In this document: piece after piece, positions 1 to 64,000 of the stretch | How the letters are laid out: each line of letters begins with the position of its first letter | How positions within the stretch are numbered: the stretch's first letter is position 1 | Assembly: GCA_000004985.1 (NCBI GenBank) | Contig: GG738889.1 | Direction: 5' to 3' (one strand) | DNA: 64,000 bases | Source: Naegleria gruberi | Taxonomy: Eukaryota | Notes under the pieces: model-generated | Told to the model about the DNA's origin: nothing | What the model saw: the letters and a program-made list of their open reading frames with translations, nothing else | Database searches by the model: none | Program-made: the position numbers and the translations under genes

Positions 1-1426
1 TAAATTATTATTATTATTATTAATAGAATTAATAATACCAGTTAATTGAGAAGGATTAAATTTTTTTTTAATATATTGTTTAAAAATAGGATTTAATTTA
101 ATAATATTATTATTATCATTTAAATCATTTGAATTAAATTGATATTTTTTAATAGTATTATTAGGATTTAAAATAATATTACCAATATTATTTAATATAC
201 CTATACCATTTATAGCATGTATTTGTCTAAGTAAAGTAGATAATGATATTTTTTTAATAATCCAATTAGATCCAATTGTTAAATCTAATAATAAATCTCC
301 TACTCTTTTTTTAGAACTCATTTTTAATATAATTAAATCTCTCATTTTAATTCCTAATTTTTTACTTGATTGAATTTCATTTTCTAATACTTGACAAAAT
401 ATTTCATATTTTCTTCTCATTTCTCCATTTATAGATTCTAATAATCCTATTGCAGGTGGTGATAATGTTGTTATATTATTATTATTATTTAAATTATTAT
501 TATTTAAATTATTATTTAAATTATTATTATTATTATAATTAATATTAAAAAATAAAATATTTGAATCACCTCTCATTTCAATATTACGTAAAGTAACATT
601 AATAAATTCTAAAGAATTATTATCATTAATATTATTTTGTATTTGTGCAATACATTCTTGTAAAATATGTGGTGTAAAAATATCTGAATATTCTGAAAAT
701 GATTTAAATATATTTGGTATTTCTCTTAATCCATTTTTTAATACTTCTTCTTCTTTTTTAGGTAATACTGCTATTTTTAATTTAGTTTTTTCATCATATT
801 TTATATCTGTATTTAATAATATATTATAAAATTTATTATCTTTAATTTTACAAAATCTTTGTAATTCTTCTTTTGTATTAATTAAATTATTTACATTATT
901 TAATTTATCTTCTTGTAATGCTATTTTAAGTAAATCACTTGATTCAGATATAAAATTAATTAAACTTGTTTTACCTGAACTTAATTTAATTGTTGGTTCA
1001 ACTATTTGTGATTGAATTTGAATATTATTTTTATTTTTATTATTATTAATATTATTAGTATTATTAATAATATTATTTGATTGAATAGATGATTGATTAA
1101 TAGATCTAGATGGTCTTTTTAAACTACTGGTAGTTGCTGTAATTGGTTGTTGAATAGTATTATTAGTATTATTATTATTAGATGAAGATATATTATTATT
1201 ATTCATTGAAGATTTAATAGATGAAATTCTAGAAGATGGTTTTTTTAATTGACTTGTTGTAATTGGTGTTTGTTCAATTAATTTCTTTTTTGGTATTGTA
1301 AAATTAATATTATCAGATATATTATTATTATCATTATTATTAGTATTATTAGAAATTGATGATTTAAATGATGATGAAATTGAATTATTATGAACATGTT
1401 CATTACTATTATTAGATTTATCAGTT
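1..1426 (-). CDS. N/S-rich hypothetical protein, internal fragment truncated by window edge and by assembly gap
   Basis: Minus-strand frame (codons ending at plus positions 3k) is open over the whole interval, about 475 codons (...QSQIVEPTIKLSSGKTSLINFI...IGLLESINGEMRRKYEIFCQVLENEIQ...FNPSQLTGIINSINNNNNNL, running off position 1). Coding-like composition; no family recognised. Absent from ORF track because no in-frame start before the gap. Confidence 0.45.
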
Positions 1427-2554
1427 NNNNNNNNNNNNNNNNNNNNNNNNNNNNNNNNNNNNNNNNNNNNNNNNNNNNNNNNNNNNNNNNNNNNNNNNNN
1501 NNNNNNNNNNNNNNNNNNNNNNNNNNNNNNNNNNNNNNNNNNNNNNNNNNNNNNNNNNNNNNNNNNNNNNNNNNNNNNNNNNNNNNNNNNNNNNNNNNNN
1601 NNNNNNNNNNNNNNNNNNNNNNNNNNNNNNNNNNNNNNNNNNNNNNNNNNNNNNNNNNNNNNNNNNNNNNNNNNNNNNNNNNNNNNNNNNNNNNNNNNNN
1701 NNNNNNNNNNNNNNNNNNNNNNNNNNNNNNNNNNNNNNNNNNNNNNNNNNNNNNNNNNNNNNNNNNNNNNNNNNNNNNNNNNNNNNNNNNNNNNNNNNNN
1801 NNNNNNNNNNNNNNNNNNNNNNNNNNNNNNNNNNNNNNNNNNNNNNNNNNNNNNNNNNNNNNNNNNNNNNNNNNNNNNNNNNNNNNNNNNNNNNNNNNNN
1901 NNNNNNNNNNNNNNNNNNNNNNNNNNNNNNNNNNNNNNNNNNNNNNNNNNNNNNNNNNNNNNNNNNNNNNNNNNNNNNNNNNNNNNNNNNNNNNNNNNNN
2001 NNNNNNNNNNNNNNNNNNNNNNNNNNNNNNNNNNNNNNNNNNNNNNNNNNNNNNNNNNNNNNNNNNNNNNNNNNNNNNNNNNNNNNNNNNNNNNNNNNNN
2101 NNNNNNNNNNNNNNNNNNNNNNNNNNNNNNNNNNNNNNNNNNNNNNNNNNNNNNNNNNNNNNNNNNNNNNNNNNNNNNNNNNNNNNNNNNNNNNNNNNNN
2201 NNNNNNNNNNNNNNNNNNNNNNNNNNNNNNNNNNNNNNNNNNNNNNNNNNNNNNNNNNNNNNNNNNNNNNNNNNNNNNNNNNNNNNNNNNNNNNNNNNNN
2301 NNNNNNNNNNNNNNNNNNNNNNNNNNNNNNNNNNNNNNNNNNNNNNNNNNNNNNNNNNNNNNNNNNNNNNNNNNNNNNNNNNNNNNNNNNNNNNNNNNNN
2401 NNNNNNNNNNNNNNNNNNNNNNNNNNNNNNNNNNNNNNNNNNNNNNNNNNNNNNNNNNNNNNNNNNNNNNNNNNNNNNNNNNNNNNNNNNNNNNNNNNNN
2501 NNNNNNNNNNNNNNNNNNNNNNNNNNNNNNNNNNNNNNNNNNNNNNNNNNNNNN
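1427..2554. other. assembly gap (1128 N)
   Basis: Run of N; the two 390/387-aa X-only ORFs in the track are artefacts of it. Confidence 0.99.
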
Positions 2555-2555
2555 T

Positions 2556-3572
2556 ATTATAAATTTACAAAGAAAGAAAATCAAGGGAATTTATAATATT
2601 GGTAAACATACAGCAGAAATTTTACGTGAAGTAATATCAGGAACCAAGAAGGGAGTGATGGTACAAGAAGTGATTGATGATTGTAGATTTATAGGTAAAA
2701 AATTGATGGATGCACAACCAACAATGTTAGTAATTGGAAATGTAACAAGAAGAGTATTATTTATTATTAGAGATGAATTTGGACAATTAATATTAACTAG
2801 AAAGAAATCCACAAATATTGTAACAAGTGGAAATTTATCAAATTTACTTGAAATGAAAAGTAATATTGATTATGATGAACCATTTGAAAGTGGATTAAAA
2901 TTAAGAATAATTGAAGGAGTTAATGAATTAATTGGAGAAATGGAAGGTTTATATAAAGATATTTGTGATTTAGCAACAGAACATATACAATCAAATGAAG
3001 TCATTTTAACAATTGGATTATCACATACTGTTGAATTCTTCCTTTTAGCTGCTGCACAAAAAGGTAAAGAATTTGATGTTATTGTAACTGAAAATGCACC
3101 TTCTTATTCAGGTCATAAAATGGCACTTAAATTAAGTAAGGCTGGTATTAGAACAACTTTAATTTCAGATGCTGCTATTTTTGCAATTATGGATAGAGTT
3201 AATAAGGTTATTGTTGGTACACATGCTGTTATGGCAAATGGTGGTCTTGTTTCTCCAACTGGTACTCATCTTGTTGCTTTAGCTGCAAAAGAAAAATCAA
3301 TTCCTGTTGTTGTTTGTAATGGTTTATACAAATTAACTCCACTCTATCCTTTAGATCAAGATTCTTTCAATGATAGACATTCTCCTTTGGAAATTATCAA
3401 ATTAGAAGATGGTACTCTATTGAGAAATGTTCATGTTGTTAATCCTGCTTTTGATTACGTTCCACCTGAATTGGTCGATTTATTCATTACAAATGTTGGA
3501 AGTCATAGTCCTTCCTATGTTTATGCTCTCTTAGCTCAATATTATGATGTTAGAGATTATGTTTTAGAATAA
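2556..3572 (+). CDS. EIF2B2: translation initiation factor eIF2B beta subunit (5' end lost in gap)
   Basis: Frame is open from the gap edge (IINLQRKKIKGIYNIGKHTAEILREVISGTKKGVMVQEV...) through TAA at 3570-3572. Strong collinear match to eIF2B-beta: VGN.TRRVL.IIR.E, EVI(L)TIG.S.TVE.FL..AA.K.K.F.VIV.E.AP...GH.MA..LSKAGI.TT.I.DAAIFA.M.RVNKVI.GT....ANG.L...TGTH..ALAAK..S.P..VC, and the C-terminal V.VHNPAFDYVPPEL(I/V)(T/D)LFI(S/T)N(I/V)G...PSY(I/V)Y.L pattern. Confidence 0.85.
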   Translation: MINLQRKKIKGIYNIGKHTAEILREVISGTKKGVMVQEVIDDCRFIGKKLMDAQPTMLVIGNVTRRVLFIIRDEFGQLILTRKKSTNIVTSGNLSNLLEMKSNIDYDEPFESGLKLRIIEGVNELIGEMEGLYKDICDLATEHIQSNEVILTIGLSHTVEFFLLAAAQKGKEFDVIVTENAPSYSGHKMALKLSKAGIRTTLISDAAIFAIMDRVNKVIVGTHAVMANGGLVSPTGTHLVALAAKEKSIPVVVCNGLYKLTPLYPLDQDSFNDRHSPLEIIKLEDGTLLRNVHVVNPAFDYVPPELVDLFITNVGSHSPSYVYALLAQYYDVRDYVLE

Positions 3573-3726
3573 ATTCTTAATATTCTATTATTATTAAAAA
3601 AGATAGAACATTTATTTGTTGTTGTTTTTAAAAAAGAAACAATATACTATGACATTACATTATAATATTGGTATTAGTATTAAAAAAACATGTGTGTCTG
3701 TGTGTAAAATTGTGTGTAAATCAGAA

Positions 3727-5556
3727 TTAAATAAGTAAAGTAACAAAATCAGATGAAAAATCAATGATTGGACATGTTTTTTCAAAAGTTAAAGAAGTCA
3801 TAAAAGCATCAGATGCTTCTTCATCATCATTAAAATGTTCAGATAAAACTTTACCCAAATGATACCAAGCCAAATGATTTGTTGGATTGATACGTACAGC
3901 ATTTTGTAAATAATTTCTTGAAAGTGTTGTTTGTTTTTCATGTTTGTAAAAAATAATACCCAATCTTAAATAGGCAATTTCACAATCAGGATCATTAATT
4001 AAAGCAGCTTCATATTCAATAATTGCATCTTTAATTTTACCAGAATCTTCAAATATTCTACCTTCACATGAATGAATTAAAGCATTTGTTTTTTTAAGTA
4101 AATTAATTAATTCTTGTTGTATTTCATCTTTTTGTATTCTACCATTATTTAATAATAAATCAATTATAGTCATATAATCACGTGATGTTTTTTGAATTGG
4201 TTCAATTGATCCAATTAATTGTTGTTGTTGTTGTCTTTTTAGGTTGTGAAGCAGATGAAATTGGTTGAGTATTATTTGGTAAAAGTGTTGAAACTTTTGA
4301 TGATTCAATTTCTTCAATTTCTTCAACTAATTGAATCATTAAATCTTTAGCTTTAGACATGTTAAATGTTGCATCATCAAGTAATTTCTTTCTTCTCAAT
4401 GCTTCACTTATAAATATATAATAATTTATAATATCAATCTTTTTTTGTCTATATTCTACTATGGATATTAATTTTTTATTTTGGATTTTGATTATTATTT
4501 AATAATAAATTATTAGTATTATTAGAAGTAGTATTAGTAGTAGTATTATTTAAATTATTTAAATTAAAATCCAATCTAGTAGTATAATTATCTAAATATT
4601 TAAATAATTCATCTGATAATTTAGAATAAGTTCTAACAGATTTATTAGAATCTAATGATGCTGATGATAATATATTATTATTAATATTAATATTACTATT
4701 AATATTAATATTATCAGATTGTTCAGATGATTGTAAAGAAATATTAAAATTAAAAGATTCTAATAATTCTTCCATACGTGCATATAATAATTTTAATTTT
4801 AAATCATTTGGATATTGTTCTAAAATAATTTTAATAATTTTAAAAGATTGTAAATAATTTTGTTTTTCACTTGATGTAAATAATAATGCTAATAAAATCC
4901 ATGATTGTTTTTCATCTTGATTTAATGAAATTGATTTTTTAATATATAAAAATGATTCTTTTAATTCTCTCATTTCACTATAAATTAATGATAAATGATA
5001 ATTTAATTTATAATCATTTGAATCATATTCATTTACTTTTAATAGAATTTTAATTGATAAATTTAATANATTATTCTTTTCTGTCATGGNNNNNNNNNNN
5101 NNNNNNNNNNNNNNNNNNNNNNNNNNNNNNNNNNNNNNNAAATACTTGACCATTTAATAAATCAATATTATTTATATTCATAATTACATCTAAATCTTTA
5201 TAACTATTTAAAATAACATCTAAATTAGTTAAATTATTATTTAAAATTATATTAAAATATTCTCCTACTATATTTGTATTCTTATTTTCTATTAATTTTA
5301 ATATTTTACTATTTAAATCTTGTAATATTGTTAAATCACTTGTCATTTGATAATATTGTATTTTAGATTCTACATGTAAACAATCACTTAAATTTTTACA
5401 TCCTAATTCTTGTGCTTTTTTAGAACATTGTTCTAATTCGGATGATTGTTTATAATCATTTTGTGATCTTGCCAATGTTAATTCACGTATTATAACTTGT
5501 GATTGTAATTGTACAAGCTTTTTAGACATTTTTTTTTTATTGTTATTGTTGTTCAT
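3727..5556 (-). CDS. TTC7: TTC7-like tetratricopeptide-repeat protein (PI4K-complex scaffold family); contains a 60-N gap and two frame disruptions
   Basis: N-terminus MNNNNNKKKMSKKLVQLQSQVIIRELTLARSQ... (ATG 5556). Middle block ILLALLFTSSEKQNYLQSFKIIKIILEQYPNDLKLKLLYARME matches the TTC7 helical core. C-terminal block ALINDPDCEIAYLRLGIIFYK...NHLAWYHLGKVLSEHF...PIIDFS matches the TTC7 C-terminal TPRs and tail (..AW.GLGEVL......EA.DCF.TALELE...P..PFS). In-frame TAA at 4476 and a +1 shift near 4200-4330 (in a QQQQ/ACAACA run) suggest unresolved short introns or indel errors. The missing middle (NLQKDLHLQ...LLSKY) is only present in the duplicate copy at 7446-7750. Confidence 0.6.
5090..5149. 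other. assembly gap (60 N) inside TTC7-like gene
   Basis: Run of N. Confidence 0.99.
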
Positions 5557-7385
5557 CCGTTGGGCGCTTCTATTATATGATGATGACACCAACAACAATA
5601 ACAATAAAATTTTATTAGCCTATGGACCAAGATTCACAGGAGAAGGCTTTGGATGACGAAAAGAGAAATAGAATGCGTGAAGAACAAATGTTTGCAAACA
5701 GTGTGGAAAGGCCAGGCTTCAAAATAAGAATATTGGAGCAAAAGTAATCTTCATCATGCTAACAAAGAAAATGATTAAATCACATCTGACGTCATTTTCA
5801 TCATCAAATGCTCCTATTAATTAATTGTTAATAGCAATAATATCTTAATATTCAAAAGTTTTATTTAGATCCATTATTATCATCATCTCCATCATTAAAT
5901 AATAATTCAAAAAAATAATAATTTAAATAATTGTGGATTAATAATTGAAAATATATGTTCATCTAATTTATTAATTTAACCTATAAACAAGTCAATTAAT
6001 TGGTTGACTACTCTTAAAAGTAAACTATTCCTATATCTTTTACAATTCTCTTCAGCAATAGATTATTCTTGTTGGCTTGTTTAAAAATCTCATAAAAATC
6101 ATGACAAGAAATTGCAAAATTGAAAAGAGTTTTCACATTTCCAATAAACTCTAAAATACAATAAATCATGTCATGACTATTTACAAGTGGACTTAAATTG
6201 ATGAATGGACTTTCAGTATGATCAATAATTGAATCAATAGAATACAACATTTTCCTAAAGGCATCCAATAAATTATCATCCCATTCAATATTACAAGTTT
6301 CTCTCTTAATAATTTCAATGAGATGTTGTTTTCTATCCTCCTCTTTATCATCCTCAGAGGAATATTTAGTCTTTTTAGAAGGTGGATATGATAACTCATT
6401 ATCATTCTCATTCTCATTATTATCATTCTCATCATTACTCAAATAATCCTTGTAATGTTCTCCCAATACATTAACTAAAACTCTATCATTCACATAACAA
6501 TCAAATTCACACAATTCCAAATATCTTGTCAAGTAAATTGGATGAACATTATTCATTAGTGAATTAATTTGTTCAAAGGGTCTAACATTCTGATACTCTG
6601 CAAAACATGCATCATTAAATTGTATTGTTCGTTTTTCTCCTGAAAACATTAAAATTTTAGTTTTATCACTCAGAGTAAATAAAACTAAATGATCATCAAA
6701 TTCGGAAATGGGAAATCCCCTCATAGCATAAAAAGGTTGTTTATATGAAACGTGAGGAAGAGAGCAAACTAATTCTTCCAAATTTAAATTGTTAATAGAG
6801 GAAATTTCAATATTAGAAAGAGCTTTTTCTAGCATGGAAAAATTGATAATGTAAAAATTGTGCATGATCACCATACGTGTTCTGGCCATTTTTTTTTTTA
6901 ATTCGTAATGTTAATTCCTTTCTTTACTGGAACTAAATAGTATTCTATTTGAATGTTGAAATGGTTTATAATATTACAATGCAAATTGGTATAAACCTAT
7001 TGATTCATTTCTTAATATCAATGACCTTATGTTATTTCATTAGATGAAACTGTCAATGTCCTTAATTCTTAATAAGTAAACTATCAAAAGGAAAGATTTA
7101 CCTTTCCACTCTTACAATGAAACTGTAGAAATACTGTTTCTCCATTGGGTTGATTGGCATAATGAGGATGATTAAGTTTCGATTGAAATATGACAAGATT
7201 TTTTAATATACCCTATTACAATGGATTTAATGAAGAAATCATTAAACGGTAACAAATAAGATTTTAAAAAGATATTCCAACAAGATATTTAGAATAGATA
7301 TTTATCATTCAATAATAATTTATAAATCATCTCATTTTCTCCACTAATATTATTGAATATTATAGTGTTTTAAGAGTNGGTGTAT
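5150..7385. repeat. segmental duplication, copy 1 (TTC7 5' part + upstream region + hypothetical gene + about 500 bp downstream)
   Basis: Near-identical to 7742-10018 with scattered substitutions and several indels (e.g. 45-bp indel at 5650-5700 vs 8250-8270); bounded by N gaps on both sides. Confidence 0.8.
6014..6889 (-). CDS. hypothetical protein (duplicate copy 1), 291 aa
   Basis: Uninterrupted ORF MARTRMVIMHNFYIINFSMLEKALSNIE...; the paralogous copy at 8605-9495 conserves the frame through indels (DKTK vs DDDKTK, PPSKK vs PPPPSKK), arguing that the frame is real. No family recognised. Confidence 0.55.
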   Translation of the reverse strand: MARTRMVIMHNFYIINFSMLEKALSNIEISSINNLNLEELVCSLPHVSYKQPFYAMRGFPISEFDDHLVLFTLSDKTKILMFSGEKRTIQFNDACFAEYQNVRPFEQINSLMNNVHPIYLTRYLELCEFDCYVNDRVLVNVLGEHYKDYLSNDENDNNENENDNELSYPPSKKTKYSSEDDKEEDRKQHLIEIIKRETCNIEWDDNLLDAFRKMLYSIDSIIDHTESPFINLSPLVNSHDMIYCILEFIGNVKTLFNFAISCHDFYEIFKQANKNNLLLKRIVKDIGIVYF

Positions 7386-7445
7386 GGAGTAATAANNNNN
7401 NNNNNNNNNNNNNNNNNNNNNNNNNNNNNNNNNNNNNNNNNNNNN
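7386..7445. other. assembly gap (60 N)
   Basis: Run of N. Confidence 0.99.
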
Positions 7446-8158
7446 TAATATTTAGATAATAATTGTAAAATATTAATTTTAATAATAGGTTGTAATAAAT
7501 TTTTTAATTGAATTAATTTTAAAATTAAATTAATTCCTTGATCAATATTATTTTTTAATAAAATTTCAATTTGATTAAAAATTTCTAATTGAATTTTATA
7601 ATTATTAAAACTATCAATTTTATCAATAATATTTGAATATTTAATTAAATGATCAATTAAAATATTACTTTTTTTAATAGATAAACATTTAAAATAAATG
7701 AATATATATGGTAATTGTAAATGTAAATCTTTTTGTAAATTAAATACTTGACCATTTAATAAATCAATATTATTTATATTCATAATTACATCTAAATCTT
7801 TATAACTATTTAAAATAACATCTAAATTAGTTAAATTATTATTTAAAATTATATTAAAATATTCTCCTACTATATTTGTATTCTTATTTTCTATTAATTT
7901 TAATATTTTACTATTTAAATCTTGTAATATTGTTAAATCACTTGTCATTTGATAATATTGTATTTTAGATTCTACATGTAAACAATCACTTAAATTTTTA
8001 CATCCTAATTCTTGTGCTTTTTTAGAACATTGTTCTAATTCGGATGATTGTTTATAATCATTTTGTGATCTTGCCAATGTTAATTCACGTATTATAACTT
8101 GTGATTGTAATTGAACAAGCTTTTTAGACATTTTTTTTTTATTGTTATTGTTGTTCAT
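7446..8158 (-). CDS. duplicated 5' portion of TTC7-like gene (copy 2; truncated at gap; either a gene fragment/pseudogene or the true continuation mis-placed by assembly)
   Basis: Same N-terminus as 5160-5556 (MNNNNNKKKMSKKLVQ...) and extends further (…NGQVFNLQKDLHLQLPYIFIYFKCLSIKKSNILIDHL...LLSKY) up to the gap. Confidence 0.4.
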
Positions 8159-10018
8159 CCGTTGGGCGCTTCTATTATATGATGATGGTGATGACACCAA
8201 CAACAATAACAATAAAATTTTATTAGCCTATGGACCAAGATTCACAGGAGAAGGCTTTGGATGACGAAAGAAGAGGAAAGGCCAGGCTTCAAGATGAGCA
8301 AAAGTAATCTTCATCATGAGCTGCTAACAAAAGAAAATATTAAATCACATCTGACGTCATTTTCATCAATGCTCCTATTAATTAATTAATTGTTAATAGC
8401 AATAATATTGTTGAAGATATTCTTTTACATGAAAATTAATATTCAAAAGTTTTATTTAGATCCATTATTATCATCATCTCCATCATTAAATAATAATTCA
8501 AAAAAATAATAATTTAAATAATTGTGGATTAATAATTGAAAATATATGTTCATCTAATTTATTAATTTAACATATAAACAAGTCAATTAATTGGTTGACT
8601 ACTCTTAAAAGTAAACTATACCTATATCTTTTACAATTCTCTTCAGCAATAGATTATTCTTGTTGGCTTGTTTAAAAATCTCATAAAAATCATGACAAGA
8701 AATTGCAAAATTGAAAAGAGTTTTCACATTTCCAATAAACTCTAAAATACAATAAATCATGTCATGACTATTTACAAGTGGACTTAAATTGATGAATGGA
8801 CTTTCAGTATGATCAATAATTGAATCAATAGAATACAACATTTTCCTAAAGGCATCCAATAAATTATCATCCCATTCAATATTACAAGTTTCTCTCTTAA
8901 TAATTTCAATGAGATGTTGTTTTCTATCCTCCTCTTCATCATCCTCAGAGGAATATTTAGTCTTTTTAGAAGGTGGTGGTGGATATGATAACTCATTATC
9001 ATTCTCATTTTCATTATTACTATCATTCTCATCATTACTCAAATAATCCTTGTAATGTTCTCCCAATACATTAACTAAAACTCTATCATTCACATAACAA
9101 TCAAATTCACACAATTCCAAATATCTTGTCAAGTAAATTGGATGAACATTATTCATTAGTGAATTAATTTGTTCAAAGGGTCTAACATTCTGATACTCTG
9201 CAAAACATGCATCATTAAATTGTATTGTTCGTTTTTCTCCTGAAAACATTAAAATTTTAGTTTTATCATCATCACTCAGAGTAAATAAAACTAAATGATC
9301 ATCAAAATCGGAAATGGGAAATCCCCTCATAGCATAAAAAGGTTGTTTATATGAAACGTGAGGAAGAGAGCAAACTAATTCTTCCAAATTTAAATTGTTA
9401 ATAGAGGAAATTTCAATATTAGAAAGAGCTTTTTCTAGCATGGAAAAATTGATAATGTAAAAATTGTGCATGATTACCATACGTGTTCTGGCCATTTTTT
9501 TTTAATTCGTAATGTTAATTCCTTTCTTTACTGGAACTGAATAGTATTCTTTTTGAATGTTGAAATGGTTTATAATATTACATTGTGAATTGGTTATAGA
9601 ATGTAATAACCCATTGATTTACATTTCTTAATATCATTGACTATTTATTATTTCATTAGATGAAACTGTCAATGTCCTTAATTCTTAATAAGCAAACTAT
9701 CAAAGGAAAGATTTACCTTTCCACTCTTACAATGAAACTGTAGAAATACTGTTTCTCCATTGGGTTGATTGGCATAATGAGGATGATTAAGTTCGATTGA
9801 AATATGACAAGATTCTTTAATATACCCTATTACAACGAATTTAATGAAGAAATCATTAAACGGTAACAAATAAGATTTTAAAAAGATATTCCAACAAGAT
9901 ATTTAGAATAGATATTTATTATTCAATACTAATTTATAAATCATCTCATTTCCTCCACTAGTATTATTGTATATATTATTGAATATTATTGTGTTTTAAG
10001 AGTGGTGTATGGAGTAAT
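7742..10018. repeat. segmental duplication, copy 2
   Basis: See copy 1. 7360-7385 (left of the gap) matches 9993-10018, so the unit end is defined. Confidence 0.8.
8605..9495 (-). CDS. hypothetical protein (duplicate copy 2), 296 aa
   Basis: Paralogue of 6014-6889; differs by 3 in-frame indels and 2 substitutions. Confidence 0.55.
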   Translation of the reverse strand: MARTRMVIMHNFYIINFSMLEKALSNIEISSINNLNLEELVCSLPHVSYKQPFYAMRGFPISDFDDHLVLFTLSDDDKTKILMFSGEKRTIQFNDACFAEYQNVRPFEQINSLMNNVHPIYLTRYLELCEFDCYVNDRVLVNVLGEHYKDYLSNDENDSNNENENDNELSYPPPPSKKTKYSSEDDEEEDRKQHLIEIIKRETCNIEWDDNLLDAFRKMLYSIDSIIDHTESPFINLSPLVNSHDMIYCILEFIGNVKTLFNFAISCHDFYEIFKQANKNNLLLKRIVKDIGIVYF

Positions 10019-10062
10019 AAAAACCTTATTTCCCATTTCTCCACATTACTCAGCTGAAATGG

Positions 10063-10071
10063 TTTGGCGCC
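10063..10071. promoter_or_regulatory. E2F-consensus half site TTTGGCGCC in 5' region of gene 10105
   Basis: GC-rich 9-mer in AT-rich context; member of the recurring TTTGGCGCCAAA family (see findings). Confidence 0.3.
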
Positions 10072-10104
10072 TTTCTGCTTTCGTGCATTTTTTGTAAAAA
10101 TAAC

Positions 10105-10836
10105 TTGGAGAGATGTTGTTTAAGAGTCAATAAAGACGATCAAAGCCTAAAAAAAAAAGTGACCACTCTCAACAATAGCATCCAGCACAGATACCTTATA
10201 CTATCATCATTGTTAATAATATTGATTGTTGATTTTGTGTTTATATCACTTTGTTTGTGGATGTTTATTCGTTCCTTTAATGAAACAGTTCACTACGGTG
10301 AAATGGTACAATTATTGAATATGAGAACGAAGGCTGTTGTAGAACAACGTGATTATCATTGTCAACATTCAAGTTATAGACAGGGTGGTGATGTATATTG
10401 TTCATCTTTAATAAGATTATTTAATTCCGAACCTTTTAATATACCAGATTCTTATTTTGGTAATTTGAATATTTTAAATCAAACTATATTAAGAAATACT
10501 AATGATTATCAATTATTAGAAAAAATACCAAATAATGGTGAATTTATTCATGTTTATATTCATGTCAATACAACTCCATTAACTTCACCTTTTATTTCAT
10601 TTTCAATTTATGAAAATTTAAAAGAATTACAAAATTTAAATGTTACTTCACCTGCCTTTTTAGGAGGATCTGTTGGTATTCTATGTATTGCAATTGCCAT
10701 AACTTTTTTAATTATTGCTATAATTATTGGATGGAGAATTAAATTAAAACAATTAAGAGATTTTCATTTAATTGATATTTTATTAATTAATTCAAATGGA
10801 ATACAAGTTAAAAAAGATGGTTCAATTAATGTTTAA
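10105..10836 (+). CDS. hypothetical membrane protein (two predicted TM helices); start codon unresolved
   Basis: ORF open from 10021; first ATG in frame only at 10261 (MFIRSF...), yet the upstream in-frame segment encodes a TM helix (YLILSSLLIILIVDFVFISLCLW), so a spliced 5' exon is likely. C-terminal TM GILCIAIAITFLIIAIIIGW. Confidence 0.3.
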   Translation: MERCCLRVNKDDQSLKKKVTTLNNSIQHRYLILSSLLIILIVDFVFISLCLWMFIRSFNETVHYGEMVQLLNMRTKAVVEQRDYHCQHSSYRQGGDVYCSSLIRLFNSEPFNIPDSYFGNLNILNQTILRNTNDYQLLEKIPNNGEFIHVYIHVNTTPLTSPFISFSIYENLKELQNLNVTSPAFLGGSVGILCIAIAITFLIIAIIIGWRIKLKQLRDFHLIDILLINSNGIQVKKDGSINV

Positions 10837-11359
10837 TTTTTATGCCCTATTATGTAGTTTATATTATTTATTATTATTTATTATTTATTTTACTATTTAT
10901 TTACTATTTATTTTTCTATTTTTTATATTTATTATTTATATTTAAATTTCAAATTGATAAAGTAATAATTGCAAGTCAATATTCCAATTTGAAATTAAAA
11001 AACAAACACACATAACATCAAATAAAATATTTTCAAGTTTTACTTCTCACTATCTAGATATCAATATTATGAACATTATCAATTCACAACCAAACTCCAC
11101 TGTGACCATCACAAATGAAGATTACAAAATGGTGGTGAAACGCCACAAAATCTTGAAGGAGTTTTTTCATCCAATCAAATTTTATCACAGATACAATCGC
11201 GTTTCTCTCTGTTTTTAAAAAAATCTCCAACAACAACAACACATCACCACCACAATTATTGTCGTTGCGCTATAAAGTTCATCATCTCATTATCATCATT
11301 GAATTCATCATCACACCAGTCAAAATATTTTCATCACTATCCAATATATTAGAAAAGAG

Positions 11360-13369
11360 ATGAAAATCCATAACAAATTATCATCAAGACCACACTCACT
11401 ATTAATTATTCTACTACTATTATCTATTATAGTAATACTATTATTTAACAATGTCAACAATAATAAGGTAACATGTCAAGTTAATATAAATAAAATTATT
11501 GAAATGACAAATAAATTAACAGAATATATATCAAATGAACAATCATTAAAAGATTTACCATTTAAATCATTTCCAATTCAATTTGCTGAACAAGCAGGTT
11601 TATATAAATCATATATTCATATGAATAATGGTGGATATGATTATGAATCTATTTTATTAAGAAGATATGCTAAAATACCTGATTTGAATATGTTTGTTAC
11701 TAATTTTGTTATTTTAACACAAATTGAATCTAATTATTTAATTACTAATTCTAAATATAGTAATAAAATTACAAATATATTAAATTTAGATAGATTAAAT
11801 TTAGCAATTAAAGCTATTTTAACATATCATGATAATAATTTTAATGAAAGTGTTCCAGTTTATAACTTTTGGCCTCAAAAATTATTACCAAATTCAAAAT
11901 ATTATCAAGCTTATCCAATTAATTTAATTGAACCTTTAAATGAATTTGGTTCAATGGAAAAGTATATTGAAGAATTATTAAAATTTCTAAAATTGGAAAA
12001 TTTATTAGAAAAAGTTGAAGATTTAATTGAAAGTTTTCAATTTCTAGCTCAAGCTTTTCATATTCCAGCTGATTATGATGATACTTCATGTAATTTAGCA
12101 TTAGGTTCAATGTTATTTAAATATTTAAATAATAATCAAGAATTAATTAATTTATGGAAATCTAAAAATGTTGATTATGATTCTTTATTTAAAATTTATG
12201 AAAGATTTGCCTATCATTTAATTGTTAATAATAATCATAATAATAATCATAATAATAATCAACTAGAACATCAAGAAGAACATCAAGAAGAACATCAAAA
12301 AGTGAACAATGAACAACATCAAAATATTATTGATCCAAGATCTTATTTTATTTTTCATAAATTTTTTGAAAATAATTTAAATATTAAATTACCAATGACA
12401 TGGTTAATGGATATTAAACAAGATAGAGATAGATTTCCAGCAGTAGCACAACCATTTAATGTTAATAATGTTGATTTGAGTGTTTTAACTAATTTTATAT
12501 TTGGAGTATCTGCACATACTTTAAATGGAAATGAGTTATTATTAGATTCACATCCAATTATAGAACAAATGTTATTAAATGCAAGTAAAATAATTGAATA
12601 TTCAATTATGAATGAAATTGAATCTAAAAGACCTGATTTATCACTTGTTTATTATCCAAGTGTTTATGATTTTTATTGGTTTATTTCTAGAACTAGTTTC
12701 CTTTTAAAGAATTCTAATACTAAATCAAGAATATTATTAGAAATTTCTAAAATATTTGATAATATTTTAATTAAATATATTACAAATAATTTATTAAATT
12801 TATCTAAAAAGAATGAAAAGAATGAAATTTATTGGGATGATTTTTTAGGAGATTTTAAAGAAAAAGAATTAGGAGAAGATAGATTATTTTCAACATCATT
12901 AGCATTATCAACATTATTAGATACATGGACAAATTTAGAAAATAATAGAAGAGTATGGAATCCATCCATTCCATTACATGTTAAAAATTTAATTGAAAAT
13001 GGAATTTTATATTTACAAGAAAATTTATTTTCATTTTGGTCAATTTATGAAAATGCATTCTTTTCAGGATCAGTGAAAGGATCAAATGATTATCCATTTT
13101 ATTATCCAATGAATTATTGTGAATTTTTAAATGGTACTATTTTAAAACCAATTGATCCTAATATGATTACTGATGATTTAATTGTTGGTATGGAGGGTTT
13201 AATTTCACCTCAACAATATGATTTATATTTAAAACAATTATGGTTTAATGAATCTGTACCTACCAAATTTAATGGTTTTGAAAAGGAAACATTTCCATTT
13301 TGGAGTTCACCTGCTTTGACTTATTCTATTACTCAATTGGTTTTTTCAAAATATTTAAGTTTAAATTAA
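11360..13369 (+). CDS. hypothetical secreted/type-II membrane protein, 669 aa (N-terminal signal anchor)
   Basis: Long uninterrupted ORF MKIHNKLSSRPHSLLIILLLLSIIVILLF..., with an HNNNHNNNQLEHQEEHQEEHQ low-complexity insert; no family recognised from sequence. Confidence 0.55.
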   Translation: MKIHNKLSSRPHSLLIILLLLSIIVILLFNNVNNNKVTCQVNINKIIEMTNKLTEYISNEQSLKDLPFKSFPIQFAEQAGLYKSYIHMNNGGYDYESILLRRYAKIPDLNMFVTNFVILTQIESNYLITNSKYSNKITNILNLDRLNLAIKAILTYHDNNFNESVPVYNFWPQKLLPNSKYYQAYPINLIEPLNEFGSMEKYIEELLKFLKLENLLEKVEDLIESFQFLAQAFHIPADYDDTSCNLALGSMLFKYLNNNQELINLWKSKNVDYDSLFKIYERFAYHLIVNNNHNNNHNNNQLEHQEEHQEEHQKVNNEQHQNIIDPRSYFIFHKFFENNLNIKLPMTWLMDIKQDRDRFPAVAQPFNVNNVDLSVLTNFIFGVSAHTLNGNELLLDSHPIIEQMLLNASKIIEYSIMNEIESKRPDLSLVYYPSVYDFYWFISRTSFLLKNSNTKSRILLEISKIFDNILIKYITNNLLNLSKKNEKNEIYWDDFLGDFKEKELGEDRLFSTSLALSTLLDTWTNLENNRRVWNPSIPLHVKNLIENGILYLQENLFSFWSIYENAFFSGSVKGSNDYPFYYPMNYCEFLNGTILKPIDPNMITDDLIVGMEGLISPQQYDLYLKQLWFNESVPTKFNGFEKETFPFWSSPALTYSITQLVFSKYLSLN

Positions 13370-13440
13370 TGATTAAACTTTGATAATAAATTATTCATTG
13401 GTTTTTTATTGTTGTATGATATTTAATTAATGATAAATTT

Positions 13441-14439
13441 ATGTTGAATAAAAATATATTTAATAAATTTAAAAATGTAATTCTTTTAAAATTTAACTTG
13501 GAAAAAAAAATGAAACAATTTAAACAGTCCATTAATTTATTGAAATTATTGAATAATAATAAAACAACTATTAATAGTTCTTCCACTGCATTCAAATCAA
13601 TTATAATCAATAATAACAATTATGGATTTAATAGAGTAAATAATTATCATCATCATTCCATTCTTCAATTGAACAATAATAATAACAATACGGAACAAAA
13701 GAATACTATTAGTACATCCAATAATAATATTAATATTAATAATAATAATAATAATAGTACTCAACAACAATTAGAAGAACAAAAATTTGTCATTTCCGAA
13801 GATGTTGAAAGTACTCCATCATCATCATTAAATAATAATACTAATACAACCAATAATAATAATACTTTTAATAAGAATCAACAACGTATTAGAATTATTA
13901 ATTCATCATCTAATAATTCCAATTCTTCATCATCATCATCTTATAAATTTACAAAAACACTTAAATATTCAATAATATTTACAATAGCATCTGTTGTAAT
14001 ATATATTATAGTAGAAACTAATAATGATAGAATGAATTATTATGTATCACCATCTAAAGTAATGGATAATCGTCAAGATTTTCCACCTGATCGTAAAATT
14101 AGAATTGGAGGTATTGTTAAAGAGGGAACAATTCAACATGGTGAAAATAATTTTCTTACAATATTTAAAATTACAGATTTGAAATATGATATTGAAATTG
14201 AATATAAAGGTGTTTTACCTGATTTATTTGAAGAAAATAGTACTGCTATTTGTGAAGGTTTTATGCTTGGACATTCTAAATTGAAATGTACTAATATTTT
14301 AGCTAAACATGATCAGAGAAATGGAATGCCACCTGAAATTGCATATGAAGTTGAAAAGAATAGAAGAGAAATGGAAAGAAGAAAATTAAATCAAGAACAA
14401 GAAAGTTCTAAGCATCATCACATTGAAAGTGAAATTTAA
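13441..14439 (+). CDS. ccmE: cytochrome c-type biogenesis protein CcmE (System I haem chaperone), N/S-rich N-terminal extension
   Basis: TM helix IIFTIASVVIYIIV, then YYVSPSKV...PDRKIRIGGIVKEGTIQHG.NNFLTIFKITD..YDIEIEYKGVLPDLFEE..TAICEGFM......C.NILAKHDQRNGMPPEI. This is collinear with E. coli CcmE FYTPGEI..P.VRLGG.V.PGSV.R......V.F.I.D....V.V.Y.GILPDLFREGQGVV..G.L.......A.EVLAKHDENY.PPEV. Alternative start at 13510. Confidence 0.8.
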   Translation: MLNKNIFNKFKNVILLKFNLEKKMKQFKQSINLLKLLNNNKTTINSSSTAFKSIIINNNNYGFNRVNNYHHHSILQLNNNNNNTEQKNTISTSNNNININNNNNNSTQQQLEEQKFVISEDVESTPSSSLNNNTNTTNNNNTFNKNQQRIRIINSSSNNSNSSSSSSYKFTKTLKYSIIFTIASVVIYIIVETNNDRMNYYVSPSKVMDNRQDFPPDRKIRIGGIVKEGTIQHGENNFLTIFKITDLKYDIEIEYKGVLPDLFEENSTAICEGFMLGHSKLKCTNILAKHDQRNGMPPEIAYEVEKNRREMERRKLNQEQESSKHHHIESEI

Positions 14440-14783
14440 TTCATGTTTTTTATCTTATGTTTTTTTATCATGTTTTTTATCATTGAGTGTTTGGTATTTC
14501 TATAAAAAAATAATTCATTTTCTTTCATGTTTAGTATAAAAGTTACAATGAACAATTTCATAAATCATATCAAATATATCATGGATAGAATGTCATTGAT
14601 ATGAAAATAAATTAATATCAATTTTTCAAAAAGTAATTATTGAGAATATTATTCATCACTCCAATCATATCAATTTACCATTGAAATTGATGAGAGAAAA
14701 TCAACTATTCAATAGCAGCACCAACCAAGGCTTTGGATTTTAAAAAAAATATTGTAAAAAAAAATAACCTCAAAAAATATAGA

Positions 14784-15735
14784 ATGAACGTACCAAAGCA
14801 ATCTATGCGTCATTTAATTGGTTCCCTGTTTCGTGAAGCAGGTGAAGCCATGGATCGTGTTGGATGTTTCTTGCAAGGAAGTTTGGCATACAAGGAAGAT
14901 TGTTAGTGTCTATATTTTTTTAAATTAATTTTAATAACAACAATAATATAATGATGACTCTTTATTAACAAATAATCATACAATTTTCATCAATCTATTT
15001 TAATATTAACAACAAATACATCAAATATATACAGTAAATAGAACTAGAAGAGTTATGAAATTCAAGAATTTTAAACCATCCGTTCAACCATCATCTTTCA
15101 TTGCTCCAAATGCCAGCGTTATTGGTTCAGTTTCTCTTGGTCCAAATTCATCTGTTTGGTACAATGTTGTTATAAGAGGTAGGTTTATATATTGTGAATG
15201 ATGATAAATTTATCAAATATTAGGTGATGTTAATTCTATACAAATCGGAGAAAATACCAATATTCAAGACAGAGTTATTATTCACTGTACAGGCAAGGTT
15301 GGCCACGAAAAGCCAACAATTATTGGAAATAATGTTACTGTTGAAAGCGGTGCTATTTTACATGCTTGTACTTTAGAAGATGAGTCTTATATTGGTTTTG
15401 GTGCCACTGTTTTGGATGGTGCTGTTGTTGGAAGAGGAGCTATGATTGCACCAGGTGCTGTTGTGACACCAGGAACTATTGTTCCAGGTGGTGAAATTTG
15501 GGCTGGTGTTCCTGCTAAGAAACTTCGTGAATTGACTCCAGAAGAACAAGAATCTATTAAGAAGTCTGCTGCTGAACTCTCAGAATTGGCTCAAGTCCAC
15601 AAGCAAGAACAAGATAAGGAATTCGAAGAATTGTTGCACGATATGGAAACATTCAAATTCCGTGAAGATAGACTCGAAGAATACACTTATGAAAAGGTTG
15701 AATCTCCATCAAGCACTGCTCCAACCAAGAATTAA
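14784..15735 (+). CDS. gamma-type carbonic anhydrase (left-handed beta-helix; complex I gamma-CA subunit family), 3 exons
   Basis: join(14784..14901,15035..15178,15224..15735). Exon 1, missed by the ORF track, encodes MNVPKQSMRHLIGSLFREAGEAMDRVGCFLQGSLAYKED, matching plant gamma-CA N-termini (G.ALDRVGS.LQGS). The donor T|GTTAGT and acceptor ACAG| give L-NRTRRVMKFKNFKPSVQPSSFIAPNASVIGSVSLGPNSSVWYNVVIRG-DVNSIQIGENTNIQD..., matching plant LSRHRTLMNVFDKSPLVDKDVFVAPSASVIGDVQ.G.GSSIWYGCVLRGDVN. Hexapeptide repeats continue to the stop at 15733. Confidence 0.8.
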
Positions 15736-15857
15736 ATTTTTTTACAATTACCATATAAACTACAGGGATGCATTAGTTTATGGGTTGATTAAATAGACAT
15801 CCTGCATAAAAATCAATTTTTAATTTACATGTTTTTTTGACAATCGTTAAGGTAAGA

Positions 15858-17207
15858 TTAATCTTCACCATAAACTGATTGAGATTGACCATCAGTCACA
15901 TCATGTTGAATTATTTGTCTATCAATACTCGCTGTGAATGCTGTCGAGCCATCATATGACCAGCATGCACTGGTTACCATCAATTCATGACCTCTCAATG
16001 TATTATGACAATGACCACTCAAATCATAAATTTTAGCCACACGTTTATCCAAAGAAACTAACATTCTCTGGTGGTATTCAGATATTGAAATATTATTGAC
16101 ACCTCCTGATTTGATTGGAATAGTCTTGACTGGTTTTGTCATGTTTCTATAATCAAAAATACGTAACTCTCCATTGTCTGTTCCTGTTATAATGAATCTA
16201 TCACTTGGAGTAAAGGCAACACAATTAACAGGATCTGAATGGGATTTGAGTGACGAAATTGGAGATTTTGAGTCTGAATGAGAGTCCCATAAAAATACAT
16301 TACCATCAGATGAAGCACAAGCAATTAATGATGACTGATAAGCACATGTAACATCATTAAGGTAGGCAGTTTCTACAGGTGAGTTTATCTTTTGAATTTC
16401 TCTTAATTCCAAATCTAACATTCTAACACAACCATCCCAACATGATGTAATAATATTATCACCACGATTGTGATGGGTGAAATCACAACTAGAAATGATA
16501 CCCTTATGTGATTCTGTATTTTTTACGTGTGGATTTCTGAGATAGGTTGGCCTATTTCTTATCATACCTTGAACACCCTCTAAAGTATTGGTTATGATTT
16601 TAACAATATATTCACAAAGTAATATCAATGTTGTTGTTGTTATATTGAACAAAGTAATAAAACATACCTTCAGTAATATAATATTTTTGTAACTCGTTAA
16701 GACTATCATCATTTTCACTATCTGTATTTACACCTTCATTTTGATAAGCTTTAAAATCAATATGACTATCTAATAAATCTTGTGTAAATAAATCATGTTG
16801 AGTTTCATTAAAAGATTCATCAAATTCAGTGCTTGTTTTGTGAATATTATCTATAGATGGTAATTTAGAATGTCTATTAAATGGTTTAAATCTATTACTA
16901 GAATCATCATCATATTCATTTTCTCCAACATATTGTCCACTTGTTGATTGATTTAAAGTGAGAGCATTATTTTGTTTTAAAGTATCAGCAAATTTCCATA
17001 AATGTACAGATTGATCACCTGAAACAGAACAAATCATTTGCGAAGTTGGATGAAATTTGATTCTATTTACAGCTCCACTATGTCCCTTATAAACAAGTAA
17101 TGGATTAAGATGAGAAAAATTAGATCCCCATAAACAACATGTTGAATCTGCTGAAGCTGTTGCAAACAGTGGTGTTGATGTGTCAATACTACAAACAGGT
17201 GACATTT
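15858..17207 (-). CDS. WD40-repeat protein, 2 exons
   Basis: complement(join(15858..16579,16668..17207)). ATG at 17207 (MSPVCSIDTSTPLFATASADSTCCLWG...). Donor AAG|GTATGT and acceptor TTTAG| remove an 88-nt intron and join ...KYYITE-E-GVQGMIRNRPTYL. Multiple WD signatures (GHSGAVNRIKFHP, SCWDGCVRMLD, ACASSDGNVFLWD, ITGTDNGELRIFD, FTASIDRQIIQHD). Confidence 0.6.
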
Positions 17208-17354
17208 TAATATCAAACACTGCATCTCTGTGAAATAAATATTTTCTAACAATTTTCTTATTATCTGGTTGTCTATCATTATTGAAATAATATTACAATG
17301 AGATAAATAACATCATATTGTTGATATATTAGTAGTCTACATATTGAAATAAAC

Positions 17355-17928
17355 CTACTTTGCTTGAATTGTCTTTTTAAATTGAGCATTGAATTGATCT
17401 TTAAGATCTTTCATTCTTTGTATTGTTGTTTTTGCTCCACTTTTTTGTTCTGGATTTGGTGTTTTAACAGGTGATTTTACATAGAGATTTTTAGATTCGG
17501 TAGAGAATGAATCCGATCGTTTTAAAGTTTCCACTTCTTTTACAGGTAATTGTTTTGATGATGGAGAGGCTTTTGATGGTGAGTTTTAATTGAATACAAA
17601 TTAAATTCTTCTTACATTTTGTCATATAATTTACTTCTTGTTTAATATATCCCATTAATTTTGTCATTTCCAAATGTTCCTCTTCTAAATCAATACTAGT
17701 ATTATTATTATTATTATTTTCAAGTCCATCCAATTGTTGAAAAAGTTTATCAATACGTTCATCCATTTCCAACAATAATTTATGAATAATATTTGGAGTC
17801 ATTTCTACGGGTGAAATAATAGAATCATTTCTTGTATTCGGATGATCCGATCCCAACGTATTATGATTCGATGGTTGATGTAATGATGATGAGCCTTGCA
17901 TTTGTTGCTGTTGATTAGTAATGCTCAT
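17355..17928 (-). CDS. hypothetical coiled-coil protein with one short intron
   Basis: ATG 17928 (MSITNQQQQMQGSSS...LEMDERIDKLFQQLDGLE...MGYIKQEVNYMTK), then a putative 46-nt intron (GTAAGA...CAAAAG), then SSPSSKQLPVKEVETLKRSDSF...IQRMKDLKDQFNAQFKKTIQAK, stop TAG at 17355-17357. Intron assignment tentative. Confidence 0.4.
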
Positions 17929-18456
17929 TTTTTGATGAAATGTTTGATGAGTTATTTCCACTCTAAGAAGGCAGCAACAAGGCTGGGATGAAAGTTGGAG
18001 AAGGCAGTTTAACTAAAAGGCTTTGTAATGTTCATTGTTTTGGTCTTCTGGTAAGGCTTGATTGATAATGGTTTACAACTCGAGAATTTATCAATTTTTA
18101 TGAAAATGACCAGTTAAGGAAAAACCATTAATTATCTCTTCAAACCTTTTTTAAGAATATTAACTACCGAACATGATGGTTGAACGGGTTCATTATTAAA
18201 CATCAATAGTGGTACTAAAATAAATATTACAAGGTGTTTCATTCTCTCTCATCAATTGATTTAATAACTTACTCCATCAATCTGTCATAAATAGTTTACT
18301 GTAATGCAACAACAGCTTAGAGCGAGGTTGAAAATTTTCTCTCAATAGTTGTTATTTTCATATAGGAGAGTATAACTGAATAATAACAAGCAAGGGCAAA
18401 AAAAACAAACAACATCAGCAACATTTTTATTCATCCCTCTCAACATCCCTTAAAAA

Positions 18457-21107
18457 ATGTTGGACAAATTCTTCTCTGAAATATTTCTCTCCTATTGTAG
18501 TGATACTCAGCAGCGACCCGAGAGAGAATTAGCCTTGAATTTAAAACAATTATTGGAAAAGAATTGTACTGAGGAAAAATTTATTTTAAGATCTCAAAGA
18601 ATTGGTATTGCAACAGCTAATAGTTTAGCAAGGTATTTTGCTCAAACTGTTAGTAAAGATAGCCCTCTTCATGTTTTGGATCTTCATGAAAATGTCATCC
18701 GAGACAAGGGCGTTCAAGCATTAATAGATGAATTAAAATCATTAAATACTGTAAAAATACTTGATTTAGGTAGTAATGATTTAGGATCAGAATCAGCCAT
18801 CCTTATTGCTGATTACCTTAAAAAACCTGATTGTAAAGTATGTATTAGTATATTATTTATATTATATCAATTATACTTATATCAATTTTCTTGAATATTA
18901 TAGTTAGAATCTTTGATACTAGGAAGTAGTGATTCAGACTTGTATGCAAATAAGATTGAAGCAGAAGGTGGTGTTTCAATTGCCGAGGCTTTATCATCAA
19001 ACTTTACTTTACATACTCTCGATTTTAATAGAAATTCTCAACTAGGAAGAAAAACTCAACAAGCATTCTTTGCTTTAGCAGATGCTTTTGATGAAAATAA
19101 GACAATTAGCTGTTTACGATTGGGACAAACTAATATGGGTTCTGTAGCTGCTGTCAATGTTATTCAATCATTGGAAGGTAATTCAAATTTGAGATATTTA
19201 GATTTACACGGAAATGATTTACCTGTAGATATTGCTGAAAGTCTTGGAAAATTAACATGCACCTGTAAAAACCTATCTGTTTTACTATTACAAAATAATT
19301 GCTTGAAACAAACAGGTGCAGAAATATTATGTAACTTCCTTAAACAAAATACTTTCATTACTGTACTTAATTTGGCTGGAAATGAAATTGGAAACGAAGG
19401 AGCATCATATGTTGCAGATTATCTGTCATGTAAACATACTTTAGTTTACTTGAATTTGAGTAAAAATCAAATAACTGAGGAAGGTATAATTACCATTGCA
19501 CAGGCTATTAATTGTCCTCAAAATACTTTACACTCTTTAAATTTGAGTAATAATAGAGTGGGAAATAGTGGTGCAAAGGCTTTAGCAAAATGTGTAGAAT
19601 ATGACCAATGTGGAATAGTTAACTTGGAATTGAATTCTTGTGGAATTGGTGATCAAGGAGCTGTATCCCTCTGTCTTTCTTTGACATGTAACACAACTCT
19701 GTTGTATATGAAAGTACACAACAATCATATTTCTGAAGGTAAGTTTTTTTCGAACCATTGCTGAATAATGTTGGAAATAGAGGCTGGAAAGGCAGTTCTA
19801 GACTTGCTGGAAAAAAATCATACACTCATGTCTTTTGATGTGAGGGGAAATCAATTAGACCACCCAACCTATTTGAAAATTAAGAAGGTTTTACAACGAA
19901 ATAAGACTGATAAAATGTTGATTGAACCAAATAAGTTAAAAAAGGAAGTAATTAGATTGAAATATGTACAAAAACTTCTTCAAGATGCATCAAAAGAACT
20001 CGAATATCAAGAAAATATTAGACTTGAAACTACTTCAAAAGTGGAAAGGATCAATGAACGAATTAAGGTAATAACAGAAGAAACAGACTCTTCTGCTTCA
20101 GATATAATTTCTCAAATTAAGGAGGAACAGAAAAGAATTGACTTTTTCCAAGATAGAATAACGGCAGTAATGGAGGATAAAAAGCAGAAGAATGCTAAAA
20201 ACGAGCAATTGATGAAAATTAAAATGGACAATCATCAAAAAGAATTGGATGGTAAGTTTATTGAATATTTCATGAATATTTACTTGTTGATAGCTAAAGC
20301 AGAGATTGAGGAAGAACTTAACGACGCCAGAGAAATGTTGCAAGACACAAGAAAAAGAAAAGAAATTGAAATCAAGTAAGTTACACTCACAATTATTGTT
20401 ATCAATATTTACAACTATTCAGAACATTGCAAGAAAAAATCAAATCAGTTAAACTCGCAGCTCAAGATGAAGAAAAGAAGAGAGAAAAACATTCAATGGA
20501 GATTGTAGATATTAGAGTTAGACTTCATGATATTGAAACTGAATTTATTAAACAGTTTGGAGAGGATCATCAAGAGAAAATTGATCAAATGTATATGGAA
20601 ATGAAGAAAGAAGATGAAGAAACGTTTGTTAGACTTGGATCTAAAACTAATCTTTTGGTGGATATGGAAGCTTTAAAGAAAGCTAAAAGTAGTACTACAC
20701 CAGGTACAAGTCACCCCTCAAAGGATTCTTCAAAAGATTCAGGAAAAACAACACCACATTCATCAACAGCAACAGCAACAACATCAACGACAGGTGTTGG
20801 AATTAGTGGAACTAGCTCAACAACAAGACCTACAACACCAAAAGAACCATCAAGTGGAAAGGATACACCAAAAACTCCAAAGGACACCAAGGATACAAGT
20901 ACAAAAACTGGACGATCTTCAACTATTGCAACAACTGGAAGAAGAAAGAGTCCACCTTCAGGAACCAGAAGAAATACTTCAACAACTCCTTCAACACCTC
21001 CACCAATTACTAATGTTGACACAAAGACACCTCCACCATCGAATAATCAAGGAAAGATGAGAGTTACCAATTTGAGTATATACGATTCTACACTGTCAAA
21101 TAAATAA
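18457..21107 (+). CDS. RNI-type leucine-rich-repeat protein with coiled-coil and S/T/P-rich tail (LRRC45-like architecture), 5 exons
   Basis: join(18457..18837,18904..19738,19781..20251,20294..20375,20423..21107); donors AAA|GTATGT, G|GTAAGT, G|GTAAGT, AA|GTAAGT; all acceptors AG with preserved phase. RI-like LRRs (LDLHENVIRDKGVQAL, LDLHGNDL, LNLAGNEIGNEGASYVADYL, LNLSKNQITEEGI, LNLSNNRVGNSGAKALA), then a heptad-rich segment, then a T/S/P tract. Confidence 0.65.
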
Positions 21108-21119
21108 CTTTTTTCAATT

Positions 21120-21725
21120 TTATTCATTGTTCATCATCATATTAATGTATTCCATGTAATTGATTTTTCCAGCATCCTCTGGATCAACTATTGATAATAG
21201 TTCAGTAGCCTTGTCGAGAGACATATTTTCACCATAGTGAACTAGAGCTTTCTCTATTAAATTTGATTTTACAAACCCTTGCCCAAGATCCTCTGTTTCA
21301 AATAATTTGAATGCTCTAATGAGTTCTTCTTTTGTATAGGTAGCATCGACAGTTCTTGACATGACTGTAACAAATTCACTAAAATCAATATCTCCTGAAC
21401 CATCCGCATCAACTTCCAACATCATTTCATCCAATTGTTCATCAGTAGGGTTCAATCCAAGCGTTTCCATGAGTGTTCTTAATTCTTCTCTTTGAATAGA
21501 ACCTATTACATTCCGAATCAAAAAGATTTTCAATAATTATTTCTTGTTATTACTACTAAATGACAATATTGAATCATACCTCCTCCATCTGTATCGACAA
21601 GATCAAATATTTCCTTAAATTCCTTCAATTCTTCTTCCGTTAATGCCTACCAGTAATTTTTGTATTCTGTTTCAAACCATCATCAAATCGGAACCTACCT
21701 TTCTTAATTGTCTCGACTTTTTCAT
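21120..21725 (-). CDS. calmodulin-like EF-hand protein, 3 exons
   Basis: complement(join(21120..21502,21580..21646,21699..21725)). MKKSRQLRK|ALTEEELKEFKEIFDLVDTDGG|GSIQREELRTLMETLGLNPTDEQLDEMMLEVDADGSGDIDFSEFV...DPEDAGKINYMEYINMMM. Introns 52 and 77 nt with GTAGGT and GTATGA donors. Collinear with calmodulin (LTEEQIAEFKEAF.LFDKDGDG.I...EL..VMRSLGQNPTE.ELQDMI.EVDADGNGTIDF.EF). Confidence 0.7.
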
Positions 21726-21758
21726 TTTGTATTGAGGTGGAGATTTATTTACAGTTTT

Positions 21759-23852
21759 TTATTTATTAAAGATTGGTTTTAAAATAGTTTCTGAGGCATC
21801 AAATGGTTTGAAAATAAGTCCGTTTGAGTTTAAGATTTCCTTTGGATTGTCATAGAATAGACTGAGAATTGATTGCCTTCCAACTTGTCTTGGAATATTA
21901 GTACAAAACTTTACACTGTATACATCCTTTACAAGTTTAGAAAGCAATCTTTCATGAGGTTTCTTATCTTTGGTTTTTCTGGAAGCTGTCAGTAATACTT
22001 TCCATTTTTCTAGGAATAACAGCCACAACTCATGGTCATCCATGATATGTGGAAACCATCTCAATTCACAACAATTGCTCTCAATCATTCTGTCATCCAA
22101 AACTCTTGTTGGGAATAGCTTCTTTGCAAGCATTTTTCTATAAGTTGTTACAATTTCACATCCATCAAGCTCCATAATGACATTTGGAGGACAATGGCAG
22201 AATTTTTGTTGACCTTTTGGTGAAGTAACAAGAGAAATTCTAAGGGATAAGTGAGGCTTTGGTACTCCTTTGAATAGCATTCCAAGCTTACCAACAACAT
22301 TTTGTCTGTTAAATATGATATCTTCCTGAGGAATATCAACTGGCTGAGTTAATGACCCTCCCATTAAATACAACTCATAATTCTTTTGGTTTTGATAATC
22401 ACCGTTCATTATTGAAAAGTTTGCATGTCCACAAGTTATTTCATGATATAGCCCCTTTTCACCTTCAACAACAATAACAAATTCAAACACCAATTGTGCA
22501 TTCACATCTTCTGTCATTGTTCTGACAAGAATTCGATTGTCTAACTCATTGGTAAACTGCCATTCATCTGTTTTGTTTGGGTTCCAAAATGCTGAAATTT
22601 GATAAATATTTGAAATGTGCTCCCCATTTGACATTAGGGAAACATACACTTTTCTTTCAAGAACCTTAACACTATCAGATGACAGAGGAATGCCTCTAGC
22701 AACATACATGCTGACCTTAAAGCTCGTCGCATAAATTGGAAGAATGTTTTTTGTGCAAGTGTCCAGTGTTAAATCTAAGAAATTGATTCCAGAACTGTTG
22801 ATGGTAGGAGTCACGAATTTGGAAGTTGAATATTTTCCTGATTGTAAAACTGAATGGAATGAAGATGTTCTAAAGGAAGATGGAAGTGTCTTAAAAATAT
22901 TAATATACATTAATGGTGCTGGCTCGAACAGTGATTTACATTTCTCGAATAAATTTCTATTTCTATACATTGCTTCAATAAACTCTATTGAACAGTTAAA
23001 GAAACTTGATTCTGTTTTACTCACCTCCAATATCAATAACTCCGTCTCCATTTTTATCAATATTAGTTAATATCTCAGTTATTACTTCCACATCTTGTTT
23101 TGGATTCATTCTTCCATTTGTTGGAATTGATTCTAAAGCTTCCTTAAACTCGTCAAATGAAAGATATCCGTCTCCATTTTTATCAAGTTTATCAAAAAAT
23201 ACTTCTATTGCCTTTCGTTTCTTATTGTCATTTTCGAAAAGAACGTGATTAACCTTTTTCTTCATTAAGGTTGAAAACTGATTCATATCCAATAAACCAT
23301 CCTTTGATCCTGCCAAATGGAAGAGTTCATTGATATATTTTGGTGATGGATCTAACCCATAAGACCGAATGGCAACAGCTAATTCATTCTTTGAGATTAG
23401 CTCATCCCCGTCAGTATCTATCATCTTGAATGCTTTTTTCATTTCCTCAACAAAAATTATATCCGATCGATTGTAGTTGGCTGATGTTGTTGATGGAGTT
23501 GTTGTTTGTTTGCTTGCTATTGATGAAATTGCAATTGACACACTTTTAGGGGATGATTTTTTAGATGAAGCCACTGAATCTGTAGTAAATTGAGTACTTC
23601 CGCTGTACAATGATGGAGATGGTGAATGAAGAATGCCTTTAACTGGTGATTGTGTTTGTTGTTGTTGTTGATGAGCAGCAAGCAAATCCCTTGCAGACTG
23701 TACTTGTTTTGGTTGCTGATTTTTAATAACAACATTTTGAGTTGGTTGTACTTTTTGAACCACCTCTTCCTCATTCAATCTTTCCTCATCTCTGTAGGAG
23801 CTTGTTGTCTCCTCAGTTTCATAATAAGTTGAAGATGCAGTCCCTACACTCA
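21759..23852 (-). CDS. four-EF-hand protein fused to a large C-terminal beta-rich (C2-like?) domain, 2 exons
   Basis: complement(join(21759..22984,23035..23852)). ATG 23852 (MSVGTASS...). EF loops DTDGDELISKNE, (KDGLLDMNQF), DKNGDGYLSFDE, DKNGDGVIDIG|E. A 50-nt intron (G|GTGAGT...CAATAG|) splits the last loop, so codon GAG (E12) is restored and the exit helix FIEAMYRNRNLFEK follows in the frame of the long downstream ORF. The ORF-track ORFs 23017..23907 and 21759..23060 are the two halves of this one gene. Confidence 0.6.
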
Positions 23853-23895
23853 TTTTTTTAAAGCAGTTTTTGGTGATTTGTAGTTGGTGGGAATA

Positions 23896-23910
23896 TTTTT
23901 GGCGCAAATT
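23896..23910. promoter_or_regulatory. E2F-like element TTTTTGGCGCAAATT, 44 bp upstream of the EF-hand/C2-like gene ATG (23852) and 214 bp upstream of MPG (divergent promoter)
   Basis: TTTGGCGC core = TTTSSCGC consensus. Confidence 0.35.
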
Positions 23911-24123
23911 CGTTCTTACTTACAGTGGGAAATATGAAGCTCAATGACAATCAGCAGGGTTTTTGATAAACGAAAATGACAAGTTTTAAAGTGAGAAGGT
24001 GTGTTGGTCATGTTTTGTAACAAGCAGAATAGTTGAATTGCAACTTCCAGTTGCCAAAGGCCACAAAATATTCTTCAAATTCAGAGAAATCGCCGTTAAA
24101 TAATCACCTACAATTACAAAAAA

Positions 24124-25134
24124 ATGAGCAAAAGAAAACAAGAAGAAATCTCCACAACAGATTCGGCCACTTCAGAAGTGACATCATCAAGTAGCGATAC
24201 CAAGAAGGTAAAAATTGATGAAAATGCTATCATTACCAAATTAAAAGAATTAGATTCTTGTAAATCTTTCAAAACAATCAAGGAATTTGAAGATACCTTC
24301 GTTTCAATCTCTGATTATTTATTTAACAACACAGAACTTGTTGTTAAAGATAAAACATATAGATTAGCGGAACTTGAATATTATTTTACATGTCCTCCTG
24401 TTCACAATGATCCGTTCTCTCATTGTCATGATTTACAAGCAACTAGAGGAGAGTGGTATTTCCATCAATCATTGGCTAAAACAAATGACAATAATTATAA
24501 AGGAGGTTCCTATAAAGGCTTGGATATTTCGATTGGTAGTGCTGGATTTAAAGGTGGAATTTTAATTAGAAGTTTATTGAAGTCTGACAACAAAACACTT
24601 GTCGAAGGTCCATCAAAATGTGTTGATGAAATAATTGGAGCCTATGATTGTGATAATATTCAAGAATTTGTTACTAAATGTTTTAAAGGACAAAAACATT
24701 TTCAAGCCTTGAGTACAAGTTCAGCATTCTACTTGAAACCAATTGATACTCCATACAGTGATACTATGGTTAAGAGTGCTAGAGTTGGTTTAACTCTAAA
24801 ACAAAAAACTCAACAAAAAGAAAGAGTAGAATATATTTTCAAACCATACAGACATTGTCTCAAAGCTAAGGATATTAAAAAGGGTAAACATTTAATGACC
24901 ATTATCCTTTATAGAGATTTGATGAAGGCAGGGGAAAGTGGTGTTGTTAAGAAGGTCGAAACAGCAACAGGAAGTTCAGGACTTTCAAAATATTTTGACA
25001 CTTATGAAGAACAAACCGACTCTGCCTTTGCTGATGTTGACAGTATTGACATATCCAAATTAGGAGATTATAGTAAGGATTTCACAACCAAACAAATTTA
25101 TGAACTAGGAGGTATTCTAAGAAATATTTTCTAG
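24124..25134 (+). CDS. MPG: DNA-3-methyladenine glycosylase (MPG/AAG family)
   Basis: AELEYYFTCPPVHNDPFSHCHD...GEWYF vs MPG ETEAYLGPED.AAHSRGG..T.RN.GMF..PG.LYVY; LVEGPSKCVDEIIGAYD vs LCSGPSKLCQAL.I; C-terminal VKSARVGLTLKQ....R.EYIFKPYRH vs AARVGV.....W...P.RFYV.GSP. Single ORF, 336 aa. Confidence 0.55.
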   Translation: MSKRKQEEISTTDSATSEVTSSSSDTKKVKIDENAIITKLKELDSCKSFKTIKEFEDTFVSISDYLFNNTELVVKDKTYRLAELEYYFTCPPVHNDPFSHCHDLQATRGEWYFHQSLAKTNDNNYKGGSYKGLDISIGSAGFKGGILIRSLLKSDNKTLVEGPSKCVDEIIGAYDCDNIQEFVTKCFKGQKHFQALSTSSAFYLKPIDTPYSDTMVKSARVGLTLKQKTQQKERVEYIFKPYRHCLKAKDIKKGKHLMTIILYRDLMKAGESGVVKKVETATGSSGLSKYFDTYEEQTDSAFADVDSIDISKLGDYSKDFTTKQIYELGGILRNIF

Positions 25135-25140
25135 ACCTAT

Positions 25141-25701
25141 TTATTTATGTAATTTAGATTCAATTAATTTTTGCAAATAAACATATTTGTCAGTCACACC
25201 TTCCCAATTAACTGAGAATGATTGTTGTAATTTTGAAGAGAATTCTTCACTATGGTACACTTTAAGGAAGCTCTTTTGCATAATGGCTAATACATCCTTG
25301 TGCATTACTGCCATCACAACTTGATATAACATAAAGATCAATGCTCCATGAACAATAAAGAACATAATCTTGGTAATAAATAAACTATTTTCATCCATCC
25401 AAACCACAACTATTATCATTAAGGAAAAGATAAAAACCAAAATCATAATTGCCGATGTACCAGTTATAATGAAATCTTCGCTTAAATCTTGAGAAAATTG
25501 ATTTTTAAATGAAATAAACCATATTGTTAGAGTGACAATAAGGAAAGATAACATTAGATGATGCTTGGCCATGAAGGATGTTTTCCCTGACGAACAGGCA
25601 AATCCACAAGTTAACATAAAAGAGAGCCAATAAATTAAACTAGGGGTAATAAATAATAAAACAATTCCTAACAACACATTAATCTCGACCAAGGATGACA
25701 T
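25141..25701 (-). CDS. hypothetical 4-TM membrane protein, 186 aa
   Basis: Uninterrupted ORF with four hydrophobic helices (VLLGIVLLFITPSLIYWLSFML; LMLSFLIVTLTIWFISF; AIMILVFIFSLMIIVVVW; IMFFIVHGALIFMLYQVVMAV). Confidence 0.45.
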   Translation of the reverse strand: MSSLVEINVLLGIVLLFITPSLIYWLSFMLTCGFACSSGKTSFMAKHHLMLSFLIVTLTIWFISFKNQFSQDLSEDFIITGTSAIMILVFIFSLMIIVVVWMDENSLFITKIMFFIVHGALIFMLYQVVMAVMHKDVLAIMQKSFLKVYHSEEFSSKLQQSFSVNWEGVTDKYVYLQKLIESKLHK

Positions 25702-25718
25702 TTTTTAATGAATGAAAA

Positions 25719-25732
25719 TTAGGCGCCAAAAT
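25719..25732. promoter_or_regulatory. E2F-like element TTAGGCGCCAAAAT, about 20 bp upstream of ATG 25701 (minus-strand gene)
   Basis: GCGCCAAA = reverse complement of TTTGGCGC. Confidence 0.35.
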
Positions 25733-26427
25733 ATTATCTTCCCTTAAAAGTTCCTCTTTAGTGAAAGCCTTATTTCATCACTAATACAAAACAATCAATA
25801 AATTGCATTTCAAAACCTCAGATTATTTGTCTTTTTATGGACATTGTTAAAAGATATTTATTAGTGATTTTTATCGAATCGTTAAAATCACCGATAATAC
25901 ATGAACAATAAAACAATTTGAATGTAACTCTATTGGTCATATATTCACTACATCATCCAATGTTAATAGACTGTCATTTTACCATCATAAAGTCATACTT
26001 TATTGTAAATACAGTATTAATAAATACATTAAGGGAATATAAAGGACAATGATGGTGTCTTCATCTCTCAATAAGAAGAACAGCCATACCTTTTTTAGAA
26101 ACGTAATGCTCCTTATTTGCCCTTCCAAAAGGCCAGAGATATTAAATTGCTCAATAAACTATTGATGGTGAAGCGACACAAACACATGCTGCAACAACTC
26201 ACCGAACACACCAGGTAAGCGAAGAAGAAGGCGGAAACTTCACCAGCCTTCCAATTCTTTTTTATTCCCAGAGGTGAAGACCTCTCTATTAGGCTCTCCA
26301 CACACAAAAAAATTGAAACAACAAGAAACTTGGGAGATTGAAGAGACAAAACCTATCTCGGAATACTTCCCATTCACTTTCCTATCACCATTCATATTAT
26401 TTATTTAACCCTACTAGTTAGTTCGAG

Positions 26428-27104
26428 ATGGTAAGTAGAAACTTCTTGTTGTTCAAAACAATCTTAATAATCATATGATAGATACAAGCATTAGGCCATC
26501 AAAAATTGTCCAATCACTTTTGCAATTCACTTAAAGAAAGTTTTAGAAGGGAGGAAATCCATCAACGATCCTGGATGGAAAAAGAAGAAAAATTGAACCG
26601 TTCTTTGTCCCCTCCTAAAACTTGTAGAAATTATTCAACCACTTCCTCAAATAGTAAAACAAGGTCATCCTCAACAAAACATAGCCACAACATTTCATCC
26701 TTCGATAATTCATTGTTGTCTTCCAAGAAGAGTATTGTTAGTAATTCTTCTTTGAAGAGTAGTAACAGCACTTGGAATAAGACTATCTCTGATTTAGTTG
26801 ATACTGCTGAAATTGGATGGGGAGTAAAAAAACAAGAAAATGAAGAAGAAGAATTTTCATTGGATCTTGGACAATTAACTTCTAAATATAATAAGAAGAG
26901 TATCATACAAAGCGAGTTTTATGATAATTCTCATTTTGGTATGTATTAGTATTTTCCATAATTTTTATTTAACTTTTATTGTTTTTAGAGGGATTCCTTA
27001 CACATAGACGAGCTCCACCTTCTCTCTGCACATCACTTAAATCAAATAACCCATCGAGAAATCACAAAAAGACAAAAAAGAGAAAGGATTTAATTTTTGA
27101 TTAA
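26428..27104 (+). CDS. hypothetical S-rich protein; model with ATG-only first exon
   Basis: join(26428..26430,26482..26938,26989..27104). ATG|GTAAGT at 26428-26436; 51-nt intron ending GATAG|; exon 2 in the frame of ORF 26506..26949 (MIQALGHQKLSNHFCNSLKESFRREE...). Second intron G|GTATGT...TTTTAG| (50 nt); terminal exon EGFLTHRRAPPSLCTSLKSNNPSRNHKKTKKRKDLIFD*. Speculative. Confidence 0.3.
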
Positions 27105-27247
27105 AAAGGTTTTGAATAAAATTGTGTAAATAATATTCTTCCAGATTGATTATTTTGATAACTTGTAATTGATTGGAACAATTTTAGTGAAATTGATTTG
27201 TAAAATCTTATCCAATTTAATTTTAATAAAACAATTTTTCAAAAAAA

Positions 27248-28116
27248 TGATAAAACGGATTTCCAGGCTAAAACACACTCCCGATGTGGTTAACATTAGG
27301 AAGAGTTTCATCAACATTTCATTCCGAAACAAAAGATATTATCTTGGATTGGATATATCATCAGCCAAGACTGGTTATTCAATTTTAAGTGATGAAGGTG
27401 CTGCTCTTGAATGTGGACTTTTTGACACACAACACATCTTTGACTCTCAAGAATTTGGATTATTCATGAAGGAAAATTTTAGGAATATTGCACAACGATA
27501 TAAATCAGATGAACAGGATGAGTGGATTGTTGGAGCTGAAGAATTTTTATTGAAATTCAATGACAAATCAACAGCAAATACTATTGCCAAGTTGTCAAAT
27601 TGTAACACTTTGGCATGTTATGAGTGTAGAAATGAATTACCTGTTAAAAAATTATTTAAATTCAATGTTAATGCAGCTAGATCATTCTTTGATATTAAAA
27701 GAGAGGAGAAAAAGAGTGAAAAAAAGTCCAAACTAAATGTGTTTAATACTTTAAAACATTTACTCCCAAAGGATTATGAAATTAGATATGGAAGAGCTGG
27801 AAATTTACATGAATCTAACTTTGATGTTACTGATTCATTATTGATTTCCTTGTACACATTTGTTAAATATAATGCTTGCGAAAACACTTTGAACTTTTTG
27901 AATCTTTTATCGAGCCATAGAGACAAAACTATTAGGAAAGAACTTATTGAATTATCATTATCTTTGAATCCACTAATTACTCAAGATTTGGAAGATGACG
28001 ATAAAATACTTTACCTTTTGGACAACTATTCATCTGCAAAAGATCACTTATTCATTCTATTTAAAAAGAATTTTCAGAAAGAATATGGACCTCATTTTAA
28101 TATAAATATTAATTAA
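27248..28116 (+). CDS. RNase-H-fold protein resembling mitochondrial Holliday-junction resolvase (Ydc2/CCE1-like)
   Basis: ATG 27248. N-terminal basic presequence-like stretch, then YYLGLDISSAKTGYSIL (RuvC/Ydc2-type first beta-strand with catalytic Asp). Family call from the motif only. Confidence 0.35.
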
Positions 28117-31100
28117 TTTTGACAGAACGGACATTTGCCATTGTTTTTCAGCATTTCAAACTCAAAATCTTCTTGTTGGAAGAAGAGATTACAATGATTA
28201 CATTGCACAATTGGGAAGTTTGGTATAATACATTTGAAAAAGTGTCTCTTGATAAGAGGATTCTTCCAATCTACAATAAATACATCTTCTCTTCTGAAAG
28301 ATTTCAACATTTCTCTGTTAACCTTTACAATCTTACCATCAATATTCAATAAAGCCTTACTAAACAAGTCTGTGAGAGTCATGTCTTCGTAAGGTTCCTC
28401 AGAATCTTGATCAAGACGAAGGGATTGAACATTTGCACTGCTTTTTTGCTCTCTCCATTTATCTCCTCCCTTTTTTCCTTGCATGCTTGGAGGTGTTTGG
28501 TTTATCAGCTTGATAGCCTCTTCTTCTTCAATTCCTTCTTCCAATTCAAACTCGACAAGTGGTAGAATGTGATATGAGAGAGGTGATCTCTGGAATGTAT
28601 GACTACAGTTAACGCAGCAATCAACACCTTTTTCATTCAGGAATGGATTGGATGCTGAACATCTAAAACAAATTGGAATACATTCCTCATTATTCCTCAT
28701 TGGCTTACTGTGAATGGAAATACTTGACAACTCAATTTCATCCATAATTGGTTTTGGAAGCCTCAAATGTTGAATATTTTGATACACTTCTCTAGCCAAT
28801 TTGTAGTTTTCTAACGATAAACCGAGTTTAGCCATCGTCACTGTAACTGTTATCCTAGAAATAGATTTAGGCAAGTTAGAAACATCTAAATTGTTATAAA
28901 GGAATAAGCAAGCATTGAACAGATGTCTGGTATCGCAAGAGTTGAATGGAAGTTCGGAGAATTTGTGTACAATGTCATAAGCAAAATAAATTTGACTGAG
29001 TTGATAATACTTTTCAAACTTTTTGATTTCCTGCCAGACAGATTCTGTTATTTGGGATTCATTCTTTGTTGTATGCATCAACTCATTGGCAACTTTCCAC
29101 AAGTAGTATGATGCGTCCTTGAATCTGTTTTCTTCAATAGCGTTTTGAGCAAGTTCTTCAATGATTTTCATTGCCTTTTCTGGTTTGTTAGCCTTTCTGA
29201 AAGCCACTTGAGCTTCATCAAATTTGTCTTCAATTGCTAAATTTTCAGCATAAGGAAGATATACTTCTGCTGAGAATTCTGGGTTCTTTTCAAGAATTTC
29301 GAAAGCTTGTTCCCACTTTTGAGCACTAACAAACAATTTGATAAGGGATGGGAAGTCACCAATCTTTTGATAGGCTTCCTTGGCGGCATCATACATCTTG
29401 TTCTTTCTAAAGTACTCAGCACACATAGCAACACCTTTGGTTTCGTTGCTGTTCAAGTTTCTGCATGTCTCTTGTAGCATATCAAACCATTTGTTATCGC
29501 CCATGATTTGAATAGCTTTCTCATAGTTACCTGCAGCAGCATACAACTCTGCAGCAGATCTATGATCAGTGTCTTCCTCAGCTGTTCTAGCTTGACGCAG
29601 AATCATATCTGTTAGGTTGATATTATCGTAGGTAATGGCAAGATCTTTTGCTTCTTTCCATTTTCTCAAATCGCACAACATATCCATAGCCATATCTGCT
29701 CTGCCTCCCTTAACAAACATTTTAGATGCTTCATCAAATTTACCTTGGTAAGCATGTATTTCAGCAACGAATAGATCTCTGTTGAATTGATTTTGCTTAA
29801 TGAGCTTTTCATATTTGTCAATCAAAGAAATAAATTTGGTGTCTTCGATTCTATTGAAACATTTTCTGGCAATATCTAAATTGACTCCCAAAAGAGCTTG
29901 AACACCCAAAAATCTCCAATCGGTTTCTGTCACTCCAAGACAAGCAATTTTGTATCCTTCAGTAAAATCAGCCTTTTCGATATATCTGTACAAGGTTGCT
30001 GATTGAGGAACATCTACAGTACTCATAGATACTTGATGTAAACAGAACACCTTTGAACCAATAAATCCAACTACTAATCCTTGAAGTTTGTGAGAATTGA
30101 CTGGGAAGTTTTCTGTCTTAATATTCAAAATACCAGATCCAGAATAACACAACATATTTTCATGTTCTGAATTCCAAGCAACACCTTCAGCATTCTTTTC
30201 TTGGTAAACGTATTTCTTATCCTTTAAATCATAAACCATCAAATCATTATTTTGGTCTACCAAAGCTAATCTTCTTCTAGACATATTCAAATCCAAACTT
30301 TTGATGGAATAGTCATGCTTCAGAAGTTGAACAGGGAAAGGGTTATCAACGAAAATCTTGAGGATAGATCCGTTAGCCAGACCAACTAGGATTGCTTCTT
30401 TGAATGGTGGACCACCAATTACTTTGATGTATTTAATTGGAGCTTCCAAATCCCAAACTCTTTGGAGGTTTCCTTTGAAATCGTAAAGATGCAACTCTTT
30501 TTCATGACAGAATATCAAATTTCCGTAAGTAACAACAAGCATGTTGCATTCGATATCTTTCACAATTTTCTCGACCAATCTGTATTGCAATTCTTCATCT
30601 CCTTCTTCACCTTCGTTCTCATTCTTATTTTGGGTTAATTCAATGACATGGATCTTGTTCTTCATTTGAATTGCCATTCTGTCTTTATAAATAGCTATCT
30701 TTTTAACGTAATCTTTGCATCTTATGGTTACTTTCTTATCGTTTACTAAGTCTTGAACAACTACATCTGTCATGGAGTCTCTAAAAGCATACAAATTGCC
30801 ATATAAACTATGTACAGTAATAAAATCCAATTTTTGAACTTGAAGCAAGCCATTATTTGTACCAATAGCCTTTCATAATAATCAGTATCAAAATTATTAC
30901 CAATTACTTACAACAAAGTTTTGGTTTGGTTTTTGAGCTACACTCCAAATCCATCCTTGATGTTTTGAAACAGGAACTAATTGAACACCATCCTTATTCC
31001 ATAATGATACTTCACCAGAAGTTCCACCAATACATAAATATTCTCCATTTGAAAAATAGGAAACTGTACAAGGATCAAATCCTAATTTTTGATCCTTAAT

Positions 31101-31841
31101 AATTTGCTTTCCACTCAAGTGATAAAATGAAATTGTTTGATCCCAACAACCAACAGCAAGAATATCATATTGTTCATCTCTTGAAGGGTTAAATGAAATT
31201 GTCCAAATAGGATCTGATCTAGCAAAGCTTACTAATTCTTTTCCTTCTCTATTATAAATTCTAACACTTCCGTCAAAAAATCCAAGAGCCATGTGCTGGC
31301 CATCACTTGTCCAACTGCAACACAGAATTTTGGAATTAACTTTAACTTTCTTTACTTCCTTTTCATCTTGGGACCACAAACCAAAATCTGTACAAGCACA
31401 ACTCAGCAATTGATTAGTTGTTGGATTGAATTCTAAACATTGAATAGAATCATTATGAGTAAATTTGAGTTTTGGTTCTCCAAGGTGAGTCCATAAAATT
31501 ACACTATTGTCAGCACTAATGATGTTTCAGTAATCATGATGAAGTTGTTAAACATACCCTCCCGAAGCAAATGTTTTACCATCTTTAACAAAAGAAAGAC
31601 AATATACATTATCCGTGTGTCCTCTACATTGTTTGATAAACTCTCCGGTAGTGGAATTGTACATCAAAACGTGTCTATAACTTGCACAAACAAGCACAGT
31701 ACCATCAGGTGAATAACAAACAGCATACACAGCTGTTGGTGCTCCACTTTTATCAGTCTATCCGCATCACCATCATATCAGTATACAACAAATTACTACA
31801 AAACCTACATAACTATCACCCCACAGTGTAGATGTCTTCAT
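28113..31841 (-). CDS. IFT122: intraflagellar transport protein 122 (IFT-A subunit), 4 exons, 1197 aa
   Basis: complement(join(28113..30869,30912..31515,31558..31757,31809..31841)). MKTSTLWGDSY|TDKSGAPTAVYAVCYSPDGT... (human [25 protein letters not shown]); FASGG|(G)ADNSVILW (human FASGSADKSVIIW); ...QNFV|AIGTNNGLLQ; LYAFRDSMTDVVVQDL (human RYAYRDSMTDVIVQHL); YIKVIGGPP; C-terminal Cys-rich CIPICFRCS..CCVNC...CPFCQ. Introns 51, 42 and 42 nt; donors GTAGGT, GTATGT, GTAAGT; phases consistent. Confidence 0.9.
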
Positions 31842-31868
31842 TTTTTTAAGGTTGTGTTTGTAGTTAAT

Positions 31869-31880
31869 TTTGGCGCCAAA
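31869..31880. promoter_or_regulatory. perfect palindrome TTTGGCGCCAAA, 28 bp upstream of IFT122 ATG (31841); divergent with gene 32051
   Basis: Exact 12-bp palindrome matching the classical E2F site. Confidence 0.4.
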
Positions 31881-32050
31881 CCAATTATTACTTCTACAAT
31901 GTTGAAAAATTGTATGCCATTAGAAAGTTTCTCATTTAGTGTCACTTAAATCGTGGTGGGAAAACATTGTATACAATTATAATATTGCTTTTTAATGATA
32001 AAGCAGAGAGAACTTGCAAACACATTCCGATCAACTTTCAATCATAAAAA

Positions 32051-32823
32051 ATGTGCCAATTTATCTTTGAGGATGATGACAAGGAATCACGTTCTGATTA
32101 TGAATTTTCTAGAGAACGTAAAATATTAGGAAGCATTTGTAGTGTCGGATTTTGCTCTGTATATATTATATTATTTGCTGTAATTCTTGGTGTAAATATT
32201 TCGTGGTCAACTCCACCAACATTGAATTGTTCGATATCGAGTGAATTGACAACAAGTTTATCAACACAAATATCACAAATTAATTTAAAAAGAAATATAT
32301 TTAATCATTATATTGATATTTCGATAGATAATAATTTATTTGCAAAATTAAAAAGTCGTTCCGTCTTGGGATATCCAATGACAATAGATTTGACATCAAA
32401 CAAGGATTCATCACTTGGTGATTCGTATGCTCTTGATGAAGTTGGAACAAGTGGTCATAATTTAACTATCCGTAATTGTAATGGTACTTTTATTGGAAAT
32501 ATAAAACAACAATATGATTCTGTGTGGAGTGATTTCATCATTAATAATTTCAATTCTAGGCCAATAATGAAAATTACAGAAAAGAGACAAATCTCACCAA
32601 AAGAATTTTATATTTATGATTATGATAATTCTAAAACTCTTATTGGAACTATTTCACAAAACCCAGCTGCTTGGGGAGACGGTATGTTTTTGATTTAATA
32701 TTTTGAAGTTTGACATTTTTAGAATGGACACTTTCTTTAAATTCAACAATTGTTTCAAAGAATGTTTCTATTGATAGAAGATTACTTTTATTCCTAGTTT
32801 CATCTATTTCGTATTCAAAATAA
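32051..32823 (+). CDS. hypothetical membrane protein (N-terminal TM; tubby/scramblase-like beta-rich body?), possible 41-nt 3' intron
   Basis: ORF 32051..32698. Optional splice G|GTATGT (32682) to TTTTAG| (32722) replaces the C-terminus GMFLI* with EWTLSLNSTIVSKNVSIDRRLLLFLVSSISYSK*, which has a hydrophobic tail. If used, the stop at 32821-32823 abuts the PRMT1 stop on the opposite strand. Confidence 0.35.
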
Positions 32824-32824
32824 A

Positions 32825-33980
<1,156 letters not shown>

Positions 33981-34152
33981 TTTTTATTCTTTCAATTTTT
34001 ATTTTCTTCAAAGAATATGATGAATAATTTCATTTTCAATTATTGTTGAATGATGGTTGTTGGAGAGAATCTTTTGACAATGGATGATGCGAATCTTTGC
34101 TTTTTATCATGATTTCAATAAGTTTATTCAATAATTTTATAGAGATGTTGTT

Positions 34153-35256
34153 TCACAGTAGAATCATTCTAGATTTACTGATCACTTCTGTTGGGTGATG
34201 AATTACATGATTACTTGTTGCATTAGTTGATGTGTTACAAATTGTAGTTAGAGTTGTCGTATTATTGTGGCTGGTAATTGAGGTAACCTTATTTTCCATC
34301 AAGAGAGTTTTAAGATTCTTGCCTTGCATTTGAGCAATTTCCTTAGAATTGAAGTTAGAGAATCCCTTTGCAATTATCTTTCTACTGTTACAATCTCGAA
34401 TAGTAACAATGTCATCCCTTTCAAACTCGCCAATTAACTTGGTTATTCCACAAGCAAGAAGATTTTTACATCTTTGTGAAAGTGCAGAGGTGGCTCCTTG
34501 ATCAACCAGAATACTACCTTTTTCTTCACCTTTTCTTAATACCTCCAGAATGGAACAATTCATTGGATAATGCGATTCGAGAGCTCTCACATGATGAACC
34601 AGAGTGTCCACATAATGGTCCGATACAGGTAGGTATTCCTGTAACCTGTAGAGGTAATCTCTGTTTGGACCTGAATGGCCAAAAGCTCTCGCAATATGTT
34701 TTGATGAACAACAGATATTCTCTGGACCAATGAATGGACACTTCTTTGGCTGTTCTCTATTTACAAACGGATCAAAATAATAAACTATGGCATTCTGACA
34801 AACTGCAATCGTATCAGAAACGTAAACCTTAACACTGGTTTTCTGATAACCAGCAACCAATTCTCTATAATCTAAATCTTTCATCACTCGCTCAGCATTC
34901 TCAAATGATACCTTATAACAAGTTCCCCAAACTATTTCCTCGTCCATATCTTCACTTTTGGAATTGATATCATGTTGTAAAGATGATTTGTGAGCAAAAT
35001 TTTGATATTGACAAGAACAAATAGGCTTATTAGATTTTTCTTTCAGTACTTTCTGATAATCATTTTCTCTGATGATTGTAAGCGTTCTTCCTTCTTGATT
35101 TGGTTGTCCTCTATGGAATAAATCCTCCAACCAGAATCTTCTTCTGAATCCTTTGATAAAACCACTAAAAGAACTTTCATATTCAAATCCCGGCCTCCAA
35201 ATAACAGACCCATAGGCAAAGATAAACAACGGAGCATCAATATCACCCATACACAT
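34153..35256 (-). CDS. ChaC-like gamma-glutamylcyclotransferase fused to a C-terminal PUA domain
   Basis: Single ORF, 367 aa. N-terminal part: LFIFAYGSVIWRPGFEY...GFIKGFRRRFW...HRG...GR.LT......W.GT.YKV...........L.YRE...GY....V.VY (ChaC/GGCT signature YGSL.W.P.F.Y......GF.RG..RRFW). C-terminal part: SILVDQGATSALSQRCKNLLACGITKLIGEFERDDIVTIRDCNSRKIIAKGFSNFNSKEIAQMQGKN, which matches the PUA domain of glutamate-5-kinase ProB (..VDEGA..A.......LLP.GI..V.G.F.RGE.V.I.......IA.G...Y.S.......G). Confidence 0.65.
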   Translation of the reverse strand: MCMGDIDAPLFIFAYGSVIWRPGFEYESSFSGFIKGFRRRFWLEDLFHRGQPNQEGRTLTIIRENDYQKVLKEKSNKPICSCQYQNFAHKSSLQHDINSKSEDMDEEIVWGTCYKVSFENAERVMKDLDYRELVAGYQKTSVKVYVSDTIAVCQNAIVYYFDPFVNREQPKKCPFIGPENICCSSKHIARAFGHSGPNRDYLYRLQEYLPVSDHYVDTLVHHVRALESHYPMNCSILEVLRKGEEKGSILVDQGATSALSQRCKNLLACGITKLIGEFERDDIVTIRDCNSRKIIAKGFSNFNSKEIAQMQGKNLKTLLMENKVTSITSHNNTTTLTTICNTSTNATSNHVIHHPTEVISKSRMILL

Positions 35257-35565
35257 GATGTTGCACTATTAATATATTGCTGGAGAGAAGTTGATCCTTT
35301 TTTTCGGTTTGAATTGTCTACTTATGATACTCATCGAAATGCATTTCCAAGCTTGCTTCAATTTCCATGGAAAAAGTCTAGACTAGGAACGGAAATATGG
35401 ATTTTCCAACTTGCTGTTTTTTTGAAGTAAAGAGATGTTTTCATAATGGAAGATTCACTCCTCATAACATTAAATACATTCTCCTTAAGTCCTCCTAAGG
35501 CAATTTTATTCTTTTAAATACCAAGTCAACATGTTTGTAATTTTATTAATTCTCAATTATTTAAA

Positions 35566-37122
35566 ATGTCTTCAAATCTTCCATGTGCAGAGATTATTTT
35601 GGAGGCTTGCAAAAAATTGAGTCACATTCTTGGTTCAAGCTTTGGTCCACTTGCTTTTCATAAATTAATTATTAATTATCATCACCATGTATTTTCGGAT
35701 GTAATTTATTCAAATGATGGAGCAACAATTATGGATTCACTTCCGATTGTTAATCCTATCGGAAGAATTTTATGTGATTTATCAAAATCTCAGGAGGAAC
35801 AAGCTGGAGATGGTACAACTGGTGTTGTTTTATTGTGTTGTGAATTGGTTAGAAATTGCTTGGAGGAATTACATTTAAAACAATTAATACCTTTGGATGT
35901 GATTTGCAGTAATTTATCTACTTTGAAAAATGTATGCAAAGAGACTTTTCTGACTATAATGCAGAGAGACAGGGTCATGATGCAACAATTTGTTACAAAT
36001 AATTGTGAAATTATTAATTTTATATGTAAAAATTCATTACAATCTAAGGAATTGAGATTTCATATTGAACATTTTAAAAGCATTTTAACTGAAGGATTTT
36101 CTAATGGAAATTCCATTCCTAAACATACTAAATTTCATATTATTGAGGGTGGCCAATTGAATGACAGTTTTGGATTTAACGGAATTTTTATGAATATTTC
36201 ACAATCTTCATTCTCAAAGAGATACGCCTATTCTAGTAGTTATTTGGATAAATTATCCAAGTGTAGATCAATATTATTGCTAAAGAGGCAAAATTTAGAA
36301 ATGAATCAAAAAGAAAAGCTATTTTGGAGAAGTTTATTTGAATTGGGAACCAGTAGTAGTGGAATAATAATTTTGATGGAGGGAGCATTCCCTTTTCATG
36401 ATATATTTTATAGTTCAGATTCTAATGTGCTGATATTTGATAAATTAAGCTCGAAACATTTGCAAAATATATCACATTCTCTAAATCTACCTTCAATTAT
36501 CCCAGTTGGATCAACCACCACAGTCGAGAATGAGGATCTCTATATTTTCGAGTCTTCTCCTAATTTTTCAATTTTTCAAAACGAGATTTTCATAACTATT
36601 CCTAATGTTTGTGACTTTTTTAATATTATTATTCGAGGGCCTTCCAATACTATTAATGAGGAATCCAAGAGGTCAATTAAGGATGCCTTCTATGTAATTA
36701 AAGGGTTTATCAATGAAAACAACTTTTTCAGTGCTTCCAATACATCAGAATTATGTGGAGGAGGATGTCACATTGAAATGAGTATATGGAGAGATGTCAG
36801 CAATTCCTCAGTACTGTCCAAAGGAATTTCAACAATATTTGCTGATAGCTTCTTATCAATAGTGAGATTTTTATTGCACTCGAGTGGATTCAAACATGAT
36901 TCAGAAATGATAATTTTACGATTGGCAAGTGAATATTCTAAAAATCCAAACTCTTTCTTTGGTATTGATCTTACCAATCAAGATTCACAAACTCCAATAA
37001 TTTCCAACATTATAGAAGCTCATATCATTGAAAATCTCAGAGTCAAGAAAATAATGATCGAGTTGGCCATTGAAACAGCCATAAATCTACTCAGAATCAA
37101 ATCAATTGATTTTACCAATTAA
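35566..37122 (+). CDS. divergent group-II chaperonin-like protein (BBS-type: MKKS/BBS10/BBS12-like), 518 aa
   Basis: Chaperonin ATP-binding signature GDGTTGVVLL preceded by the equatorial-domain pattern (DVIYSNDGATIMDSLPIVNPIGRIL.DLSKSQEEQAGDGTT). The rest is highly diverged with low-complexity inserts, as in BBS chaperonin-like proteins rather than canonical CCT subunits. Confidence 0.5.
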   Translation: MSSNLPCAEIILEACKKLSHILGSSFGPLAFHKLIINYHHHVFSDVIYSNDGATIMDSLPIVNPIGRILCDLSKSQEEQAGDGTTGVVLLCCELVRNCLEELHLKQLIPLDVICSNLSTLKNVCKETFLTIMQRDRVMMQQFVTNNCEIINFICKNSLQSKELRFHIEHFKSILTEGFSNGNSIPKHTKFHIIEGGQLNDSFGFNGIFMNISQSSFSKRYAYSSSYLDKLSKCRSILLLKRQNLEMNQKEKLFWRSLFELGTSSSGIIILMEGAFPFHDIFYSSDSNVLIFDKLSSKHLQNISHSLNLPSIIPVGSTTTVENEDLYIFESSPNFSIFQNEIFITIPNVCDFFNIIIRGPSNTINEESKRSIKDAFYVIKGFINENNFFSASNTSELCGGGCHIEMSIWRDVSNSSVLSKGISTIFADSFLSIVRFLLHSSGFKHDSEMIILRLASEYSKNPNSFFGIDLTNQDSQTPIISNIIEAHIIENLRVKKIMIELAIETAINLLRIKSIDFTN

Positions 37123-37163
37123 ACAACAAGCTTTAAAATTGCTTCTAACAAAGGCAAGAAGTG

Positions 37164-37175
37164 TTTGGCGCCAAA
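37164..37175. promoter_or_regulatory. perfect palindrome TTTGGCGCCAAA, 69 bp upstream of the TRF-like gene ATG (37244)
   Basis: Exact 12-bp palindrome; lies between the BBS-chaperonin stop (37122) and the next start. Confidence 0.4.
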
Positions 37176-37243
37176 AATTTAAAAAAAATAACCAAACAAC
37201 AATCTCACACAAAGGCTTGCATTCGCTGTTGGTGAAGTTGAAA

Positions 37244-38557
37244 ATGTCGTCATCGAAGCAACAAGAGACTAACAATACGGAACAAACACAACAACAAATG
37301 GAAACACAACAACAATATGATAATCAAGAGGAAGTTGAAATAGATGAGAGATCTTTGAAATGTAATGCTTTTATCATTGAATATATACTTTATAAAAAAG
37401 TTGATTATCTTGTAGAGGATTTGTTAAGAGAACTCCCATATGATCGCGATAATGTTAATCTTAGAACTAGATTAATTATAAGTCAATTGAATGGATTGTG
37501 GGAAGAAGTTGAACAGGAAGATAAAGTTGATGGTGATAGAATCGGATTTATTGTTAGTTCTGTGACTGCTTTACTAGGATTACTTGATGAGAGAAAACAA
37601 ACTTTTGCAGAATTTTTCCAAGAAGCAACCTTCTCCGCAGATGCTTATTCTAAAAAGATCAAGAAATGGTTGACCTCTTTCATTAATGCTGACACATATG
37701 AACTCAAATATCAATCACTTGAGGCTCTTGTCAAATATTTCAATATACTAGGAAATTATCTTGGTGAACCTAAGCTTTATTCATTGCTGAATCAACCAAA
37801 ACAAATCCAGGAGGAAACACAATCTAATGATGCTGTAATGAATGAACCACAAATACCACAAATCACTGTTGATTCACTTCCAGACGAGCCATGTACATAT
37901 TTAGGGCTTAAAAACACAGGAATTTCAACATCAGAAGAAACTACAATCTTTATAACAGAAAGACTTTTTAACGCTAGGAAACCATCAAAACCAATACCTC
38001 AGGTACCTGAGAAAGCACCAAGACAAGAAGAGCTTACTCAGCAACCTACTCAGCAAGTTGTTGCAGCCTCTACTCAATCTAATCAAGATGAACAAGCCAA
38101 GAAGAGAAAACCTACTGCTAATGCCAATAATTTAAAAAAGAAGAGGTTAATGGATAGTCAAAAGGATGCTAAAAGAGTTGTAATTATTAGGGAATTTGCT
38201 TCTTCTGAAGATGATGAAGATATTCCTATTACTCGTGCTTCTAAGCTACAAAGACCAAGATCTAAATCAGATACAAATGGTAAATCCAAGAAGAAATCTG
38301 TTTTTGAGGATTCTTCCAGTAGTGAAGAAGAAACTGAACGAGTTCTTTTCAAGCCACGTAAAAAATCAAAAGATACCAAGCAAAAGAAAGTATTTTGGAC
38401 TGATGATGAAGTTAACGCCTTACTTAAAGGTTTCAAGATGTATGGAACTCAGTGGGCAAGAATTTTAGCAGAATTCAAAAAGACTTTCCATCCCAACAGA
38501 GATAGTCTTAGTCTTCGTGACAAATACAGAAATATGGAAAAGTATGGTCAAATTTAA
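37244..38557 (+). CDS. TRF-like protein with single C-terminal Myb/SANT telobox-type domain
   Basis: ATG 37244 (MSSSKQQE...). C-terminus KKVFWTDDEVNALLKGFKMYGTQWARILAEFKKTFHPNRDSLSLRDKYRNMEK fits the telomere-repeat-binding Myb/telobox (W..EE...L..GV..YG.G.W..I.........R....L.DK.RN). Basic NLS-like tracts (KKRKPTANANNLKKKRL); N-terminal helical region could be TRFH-like. Confidence 0.55.
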   Translation: MSSSKQQETNNTEQTQQQMETQQQYDNQEEVEIDERSLKCNAFIIEYILYKKVDYLVEDLLRELPYDRDNVNLRTRLIISQLNGLWEEVEQEDKVDGDRIGFIVSSVTALLGLLDERKQTFAEFFQEATFSADAYSKKIKKWLTSFINADTYELKYQSLEALVKYFNILGNYLGEPKLYSLLNQPKQIQEETQSNDAVMNEPQIPQITVDSLPDEPCTYLGLKNTGISTSEETTIFITERLFNARKPSKPIPQVPEKAPRQEELTQQPTQQVVAASTQSNQDEQAKKRKPTANANNLKKKRLMDSQKDAKRVVIIREFASSEDDEDIPITRASKLQRPRSKSDTNGKSKKKSVFEDSSSSEEETERVLFKPRKKSKDTKQKKVFWTDDEVNALLKGFKMYGTQWARILAEFKKTFHPNRDSLSLRDKYRNMEKYGQI

Positions 38558-38578
38558 GTTGTACATTTAATAAATAAT

Positions 38579-41028
38579 TTATTCTTCGTCATCGATAACA
38601 ATAGCATCTTCATCCTCTTCCTCTACTTTTTTCTTTGATCTTGATGAGCTTGCTTTCTTTGGTTTTTCTTCAGTTTTCTTTGGTCTTCCTCTTCTCTTTG
38701 GTTGTTCTTCTTCCTCTTCGTCTTCATCTACATCTAATGCTTTGAACTTGGCTTTCTTTGAAGCTGCTGCCTTTCCTCTTGTTTTCTTTGGCTTTTCTTC
38801 CTCTTCATCACTTTCGTTCTTCTTTCTTTTAGCTCCTCTCTTTTTTGGTTTTTCTTCCTCTTCATCACTGGCAACCTTCTTTTTTCTTCCTCTTGTCGTC
38901 TTTTTTGGTTTCTCTTCCGCAGCTTCTTCGTCGCTTACAACCTTCTTTTTTCTTCCTCTGGTTGTTTTCTTTGGTATCTCTTCTTCCTCTTCTTCACTTT
39001 CATTTTTCTTCTTTCTGCTTGTAGGTTTCTTCTTTTCGACAATTTCCTCTTCCTCAAGAATATCCTCTTCATCAGATTTGTCCTCAGATTTTGAAGCCTT
39101 AGAGAGCCTGTCAGACATTATTTTATCCTTATCCAAGTTCTCTTTGCTTTCTTCTCTATACTTTTGTAAATATTTCTCCAAATCAGATTCAGAAATGTCT
39201 TGATTGGCAAATTGTTTGAGATCAGACCACAATTTCTTTTGTTTTGACTTGATATCACTAGCAACAAAGTCATCAATGGCATGAGCTTCTTCCTTATCTA
39301 CAAAGTCAACAACAGAGTTTTGGAATTCAAATTCATTCAATACTAATAAACCATTAATATTAGTTTTTTTGGTGGATGTCTCTTTCAGGAAATGTGAAAC
39401 TAAATCTTCAATCTTGATACCATCAGTAAGAGCATCACTTGCAGCATCTGCAAATAGCTCACTATTATTATCATTATTCAAAATTGCATTAAGTAATTGT
39501 TCTTTGGATTTCTTTTTCTTACTCTTCTTTTTTCCCTTTTCCTCTTCAACTTCTTCATCCTCTTCCATGTTGTCCTCTTCCTTTGATGCCTTTTTCCTTG
39601 ATAATAAAAGCAAATCTGATGGGTTGGCAATCTTTCCAACAAAGTTTTGACCAAATCTTTGAGGATTGACAGTGGCATAACCACCACTGTAATCTACTCT
39701 GAGTCTGATAATTGGTAGATCTAATCCAGGATATTTCTTATAGTAGGCTTTGAGTTCTTTAATTGCTTCTTCATCCCCTTCAAAATTACTTAGTTTGTCT
39801 TCCTTAGCTTGTTTAATTAATTGATTTACGTGTTCTTTAAGGAAATCAGCAATTTCGTCTGGATTGTTCTTAATATGTTTCAAATCTTGTTCAAAATCAG
39901 AGAGAGAAATTGAATCAAATACGTAAGGTCTTACAGTTTTCAATGTAATTGGAATAACTCTGAATGAATCTTTGTAAATTTCCAAGATGGCAACCTTTTT
40001 TGGCTTAGCTTCTTGGTGTGTGTATGTAGTAGAAATAGAACTACCTGGTTGCATTACTTCAAATCCACCAGTAGCACTTTTTGTTGGAGTGATTTGTTGT
40101 TCATGTTCATGACCCCACACTACTAGATCAAAAAATCCTTTCAGCATACTTTCACTAATATTTCCTTTCTTTGTGTGATGTTGATTTCTATTTTGGTGAA
40201 TGGTCATCAAATTAAACCATTCATTTGAACCTTGACTATCTTCACCACTTGGTCTAAAGAATGTCACTTTCTGATTTTTAAATGTTTGATATAAACGTTC
40301 GTCTCTTATATAACCAAGTCCATAAAGTGCAAGTTTAGTTTCTCCTTTTTGTACTAAAATAGGTTTAACTTGAATATTATCCACAGTTTCACACTTTCCG
40401 AAATAATTTATCAAATTACATTGTGCAAGAACATCCAAAACACTGAGACTATTCTCTCCAGACCAAGCATCATGATTACCTAATGTTTTAATCATTGTCA
40501 TATAAATTATGAAAACTCATAAAATACAAACTTACCACTGATTGCAAAAATTGGAAGAGAAATATTAACATTAGGATCTTCATAATTTACAGTTCCTTCA
40601 GGATTTGATTTGAAATTTACAGATTGATCACTTAAAATTTGCAAAGGAACAGGCTTGTCACCAAAAACATATTTTCTCAGAATTGATATTGTCTTGTGAA
40701 GAGTATCACGAGAAGGCTTGTTATCATGGAAAAGATCACCTCCCTGTAACACAAAATCTACATTATATTTGTGACCATATTGAATAATCTCCTCAAAGAT
40801 GATAAAAGAGTCATCCTTTCTAACTGTATCACGTTCCAAGTATCCAACATGATTATCCGTTGTTATTAAAACTCTGAGAACATCCTTTTCATCAACATCT
40901 TGCTCATTAACACCACTTGATCCTTCTTCAACAGGTTTAATTCCTCCCTCTTCATCATCAACATAACTACGCTGTGATGAGAGACGGAAATTAGAGGCTT
41001 GTGAAGCTCCACTCTGTGTCCTAGGCAT
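38579..41028 (-). CDS. MRE11: double-strand-break repair nuclease MRE11, 2 exons, with basic/acidic repeat tail containing AT-hook motifs
   Basis: complement(join(38579..40479,40536..41028)). LRVLITTDNHVGYLERD..R..DSF..FEEI...........VDFVLQGGDLFHDNKPSR......I..LR..VFGDKPV..QILSDQ....NYEDPN.NISLPIFAIS|GNHDAWSG...LDVLA...L.NYFG; phosphoesterase motifs III-V follow (GHEHE). The 56-nt intron (G|GTAAGT...CATTAG|) splits the GNHD motif. Confidence 0.9.
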
Positions 41029-41332
41029 ATTGTTCAATATTTATATTATTATTTACAAATTAACCACACACACCCAGAGAGTTTTCTTCTTATTGGTGAT
41101 GAGTGAGGGTCGAATAGAAAATTCGCAATTTTTTTACAGTTTTAAAATCAAGGCTTTGCTGGAAAATTACAATTTGAAATCGATAGAGATGAACAATAAT
41201 CTAAAGAAGATATAATATTTAAAAAGTGTGTACTAATAACATTGTTATTTAATATTAATTGAGGCTCTATTCTATTTACTTTGAGAAAAAAAATTTAAAT
41301 GTTTATTAATCGAATGGTACTTTGAGAAAAAA

Positions 41333-42646
41333 ATGGAAAATCTTACACCACTACTTTTTGATTTTTCCGAAGATGATCCATATTCCGAAGATGATCCAGA
41401 AGAATATTGCACAACAATGGAAAGTAGTGATGTAATGGATGATATCATTTTCAGGCCAATAGTGAATCATCTTCCAAGAGAAATAATACTTGAAATTTTG
41501 AGCTTTTTCCGATTGGAAAATATTAATCCAGTTAATAATGAAAGTGAATTAATCAAGATGTGTTTTGGCAGATTTTCAAATGATAGTAGTATTGAGTGTT
41601 TGTTTAGATGGATTGATGTAGATGGTGTAGCCTGGAGGAAAATGGACAAGTATCCACAACAGATAATTCATCTATTACAATTAAATAACAGAGGTGCAGG
41701 AATTGAATTGAAACCAGTAATGTTTCGAATGATGGAAGAGAATATAGTGATGAAGGATTTCTTCTTTGATGCTGGAAGGTTTGATTTTTCGTTGGTGGAA
41801 TCATTGGAAATGAATTGCCAACAAATGGCGCTTGATCTCATTCAGAGAGCTCTACAAACTTTTACTTTTGTGAAAAGCATTGAAATTGAGATGAGTTATT
41901 CAGAAGCTTCATTGATTGAAATTGTACCCTTCTTATCAAATATGTCAAATTTGAAATTATTTGCTTTTCATTGTGATGATTTTGTTACATTCGATTTGTT
42001 AGAATTATCCAAAGTGACTCCACAATTGGAAGAGTTAAGAATTTCATCCTCTTCTTCCATACTCGCATGTCACCAAGCTGTTTCCAATTGGAAACATTTA
42101 AAACGACTTGAATGGGCATTTGTTTCGTATGATAATTTATTTTCTGGTTTTGATGAATCTGATAACTTTAATGAGGATGCCAGACTATTCTATGAAGTTC
42201 TCAACAAGTCATTAGTTGAGCATCTTAGTTTAAAATTGGAGAAATTGACAGATTTCTTTGAAATAACATCACCCTTATTGAAGGATCTGTCATTGAAGAA
42301 TTGCACTCTTTCACCTATGAATTATTCTAACATTCTCAAGATTGAAAAATTGGAAAGATTGACATTGATCAACTCTCATGACGAAATTATCAAACAAGCT
42401 CCTTATCACCTCAAAAATCTCAAATATTTATGCATTAGTGAGTGTGATTCAAAATCTCTTGAGTACATTAACAAAATAGCTTCACTTCAAACGATTGACT
42501 TTGTTTCTCCAAAATTCATGCCTAATCAACTCTCTATCTTTAATGGACATCCTTCCCTTGACAAAATTATAATTAAAGGAATCACATTTAAAAGAGAATT
42601 TTTCAGAGATCTAGAAAATATTGAAATCAAATTACAACAGCATTAA
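41333..42646 (+). CDS. F-box / leucine-rich-repeat protein, 437 aa
   Basis: F-box motif LPREIILEILSFFRLENI near the N-terminus, followed by LRR-like segments (LEELRIS, LKRLEWAF, LKDLSLKNCTLSP, LERLTLINS, LKYLCISECD). Confidence 0.55.
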   Translation: MENLTPLLFDFSEDDPYSEDDPEEYCTTMESSDVMDDIIFRPIVNHLPREIILEILSFFRLENINPVNNESELIKMCFGRFSNDSSIECLFRWIDVDGVAWRKMDKYPQQIIHLLQLNNRGAGIELKPVMFRMMEENIVMKDFFFDAGRFDFSLVESLEMNCQQMALDLIQRALQTFTFVKSIEIEMSYSEASLIEIVPFLSNMSNLKLFAFHCDDFVTFDLLELSKVTPQLEELRISSSSSILACHQAVSNWKHLKRLEWAFVSYDNLFSGFDESDNFNEDARLFYEVLNKSLVEHLSLKLEKLTDFFEITSPLLKDLSLKNCTLSPMNYSNILKIEKLERLTLINSHDEIIKQAPYHLKNLKYLCISECDSKSLEYINKIASLQTIDFVSPKFMPNQLSIFNGHPSLDKIIIKGITFKREFFRDLENIEIKLQQH

Positions 42647-43484
42647 TTTGTGATAGATATTTTCTTCTGTATTCTTTTTACGTATTTTACGTAAAAGATA
42701 GAGAACAATTTCAGATTCTTAGATTTTTGCAACTGAATAGTTTGTAATAGACTGATTTGATTACATTTGTTGAGCGAATGATGGAAAAGAAGGCCAGTTT
42801 AGTCCATTTTACTTCCACTTTAAGGAATTTTGATGATTATCGGATATGTATGTTTTCATATTTGAGCTCGAAATGATGATTACAATTTCATATGTGAAAC
42901 TGTCTTTTCAAATCAGAGGAGCCAAAATCATCTCAATTTGTAATAATTCTGTGCTAAATTGGAACGAAAACTAGTTTCATAGCATGACTCAAGATCTTTA
43001 TTTTCCAATCAATTAACACAACTGATTTACCAACATTGAATCATAACGAGAGTAGAATTTTTAGATGTTTTTTTGCACAAAGTGAATAATTATATTATTA
43101 AGCCATCAAGGATTATACATTTACTTACTTGGTTGCTGTCACTTGTTGTAAACAGCGTGAAGCGGTGTGTAAGTGAAAGAGCAGGTGTTACTTTTAAAAG
43201 AACTGGTTTTTAAAAATGGTCTCGATTTTCCAATTAGTGTTGTGTAAATTAATCTCAGACCTACATGAAATTGATCTTGGATTGCTGAGATAATGATTCG
43301 TTTTGTTTGAAATAGTTTTGATTGTGAAAAAGTGTCGCAAATATAGGTCAAACGAATACCAAAGCACCATTTATCCTGCCCCTTCGAATGTTTTTACTTT
43401 CGTTTATTGGATTGATGAAGTTAAATTCTGCAACTAAACATTAGCTGTCTGAATAGCGAAAAACAAATAGAAAAAACAAGATAA

Positions 43485-43982
43485 ATGAAAAATTGGACCA
43501 AAACAACCAGCAGAACAGTTTCCTTCATAGACGAAACTCAAAAGGTGAAGTCTAAAGTGGAGGGAAAGAATGTTGAACCAAAACTTAAAAAAAGATTGAG
43601 AAAAGACTTACAAAACAACAAATTGCTGAAGAATTACTTTGTGTTCCATAATGAAGATCCACAGGGTGATGTGTTTATTTACAAAGTTATCCAAGATCAA
43701 AAAGACGAAACTATTAGAAACCAAGATAAAGTAATCACACGCCACAAGATACCAGTTAAAGCAATGGACATAAATAATACTTCATCAACCAATCCACCTT
43801 TTCATCCAGGCAATCATTCAGATATTCTAAATATTGCAAGTTTCCTCTCCAGTATTCCATTACAATCAGTTGACCAGCTTGATAGAACAACCATTGCATC
43901 CTTGTTTGGGCTAGATGCTACTAATCATGAAACTACACATCTATCTTATTGTAATCAAGACAATGAATCCACTTTTTTATGA
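43485..43982 (+). CDS. hypothetical protein, 165 aa
   Basis: ORF only (MKNWTKTTSRTVSFIDETQKVK...); coding-like composition; no homology recognised. Confidence 0.25.
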   Translation: MKNWTKTTSRTVSFIDETQKVKSKVEGKNVEPKLKKRLRKDLQNNKLLKNYFVFHNEDPQGDVFIYKVIQDQKDETIRNQDKVITRHKIPVKAMDINNTSSTNPPFHPGNHSDILNIASFLSSIPLQSVDQLDRTTIASLFGLDATNHETTHLSYCNQDNESTFL

Positions 43983-44172
43983 TTCTCAACAGTACTGTAA
44001 AAAAGCTTTCTCATTTGCAAGCATTCTTGAAACACAAATAAACCCTGACAATTATACTCCTGAAATGGTGGTCTTTGTTAACACTGGATTGACAATTATT
44101 AAGGTTTCATATTTTCAAGACATGGTTTTTATTATTACAATTCCTCTAGATCCACTTCATGCTTCCAAAGAA

Positions 44173-47100
44173 TTAGAATCTTGGTGGAGGTGGAGGAACA
44201 CTACCACCACCAAATGAAGGTGGAGGAGGAACACCTCCTGACATTGGTGAGGAAGGTGGAGGTGGAGGAACACTGCTTGCTCCACCAAATGAAGGTGGAG
44301 GTGGAGGCATAGAACCACCTGATGGTGGAGGTGGAGGTGGAGTATTCATCATATTTCCTCCCATTGTTGGGGATGAAGAATATGAGCTAGGACTGCTACT
44401 GTATGTATCCATAGATGGAGGTTGTGAAGTTGGAGTATGTTGTGAAGAACCACCAAATACTGATCCACGACTTCTGAAATTAGAAAATGATTGTTCATTG
44501 GTTGTGACAGTGGCAACAATTTTGACCTTTGTGAAATCTTCATCGGCTGGTGGTGCGTAATCATCTGGAGTATTGTCTGCAAGTGGATAGTAATTACGTA
44601 AGCAATTGAATACACGATTGTTAATGGAACGAACAATGTGTGCATTATTGAGGAATGGTTTCAATTTTTCAAAACCTTCCTTTGAAATATTGGAAATATT
44701 CAAAACGTGATCAGAAAAGTTGAAAGCATCAAATCTGAGTTGTTGTTGGAAGAGATAGACAATTGTAGAACCTCCCCAGAAGAAACCATCTCCAAAGACT
44801 TCAAAATCAGATGGTTCATTGGCAACTTCAGGTGGAATACAGAAAACAAATTGCAAAACACCCCACAAACGATAGAATTCCTTTGAAGAGTCCAACTTTT
44901 GCAAACGATCTGGTGGTGAAGTACCTTTCCATGATTCTCTAACGTTAGCAAGGAAACCACTCATTCTTTCCAAGAATTGTTTGAAGAGTGACAATAGTTC
45001 ACGTGGAGGTTGATACATTCTCATAGCTCTAGAAGCTTGTTCAGTAAGCTTCTTGGACAATTCTGGAGCGTGAATACTTTGTTGAACTTGTGGATCATTG
45101 ACGAATGAAGCAATAGTTGTGGCAAGTGGTGTTTGTTCAACATCCTTTCTAATATAATAATCAGAAAGTTTTTGCAACAAGAGTAAATCTTCTGACATCA
45201 TGTGTTCACTTGTTAAACCATAACGAGATGATTTACGTGCAAGACTATTCTTTTGGTGTTGTTGCTGTTGTTCTTGGAATTCAGCTTCATTTTCAATTTC
45301 TTCTTGTAACTTTTCAACTCTCTTTTGTTTGGCAGTCTTAGTGAGCGGCTTAATACCCAAGAATGGAGCAGAAGCAATATAGGTTGAAATATTTTGAGGC
45401 ATCATACTAGAATCGAGTAAGAGAAGGAAACAGATACAATTACCAATACTTCTAAAGGCGTGGAATACACCTCCCTTCAAATCATCATAATCAAGGAAAT
45501 CTCTGAATTGAGCAATGAAATATGAATAGACACCTATTAATTTGTAAGCAGCAGGTTGGAGTGTAATCTTTGGTGCAATGGCTTCCATCATAGCACCAAT
45601 GTATGGAGACATTTGATTGTACAACTTATCTTCAATATCAGTAATAACAGTTTCAATAATGAGGGCAAGAGATTCTTGACCAACCAATCTGATCAAAGTT
45701 TCAATGTGTGGACGACCGAAGAATTCCTTATATTGATCTAAAATTGGTGTGAATGCTTCAGAGAAACCAGCTGTTACAAATTGATGGAGAGCACGAGGCT
45801 TGTAACTTTCTCTCTTGTAGTCAATTTCACTGTATGTATATTTACTACGTACGAAACGATGGGTGACAGTGTTGAAACAGAAGTTAGGGAAGAAGTCCAT
45901 AATCAATTCTTCAATAATGTGTCTGGCAATACGACTTTCGAATGAAACCATACTGGTACAATCGTTGACTTCAGCAAAGACAGATTCGAAAGAGTCCAAA
46001 GCAAGGTGTTTAGATAAAAGTTGGTGAGTGATTTTAACACTTTCCAACATGATTTCCAATTCAACGATACCATTCAATTCTTGGGATTCGAATTTCTTGA
46101 TGAGAGCCAAAATGTTTTCTCTGATGTTTACGTTCATACGTTGGGTAATAATATAGTTCAAGTCAACATATCGACCAAGAATGTTAATGTGTTTCTGTAA
46201 GAGCAAAACGTCAAACTTGCTCTTGGTAAAGTTAAAGTTTGTCTTTACGAATTGATCCTTTTCTAATGGAACACGCAACTTGTTGTCAAGTAAAATACCA
46301 AGAGCAACAGATCTGTAGTGTTTGTAGATAGATTCACTCAATTTAAAGATCAATTGATCAAAGACCAAGTTAACTTCAGCTTCAATTTCATCATATAAGA
46401 ATCTACGCTTCAAAACAAACAATGCTCTATAAGCGGCATCATTGTAAATGTTAATTGGATAAATGATAGATTCCATCAAGGCACTGTTAGTTCTCTTCAA
46501 AATTTCTTCAGTAAGAATCCATGGCAATGACATTTCAATAGGGAACTGAATCTTCTTGGAAATTTCCAAATAGAATTCACGATACCACAAATCAGCCAAA
46601 TCAGCAGCACGTCTCAATGTGGTAGAGTAGGCCAACAAGTAATTCCAAGTGTAGGTCTTATTGTAGAATTCCTTGAAAGATTCGACATGGGAATCATTAA
46701 AGTCTTTCTTGGAGAAAATACCTGATTTTTGCATACCTGGACTTCTTTCACTGTACAAAGTGGAAATGATTGAACGAATCATGTGAAGTTGTGTGAAAGA
46801 TGGACCAACAATTCTCTTTGGATATTCCAAGGCAGCTTCACCCTTCTTCTTTGTTGGTTTGGTAATGTCTTGAGGTGGTTCATTGAGCCAGTCACCAGCC
46901 AAGTTTCTCAATTCCAAAACAGTTGGGAAGATTGGTCTTTGCTTGTTCTTTGTGTGATAGAGCATATCTTGTAAGTCAACTTGGATGAACTGTTGCAATT
47001 GGTAGTGAATTTCTGAACGAATCAAAGGAGCCATCAATGCATTTTGTTGTAACATGATATTTTCGAGACCCTTGATCATTGAAATGGCATCAACTAGAGC

Positions 47101-48728
47101 TGATCTTTCATCCTTGTCATAGTTGAAACGAACCACACGTTCATATTCAAGTATATCAACCTTTTGACTAGCATCAACAGCTTCATAACGTTGCTTTAAA
47201 GTTCTTGCTTGTTCATCATCAATTGGATGTGAGTATTTCCAAGCACATTGTTCCAAGATAGCGGTTGTCCAAGAGGCAATTAATTTCATACCTTGTTCAG
47301 TCATATCTTTAGCTTTTTCACGCATTGGTTGAGGAATAATTGTTAACAATTCTTGACTTGTTGGAGAATCCTTGATCAATTTCTTCATACGATTGATATG
47401 AAGTTTATAATTTTTAGTGAAATTTTGGAAATCAAATCTCATCTTTGGAATTTGATTAACAAGAAGGAATTGTTTTTGTAATTGTTCTTCTTCCTTTTGA
47501 GAGAGAGACCAATCCTTTTCTTGTAAATTTGGACAATTCTTTAAAACTGTCTTGATAGAGAATGTCATATCACCATATAATGGAATATTTGGATATGATT
47601 TGAAAATCTTGTTAAATCTACCCATACTGTTGGATCCAACTTTTCTCAAATAGTTATTCTTTGAAGTATCCTTGTTATCAATGAGATACATTCCAAATAC
47701 CAAAACACGAATTAATGTGTGTTTTTGATCACAGAACAAATATTGATGATCTTCAAAATTTTCAGAGCATCTTTCCATCAATAGAATGATAATATCTTCA
47801 TATCCAGCATTCTTTATCAGAGAATCTTTGAGACCAGAAATGATAGTATTATTGTTTGATAAGAAATTATAAAGAAGACCATATTCTTCACTCTTTGTAT
47901 CTAAGAAATTCAATTGTTCTTGTGTTAAACCTTCCTTGTCCATGAATTGAGCAGCACGTCTAACAGTTGACATGTCGTTGTTAATGGCTGCTTTCATGTT
48001 TTTGAGAGCATCCAACTTGAGGATTGTATCTAAAACACTAATCATATAATCAAACATGGTTTCACTAGGAATTTCCTTTCTCTTTTCATTAGCAGCCATT
48101 TCAATCATAATCTTTGTGAGTGTTTTGACGGTATTTGTGTGAAAAGCCATCAAATCACGAATCTTTTTAATTTCTGGTTCCAAAACATCGAAAAACTTTC
48201 TATATAATTCAGCCTTGTTTTCAGAATCTGCTTGAATTTGAGGAAGAGCACGTGAAATTGAACGATAAGTGTACAAGGTTTGAATAAAGTATTCACCAGT
48301 TTCTATTATTTCTTGCTATTATTATTGTAAGTGTTATTGTTAGTGATAGTGATGTTATTATTATAGTTGCGATATTTGATGGTTTTGTTGTTGTTATTCG
48401 AAATGGTGGAATCGAATAATATTTGTCATCAACAATTTGTGATTATTATATAATAAATAGTAAAATAAAGATCATAATTGTGAATGTAATATTAAATAGA
48501 AGCAGTGTGAGATTAGTCTAATCATGAGAACAAACCTACCAAAATTTGAATATGTTCAGCTTCTTTAGCAAAACGAGTAGTATAACCACAACGATCAGCA
48601 AAATTGAGTGGACTTGTAAAAGCACCAGTTTCGTAACTAATATAATCTGATGCTGCTTCAATGGTTGGCTGATTAGACTCAACCATGTAAGAGTTGAGTA
48701 CTTTCAATCGTTGCTTGGTATTGTCCAT
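44173..48728 (-). CDS. CYFIP: CYFIP/PIR121/Sra-1 (SCAR/WAVE complex subunit) with proline-rich C-terminal extension, 2 exons
   Basis: complement(join(44173..48315,48540..48728)). Exon 1 MDNTKQRL...PLNFADRCGYTTRFAKEAEHIQIL (human [24 protein letters not shown]); 224-nt intron with TTG|GTAGGT donor and AATAG| acceptor; exon 2 QEIIETGEYFIQTLYTYRSISRALPQ (human [26 protein letters not shown]) ...VLEPE..K......IQFPIEMS.PWILT...YDEIEAEVNL.FDQ..YKL. Continuous match along about 1240 aa, then about 140 extra residues ending (PPPPPPSGGSMPPPPPSFGG...VPPPPPRF). Confidence 0.9.
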
Positions 48729-50639
48729 TGTGTAGATGGAAGATTATTGAATAATATTGATGTACAATTTGATGGGATCTTCTTGTTGCGAAAAGCGCAG
48801 AGTAGAAATTTGGTGGGAAGGAAGAAGGGAAGGGATTTTTTTTTGTGATAGGTTAACTTGGGAATGACAGATGAATGTTTTGACAACTACTGTTCGTTGA
48901 TTGTTTTGTGCTGGAAGGTAAAATTGTGAACAAAAAATGTGTGAATTATTAAGAAGGGAATGTCATTTTGTGGTTATCTTTTCAATTTTATGAAATCAAT
49001 AATAATTGAAATTAGTACTTTAAAAATATTAATATTTCGTTCTCATTTGGTATTGATAATGATTAATATTTAGCATGTTTGATAGGGCCCAATTTGATCC
49101 TTTCTCATTCAATTTCGGGATGAAATATGGTGTAGGGACCGGAGGGCGAAAATAGTGTTGTTGTGATGAAGCAAATTCCATTTGGGGAAGATTTTAAGGT
49201 AGCAGAAAATTCACAACGTTAGAAACCAACATTTTTTTATGGTATGCCTTACTGTTTGTGTTGAGCGTCTTAAAGGAGAAGTAGCTGTTCCTTATTAAAT
49301 CCATGAAGGGTAGAATTTTTCTTGTTGCCCTTTACCTCCCGTATAAAATTTCCAGATCAATGTTTGATCAAAATCGCGAAGCTTTTTGGTTATGGGTTTT
49401 ATTGAAGTTTGATATCTGGGATCATTGGTTTTGATATTGAGTTTGCTAAGTGATGTACAGATTCTGGACCTGTGATTCAAAATAAAAAAATAAAAGGATC
49501 AAAACTGAGTACCAATGTAGACATCAAAACTTGATACCAAAATTGTTGTAAATAATTGATAATTTATTCAATTTTGACTTGTCAAAATTAACAAGTCGAA
49601 AATTTACAAGTTGAGGTAAGGAGAAATTACTACTCTTCACATCATGAAGTGATTCTATCTAATGATTAAACAATATGATTCAGACTTTTCGCATTCTATG
49701 AAATGATTCTATAGGATTGAGTTCTAATGAAAATAAACCATATGAATCATGTCCAATAATGAGATTCGTTCATATCCAAAATGAATCAATCCAATCCTAT
49801 TCATTTAATGATTTCCAATCAAACTTGAGAATGTAATTAACAATTAGTAAATTGAAAAGTTGACTTACAATGACCATTCACTTGTTGGAGATGATCTATC
49901 CAATAATGATTCTTCTCTTGATTTAATACAAGAACAATTACTTTACAAAATACAACAATTACTTACTAGTCATTATATATTGTCAATGCATTGATCCTTC
50001 TGATTGTTATTAATACAATTCAAATGTGAATGATTAACATTGCACTAATGATAAACCTACCTTACATGAATCAAGTCATTACATTGTTACATAATCTGAA
50101 ATACTTAAACTGCTGCGACCACTTTGATTATTAAATGTTGAGTGATATTATACTTACAAAAGAGTTCCACACATTTATCATGGTCAATATACTGTTATTG
50201 TTATATTATTGTTATTAGGAAATTGTACAGGAAAACCTACATTCTGATTGAAATAAATCTACACTTTACCAATTAAAATAGATCGTTTAAATTCTGATAT
50301 ATTAGTCATGATGATATTCTCATTTACTACTTACAGTGTTAATATTGAAGAGATGTATTTCTGAAAAGAGAACAAGTCTTAATAATTAATTATTCGTGAT
50401 ACTTACATTTAAGCAATTGAGAGTGGTATTTGTGCAACAATGAGGGTACAAACGTGTCGTCAAAGTTAGCAAGCAAAAAACACCAGGACCTTTGATAGCA
50501 GAGTTGCAACTTCCTACCCTCTGTGGTTTGATCTGATTCGGAAGCTGTTCTTGTTTTTGTTGTTGATGATGAATCGTCCTGTTGATCAACTATAATAATG
50601 ATGATGATCGGAATATCACAGGCTTAAATAAATACATAC

Positions 50640-51330
50640 TAGTCGATTCATCCAATTCATATTAGTTCAAAACTACTATATCGATTTACCAATCCTTGAT
50701 TGTCCAATGTAAATACTATAGTTGAGCAACCTGTTACGCAATGATTTCCTTGTACGATACCTCCTCGAATACAAAGTAGTATGCCATTTTTTTAAGGTAA
50801 AAATAGCCTTTGATTTTACAAAGGGAATTGGCGGGATCTGACAACATTCTTAAATCTATTAAGGCCACTTGTCCCAACCTGCTAGCTGGCAACTACCAAG
50901 AAGTGTCGGAATTGTATTTGGCAATGCTGCAATCAATGTTGATGAAGATGATAACGTGTGGAGATCTTACTGTTGTTGATCCATAACTGTTGATAATGGT
51001 CATTTTGAGGATGATGATGAATGTTTGGATGAAGAGTGTGGCAAAGCATAACCTTCATAAATTGGAACAGTGGCAGGCACCATCACCAGAGTCCAAAACA
51101 ACACCAGTAGTTCAACTAGAAGCATACAAGGACAAGACAGCTTGAATAGCAACATACATAGCTGAAACTGAGAAGGTTTCAAAATACGTACAGGTAAGTG
51201 TGTCTAATTATCATTCATCTTCATACTGTGCTGTAGTAGGATTGTAATCTTACTCTTGAATAAAGCTCTTATTCTATCCACAAGAGTAAGGATTCAAAGT
51301 TGTTATTCAGCATGTTTTCAGTAGCAATGA
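50640..51330 (-). pseudogene. decayed actin pseudogene fragment
   Basis: Minus-strand conceptual translation gives [36 protein letters not shown](frameshift)[15 protein letters not shown] (actin [53 protein letters not shown]). Further 5', IP*FIATENMLNN (actin PVLLTEAPLNP). 3' end *YELDESTS (actin KQEYDESGPS). Multiple stops, frameshifts and deletions (about 700 bp vs 1.1 kb). Confidence 0.6.
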
Positions 51331-51605
51331 ATCAGGGAATTTTTCAGAGTCGAATTTTGATTCAGCTATTGGATCAAAACTCTCTATCAAATCAATTTGA
51401 TCCTCGAAAAATTTAATTCGGATCACAACTCAACATCAAATTGTTTATTTTTCAAAATTTGATATTGAGTTTTCACAAACTGACCATCAAAAATTTTATA
51501 CGGGACGCAGTATTATTAAGATTTAAAAAAAGGCTTTTTGGAATGACCAACAACGCTTTGAATAACAACAATACCAACACACTATTTTTAGCGAACACAC
51601 GGAAG

Positions 51606-54600
51606 ATGTGGTCGTCTTCAATGGTATATTGTGTTCTTATTTTAATGTTGATAATATACTTTATTGAGGCTACGGAATCAACAATAACGTGCAATAACAT
51701 TGATAGCAACTTGAGTAATGTTTGCTCAGGAAATGGAATTTGTATTTCCAATAATGTTTGTTCGTGTTATGTTGGTTTTGATGGAGCTGCTTGCGATACA
51801 CCAAGAACTATTCAGAATTTATTTGCAGGATACTCTGTCTTATCAAGAAATTCTTCAATATCATCCAACAAAATAATTAATTTATTTGGAAATGTTGCAA
51901 ACACTCCCTCATCGTCTCAACTCTATACTAATTTCAATATAACATCAGGTATTACACATGATGGAGATGTCTATGCTTCTCATTACATTAACCAAGCAGA
52001 ACAATACTTTAAACAATTAGACAACCTTCCTTGCGATTTTACTCTGAGATCATCTCCCCGTATTGGTAGAATTGAGGTTCGTTATGGAGGTGTTGGTTGT
52101 TTTGAGGCTGGTTGGACTGGTCCATCAACAGTGGTTATTAAGGGCTCTCAACGAGTAGTTTTCAAGATTAAGGGTAATTTCATTACCAATGAAATAACCT
52201 TTGCTCTCTCCAAATGTGCCTCAGAGAATAATATTTACTGGCTTGTGAATGGTAATACAAAGATAACTAACAATTTTAAGGGAATTCTGAAAACTGCTGG
52301 AAAGGTCGATATCACTAATGCTAACATTGATGGAACATTGTTCATTAATAATACCTCTGCGACTTTTACAAATGTAACCTTTGGACCTGTCTCCACATTT
52401 GATCCATATCAGTCATTAACTAACTCTGAGTGCTCTCTTTCTTCTTGTTATGGAATCCTTTCCAATGAAACATCTGTTTGTGCTGGTGTAGGTTTATGTT
52501 ACGATGACAATGCCTGTTTTTGTCCATTGGGATATGGACAAGATTGTTCATTACCTTTGTGTTATGGAGTGCTTCAAAACTCTGCTAGCGTATGTTCTGG
52601 CAACGGTAATTGTACAGGACCAGATACATGTGAATGCAAAGAAGGTCATCTGGGATTGAATTGTTCAATTTCTCTCCCACCTTGCTATGGAATTGGAAAT
52701 GATACCAGTCGCATTTGCTCAGGTGTTGGAAATTGTACATCGAAAGGAGTGTGCAGTTGCCCTGATGGATATGGATTTGATTGCTCAGTACCCATTTGTA
52801 ATGGAGTGCTTGCCTACAACAAAGCATGCAGTTCTCATGGTACATGTATTGCCCCTAACAGTTGCTCATGCTCATCTCATTATCATGGAGACAATTGTGA
52901 GCTTACTACATGTTTCGATATTCCATCAGATAATTCCACGACTTGTTCTGGAAATGGTGACTGTATAGATTACAATCGCTGTAGATGTTTTGATGGGTAT
53001 CAAGGAAGTGATTGTGGTCAGTTGACAACTACAATAATCTACGAAAATATCACAATCTATGAGAATGAAACCATATGGATTGAATATAACACCACAGAAT
53101 ATATCAATGAAACTATATATATTCGTCAAAATCAAACAGATGTAGTAATTGATGATGGTGCAATTATATTTACACCAAACCCTACAGGATCTAATCCAAT
53201 TACTTTCAACACAACTAGAGTCAATGTCACTATTATTACCTACTATAATGCAACCTCAAATTCTACTACCACAGTGACAACAACTACAACAACTGTTGTC
53301 GTGTATACCACAATAGTGTGTAGTAAATCCCTTAATTGTTCCAATCATGGAGAATGTAATTCCAATGGAGCTTGTACTTGCTATTCAAACTTTGATACTG
53401 GTTTTTGGTCAGGTTCTAGTTGTAACACTTGTAGAGATGGATTCCATGGTAATAATTGTGCTACAAAGGTTGTTGGACCTGCTTACATATCCAATGATTT
53501 CACAGGAGTTACGTTTTATCTTTATGCACCAAACTCTTACACAAGTAATCAAATAAGCTGCAACAAACTATTACATCCTGATGATATCAGTAGTAACATG
53601 TTTGGAGATGCAAGCAAAATACAATGTAGCTATGTAGATAGGGCTAGCTACTTGTTTATGATTACTTTTGGGTCTAATGATTATGTATTTAATGCTGGTG
53701 CGTCTAACTTACGTATTAACACTCATGTATTTGATCAGAGTGCAGGTTCTGCAGATTATCTTTCAATGATTATCAATCTACCACAAGGATTTTCTGGTCC
53801 AGTAGCCAAGATTTCAATGGCGTTTACTTCAACATACAGCTCTTGCGAAGAAATTGTAATTGATGGTTCAGGAAGTACTGCACCATATGGAGGTAGTCTT
53901 ACATATTACTGGACTTTGCTTAATGCAGCTACAATGCAGGTTTTATCGACAAACTTTGCAAATCAACCAAAAATTACTCTTCCAGCTTCATTAAGTTCTG
54001 GAAGTTACCAAGTATCTCTGAAAATTCAAGGTGAATTCTTACATCTTTCCAGTGCAGTAGTACACACAGGAACATTCACTAAAGCTCCAAAACCTGTTCC
54101 AGTAATAACTTTTTACAAAGGAAATACCCAGCTAAGGTATACTAATCAATTCCCATATACAATCAAAAAAGTAATCGAATCTCCTTGTAGAGACTCAAAT
54201 AATACAATAGTACGTTGGGAACAACTAAGCGGACCATCTATTGAGTACTCAGTGGACTCCTATAACAATCTATACATCCCAAAACTCAAAACATTTGGAA
54301 ACAATAACTATACATTTAAGGTATCCGCTTATTATACTGATGCAAATTATCAAGGTTCTAGTGATTTTGTTTTAATTACACAATCACCTCCTTTGAGTTT
54401 AGAACTTTATCAAGCTGAAGCAAAGACTGATCACTCGACTGTTGAGGTTATTTATTCAGACCCAGAATCTGCTTTAATCTCAAAAAGTGAAACATGGACT
54501 TGGTCTAGCTTGGATTATCAAGGACCAAGATTATATACATTTTTAACTACCCAATCCAATCAAAAATCTTCTAGTCTTTACTTGACATCCAATTATTTTG

Positions 54601-57038
54601 ATCCTGTGCCAGCAATGGTCACAATTCAATTAAGAATTGAAAAATCTGATGGTAGATTTGTACAAAAGTCTTCAATTGTTCGATTTGGTGCTGTTGCTCC
54701 TTCTTTCAACGTAATCAGTCAACAACCAAACACAGCTTACTTAAAACCAGGCTCTCCAATTACAATCCATTCATTGGTTTCTTCCTCTTCAACATCTGTG
54801 TTTGTTTCTTGGAGATTAAACAATGAAATGATTTCAACTACTAAGACAATAATTCAATCAAACTGGGGAAGACAAATTAATCAGGTTATGTTTGACACCT
54901 CAAATCTTGTGGATGGTACAACAAACACAATCACAGCAGTTGTTTCAGATTCAAGCACACAAGGAACAAGTACAACCACAATAGTTGTGCAAGTGGCTAA
55001 ACGTCCATCCCTTTGTGCATGTGATATTACTCCATCAGTTGGTATTGCTATGGAAACACAGTTTTCTTTCGGTTGTACTCAATGCAAAACAACCGACAAC
55101 AATGTTGACTATAATTATGGATTTATAGATGACAGGTCTGGAATGAAGGTGTCTCTGTATAAACTCGGAGAAGTATTTTCATCTACTTTACCAGCTCCAT
55201 TGAATGGAAATACCCTTACTTGTTATATTGACATAATTGATACTGTGACCGGAGGATCGGTTAACATGACAAAGAAAATAACAGTCAACAAACAATCAAC
55301 AACAAGCTTGTCTGAAATTCAAACCTTGGTAAAGTCTTGGACTGATACCGTAAATCAATACTTGAAAGACGGACAAATCAGTAAGAGTTTCTACATGACA
55401 GCAACTTTCCTAAGAACCGATACAGTGCTAGTTAGAGAAGCAATTAAGGTTCTTGCTTCAACTTCAAGAAGAGATATTGTTTGCTCTCATGGTGTTGAAG
55501 TATCTGGAGTTTGTAAATGTGCAGACGGTTATGTTGGTACTAACTGTGAGGTTCCAATATTTGGTTACAGTCAAAGCCAGTCTGTAAAATTAACAGCCTT
55601 TACAAACATTATTAAGCTTTCTAATTCATCTTATGACATCATCAATGATGAGTATTTTACTCTTTTAGTTTTCTCAATAGATTCTGTTTTGGAAAATTAT
55701 GAGTATCTAGAGAAGAAGACTGTTGGACAAGCCCTTGACACTCTGAACCTATACCTTACAAGTGTAGTTGCTATTGATGACTTTAACTTGCCAAACGGAG
55801 TAGAAATTCTTTTGAAAAACATTATTCAAAACACTTATATTTACGTCGTTGAAAAGCAAATGTTCACAGACCAAACAGAAAACTCAAAAAAGTTGCTTAT
55901 TCTCCTCACTTTAACAACAACTCTCATGTCAAGAACCATTTCTTATGGAAGTTCTTCTAGCGTATTCAAAACTCAATATTTTTCATATACAATGAATAAG
56001 TATTCAATTTACGATTTCCCTCCAATTGTGTCAGATAACTCAAGAATATGCCAAATTATTGTTGAAGGGCTGTTTTTCTCAAATGCAAAATCAACAAAAC
56101 TTTACAGACAACCATTTGGTTTTGTTATGACTGTGTCAGATGACGTTTTCCAATTAGGACCAACTATTGGATTGCAAAAATCAACTAAAGAAAACATTCA
56201 AGCAAGTTCCTCACTGGTTTCTCCTATTATGTCCTTATCATTTAATGGGTTGACTGCTCCTGTTGATTTTAATGGTATCATCTATATTCTTCCAATCAAC
56301 AAGACAACTACCTTTAAGATATTTGATCAAGGAACTTTTGATTATGTTGAATCTGTAACTGAATATACATGTAACTCTTTTAAGGATTCACCAGAAGCAA
56401 TTACCAAATGTAAGCTTGTTGAAATGAATGCAACCCACACAAAATGTAGTTGTTCTACCCTGGGTAATGTCTTTGTAATGGAAACCACAACAATTACAAA
56501 ATATTCCCTTACAATCTTTGTGATTATGGGAGCTTCTATTATTGTAATAGGTAGTGCTATAGTCACAATATTCTCATTCTGTTGCTGTTGTTGCCGTTGT
56601 GTTGTGATAGGAAGAAGAAGATTCTCTGAACGTCATAGCGAGGCAAAGATAGTTCGTGTTAAGCATGATGTTAGAGCAATGTTTTTGGAAAAACCAGGTA
56701 CAAATGACTTTGTTACAACAGAAAGAGTTCAACTAAGGAATGATAACAATAAGGTTACAAGAACTATTATAACTACAGACCCTCTCTTAGTTACAAATAA
56801 CACAAAGACAGTTGTTATGCAAAGCCCAAGAATGTACACAAAGGAAACAACCTATGTTACCAAAACTCATCATCACCAAGGAGGACAAACAGTTGTTTTT
56901 GATACACCTAGACCTGAAGTTGTCATAGCATCTCGCCCAAGGGTTCTTGAGGAAATTGTAACCAATCGACCAGTTGTTGTGAGAAGAAATCAAGTTCAAC
57001 CAATGGATGTTGAACTTGTTGAGAGAAGAAGATATTAA
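51606..57038 (+). CDS. large type-I membrane protein with tandem EGF-like repeats, REJ/PKD-like region, single TM and cytoplasmic tail
   Basis: 1865-codon ORF from 51441. Likely start MWSSSMVYCVLILMLIIYFIEA (signal peptide) at 51606. At least 8 Cys-spaced EGF-like units (CSGNGICISNNVCSCYVGFDGAACD; CAGVGLCYDDNACFCPLGYGQDC; CSGNGNCTGPDTCECKEGHLGLNC ...). Many N-x-S/T sites; TM LTIFVIMGASIIVIGSAIVTIFSF followed by CCCCCRC. Confidence 0.7.
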   Translation: MWSSSMVYCVLILMLIIYFIEATESTITCNNIDSNLSNVCSGNGICISNNVCSCYVGFDGAACDTPRTIQNLFAGYSVLSRNSSISSNKIINLFGNVANTPSSSQLYTNFNITSGITHDGDVYASHYINQAEQYFKQLDNLPCDFTLRSSPRIGRIEVRYGGVGCFEAGWTGPSTVVIKGSQRVVFKIKGNFITNEITFALSKCASENNIYWLVNGNTKITNNFKGILKTAGKVDITNANIDGTLFINNTSATFTNVTFGPVSTFDPYQSLTNSECSLSSCYGILSNETSVCAGVGLCYDDNACFCPLGYGQDCSLPLCYGVLQNSASVCSGNGNCTGPDTCECKEGHLGLNCSISLPPCYGIGNDTSRICSGVGNCTSKGVCSCPDGYGFDCSVPICNGVLAYNKACSSHGTCIAPNSCSCSSHYHGDNCELTTCFDIPSDNSTTCSGNGDCIDYNRCRCFDGYQGSDCGQLTTTIIYENITIYENETIWIEYNTTEYINETIYIRQNQTDVVIDDGAIIFTPNPTGSNPITFNTTRVNVTIITYYNATSNSTTTVTTTTTTVVVYTTIVCSKSLNCSNHGECNSNGACTCYSNFDTGFWSGSSCNTCRDGFHGNNCATKVVGPAYISNDFTGVTFYLYAPNSYTSNQISCNKLLHPDDISSNMFGDASKIQCSYVDRASYLFMITFGSNDYVFNAGASNLRINTHVFDQSAGSADYLSMIINLPQGFSGPVAKISMAFTSTYSSCEEIVIDGSGSTAPYGGSLTYYWTLLNAATMQVLSTNFANQPKITLPASLSSGSYQVSLKIQGEFLHLSSAVVHTGTFTKAPKPVPVITFYKGNTQLRYTNQFPYTIKKVIESPCRDSNNTIVRWEQLSGPSIEYSVDSYNNLYIPKLKTFGNNNYTFKVSAYYTDANYQGSSDFVLITQSPPLSLELYQAEAKTDHSTVEVIYSDPESALISKSETWTWSSLDYQGPRLYTFLTTQSNQKSSSLYLTSNYFDPVPAMVTIQLRIEKSDGRFVQKSSIVRFGAVAPSFNVISQQPNTAYLKPGSPITIHSLVSSSSTSVFVSWRLNNEMISTTKTIIQSNWGRQINQVMFDTSNLVDGTTNTITAVVSDSSTQGTSTTTIVVQVAKRPSLCACDITPSVGIAMETQFSFGCTQCKTTDNNVDYNYGFIDDRSGMKVSLYKLGEVFSSTLPAPLNGNTLTCYIDIIDTVTGGSVNMTKKITVNKQSTTSLSEIQTLVKSWTDTVNQYLKDGQISKSFYMTATFLRTDTVLVREAIKVLASTSRRDIVCSHGVEVSGVCKCADGYVGTNCEVPIFGYSQSQSVKLTAFTNIIKLSNSSYDIINDEYFTLLVFSIDSVLENYEYLEKKTVGQALDTLNLYLTSVVAIDDFNLPNGVEILLKNIIQNTYIYVVEKQMFTDQTENSKKLLILLTLTTTLMSRTISYGSSSSVFKTQYFSYTMNKYSIYDFPPIVSDNSRICQIIVEGLFFSNAKSTKLYRQPFGFVMTVSDDVFQLGPTIGLQKSTKENIQASSSLVSPIMSLSFNGLTAPVDFNGIIYILPINKTTTFKIFDQGTFDYVESVTEYTCNSFKDSPEAITKCKLVEMNATHTKCSCSTLGNVFVMETTTITKYSLTIFVIMGASIIVIGSAIVTIFSFCCCCCRCVVIGRRRFSERHSEAKIVRVKHDVRAMFLEKPGTNDFVTTERVQLRNDNNKVTRTIITTDPLLVTNNTKTVVMQSPRMYTKETTYVTKTHHHQGGQTVVFDTPRPEVVIASRPRVLEEIVTNRPVVVRRNQVQPMDVELVERRRY

Positions 57039-57158
57039 GTTCTATTGATAAATTGATATTTTTTTCAAACTTTTTCTGTTGTGGCAACAATTTTAAACTA
57101 TTCCAATTATTATGAGACAAGAAGATCTTGTAAAAATCTATCTTCACATCATTAAAAA

Positions 57159-58571
57159 ATGCAACAAGAGGAAAACACATCTCTCCTTTCACACAATATT
57201 GATGAGTTACAATCCTTTCACACCAACACACCAAATCTATCATCATTAAATCATCAAAAAACACCCGATGAAGGAAATCCTGCCACCACGGAAGAAATAG
57301 AATCACTTTTACATCAAAATTTACCACCTCCTGGTAAATCATCAGCACTTGATGTTGTATTTAATATTAGTAATTGTACAATTGGAGCAGGCGTTTTAGC
57401 AATACCTTTTGCATTCCATCAAAGTGGAATTTTATTGGGATGTTTCATTTTGCTATTTGTTTGTGTCATTTCAACATTGACATCTCAGTTTCTGTTGAGG
57501 GCTTGTGAAATCTCAAAACAACCAACCTATAAGGAAATTGGTATGAAAGCTTTTAAGGGAAACAAGATTGCTGGCTTTATAATTGATATTTCAATGATTG
57601 TATTTTGTTTTGGAGTTATGCTTGGATATACTTCAATTGTTGGAGATTATTCATCAAGTTTATTTAAAACTATTTATTCTGATTATTATTGGCAAGGAGA
57701 AAATGTTAATTATGATAACATTCTATTCTCTAAAAACTTTAATAGCTTTTTATTAATGATAACTGTCATGTTACCTTTGAGTTGTTTCAAAAGAATTGGA
57801 TTTTTGTTTTTTACTTCCTATTTCACAATAGTTTGTGTATTGTATACTTTATTTGTCATAATGTATGGTTTCTTTTCAAAAGTTACAACACTTGATAAGA
57901 GAATTGACCATAGTATTACTTTATTTCAATCATGGGAAAGTTTTTCACAGGTTTTTGTTGCTTTTCCAGTTTTATTCTTTTCATTTGGTAATACTGTTAC
58001 ATTGATTCCAATTTATTACGAATTGAAAAATAAGAATCAGAGAACTATGACTCATGTCATTAATGGAGCTTCAGTTCTCTGTTTGATTTTCTATCTAATT
58101 ACTGGAATATTTGGTTATATTCAATTTGGAGATAATAGCATTAAGGAGAATATTCTAAACTCATTTAGAAAACACAATGTAATGGTAATATTCGCCAAAT
58201 TAGCAATGATTATTGTTTCTGTCATTTCCTATCCGCTTGTTCATTTCCCTGCAAGACAAAATGTTGAACAGCTATTATTCCCAAATAGACCATTTTCTTA
58301 TATTAGATGGATTATTGAGGCAGTTGTGTTTGCAACCTTAACCTTACTAGTTCTATTAATTCCTTTCGATTTGGTTACAATATTTGGAATAACTGGTGCC
58401 AGTGTTGGAATGATGGTCATGTTTATTTTCCCATGTGTATTCTATGCAATTCTTGAGACCAATAAGAAGAAGAGAGCTTTTGCTATTGTGGTTGCTTGTA
58501 TTTGCTTGATTTTAGGAGTAATTTCATCTGCTAGTGTTATTGCTGACTTTGTCCAGAAAATGTCTCAATAA
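57159..58571 (+). CDS. amino acid transporter (Aa_trans / SLC36-SLC38-AVT family), 470 aa
   Basis: About 11 predicted TM helices; N-terminal family signature SALDVVFNISNCTIGAGVLAIPFAFHQSGILLG; single ORF. Confidence 0.7.
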   Translation: MQQEENTSLLSHNIDELQSFHTNTPNLSSLNHQKTPDEGNPATTEEIESLLHQNLPPPGKSSALDVVFNISNCTIGAGVLAIPFAFHQSGILLGCFILLFVCVISTLTSQFLLRACEISKQPTYKEIGMKAFKGNKIAGFIIDISMIVFCFGVMLGYTSIVGDYSSSLFKTIYSDYYWQGENVNYDNILFSKNFNSFLLMITVMLPLSCFKRIGFLFFTSYFTIVCVLYTLFVIMYGFFSKVTTLDKRIDHSITLFQSWESFSQVFVAFPVLFFSFGNTVTLIPIYYELKNKNQRTMTHVINGASVLCLIFYLITGIFGYIQFGDNSIKENILNSFRKHNVMVIFAKLAMIIVSVISYPLVHFPARQNVEQLLFPNRPFSYIRWIIEAVVFATLTLLVLLIPFDLVTIFGITGASVGMMVMFIFPCVFYAILETNKKKRAFAIVVACICLILGVISSASVIADFVQKMSQ

Positions 58572-58688
58572 TTATTATTCTTCCAACAAGTACTTTGAGT
58601 CTAAACTATTTGATATTGGTGATGGAATCTAACTTCCCGCCAAAATTTTGAAATCCAAACGTTACGTTTAAAAACATTTTAAAAAAAA

Positions 58689-59810
58689 ATGTCCCAACAT
58701 AACTTTACCAACAGATTTGTTCCAGCCTCAAGCCTTTCTATTGGATCAGGAGCAAACAATACTATCAGCAGCAGCAGTAGCAGTGGTGCCTCTACCAATC
58801 GTCGCTCCTCCTTCTACTCCAACTCTGCCATGATGGCCAATAATTCATCATCACTCATAGGAAGTACAACAAATTCCTTTTCAAAGGCTACAAATAATGG
58901 TACTTCAGGACCACAACAACCACATGGATCGTCCACCTTGTTATTCTCTCATGCCAATAGAAGAGAAAGTTTTGGTGCTCCATCAAGACCAGGTGGATTT
59001 ACTCCAGGTTTGGGAGTTTCCCAATTGATTCATCATCAACATGGTGTAGGATCGAATAATAGTTCTGGTTTGATGAATAGTAGTGTTTCAGGTGCTATTA
59101 ATAATAATACTACTACTTTGAATACGAGTGGGTCAGGTGTATCATCTTCTATTGTTGTTGGGAATATTCTCAACAACACGAGTAATAGTGCTAGTAATAA
59201 TAACAACAATAGAAATTCATTGTCTGGTTCCTTCTCTCAACAAAATAGAAAGAGAGTTGCTCAAACAATGCTTCCACCTAGATCGATCAATACATTCCAC
59301 AATATTCTTGGTACATCTAGTTCACAAAAGGAAGATGTTCTTTCTCCAGAGGAAACAATTTGTAAAACTAATCCACTTGATGAAGCTTTGGTGAAGGAAA
59401 ATGCTGAATTAAAGAAGGAAAATGAAGATTTGAAACAACAATTACAAAAGTTGAAAGCTCAAATGATTGAGAGGGAAAAGGAAATGGTTGATAAGGAAGA
59501 TCAATTGAAAAAAGCACAATTTGCTAGTAAGGAGCTAACTGATTGTAAAAAGTATATTGAAAACATGTCACTTAAATTGATAGAATTAGGTGTTGATCCT
59601 AATACATTGAAGCAACATCCATCTAGCACTCTTTCATATGATTTGGTAAGTAATAATCTAATATCATATTTTCTAATGTTTTATTAGAGCAATATTCTTA
59701 TTGGTTCTTCTGTTGAGCTTGATGACTCTGTTAGAGAATTGGAAAATGTTCTCTTCAAGTATTCACCACTCTATTCCAAAACTTCAACTCTTATGCAATT
59801 GGAAGATTAA
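58689..59810 (+). CDS. S/N-rich protein with C-terminal coiled coil, 2 exons
   Basis: join(58689..59645,59688..59810). Donor TTG|GTAAGT, 42-nt intron, acceptor TTATTAG|; joins ...LSYDL|SNILIGSSVELDDSVRELENVLFKYSPLYSKTSTLMQLED*. Coiled-coil ENAELKKENEDLKQQLQKLKAQMIEREKEMVDKEDQLKK. Confidence 0.5.
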
Positions 59811-60268
59811 TTTCTGTCAAAAGAAGTTTACAAATCTATGATTCAACAACCTTGATAATGACTCAACTTTAAGACAATAGGTTGCAAAAACTGATTCACT
59901 TCACCCACCTTTTCAGTAATGTGCACGAGCTTAATGATAGACTATTCCTTGCATTTGAAAAAGTTGAATAATCCATTTCCAATTGGCTCTTGTTAACTGA
60001 GATATTAAAATGTTTATAATTTTTACATTAACTTGAAGCATTTACTAATCAATCCATCATTCTTAATCCAACTGCTTCACAAGTTGCATACTGGCGGCTG
60101 TAATAACTATTGTAAATTACTAGAGTTTCGTCTACATTCGTCATACAAGAAAAGTAATTTGCAAATAACAAGAAGCGCTAGGTTGGAAGATGAAGTAGTA
60201 TGGTCCATTGTTTTGGCACTACACTTGCTCATTCAGTATTTATAAAAAAATAAATATTTTAAATTGGT

Positions 60269-61362
60269 TTATTCTTGCTTTTCATGACTGTTCATAGAAT
60301 TCCATTCCTTCAAGAACTTTTGTCTTTCACTAACTGAAGAGTTGACTGAAACTATTCCAAGAACTTTTGGTAAAACAAGCTTTCTAATAGCAGAAAGAGT
60401 AAAGTCTAGTAAAATTGAATGAGTTTCAAATAATAAGAGAATAAAAACTTACTTTGTTCAAGAGATTTTCTATCTTCTTCACCCAAATAAATTTCAGCTA
60501 CATTCAATGTATTGTAAACTTGAGCCAAAGTTCCATAAATATGTTGCCAAAAATTACCAAGATGATAAGCTGGACTGAATTCTTCATAAGTATATTTGAA
60601 TCCAATGATAACAACTTGGAAATTCTTATCTTCTCTCAATACTTGTTCCATATCATCAAAGAAATAATTGTGGAACTTTAAAACACCTCTACCATTTGAA
60701 GTAACTGCTTCAGGGAAGACAACGACTGGTCCTCTGGAATATTTCTTAGCATCTCTAACAATTTCATGAAGAGGTTGACAATCCTTATGAAGATTATCAG
60801 TACTTTCACTAAATTGTCCAAACAAAGTATGATAAAGAGCTCCAAAAAATCCAAAAGGTTTCAATCCATAAATAACTTCACCATTTTCAATCTTACTCTT
60901 GACAGCCATTGCAAAAACTGGAGAATATTTGAAATTCAAATAAAAAAAATCAATATAAGAAACATAATTTGAAACAATCAAATCTCCATGAGCAATATCA
61001 GAAGGGACAGTCTTCTTATCCTTTCCTTCCAAATCAACTTGCTTACTCTTAACTCCACTAAATCCCAACAAGGTAAACAAAGCACATCCACAACACAAAA
61101 TACTTGCATAACGATGTAACAATCTCTTAATAAAACCAATCGGAATGATCATTGAAACATGTTGTACAGCAAAATATGGTATTAAAAAGATGCAAATTAA
61201 TAAAAACTTGATCAGGAATGGAACAGGTGAGATCAATGCTCTAAGAGGCTTTAAAACAAATTTTTGGAGTGTCGTCAAGTCTCGGAATGAATTTTTCTTT
61301 CGGTACGGAACAAAAGGATTGACGCCTGTGGCATCATCGGTAAACTTTTTAAATTTTTCCAT
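60269..61362 (-). CDS. PlsC-family (lysophospholipid) acyltransferase-like protein, 2 exons; motif I is N-Y rather than N-H
   Basis: complement(join(60269..60405,60453..61362)). ATG 61362; TM segments; motif I region IVSNYVSYIDFFYL (canonical NHxSxxD has Y in place of H); motif III VVFPEAVTSNGRGVLKF (FPEGT-type). 47-nt intron A|GTAAGT...TTTACTAG| adds NFTLSAIRKLVLPKVLGIVSVNSSVSERQKFLKEWNSMNSHEKQE*. Confidence 0.55.
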
Positions 61363-61611
61363 TTTTTTTTAAATTTAAAAATAAAAATTGATTACGTTTC
61401 AATTTTTTTAAAATTCCAACAACGAAATTAGCAAATCGAACAGAAAATGGAAGATTGCAAAGAATGTATTGAACTTTGAAAAGAATAAAGAAAAATTGAA
61501 CTGTTTCTTGACAGGTATTGTTTTCTAGACGGTGTTCGTTTTAACAATGAACGGTTCTTTTGATTTTCCCTTTAACTTGTCAATGTAACGTCAAAACAAA
61601 AGTTGAAAAAA

Positions 61612-62444
61612 ATGTCAGCAGATGAATATGGATCAGATAGTGGGTATGTTTTTAACACAATTAGGAATAAGTAAACAAACTATCAAATTTTTTAGTATAC
61701 CAACATTTAAAATCATTGTGATTGGTGACGTTTCCGTTGGTAAAACATCATTTGTATCAAGGTTTTGTGAAGGAGAATTCAAGGAAAGTTATCCATCATC
61801 AATTGGTGTTGATTTTAAATCAAAGGAAGTTAGAACAAATGATAATTCCAATGTAAAATTACAAATTTGGGATTTTAGTGCTGACATTTCTTCTAGATTC
61901 GTAACTGTTGCTAAACATTTTTATTCGGAAGCTCATGCTATTATTATTGTTTTTGATATTACTAATAAGGAATCTTTCCAAGATTTAGGTATGTGATTGT
62001 AATATTTACTGAAGAACGATTGAATATTTAACCATTTTTAATTCTTCTAATTGTGTTTGATATTTTCATCATTTTGTTTGAATATTATAATAACAATTTT
62101 CATCATTATCAATTTTTATATAATTTTTAATCTCTCAATGAATATTAGAATCTCACTGGTTAGGAGAATTACAACAACAAACTTTGAGAGAAAATCATGT
62201 AAAGATTTTAATTGGTAACAAATCAGATTTGGTTGAGAGAAGAGCTGTTTCTGATGCAACTTCACTCGCTAAGAAATATAATTGTGAATATATGGAAACA
62301 AGTGCCAAGAAAGGAGATAATATTGACAAGGCATTTTCTACACTTGCTCAAAATATTTACAATGCTTGGAAGAATGGAGGGTTCAAAGAAGAGGAATGGG
62401 CTGATGAAAAAGATTCCAAGAAAAAGAAGTGTACTTTACAATAA
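61612..62444 (+). CDS. atypical Rab-like small GTPase (Rab28-like: acidic N-terminus, expanded/degenerate switch II, C-terminal CaaX), 3 exons, 206 aa
   Basis: join(61612..61643,61696..61988,62149..62444). MSADEYGSDSG|IPTFKIIVIGDVSVGKTSFVSRF (G1), SIGVDF (G2), LQIWDFSADISSRF in place of WDTAGQERF (G3), ILIGNKSDL (G4), ETSAKKG (G5), ...KKKKCTLQ* (CaaX). Introns 52 and 160 nt (GG|GTATGT, G|GTATGT). The ORF-track version starting at 61622 reads through intron 1. Confidence 0.7.
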
Positions 62445-62489
62445 ATATATTTCCATTTTAAATATTATTGATATCTCTTATTTTACAAA

Positions 62490-64000
62490 TTATTTGAGAT
62501 CTTTTGAAGGATTTCTAGCCTCTTCTGGTAGAACACCTTCTTTAATCTTTTTGTCAATTCTAAAAAGAATGGAATTAATTACTGATTTACAAAGACCCTT
62601 TTGAGATGCTTCTGCTAATTGGAATCTTTCGGAAAGGTCATCTTGTGAAATATCATAAAGGATATCATACAGAATTTCTGCATAGATTTGATCTGTTGAA
62701 TTCGAAAGGGTATTATTTTGTGGTGTACTCGGTGAAGGTTTGCTTACTTCAAGTAATTGTTTTGGTGCCTTTTTGATGGTATTCATATTTTCTTCATCAT
62801 CATCTGAATCATCATCGTCATTATTGCCACCATCTGAATCATCATCTGAATCTGAATCATCTGAATCGTCACCAAAATCAAATTTCATCTTATTACCAGT
62901 TGATGGAGCAAGTTTGGTTGGAATGACATCTTCTTTTGCATTGTCTGAAATTTGTTGTACTGGTTTTTTCTTTTCTTTCACAGTTCCAAAATCCCATCCA
63001 TCGTTATCTTTTCTATTTACAATTGTTCCTTCTTCATCATCGTCATCATCTGAATCGTCTGATGAATCATCACTTGATGATGATTCAGAAGGATTTTTAG
63101 TATCCGTAATTGGCTTTACATAATTTAATTTGGCTTCAACTAGATCAAGAAGAGTAGAACTCTTCTTTGCATTCTTAATAAATTTGGTTTTAAGAAGATC
63201 TTTGGCGCTTGGTCTTGAACTTGGCTCTTTTTGTAAACATAACTCCACAAACTCTTTAAAATATTTTGATACTTTTGGATCATCTAATTTTGGTGCTGGT
63301 TCTTTTGGAATTTTTAATAAAGCTTGTAATGGCTTTAAGTGACTTAAAGGAGGAACTCCTTTGTACATTTCAATTGCTGTTATTCCTAAAGACCAAATAT
63401 CTGCTTTTTCTGTGTAACCTTGACGAACAATAACTTCTGGGGCCATATACTAAACGATTGTTAAACACAAATAATCTACTAATACATACATATGGGGTAC
63501 CAACAAATGTATATCTCTTTCTATTTCCCATGGTGTTTGTTAATTGTCCAGAAACTCCAAAGTCTTTTTATGATACTTGTTATCAAATAAATCTTTTCAA
63601 CACTTACCTCCGATTTTAATTTGACAATCTTTGGAGATCAAAATATTAGCACTTTTGATGTCTCTGTGAATTTTATCTTCTCCGTGCAAGTATTCCAATC
63701 CCTTTAATGTTTCTCTCATGATTACAGCAATATGTTTTTCTTCAAGACCCTTTGTTTCAGAAGAACCTCGTTGTTTTGATTGAATTTCCATAATATCTTG
63801 AATTGAACACAATAAAAGATCCATAATAATCCACAAAAAAGATCCATTGATAAAAGCTCCATAAACTTTAACTACATGTGGAGAGTTAGTACTCATCTGA
63901 ACGTGAACTTCTTTTTGAATATCCTCAATTTCATCCGTAGCCTCTTCAAGATCAATAATTTTGATAGCGATTGTCTCACCATTTAGCTTGTTGATTCCCT
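62490..64000 (-). CDS. STE20-family (GCK-III/MST-like) serine/threonine protein kinase, 3+ exons, 5' end beyond window
   Basis: complement(join(62490..63449,63490..63563,63608..>64000)). GINKLNGETIAIKIIDLEEATDEIEDIQKEVHV...HIAVIMRETLKGLEYLHGEDKIHRDIKSANILISKDCQIKIG|DFGVSGQLTNTMGNRKRYTFVGTPY|YMAPEVIVRQGYTEKADIWSLGITAIEMYKGVPP...; introns 44 and 40 nt. Asp/Ser-rich acidic tail. Confidence 0.8.

Follow-up and report, generated by a model that had tools for sequence, protein, structure and literature searches.

The CYFIP gene of Naegleria gruberi encodes a protein that runs on, past the last motif shared by the whole family, into a proline-rich C-terminal tail, and this tail is real in-frame coding sequence of the gene. 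We consider it somewhat better than an even bet that the tail forms a translated, disordered proline-rich domain that would offer FH1-like docking for profilin-actin and/or for SH3/EVH1 partners beside the Rac1 D site of the SCAR/WAVE complex. It is a familiar kind of proline-rich region in an undescribed place: tail-bearing sequences are already public, and full-text searches of papers that can be read without subscription brought up no mention of a proline-rich tail on PIR121/CYFIP/Sra1. The gene lies on the minus strand of the window, by which we mean the whole analysed stretch of 64,000 nucleotides of contig GG738889.1.

The ORF at the centre of this analysis (minus strand, 44173..48276) reads 1367 aa from an internal TTG and is a CYFIP/Sra1/PIR121 homologue. 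The Pfam family FragX_IP (PF05994) covers it at full length with 816 bits (E=4e-245, cutoff 23.3), and human CYFIP1 from the solved WAVE complex (3p8c_A) matches it with E=5e-187. In the final aligned block, ORF residues 1095-1234 pair with residues 1090-1230 of the 1253 of human CYFIP1, and the ORF then runs on to residue 1367. Both alignments are collinear up to the usual C-terminus, in agreement with what had been read from the letters alone. The spliced gene comprises two exons (48728..48540 and 48315..44173) and encodes 1443 aa. Exon 1 (48540..48728, minus strand, 63 aa, MDNTKQ...HIQIL) was located by tblastn with 89% identity to the N. lovaniensis and 70% to the Willaertia N-terminus, and an in-frame stop stands immediately 5' of its ATG. 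The sole intron (48316..48539, minus strand, 224 nt, GTAGGT...ATAG, GC 0.25) occupies the interval that the two tblastn segments leave open; it is bounded by GT and AG and contains stops in every frame. With exon 1 included, the CYRIA/CYRIB-type Rac1-binding domain (DUF1394; Pfam CYRIA-B_Rac1-bd) scores 32.1 bits and passes its cutoff of 23.1, compared with 22.8 bits when exon 1 is left out. Exon 2 holds the conserved CYFIP core (44506..48315, minus strand), as delimited by FragX_IP, 3p8c_A and an alignment of 41 homologues. The core extends to PPADEDFTKVKIVATV (KVKIVATV), the last motif conserved across CYFIPs, which ends at ORF residue 1257 and window position 44506. Judged by these matches, the gene product clearly belongs to the CYFIP family and, by homology, would have a Rac-binding role within the pentameric SCAR/WAVE complex, subunits of which have been reported in N. 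gruberi (PMC7594500). The closest relatives are N. lovaniensis (87% identity), two further Naegleria-type sequences and Willaertia magna, and the gene order CYFIP-Mre11-Myb is conserved. In one of the Naegleria-type loci (L003), the called gene (P0002) includes an extra segment where the window has its intron.

Beyond PPADEDFTKVKIVATV, the frame stays open for 110 further codons (44176-44505), up to a TAA stop (44173..44175, minus strand) two residues past the last poly-proline run. A likely polyadenylation signal, AATAAA, follows 39 nt past the stop (44128..44133, minus strand). The sequence-only reading had put the extension at about 140 aa; counted from the last family-wide motif it amounts to about 110 aa. 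The 142 codons of that earlier count begin near ORF residue 1229, where the last predicted helix ends in an AF2 model covering ORF residues 868-1367, and even animal CYFIPs have about 25-30 residues past this point. The rest of that description, i.e. a tail in the same ORF with no intervening stop, a G/S-rich tract followed by five poly-proline runs with G/S linkers, and a CCA/CCT-rich stretch of locally higher GC, was found to hold. The tail consists of 28% Pro, 24% Ser and 13% Gly; its proline codons are exclusively CCA (16) and CCT (15), and its GC content is 0.44-0.51 compared with ~0.33 nearby and 30% in the window. AF2 pLDDT values stay at 32-55 over the whole tail, as expected for disorder. 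The proximal half (44341..44505, minus strand, 55 aa) is S/T/G-rich and, from its composition, pLDDT and alignments of Naegleria tails, predicted to be disordered; within Naegleria, the blocks SF.NFRSRGSVF and YSSSP are kept in it. The distal half (44176..44340, minus strand) is the poly-proline module, PPPPPP-SGGSM-PPPPP-SFGGASSV-PPPPP-SSPMSGGV-PPPP-SFGGGSV-PPPPP-RF, with runs of six (44323-44340), five (44293-44307), five (44254-44268), four (44218-44229) and five prolines (44182-44196, all on the minus strand). The module is delimited by these run coordinates, by their enrichment and by a weak match to Drf_FH1. Over its six reading frames, the 64 kb window has only six runs of at least four prolines, and five of them fall here, in one frame and within 160 nt, where ~0.03 would be expected, which confirms the poly-proline tail. 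Tandem Repeats Finder detects only a 6-nt CCACCT periodicity inside each proline run; hence, the five units are not the product of a recent tandem duplication at the DNA level. Animal CYFIP1/CYFIP2 (3P8C/7USC) share with the window protein the collinear full-length homology and both the FragX_IP and CYRIA-B Rac1-binding domains, but they end 5-10 residues past the conserved PP motif, and none of the examined animal tails has a run of three or more prolines, whereas the window CYFIP carries 110 extra residues with five such runs.

That the tail might be an artefact, i.e. an intron or 3' UTR read through, a frameshift in the assembly or a neighbouring gene fused to this one, with the true protein ending at the canonical C-terminus, is highly improbable. 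We compared the locus with those of N. lovaniensis (L001), two Naegleria-type loci from SRA and ENA assemblies (L002, L003) and Willaertia magna (L004). In these four independent assemblies of relatives the tail is present in the same frame and with the same end point. The Willaertia version is shorter and ends with IPPPPQL; L001, L002 and L003 end with GGxVPPPPP[RK]GY-stop and the window with GSVPPPPPRF-stop, such that the stop follows 1-3 residues past the last proline run in all five heterolobosean loci. The tail contains no splice-donor-like site, and the final 720 nt of coding sequence contain no AATAAA; the signal appears only past the stop, at a distance of 39-69 nt in four of the five loci (window, L001, L003 and L004). 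Furthermore, the neighbouring downstream ORF (43485-43982) lies on the opposite strand and is convergent with the CYFIP gene, which makes a gene-fusion artefact unlikely. Complete transcriptome ORFs of Pharyngomonas, Cavostelium, Rigifila, Fabomonas and Stygiella end in tails, and such tails are thus part of the mature mRNAs of relatives.

The substitution pattern speaks against an artefact as well. At the nucleotide level, the tail alignments contain many gaps whose length is not a multiple of three; we read these as misalignment of low-complexity sequence and instead aligned the codons of the two closest loci, L001 and L003, with their protein sequences as a guide. Over 85 tail codons, this pair differs by 19 synonymous and 20 non-synonymous changes, giving a dN/dS of 0.31, while the 120 core codons directly before the tail yield 0.007. 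Selection on the tail is thus relaxed yet clearly purifying, and much weaker than on the core. Altogether, the earlier judgement that the tail is coding rather than intron or UTR is upheld, and the comparison with orthologues that it had proposed reveals tails in the other Naegleria loci, in Willaertia and in transcriptome-derived orthologues. For annotation, this means that gene models of Naegleria CYFIP are right to include the long C-terminus, which should be left in place.

The tail is not special to this genome; the same kind of tail is attached to CYFIP across several supergroups. The first list of homologues already included proline-rich tails from other heteroloboseans and from Amoebozoa, and a second search, with an 18-sequence profile, retrieved essentially the same 42 proteins and nothing new. 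The breadth came from an exhaustive HMMER search with the tail-less core against 1.84 billion cluster representatives, which returned 1659 matches. Counting proline-rich tails of at least 30 aa among the 96 collected CYFIPs that have the C-terminal core, we find them in 32. Tail-bearing Heterolobosea are Naegleria, Willaertia, Acrasis kona and Pharyngomonas kirbyi; the jakobid Stygiella incarcerata and the amoebozoans Balamuthia, Cavostelium, Planoprotostelium and Mastigamoeba have tails too, as do Rigifila ramosa (CRuMs), Fabomonas tropica (an ancyromonad), Paulinella micropora (Rhizaria) and Rhodelphis marinus (Archaeplastida). No tail is present on the examined CYFIPs of animals, of a land plant (Daucus PIR), of the chytrid Polychytrium or of Anaeramoeba, nor in the cluster to which Bigelowiella natans belongs or on one protein (P0010) nested within the heterolobosean clade. 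An AT-rich CYFIP (P0095) was also found to be tail-less. A link between the tail and an amoeboid lifestyle was considered and rejected, Anaeramoeba being tail-less and the flagellates Stygiella and Rhodelphis being tailed.

A neighbour-joining tree built from the cores recovers Heterolobosea and Amoebozoa as clades, as well as a Paulinella/Bigelowiella pair, with Stygiella outside Heterolobosea and with poorly resolved deep branches. Most of the named tail-bearers thus group by taxonomy, which argues against contamination. The distribution would fit either an old tail that was lost several times or repeated gains; since low-complexity proline tracts can arise repeatedly, it does not prove common ancestry of all tails. 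Within Heterolobosea, the number of proline runs varies from one to five. Willaertia and Acrasis have a single short run and, together with the tail-less P0010, indicate that the tail is dispensable in some relatives. The linkers vary by lineage as well, being G/S-rich here and acidic (RDDD) in Amoebozoa and Pharyngomonas, so that the binding partners may differ or the proline content alone may matter.

The tail could be a tolerated, low-complexity disordered extension that binds nothing specifically, e.g. a passive spacer, with its frame kept only because frameshifts and stops are mildly harmful or rare. We regard this as unlikely. Besides the changing run number and the loss of the tail in several lineages, it is favoured by an identity between Naegleria species of 55-80% in the tail against 85-99% in the core, and by the fact that the CCACCT hexamer is the longest DNA repeat. 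On the other hand, a passive extension does not account well for a tail dN/dS below 1, nor for the terminal GGxVPPPPP[RK]G[YF], laid out to the same plan in four Naegleria loci, and CCN-rich tracts are very unlikely to be kept by drift in a genome of 30% GC. Moreover, 24 of the 32 tails, which come from distant supergroups, have their last proline run (of at least three) end no more than three residues before the C-terminus. When each tail is rotated circularly, 9.4 out of 32 would be expected, and 24 was reached in none of 200,000 simulations; as the sequences are phylogenetically non-independent, we take this as an indication and not as a formal probability.

The resemblance to a formin FH1 or WAVE-type proline-rich region, suggested from the sequence at the outset, stands, albeit below the family threshold: Pfam Drf_FH1 (PF06346) matches the tail alone with 29.4 bits (E=8e-7) and the whole protein with 23.0 bits, compared with a cutoff of 40. 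The tail shares with formin FH1 regions a repeated G-[V/M/I]-PPPPP, spaced by short G/S linkers, and its match to them is weak but above chance; it differs in staying under the cutoff, in having only five runs of 4-6 prolines and in having no FH2 domain, none being detected by Pfam in the ORF at E<=0.01. Likewise, WH2 has no match in either the tail (E<=1) or the complete ORF (E<=0.01), and no VCA region follows the proline-rich region, the stop coming directly after PPPPPRF. With no FH2, WH2 or VCA behind the repeats, the tail is neither a formin nor a WAVE module. By motif alone, the runs, M/V/T-PPPP(P)(P) with 4-6 prolines, resemble poly-L-proline ligands of profilin. The terminal PPPPPR(F) fits the class II SH3 ligand PxxPx[RK], a motif of low specificity, and a basic residue stands next to the last proline run in about half of the tails. 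The Ena/VASP EVH1 ligand [FLWY]PPPP does not occur in the tail, the residues before the runs being T, M, V, V and V.

Binding of profilin or of SH3 domains by the tail would be in line with these motifs. The G/S-[V/M]-PPPPP repeats may act as formin FH1 regions do, or as the proline-rich regions of WAVE and Abi do, and offer multivalent docking to profilin-actin and possibly to SH3 domains (through the terminal PPPPPR) or EVH1 domains. In the human complex, the Sra1 C-terminus is located near the Rac1 D site, and the complex stays intact when Rac1 is fused to this end via a (GGS)4 linker (PMC9481577). By analogy, the tail would project freely from the Rac-binding, membrane-facing side and leave assembly undisturbed. 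In tail-bearing organisms, the WAVE complex would thus have three proline-rich arms instead of two, and the third could raise the local concentration of profilin-actin or of other partners at the sites to which the complex is recruited. According to the Insall laboratory, the complex has two polyproline domains, on Scar/WAVE and on Abi, at least one of which is needed for protrusion even without the VCA (10.1101/2022.05.14.491902). The CYFIP arm might add to this proline-dependent protrusion activity.

The position of the Sra1 C-terminus next to the D site (PMC9481577) would also suit a mainly regulatory tail, one that binds the complex's own Abi SH3 domain or gates the D site or the membrane, possibly under the control of phosphorylation, and that does not recruit profilin-actin. 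The fit of the terminal PPPPPR to class II SH3 ligands and the basic residue that about half of the tails carry after their last run point in this direction, and a candidate basophilic-kinase site is present in the proximal half, where FRSRGSVF (44455..44478, minus strand) agrees with an RxRxxS-hydrophobic pattern by motif only. FRSRGSVF is kept in several heteroloboseans: it is identical in L002, and its counterparts are IRHRASLF in Willaertia and RKQS in two further proteins (P0005 and P0006). However, the motif is missing from N. lovaniensis and L003, and a single intramolecular latch would need fewer than five FH1-like runs. We judge a mainly regulatory tail to be rather improbable and retain FH1-like docking as the preferred reading.

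Among the closest parallels of such a docking arm are the proline-rich regions of SCAR/WAVE and Abi, which belong to the same complex, consist of disordered XPPPP(P) repeats and have profilin, SH3 and EVH1 domains as presumed ligands. The CYFIP tail differs from them in sitting on another subunit and at the extreme C-terminus instead of internally, with no WH2/VCA or SH3 domain after it. A move of the proline-rich region from SCAR/WAVE is not supported. In a eukaryote-wide WAVE survey by Kollmar et al., the only listed exceptions to the WHD-basic-polyPro-VCA plan are plants, Ectocarpus and Trichomonas (PMC3298513), which makes it likelier that a third proline-rich domain was added in Naegleria than that one was relocated. 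Our own search for Naegleria SCAR with a WAVE homology-domain profile, built from human WAVE1, human WAVE2 and Arabidopsis SCAR2, gave 861 matches, the best 120 of which are all animal WAVEs. A further parallel is offered by the poly-proline region of yeast Las17/WASP, for which actin nucleation independent of Arp2/3 is cited in 10.1101/2022.05.14.491902. There too, a proline-rich tract is placed on a scaffold that regulates Arp2/3, and the CYFIP tail could similarly act directly on actin monomers; the Las17 tracts contain arginine-proline motifs, and the likeness is one of description.

Present models of the WAVE complex, which are based on animal proteins and on Dictyostelium, count two proline-rich domains, those of WAVE and Abi, and it is these domains, not the VCA, that have been argued to be indispensable for protrusions (10.1101/2022.05.14.491902). 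The CYFIP tail is a widespread and apparently overlooked feature of the complex outside animals, fungi and plants. If an FH1-like CYFIP arm indeed exists in much of eukaryotic diversity, the proline-rich 'valency' of the complex would be variable and evolvable, and the animal WAVE complex may be a reduced form. One may go further and suppose that the ancestral SCAR/WAVE complex had three proline-rich arms, a proposal we find conceivable yet doubtful. Discoba, Amoebozoa, CRuMs, ancyromonads, some Rhizaria and Rhodelphis would have kept its CYFIP cap, and animals, fungi and plants would have lost it. Such a cap would link the binding of Rac at the neighbouring D site with a local supply of profilin-actin, and would in this way add to the proline-dependent protrusion activity, independent of VCA and Arp2/3, that was recently reported for the complex. 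Under this supposition, the lineages without the cap would be the very ones from which all structural and mechanistic knowledge of the complex has come.

Among the 32 Pro-rich tails of the CYFIP comparison set, which come from distant eukaryotic groups, a poly-Pro run lies 0–3 residues before the C-terminus in 24, compared with 9.4 expected from circular rotation of the tails. The C-termini compared include those of P0001–P0016, P0043, P0044, P0047, P0074 and P0075, among others, and in about half of the tails a basic residue directly follows the last Pro run. The exceptions include P0017 from Mastigamoeba balamuthi, where the Pro-rich tail is followed by an extra acidic, aromatic segment of 49 residues (FDENGQQFWYDDSGMPYYVDENGQSQYY...).

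The linkers between the Pro runs differ in character. They are of G/S type in the tails of Naegleria, Rigifila, Fabomonas and Rhodelphis, whereas those of Amoebozoa and Pharyngomonas are acidic (P0012, P0013, P0014, P0015, P0047 and P0172), as in DAPPPLPRDDDDYG and MPPPPPPSRDD. Judged from these linker sequences, CYFIP tails may come in two flavours, each with its own partners.

The proximal tail of the window CYFIP carries FRSRGSVF (44455–44478, minus strand), a putative phosphorylation site that fits the AGC-kinase type motif RxRxxS-hydrophobic. The octapeptide is unchanged in the Naegleria-type locus L002, its Willaertia counterpart is IRHRASLF, and two other heteroloboseans have RKQS at this position, while N. 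lovaniensis and the further Naegleria-type locus L003 have FRQSPA in its place.

The L003 gene shares its intron position with the window CYFIP gene. In the automated call P0002 (L003 2001–6551) the intron after exon 1 is translated through, which adds ~87 spurious residues (LVSFWISCYCC...); the 1516-aa length of P0002 is therefore an annotation artefact.

The order CYFIP, Mre11, Myb-domain gene is common to the window (37106–43982) and N. lovaniensis (L001 7776–10651). In the window, Mre11 occupies 38579–41037 as two ORFs, likely with an intron between them, and the Myb-domain gene 37106–38557. Two interposed plus-strand ORFs are extra relative to N. lovaniensis: one at 41333–42646, with a weak LRR match below cutoff, and one at 43485–43982, without a Pfam match. 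On the other side, ~2.7 kb past the CYFIP start codon (48728), lies a very long plus-strand ORF of 1865 aa (51441–57038).

Follow-up and report, generated by a model that had tools for sequence, protein, structure and literature searches.

The window, a 64,000-nucleotide stretch of Naegleria gruberi contig GG738889.1, carries a three-exon gene on the + strand, the strand of all features given below. Exon 1 (61612..61643, 32 nt) begins with the ATG at 61612 and codes for MSADEYGSDS plus bases 1 and 2 of the G11 codon; exon 2 (61696..61988, 293 nt) codes for the G1 motif, switch I, the interswitch, a degenerate G3/switch II and RabF5; exon 3 (62149..62444, 296 nt with the TAA stop) codes for G4, G5, helix alpha5 and a C-terminal anchor. 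They are separated by intron 1 (61644..61695, 52 nt, GTATGT...TTTTAG, phase 2) and intron 2 (61989..62148, 160 nt, GTATGT...ATTAG, phase 1). The 206-residue product is identical to XP_002673601.1 (EFC40857.1, D2VQE0) of N. gruberi NEG-M, publicly annotated as "rab family small GTPase"; the gene is genuine and annotated already. The 32-nt first exon and 52-nt intron proposed in the earlier note are thus exact, and the mis-start that it ascribed to this gene is confined to a prokaryote-style ORF track, since the public annotation already carries the same model. A literature search by accession (XP_002673601, EFC40857, D2VQE0) returned no paper mentioning any of the three.

Both introns have homologous counterparts in N. 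lovaniensis, N. fowleri and Willaertia. In these species the sequence equivalent to N. gruberi exon 2 is divided between exons 2 and 3 (111+182 nt), which add up to the same length, so the middle intron has been lost in N. gruberi. Synteny is partly common: upstream of the gene, N. lovaniensis, N. fowleri and Willaertia all have DCTN5; downstream, a protein kinase is present in both N. lovaniensis and the N. gruberi window. The Acrasis gene of the same Rab-like family adjoins a TTC21/IFT139 homologue.

The protein matches the Pfam Ras family (PF00071, E = 1.2e-44, aa 16-179), its AF2 model adopts the GTPase fold with an alternating strand/helix layout (pLDDT 86), and its best sequence and structure matches are all Rabs. 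The G1/P-loop GDVSVGKT (aa 21-28, 61724..61747) fits GxxxxGK[ST] and reads GDV[SG]VGKT across the four named orthologues. The guanine-specificity motif G4, GNKSD (aa 131-135, 62214..62228), and G5, ETSAK (aa 158-162, 62295..62309), are also intact, and the G1, G4 and G5 motifs are invariant in the orthologues. An earlier description of G1, G2, G4 and G5 as all intact holds for these three; G2 is not fully intact, because in G2/switch I with RabF1 (YPSSIGVDF, aa 43-51, 61790..61816) the Mg/gamma-phosphate Thr is replaced by Ser46. In the HMMER alignment against Rab1 structures this residue aligns with the Thr of Rab1 YISTIGVDF (Ras T35 equivalent). The substitution is conservative; it is found in N. 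lovaniensis, N. fowleri, Willaertia and Acrasis and in 44/381 other Rab-like matches, a set biased by word-based retrieval, and a relative on metagenome contig L003 retains Thr (STLGVDF). Comparison of the homologues shows conservation of the predicted guanine-nucleotide pocket, namely the P-loop, NKxD, SAK, the G3 Asp and the switch I Phe. Among the RabF motifs, F1 (IGVDF) and F2 (KLQIW) are exact, F5 reads IVFDIT (consensus LVYDIT), and F3 (RFVTVA, consensus RFrsiT) and F4 (HFYSEA, consensus YYRGA) fit in part. We dropped the idea that the P-loop Val at the Ras-G12-equivalent position is "oncogenic-like", as this position varies among normal Rabs (Met in Rab14, Gln in Rab6).

The largest departure from the Rab pattern is the start of the degenerate G3/switch II, WDFSADISSRF (aa 69-79, 61868..61900). 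HMMER alignment against Rab1 structures pairs wdfsadissrf with wdtag--qerf, confirming the earlier reading of a rewritten motif that has lost both Gly and Gln and gained two residues: Asp70 is retained, the DxxG Gly is Ala73, and Ser aligns with the catalytic Gln, which is absent. The DxxG Gly is missing from all four named orthologues and retained in 379 of 386 single-domain Rab-like database matches (98%), 360 of which retain the Gln. No part of the protein evolves faster than the seven-residue loop 71-77 (pN 0.36 vs 0.16 overall, N. gruberi vs N. lovaniensis), which occurs as FSADISS, FAADIHN, FAADIHS and FQSLNDN in different species, and residues 71-80 have the lowest core confidence of the AF2 model (mean pLDDT 63). 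The alpha2 helix right after it (RF.xVAKH.Y.EAH) is well conserved. We found no splice that would restore a DTAGQ-like motif, a prospect raised earlier: G3 sits midway through exon 2, and none of the forward frames of 61501-62500 offers an alternative D..G[QS] coding segment.

A minority of accepted Rabs (Rab8, 13, 18, 23 and 28) end in a CaaX box. The N. gruberi protein does so too: the double-Cys CC/CxC/CCxx terminus of Rabs, the motif used by GGTase-II together with Rab escort protein (REP), is absent, and the anchor SKKKKCTLQ (aa 198-206, 62415..62441) consists of four Lys followed by the single-Cys CaaX box CTLQ (aa 203-206). In a 5-sequence alignment K199-K202, C203 and Q206 are invariant, as is W192, about 11 residues upstream of the CaaX box, and the pattern KKKK-C-x-[LI]-Q is conserved. 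The polybasic, farnesyl-type CaaX box noted earlier in place of the Rab CC/CxC is thus present, and it is conserved in N. lovaniensis, N. fowleri and Willaertia magna. Human Rab28, which ends in -CAVQ, is prenylated exclusively by FTase (PMC1847700), and CTLQ, with the same Gln at position X, is predicted to be of the FTase type as well. An acidic stretch, EEEWADEKD, precedes the KKKK patch and brings the tail close to neutral in net charge.

The orthologues in N. lovaniensis, N. fowleri (XP_044559214.1) and Willaertia magna have the altered G3, the CaaX box and the two intron positions in common. Their N-termini (DEYGAESGIP in both Naegleria species, SDGYGIESSIP in Willaertia) resemble those of less derived relatives (SDEYAQNAEIP on contig L003, GDEYGRDTQLP in Acrasis), and the family signatures comprise an N-terminal M-S-(A)-D-E-Y-G, an HW(L/G)xE motif, W192 and the polybasic CaaX box. 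The less derived members, Acrasis kona and three metagenome sequences, were recovered in the second and third word-indexed profile searches, and the whole family is monophyletic in 95-97% of neighbour-joining (NJ) bootstraps. As recovered here, it is a small clade whose named organisms are Heterolobosea only (Naegleria, Willaertia, Acrasis), together with environmental relatives. No member was found in a named organism outside Heterolobosea, where the hits beyond Acrasis and the metagenome members form a plateau of ordinary Rab1; these searches scored the 8000 candidates with the largest number of shared words, so distant members may have been missed. An exhaustive representative search with the Naegleria/Willaertia profile returned mostly tandem or fused multi-Rab gene models, with P0168 and P0196 as the only useful fragments. 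Two metagenome Rab1-like sequences with WDHYLDHCGRP and a -CFLQ tail (P0212/P0274), considered as further G3-broken CaaX Rabs, are more probably frameshifted predictions. Purifying selection acts on the gene (dN/dS = 0.147 at dS = 0.34, N. lovaniensis vs N. fowleri).

The less derived members also bear on how G3 came to be altered. The metagenome relatives retaining the Gly have WD[FI]AGS[EDG]RF (e.g. WDFAGSERF), with Ser at the Gln position, and Acrasis reads WDFEGNQQRF, in which the Gly is kept, Asn occupies the canonical Gln position and two Gln are shifted by one residue. The Naegleria and Willaertia lineage has lost the DxxG Gly and acquired two residues. The existence of relatives with the Gly but with no Gln at its canonical position indicates that G3 decayed in steps, and the series as a whole shows, at the level of sequence, stepwise decay of the putative gamma-phosphate sensing and hydrolysing parts within one group of amoebae. 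A broader reading, which we put forward tentatively and hold somewhat short of even chances, is that Heterolobosea have an undescribed Rab1-derived subfamily in which a Rab switch was converted stepwise, under purifying selection, into a farnesylated, constitutively membrane-bound pseudoGTPase. The canonical-position Gln would have been lost first (replaced by Ser in the metagenome members and by Asn in Acrasis), the switch I Thr would then have changed to Ser, and loss of the DxxG Gly with the 2-residue insertion would have come third. The Naegleria/Willaertia protein would accordingly be a nucleotide-loaded structural adaptor, not a timer.

For the N. gruberi protein itself, the motifs indicate that nucleotide binding is most likely kept and the hydrolysing switch most likely impaired. 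In Ras, substitutions of Q61 abolish intrinsic hydrolysis, and G60A leaves nucleotide bound and blocks the GTP-induced conformational change; Rab24, with the motif DTAGSE, is GTPase-deficient. The abnormal hydrolysis predicted in the earlier note from G3 is a reasonable suggestion. The protein would still bind nucleotide, would have little or no intrinsic GTPase activity and could not undergo the canonical 'loaded-spring' switch, from which constitutively loaded or state-insensitive (pseudoGTPase-like) behaviour would follow. Farnesylation would occur at Cys203, and the farnesyl group with the adjacent KKKK would tether the protein to an anionic membrane, with the plasma membrane the likeliest, although targeting of the N. 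gruberi protein there is a guess. Such attachment would require neither REP nor GGTase-II nor cycling by GDI, and the protein would serve as a membrane-resident adaptor through its conserved interswitch and alpha2 surface.

The same motifs could instead belong to a conventional GTP/GDP switch, in which the lengthened switch II would still sense the gamma-phosphate and catalysis would come in trans from a TBC-type GAP, or in cis from another residue of the enlarged loop such as Asp74 or Ser76/77. In its favour, G1, G4, G5 and the G3 Asp show strict conservation, purifying selection acts on the gene, and the alpha2 helix following the loop is well conserved. TBC-domain RabGAPs provide an Arg and a Gln finger in trans, so loss of the cis-Gln alone need not stop GAP-stimulated hydrolysis, and Rap1 functions without Gln61. 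Moreover, the contact made by the DxxG Gly is through its backbone amide, and the amide of an Ala or Ser might reach the gamma-phosphate even from a longer loop. However, the seven loop residues vary freely between species, at about twice the rate of the rest of the protein, which disfavours a catalytic residue relocated to the loop, and the Gly that powers the switch through its flexibility and its amide, kept in 98% of related Rabs, is gone in 4/4 named orthologues. We consider a conventional switch unlikely, though it is the strongest of the alternatives to an impaired one. The opposite extreme is a nucleotide-free scaffold (class i pseudoGTPase) that keeps the G-domain fold alone. Loss of the G3 Gly with switch I changes is known in some nucleotide-free pseudoGTPases (PMC12490416), but GxxxxGKT, NKxD and SAK are invariant across pairs with dS of 1.2-2.0, at or near saturation of synonymous sites; a pocket so maintained makes the scaffold hard to uphold, and we regard it as improbable.

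The earlier note had called the protein Rab28-like and had proposed localisation to the flagellum as a check; read this way, it would be a ciliary GTPase, akin to Rab28 or to IFT27/RABL2, that serves the flagellate stage. The farnesyl-type CaaX box with final Gln is shared with human Rab28, Naegleria and Willaertia have flagellate stages, and the neighbour of the Acrasis gene is a homologue of TTC21/IFT139. The comparisons of the protein with other Rabs point elsewhere. Against human reference sequences, of which Rab28 alone was checked (against PDB entry 2hxs), the family HMM yields 202 bits for Rab1A, about 186 for Rab8/10/35, 110 for Rab28, 101 for IFT27 and 89 for RABL2B, and it gives N. 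gruberi Rab28 84; BLASTP with the N. gruberi protein gives 125 bits for Rab1A, 124 for RAB39B and 79 for Rab28. Rab28 is not among the best 60 PDB sequence matches or the best 50 Foldseek matches; the best Foldseek neighbours of the AF2 model are Rab1b, Rab8a, Rab11 and Rab27, and the profile of the less derived members matches a plateau of Rab1/Ypt1/RabD proteins. The Rab28 hallmark WD[IV]xGQ..G.K is absent from the protein, and its RabF1 (IGVDF) and RabF2 (KLQIW) are canonical, unlike those of Rab28. Furthermore, N. gruberi encodes a Rab28 of its own (WDVEGQSLGSK..), which groups with human Rab28 at 98% bootstrap, and an IFT27/RabL4 of its own (NaGr_RabL4), which pairs with IFT27 in the NJ tree.

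The phylogeny against Rab28 and IFT27 that had been suggested was run here as NJ bootstraps. Rab28/IFT27 is the exact sister of the family in 27/482 replicates, placements consistent with long-branch attraction, and Rab1A falls within the sister clade in 286/482 (59%). Exact Rab1/35 splits reach 11-18%, and with such low support for any specific sister group the family is, within the resolution of these trees, not an orthologue of Rab1. The ciliary, Rab28-like reading is very improbable, and the analysis turned up nothing in support of a role in the flagellum. Several other assignments were set aside. Orthology to IFT27/RABL4 or RABL2 was rejected given the HMM scores above, the separate NaGr_RabL4 and the CaaX box. 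Kloepper et al. (2012) placed the same protein in their group I (Rab1/8/18) alignment and labelled it 'NaGr_Rab39' in Additional file 4; since in that paper Rab39 is a duplicate of Rab2 that arose in metazoans, the label cannot denote orthology, and RAB39B groups with RAB33B/RAB30 in our NJ trees. Kinship with Rab24, to which some members point with AGSE in G3 and TKxD in G4, was also rejected (113 bits, no tree grouping). By these comparisons the clade is orthologous neither to Rab28 nor to any other recognised ancestral Rab, and its nearest relatives are probably in the Rab1/Rab35/Rab8 'secretory' supergroup. Finally, nothing but the oddity of the motif favours an artefact, whether a pseudogene, faulty sequencing or assembly of G3 or an incorrect splice model, and we judge the chance of one negligible: G3 of equal length with the same type of change recurs in four independently sequenced genomes, which rejects sequencing error as its cause, intron positions are conserved with dN/dS of 0.15, and the mid-exon G3 has no alternative coding segment in a product identical to the public model.

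Taken together, these lines of evidence lead us to favour, with some confidence, a Rab1-like (not Rab28-like), nucleotide-binding, switch-impaired small GTPase held on the membrane by a farnesyl group and a polybasic stretch. If this is true, the family would be a rare surviving series of GTPase-to-pseudoGTPase decay, running from Acrasis and the environmental relatives to Willaertia and Naegleria, and would offer living intermediates for studying switch loss, in which each G2 and G3 change could be examined by ancestral-state and swap tests. It would also mean that a Rab can exit the REP/GGTase-II/GDI system for a Ras/Rho-style farnesyl-polybasic anchor. XP_044559214.1 of the pathogen N. fowleri would be a predicted farnesyltransferase client. 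A CaaX box with a final Gln does not make a Rab28, and a tempting mis-assignment is corrected. As a counterweight, divergent Rab-like proteins are numerous in protists with expanded Rab families, this gene was annotated already, and the analysis ties it to no specific cellular process.

Several known systems resemble the protein in part. Its highest sequence and structure similarity is to Rab1/Ypt1, Rab35 and Rab8/10 (group I), from which it differs in lacking WDTAGQE and CC/CxC, in its polybasic CaaX box and in forming a separate long-branched clade. With Rab28 it shares Rab-family membership and a single-Cys CaaX box with final Gln, a shared feature that is not evidence of orthology; Rab28, a member of the Rab28/IFT27 group, retains DxxGQ (WDIGGQ) and has divergent RabF motifs. 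Rab24 (WDTAGSE) has Ser at the Gln position, as in the WDFAGSERF of less derived members, and a G4 of TKxD, also found in Acrasis, but keeps the DxxG Gly and ends in CCHH. The RGK GTPases (Rad/Rem/Gem/Kir), like Ras G60A, bind nucleotide without the canonical DxxG(Q), and their switch is impaired or non-canonical; the RGK proteins, however, belong to the Ras branch, carry a DxWE replacement motif and have no CaaX anchor. Lastly, the tail resembles K-Ras4B/Rho-type anchors, in which a Lys run before the CaaX Cys forms a two-signal, REP- and GDI-independent anchor, although the N. gruberi protein has four Lys only, preceded by an acidic stretch, and joins them to a Rab-type G domain.

The small GTPase gene at 61612-62444 (+) lies in AT-rich eukaryotic DNA (30% GC in the window). 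Reading region 61300-62800 and assembling the proposed exons placed exon 1 at 61612-61643, exon 2 at 61696-61988 and exon 3 at 62149-62444, with TAA at its end; all lie on the + strand and are separated by introns of 52 and 160 nt, both GTATGT..TAG. By exact look-up, the 206-aa product is XP_002673601.1 (EFC40857.1; UniProt D2VQE0), titled "rab family small GTPase [Naegleria gruberi strain NEG-M]", and the exon-intron model proposed in the earlier note is the same as the deposited one. The mis-start reported there applies to the prokaryote-style ORF list and not to the public annotation, which was already correct. The gene is thus known, being annotated and also catalogued in a Rab survey; a literature search by accession found no experimental work on the N. 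gruberi protein.

The protein matches the Ras family in Pfam (E = 1.2e-44, residues 16-179) and retains G1 (GDVSVGKT, aa 21-28), G4 (GNKSD, aa 131-135) and G5 (ETSAK, aa 158-162), as had been noted. G3 is rewritten as WDFSADISSRF (aa 69-79; 61868-61900). HMMER alignment to Rab1 structures (wdfsadissrf / wdtag--qerf) agrees with this claim: the Mg-coordinating Asp is retained, the DxxG Gly is replaced by Ala, the catalytic Gln is absent and two residues are gained. The G3 deviation is genuine and uncommon among Rab-like proteins, the Gly being retained in 379 and the Gln in 360 of the 386 single-domain Rab-like proteins retrieved. G2, also described as intact, is not strictly so because Ser replaces the switch I Thr (YPSSIGVDF vs Rab1 YISTIGVDF). 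This change is conservative, and Ser is also found in 44/381 other Rab-like matches, a set biased by the retrieval method.

The "Rab28-like" label given to the protein is unsupported by profile scores, by trees and by the presence of a separate N. gruberi Rab28. We scored an HMM of the family (the N. gruberi protein with its Naegleria and Willaertia orthologues and its Acrasis and metagenome relatives) against reference proteins; of the human sequences used, Rab28 was checked and is identical to PDB entry 2hxs at every position from 11 to 184. Rab1A scored 202 bits, Rab8A, Rab10 and Rab35 about 186, Rab30 172, Rab39B 167, KRAS4B 115, Rab24 113, Rab28 110, IFT27 101 and RABL2B 89. With the N. 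gruberi protein alone, BLASTP gave 125 bits for Rab1A vs 79 for Rab28. Rab28 was found neither among its 60 best PDB sequence matches nor among the 50 best Foldseek matches of its AF2 model, which were led by Rab1b, Rab8a, Rab11 and Rab27. In the NJ phylogeny, the family was monophyletic in 95-97% of bootstraps (482/500 replicates in one run); among these 482 replicates, the sister clade included Rab1A in 286, and the exact sister was Rab28/IFT27 in just 27. In their supplementary alignments, Kloepper et al., 2012 (PMC3425129) list a separate NaGr_Rab28 (WDVEGQSLGSK..., CCIS) and a separate NaGr_RabL4 (group VI), which pair in our NJ tree with human Rab28 (98% bootstrap) and human IFT27, respectively, and the Rabifier paper lists an N. 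gruberi Rab28 (JGI 33099). The same supplement includes the protein studied here as "NaGr_Rab39" in the group I (Rab1/8/18 supergroup) alignment; we reject Rab39 orthology, which this label cannot signify because the authors regard Rab39 as having arisen from Rab2 by duplication in metazoans. The N. gruberi protein is best described as a diverged paralogue, confined to its lineage, that has affinity to Rab1/group I and is not tied to one exact sister. The earlier observation is confirmed and its interpretation partly right, since it stands for G3 decay and the CaaX box but not for the Rab28 label. As to the other two N. gruberi proteins, the Rab28 terminus, CCIS, has no -xxQ CaaX box, and G3 of IFT27/RabL4, FDISGSS, likewise lacks the catalytic Gln (Kloepper et al., 2012, Additional file 9).

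Orthologues are present in N. lovaniensis (74% identity), N. fowleri and Willaertia magna (55-57%). Their G3 segments (WDFAADIHNRF, WDFAADIHSRF and WDFQSLNDNRF) all have 11 residues without Gly or Gln, and all three share SS[IL]GVDF, GDV[SG]VGKT and a KKKKC[SN][LI]Q tail. The N. gruberi introns match the first and last intron positions of the three-intron orthologue genes, whose middle intron splits the region matching exon 2 (compared over L001 8238-8716, L004 3201-3674 and L002 8139-8509) into 111+182 nt. Because these sum to 293 nt, the length of exon 2, it is the middle intron that was lost in N. gruberi. Between N. lovaniensis and N. fowleri, where synonymous sites are unsaturated, dS is 0.34, dN 0.049 and dN/dS 0.147, indicating clear purifying selection on the gene; the seven G3 loop residues change at about double the rate of the remaining protein (pN 0.36 vs 0.16). 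An artefactual G3 is ruled out by the shared orthologue G3, the intron positions, this dN/dS and the lack of any D..G[QS] coding possibility in other frames or intron segments of 61501-62500. The last result also goes against the alternative splice, restoring a DTAGQ-like motif, that had been envisaged.

Synteny with the orthologue loci is partly conserved. The upstream neighbour is dynactin-5 (DCTN5) in N. lovaniensis, N. fowleri and Willaertia; N. gruberi has a synteny break upstream, where the place of DCTN5 is taken by a divergently transcribed ORF 249 bp away (60406-61362, -) that matches an acyltransferase profile weakly (PF01553, E = 3.7e-4, under gathering score). Downstream, a convergent protein kinase (62490-63446) lies just 45 bp past the stop codon; N. 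lovaniensis shares this kinase neighbour. The window also holds a 1865-aa open frame (51441-57038, +) with teneurin-type EGF repeats and a REJ domain (PF02010), a predicted large polycystin/REJ-like surface protein. It is followed by an amino-acid transporter ORF (57159-58571, +; Aa_trans, E = 4e-58) and an ORF that matches centrosomin motif 1 weakly (58689-59687, +; E = 4.6e-4, under gathering score). In Acrasis kona (L005, JAOPGA020000784.1), the family member lies directly downstream of a TTC21/IFT139-like (IFT-A) gene (1486-5929); this adjacency may be coincidental, yet could bear on a ciliary link and on flagellar-gene retention in Acrasis.

Profile searches, the word-indexed ones scoring only the 8000 best candidates, recovered less derived relatives. 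A complete three-exon gene was reconstructed from a JGI metagenome contig, L003 (MSDEYAQNAEIP..., GNTGVGKT, STLGVDF, WDFAGSERF, ...KKKKCILQ). Two fragments carry G3 WDFAGSDRF with tail ...KRKCILQ (P0278, ENA) and WDIAGSGRF with ...KKKCLVM (P0280, JGI). The Acrasis protein (P0277) has SSLGVDF, G3 WDFEGNQQRF and G4 GTKCD, and is annotated as 237 aa with a 78-nt last intron (other introns 36-40 nt; L005 6680-6830). Unspliced, its ORF ends ...KKKKNGNCVIV-TGA, a polybasic CaaX as in other members; the last intron is probably spurious and the deposited C-terminus mis-annotated. Common to all members are a DEYG-like N-terminus, an HW(L/G)xE motif and a basic CaaX tail with a Trp some 11 residues N-terminal to its Cys. 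Since the Gly-retaining relatives lack a Gln at the canonical position, Gln loss is already present there; the Acrasis G3 has Gln residues, but displaced by one. The switch I Ser occurs in Acrasis, Naegleria and Willaertia, and Gly loss with the two-residue gain only in the Naegleria+Willaertia lineage. Among the 8000 best candidates scored per word-indexed search, no member was found in named organisms outside Heterolobosea. We found no prior description of this family, its Heterolobosea restriction or its graded switch-residue loss. Outside the family, the Rab1-like ENA metagenome proteins P0212/P0274 have WDHYLDHCGRPVTRL in place of G3 and a terminal -CFLQ CaaX box; they are more likely frameshifted predictions than another G3-disrupted farnesyl-type Rab.

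The P-loop, NKxD, SAK and G3 Asp are invariant over species pairs near or at synonymous saturation (dS 1.2-2.0). Loss or change has affected the catalytic residue as well as the gamma-phosphate sensors, and the replacement loop is variable. The AF2 model retains the G fold, and its core is modelled least confidently at residues 71-80 (pLDDT 63). Gln61 substitutions abolish intrinsic hydrolysis, Rab24 (DTAGSE) is GTPase-deficient, and Ras G60A reportedly keeps nucleotide bound with the GTP-driven change blocked. Together with the conserved pocket, these precedents suggest that the N. gruberi protein probably binds nucleotide, with very poor hydrolysis and no canonical switching. Poor hydrolysis is qualified by TBC GAPs, which provide a Gln in trans, and a broken switch by the G3 Gly contact, which is a backbone amide. 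We rate the protein as an atypical pseudoGTPase-like Rab.

The CaaX box with a polybasic stretch is borne out by the SKKKKCTLQ tail and its orthologue counterparts. Through their charge, the four lysines, all invariant, would contribute to membrane binding, although an acidic stretch precedes them and the net tail charge is therefore about zero. Membrane binding through lysines and farnesyl would require neither Rab escort protein (REP) nor GGTase-II nor GDI. Farnesylation is predicted because X is Gln, as in human Rab28 -CAVQ, which is modified exclusively by FTase (PMC1847700). A CaaX box with terminal Gln is the sole trait that Rab28 and the N. gruberi protein have in common.
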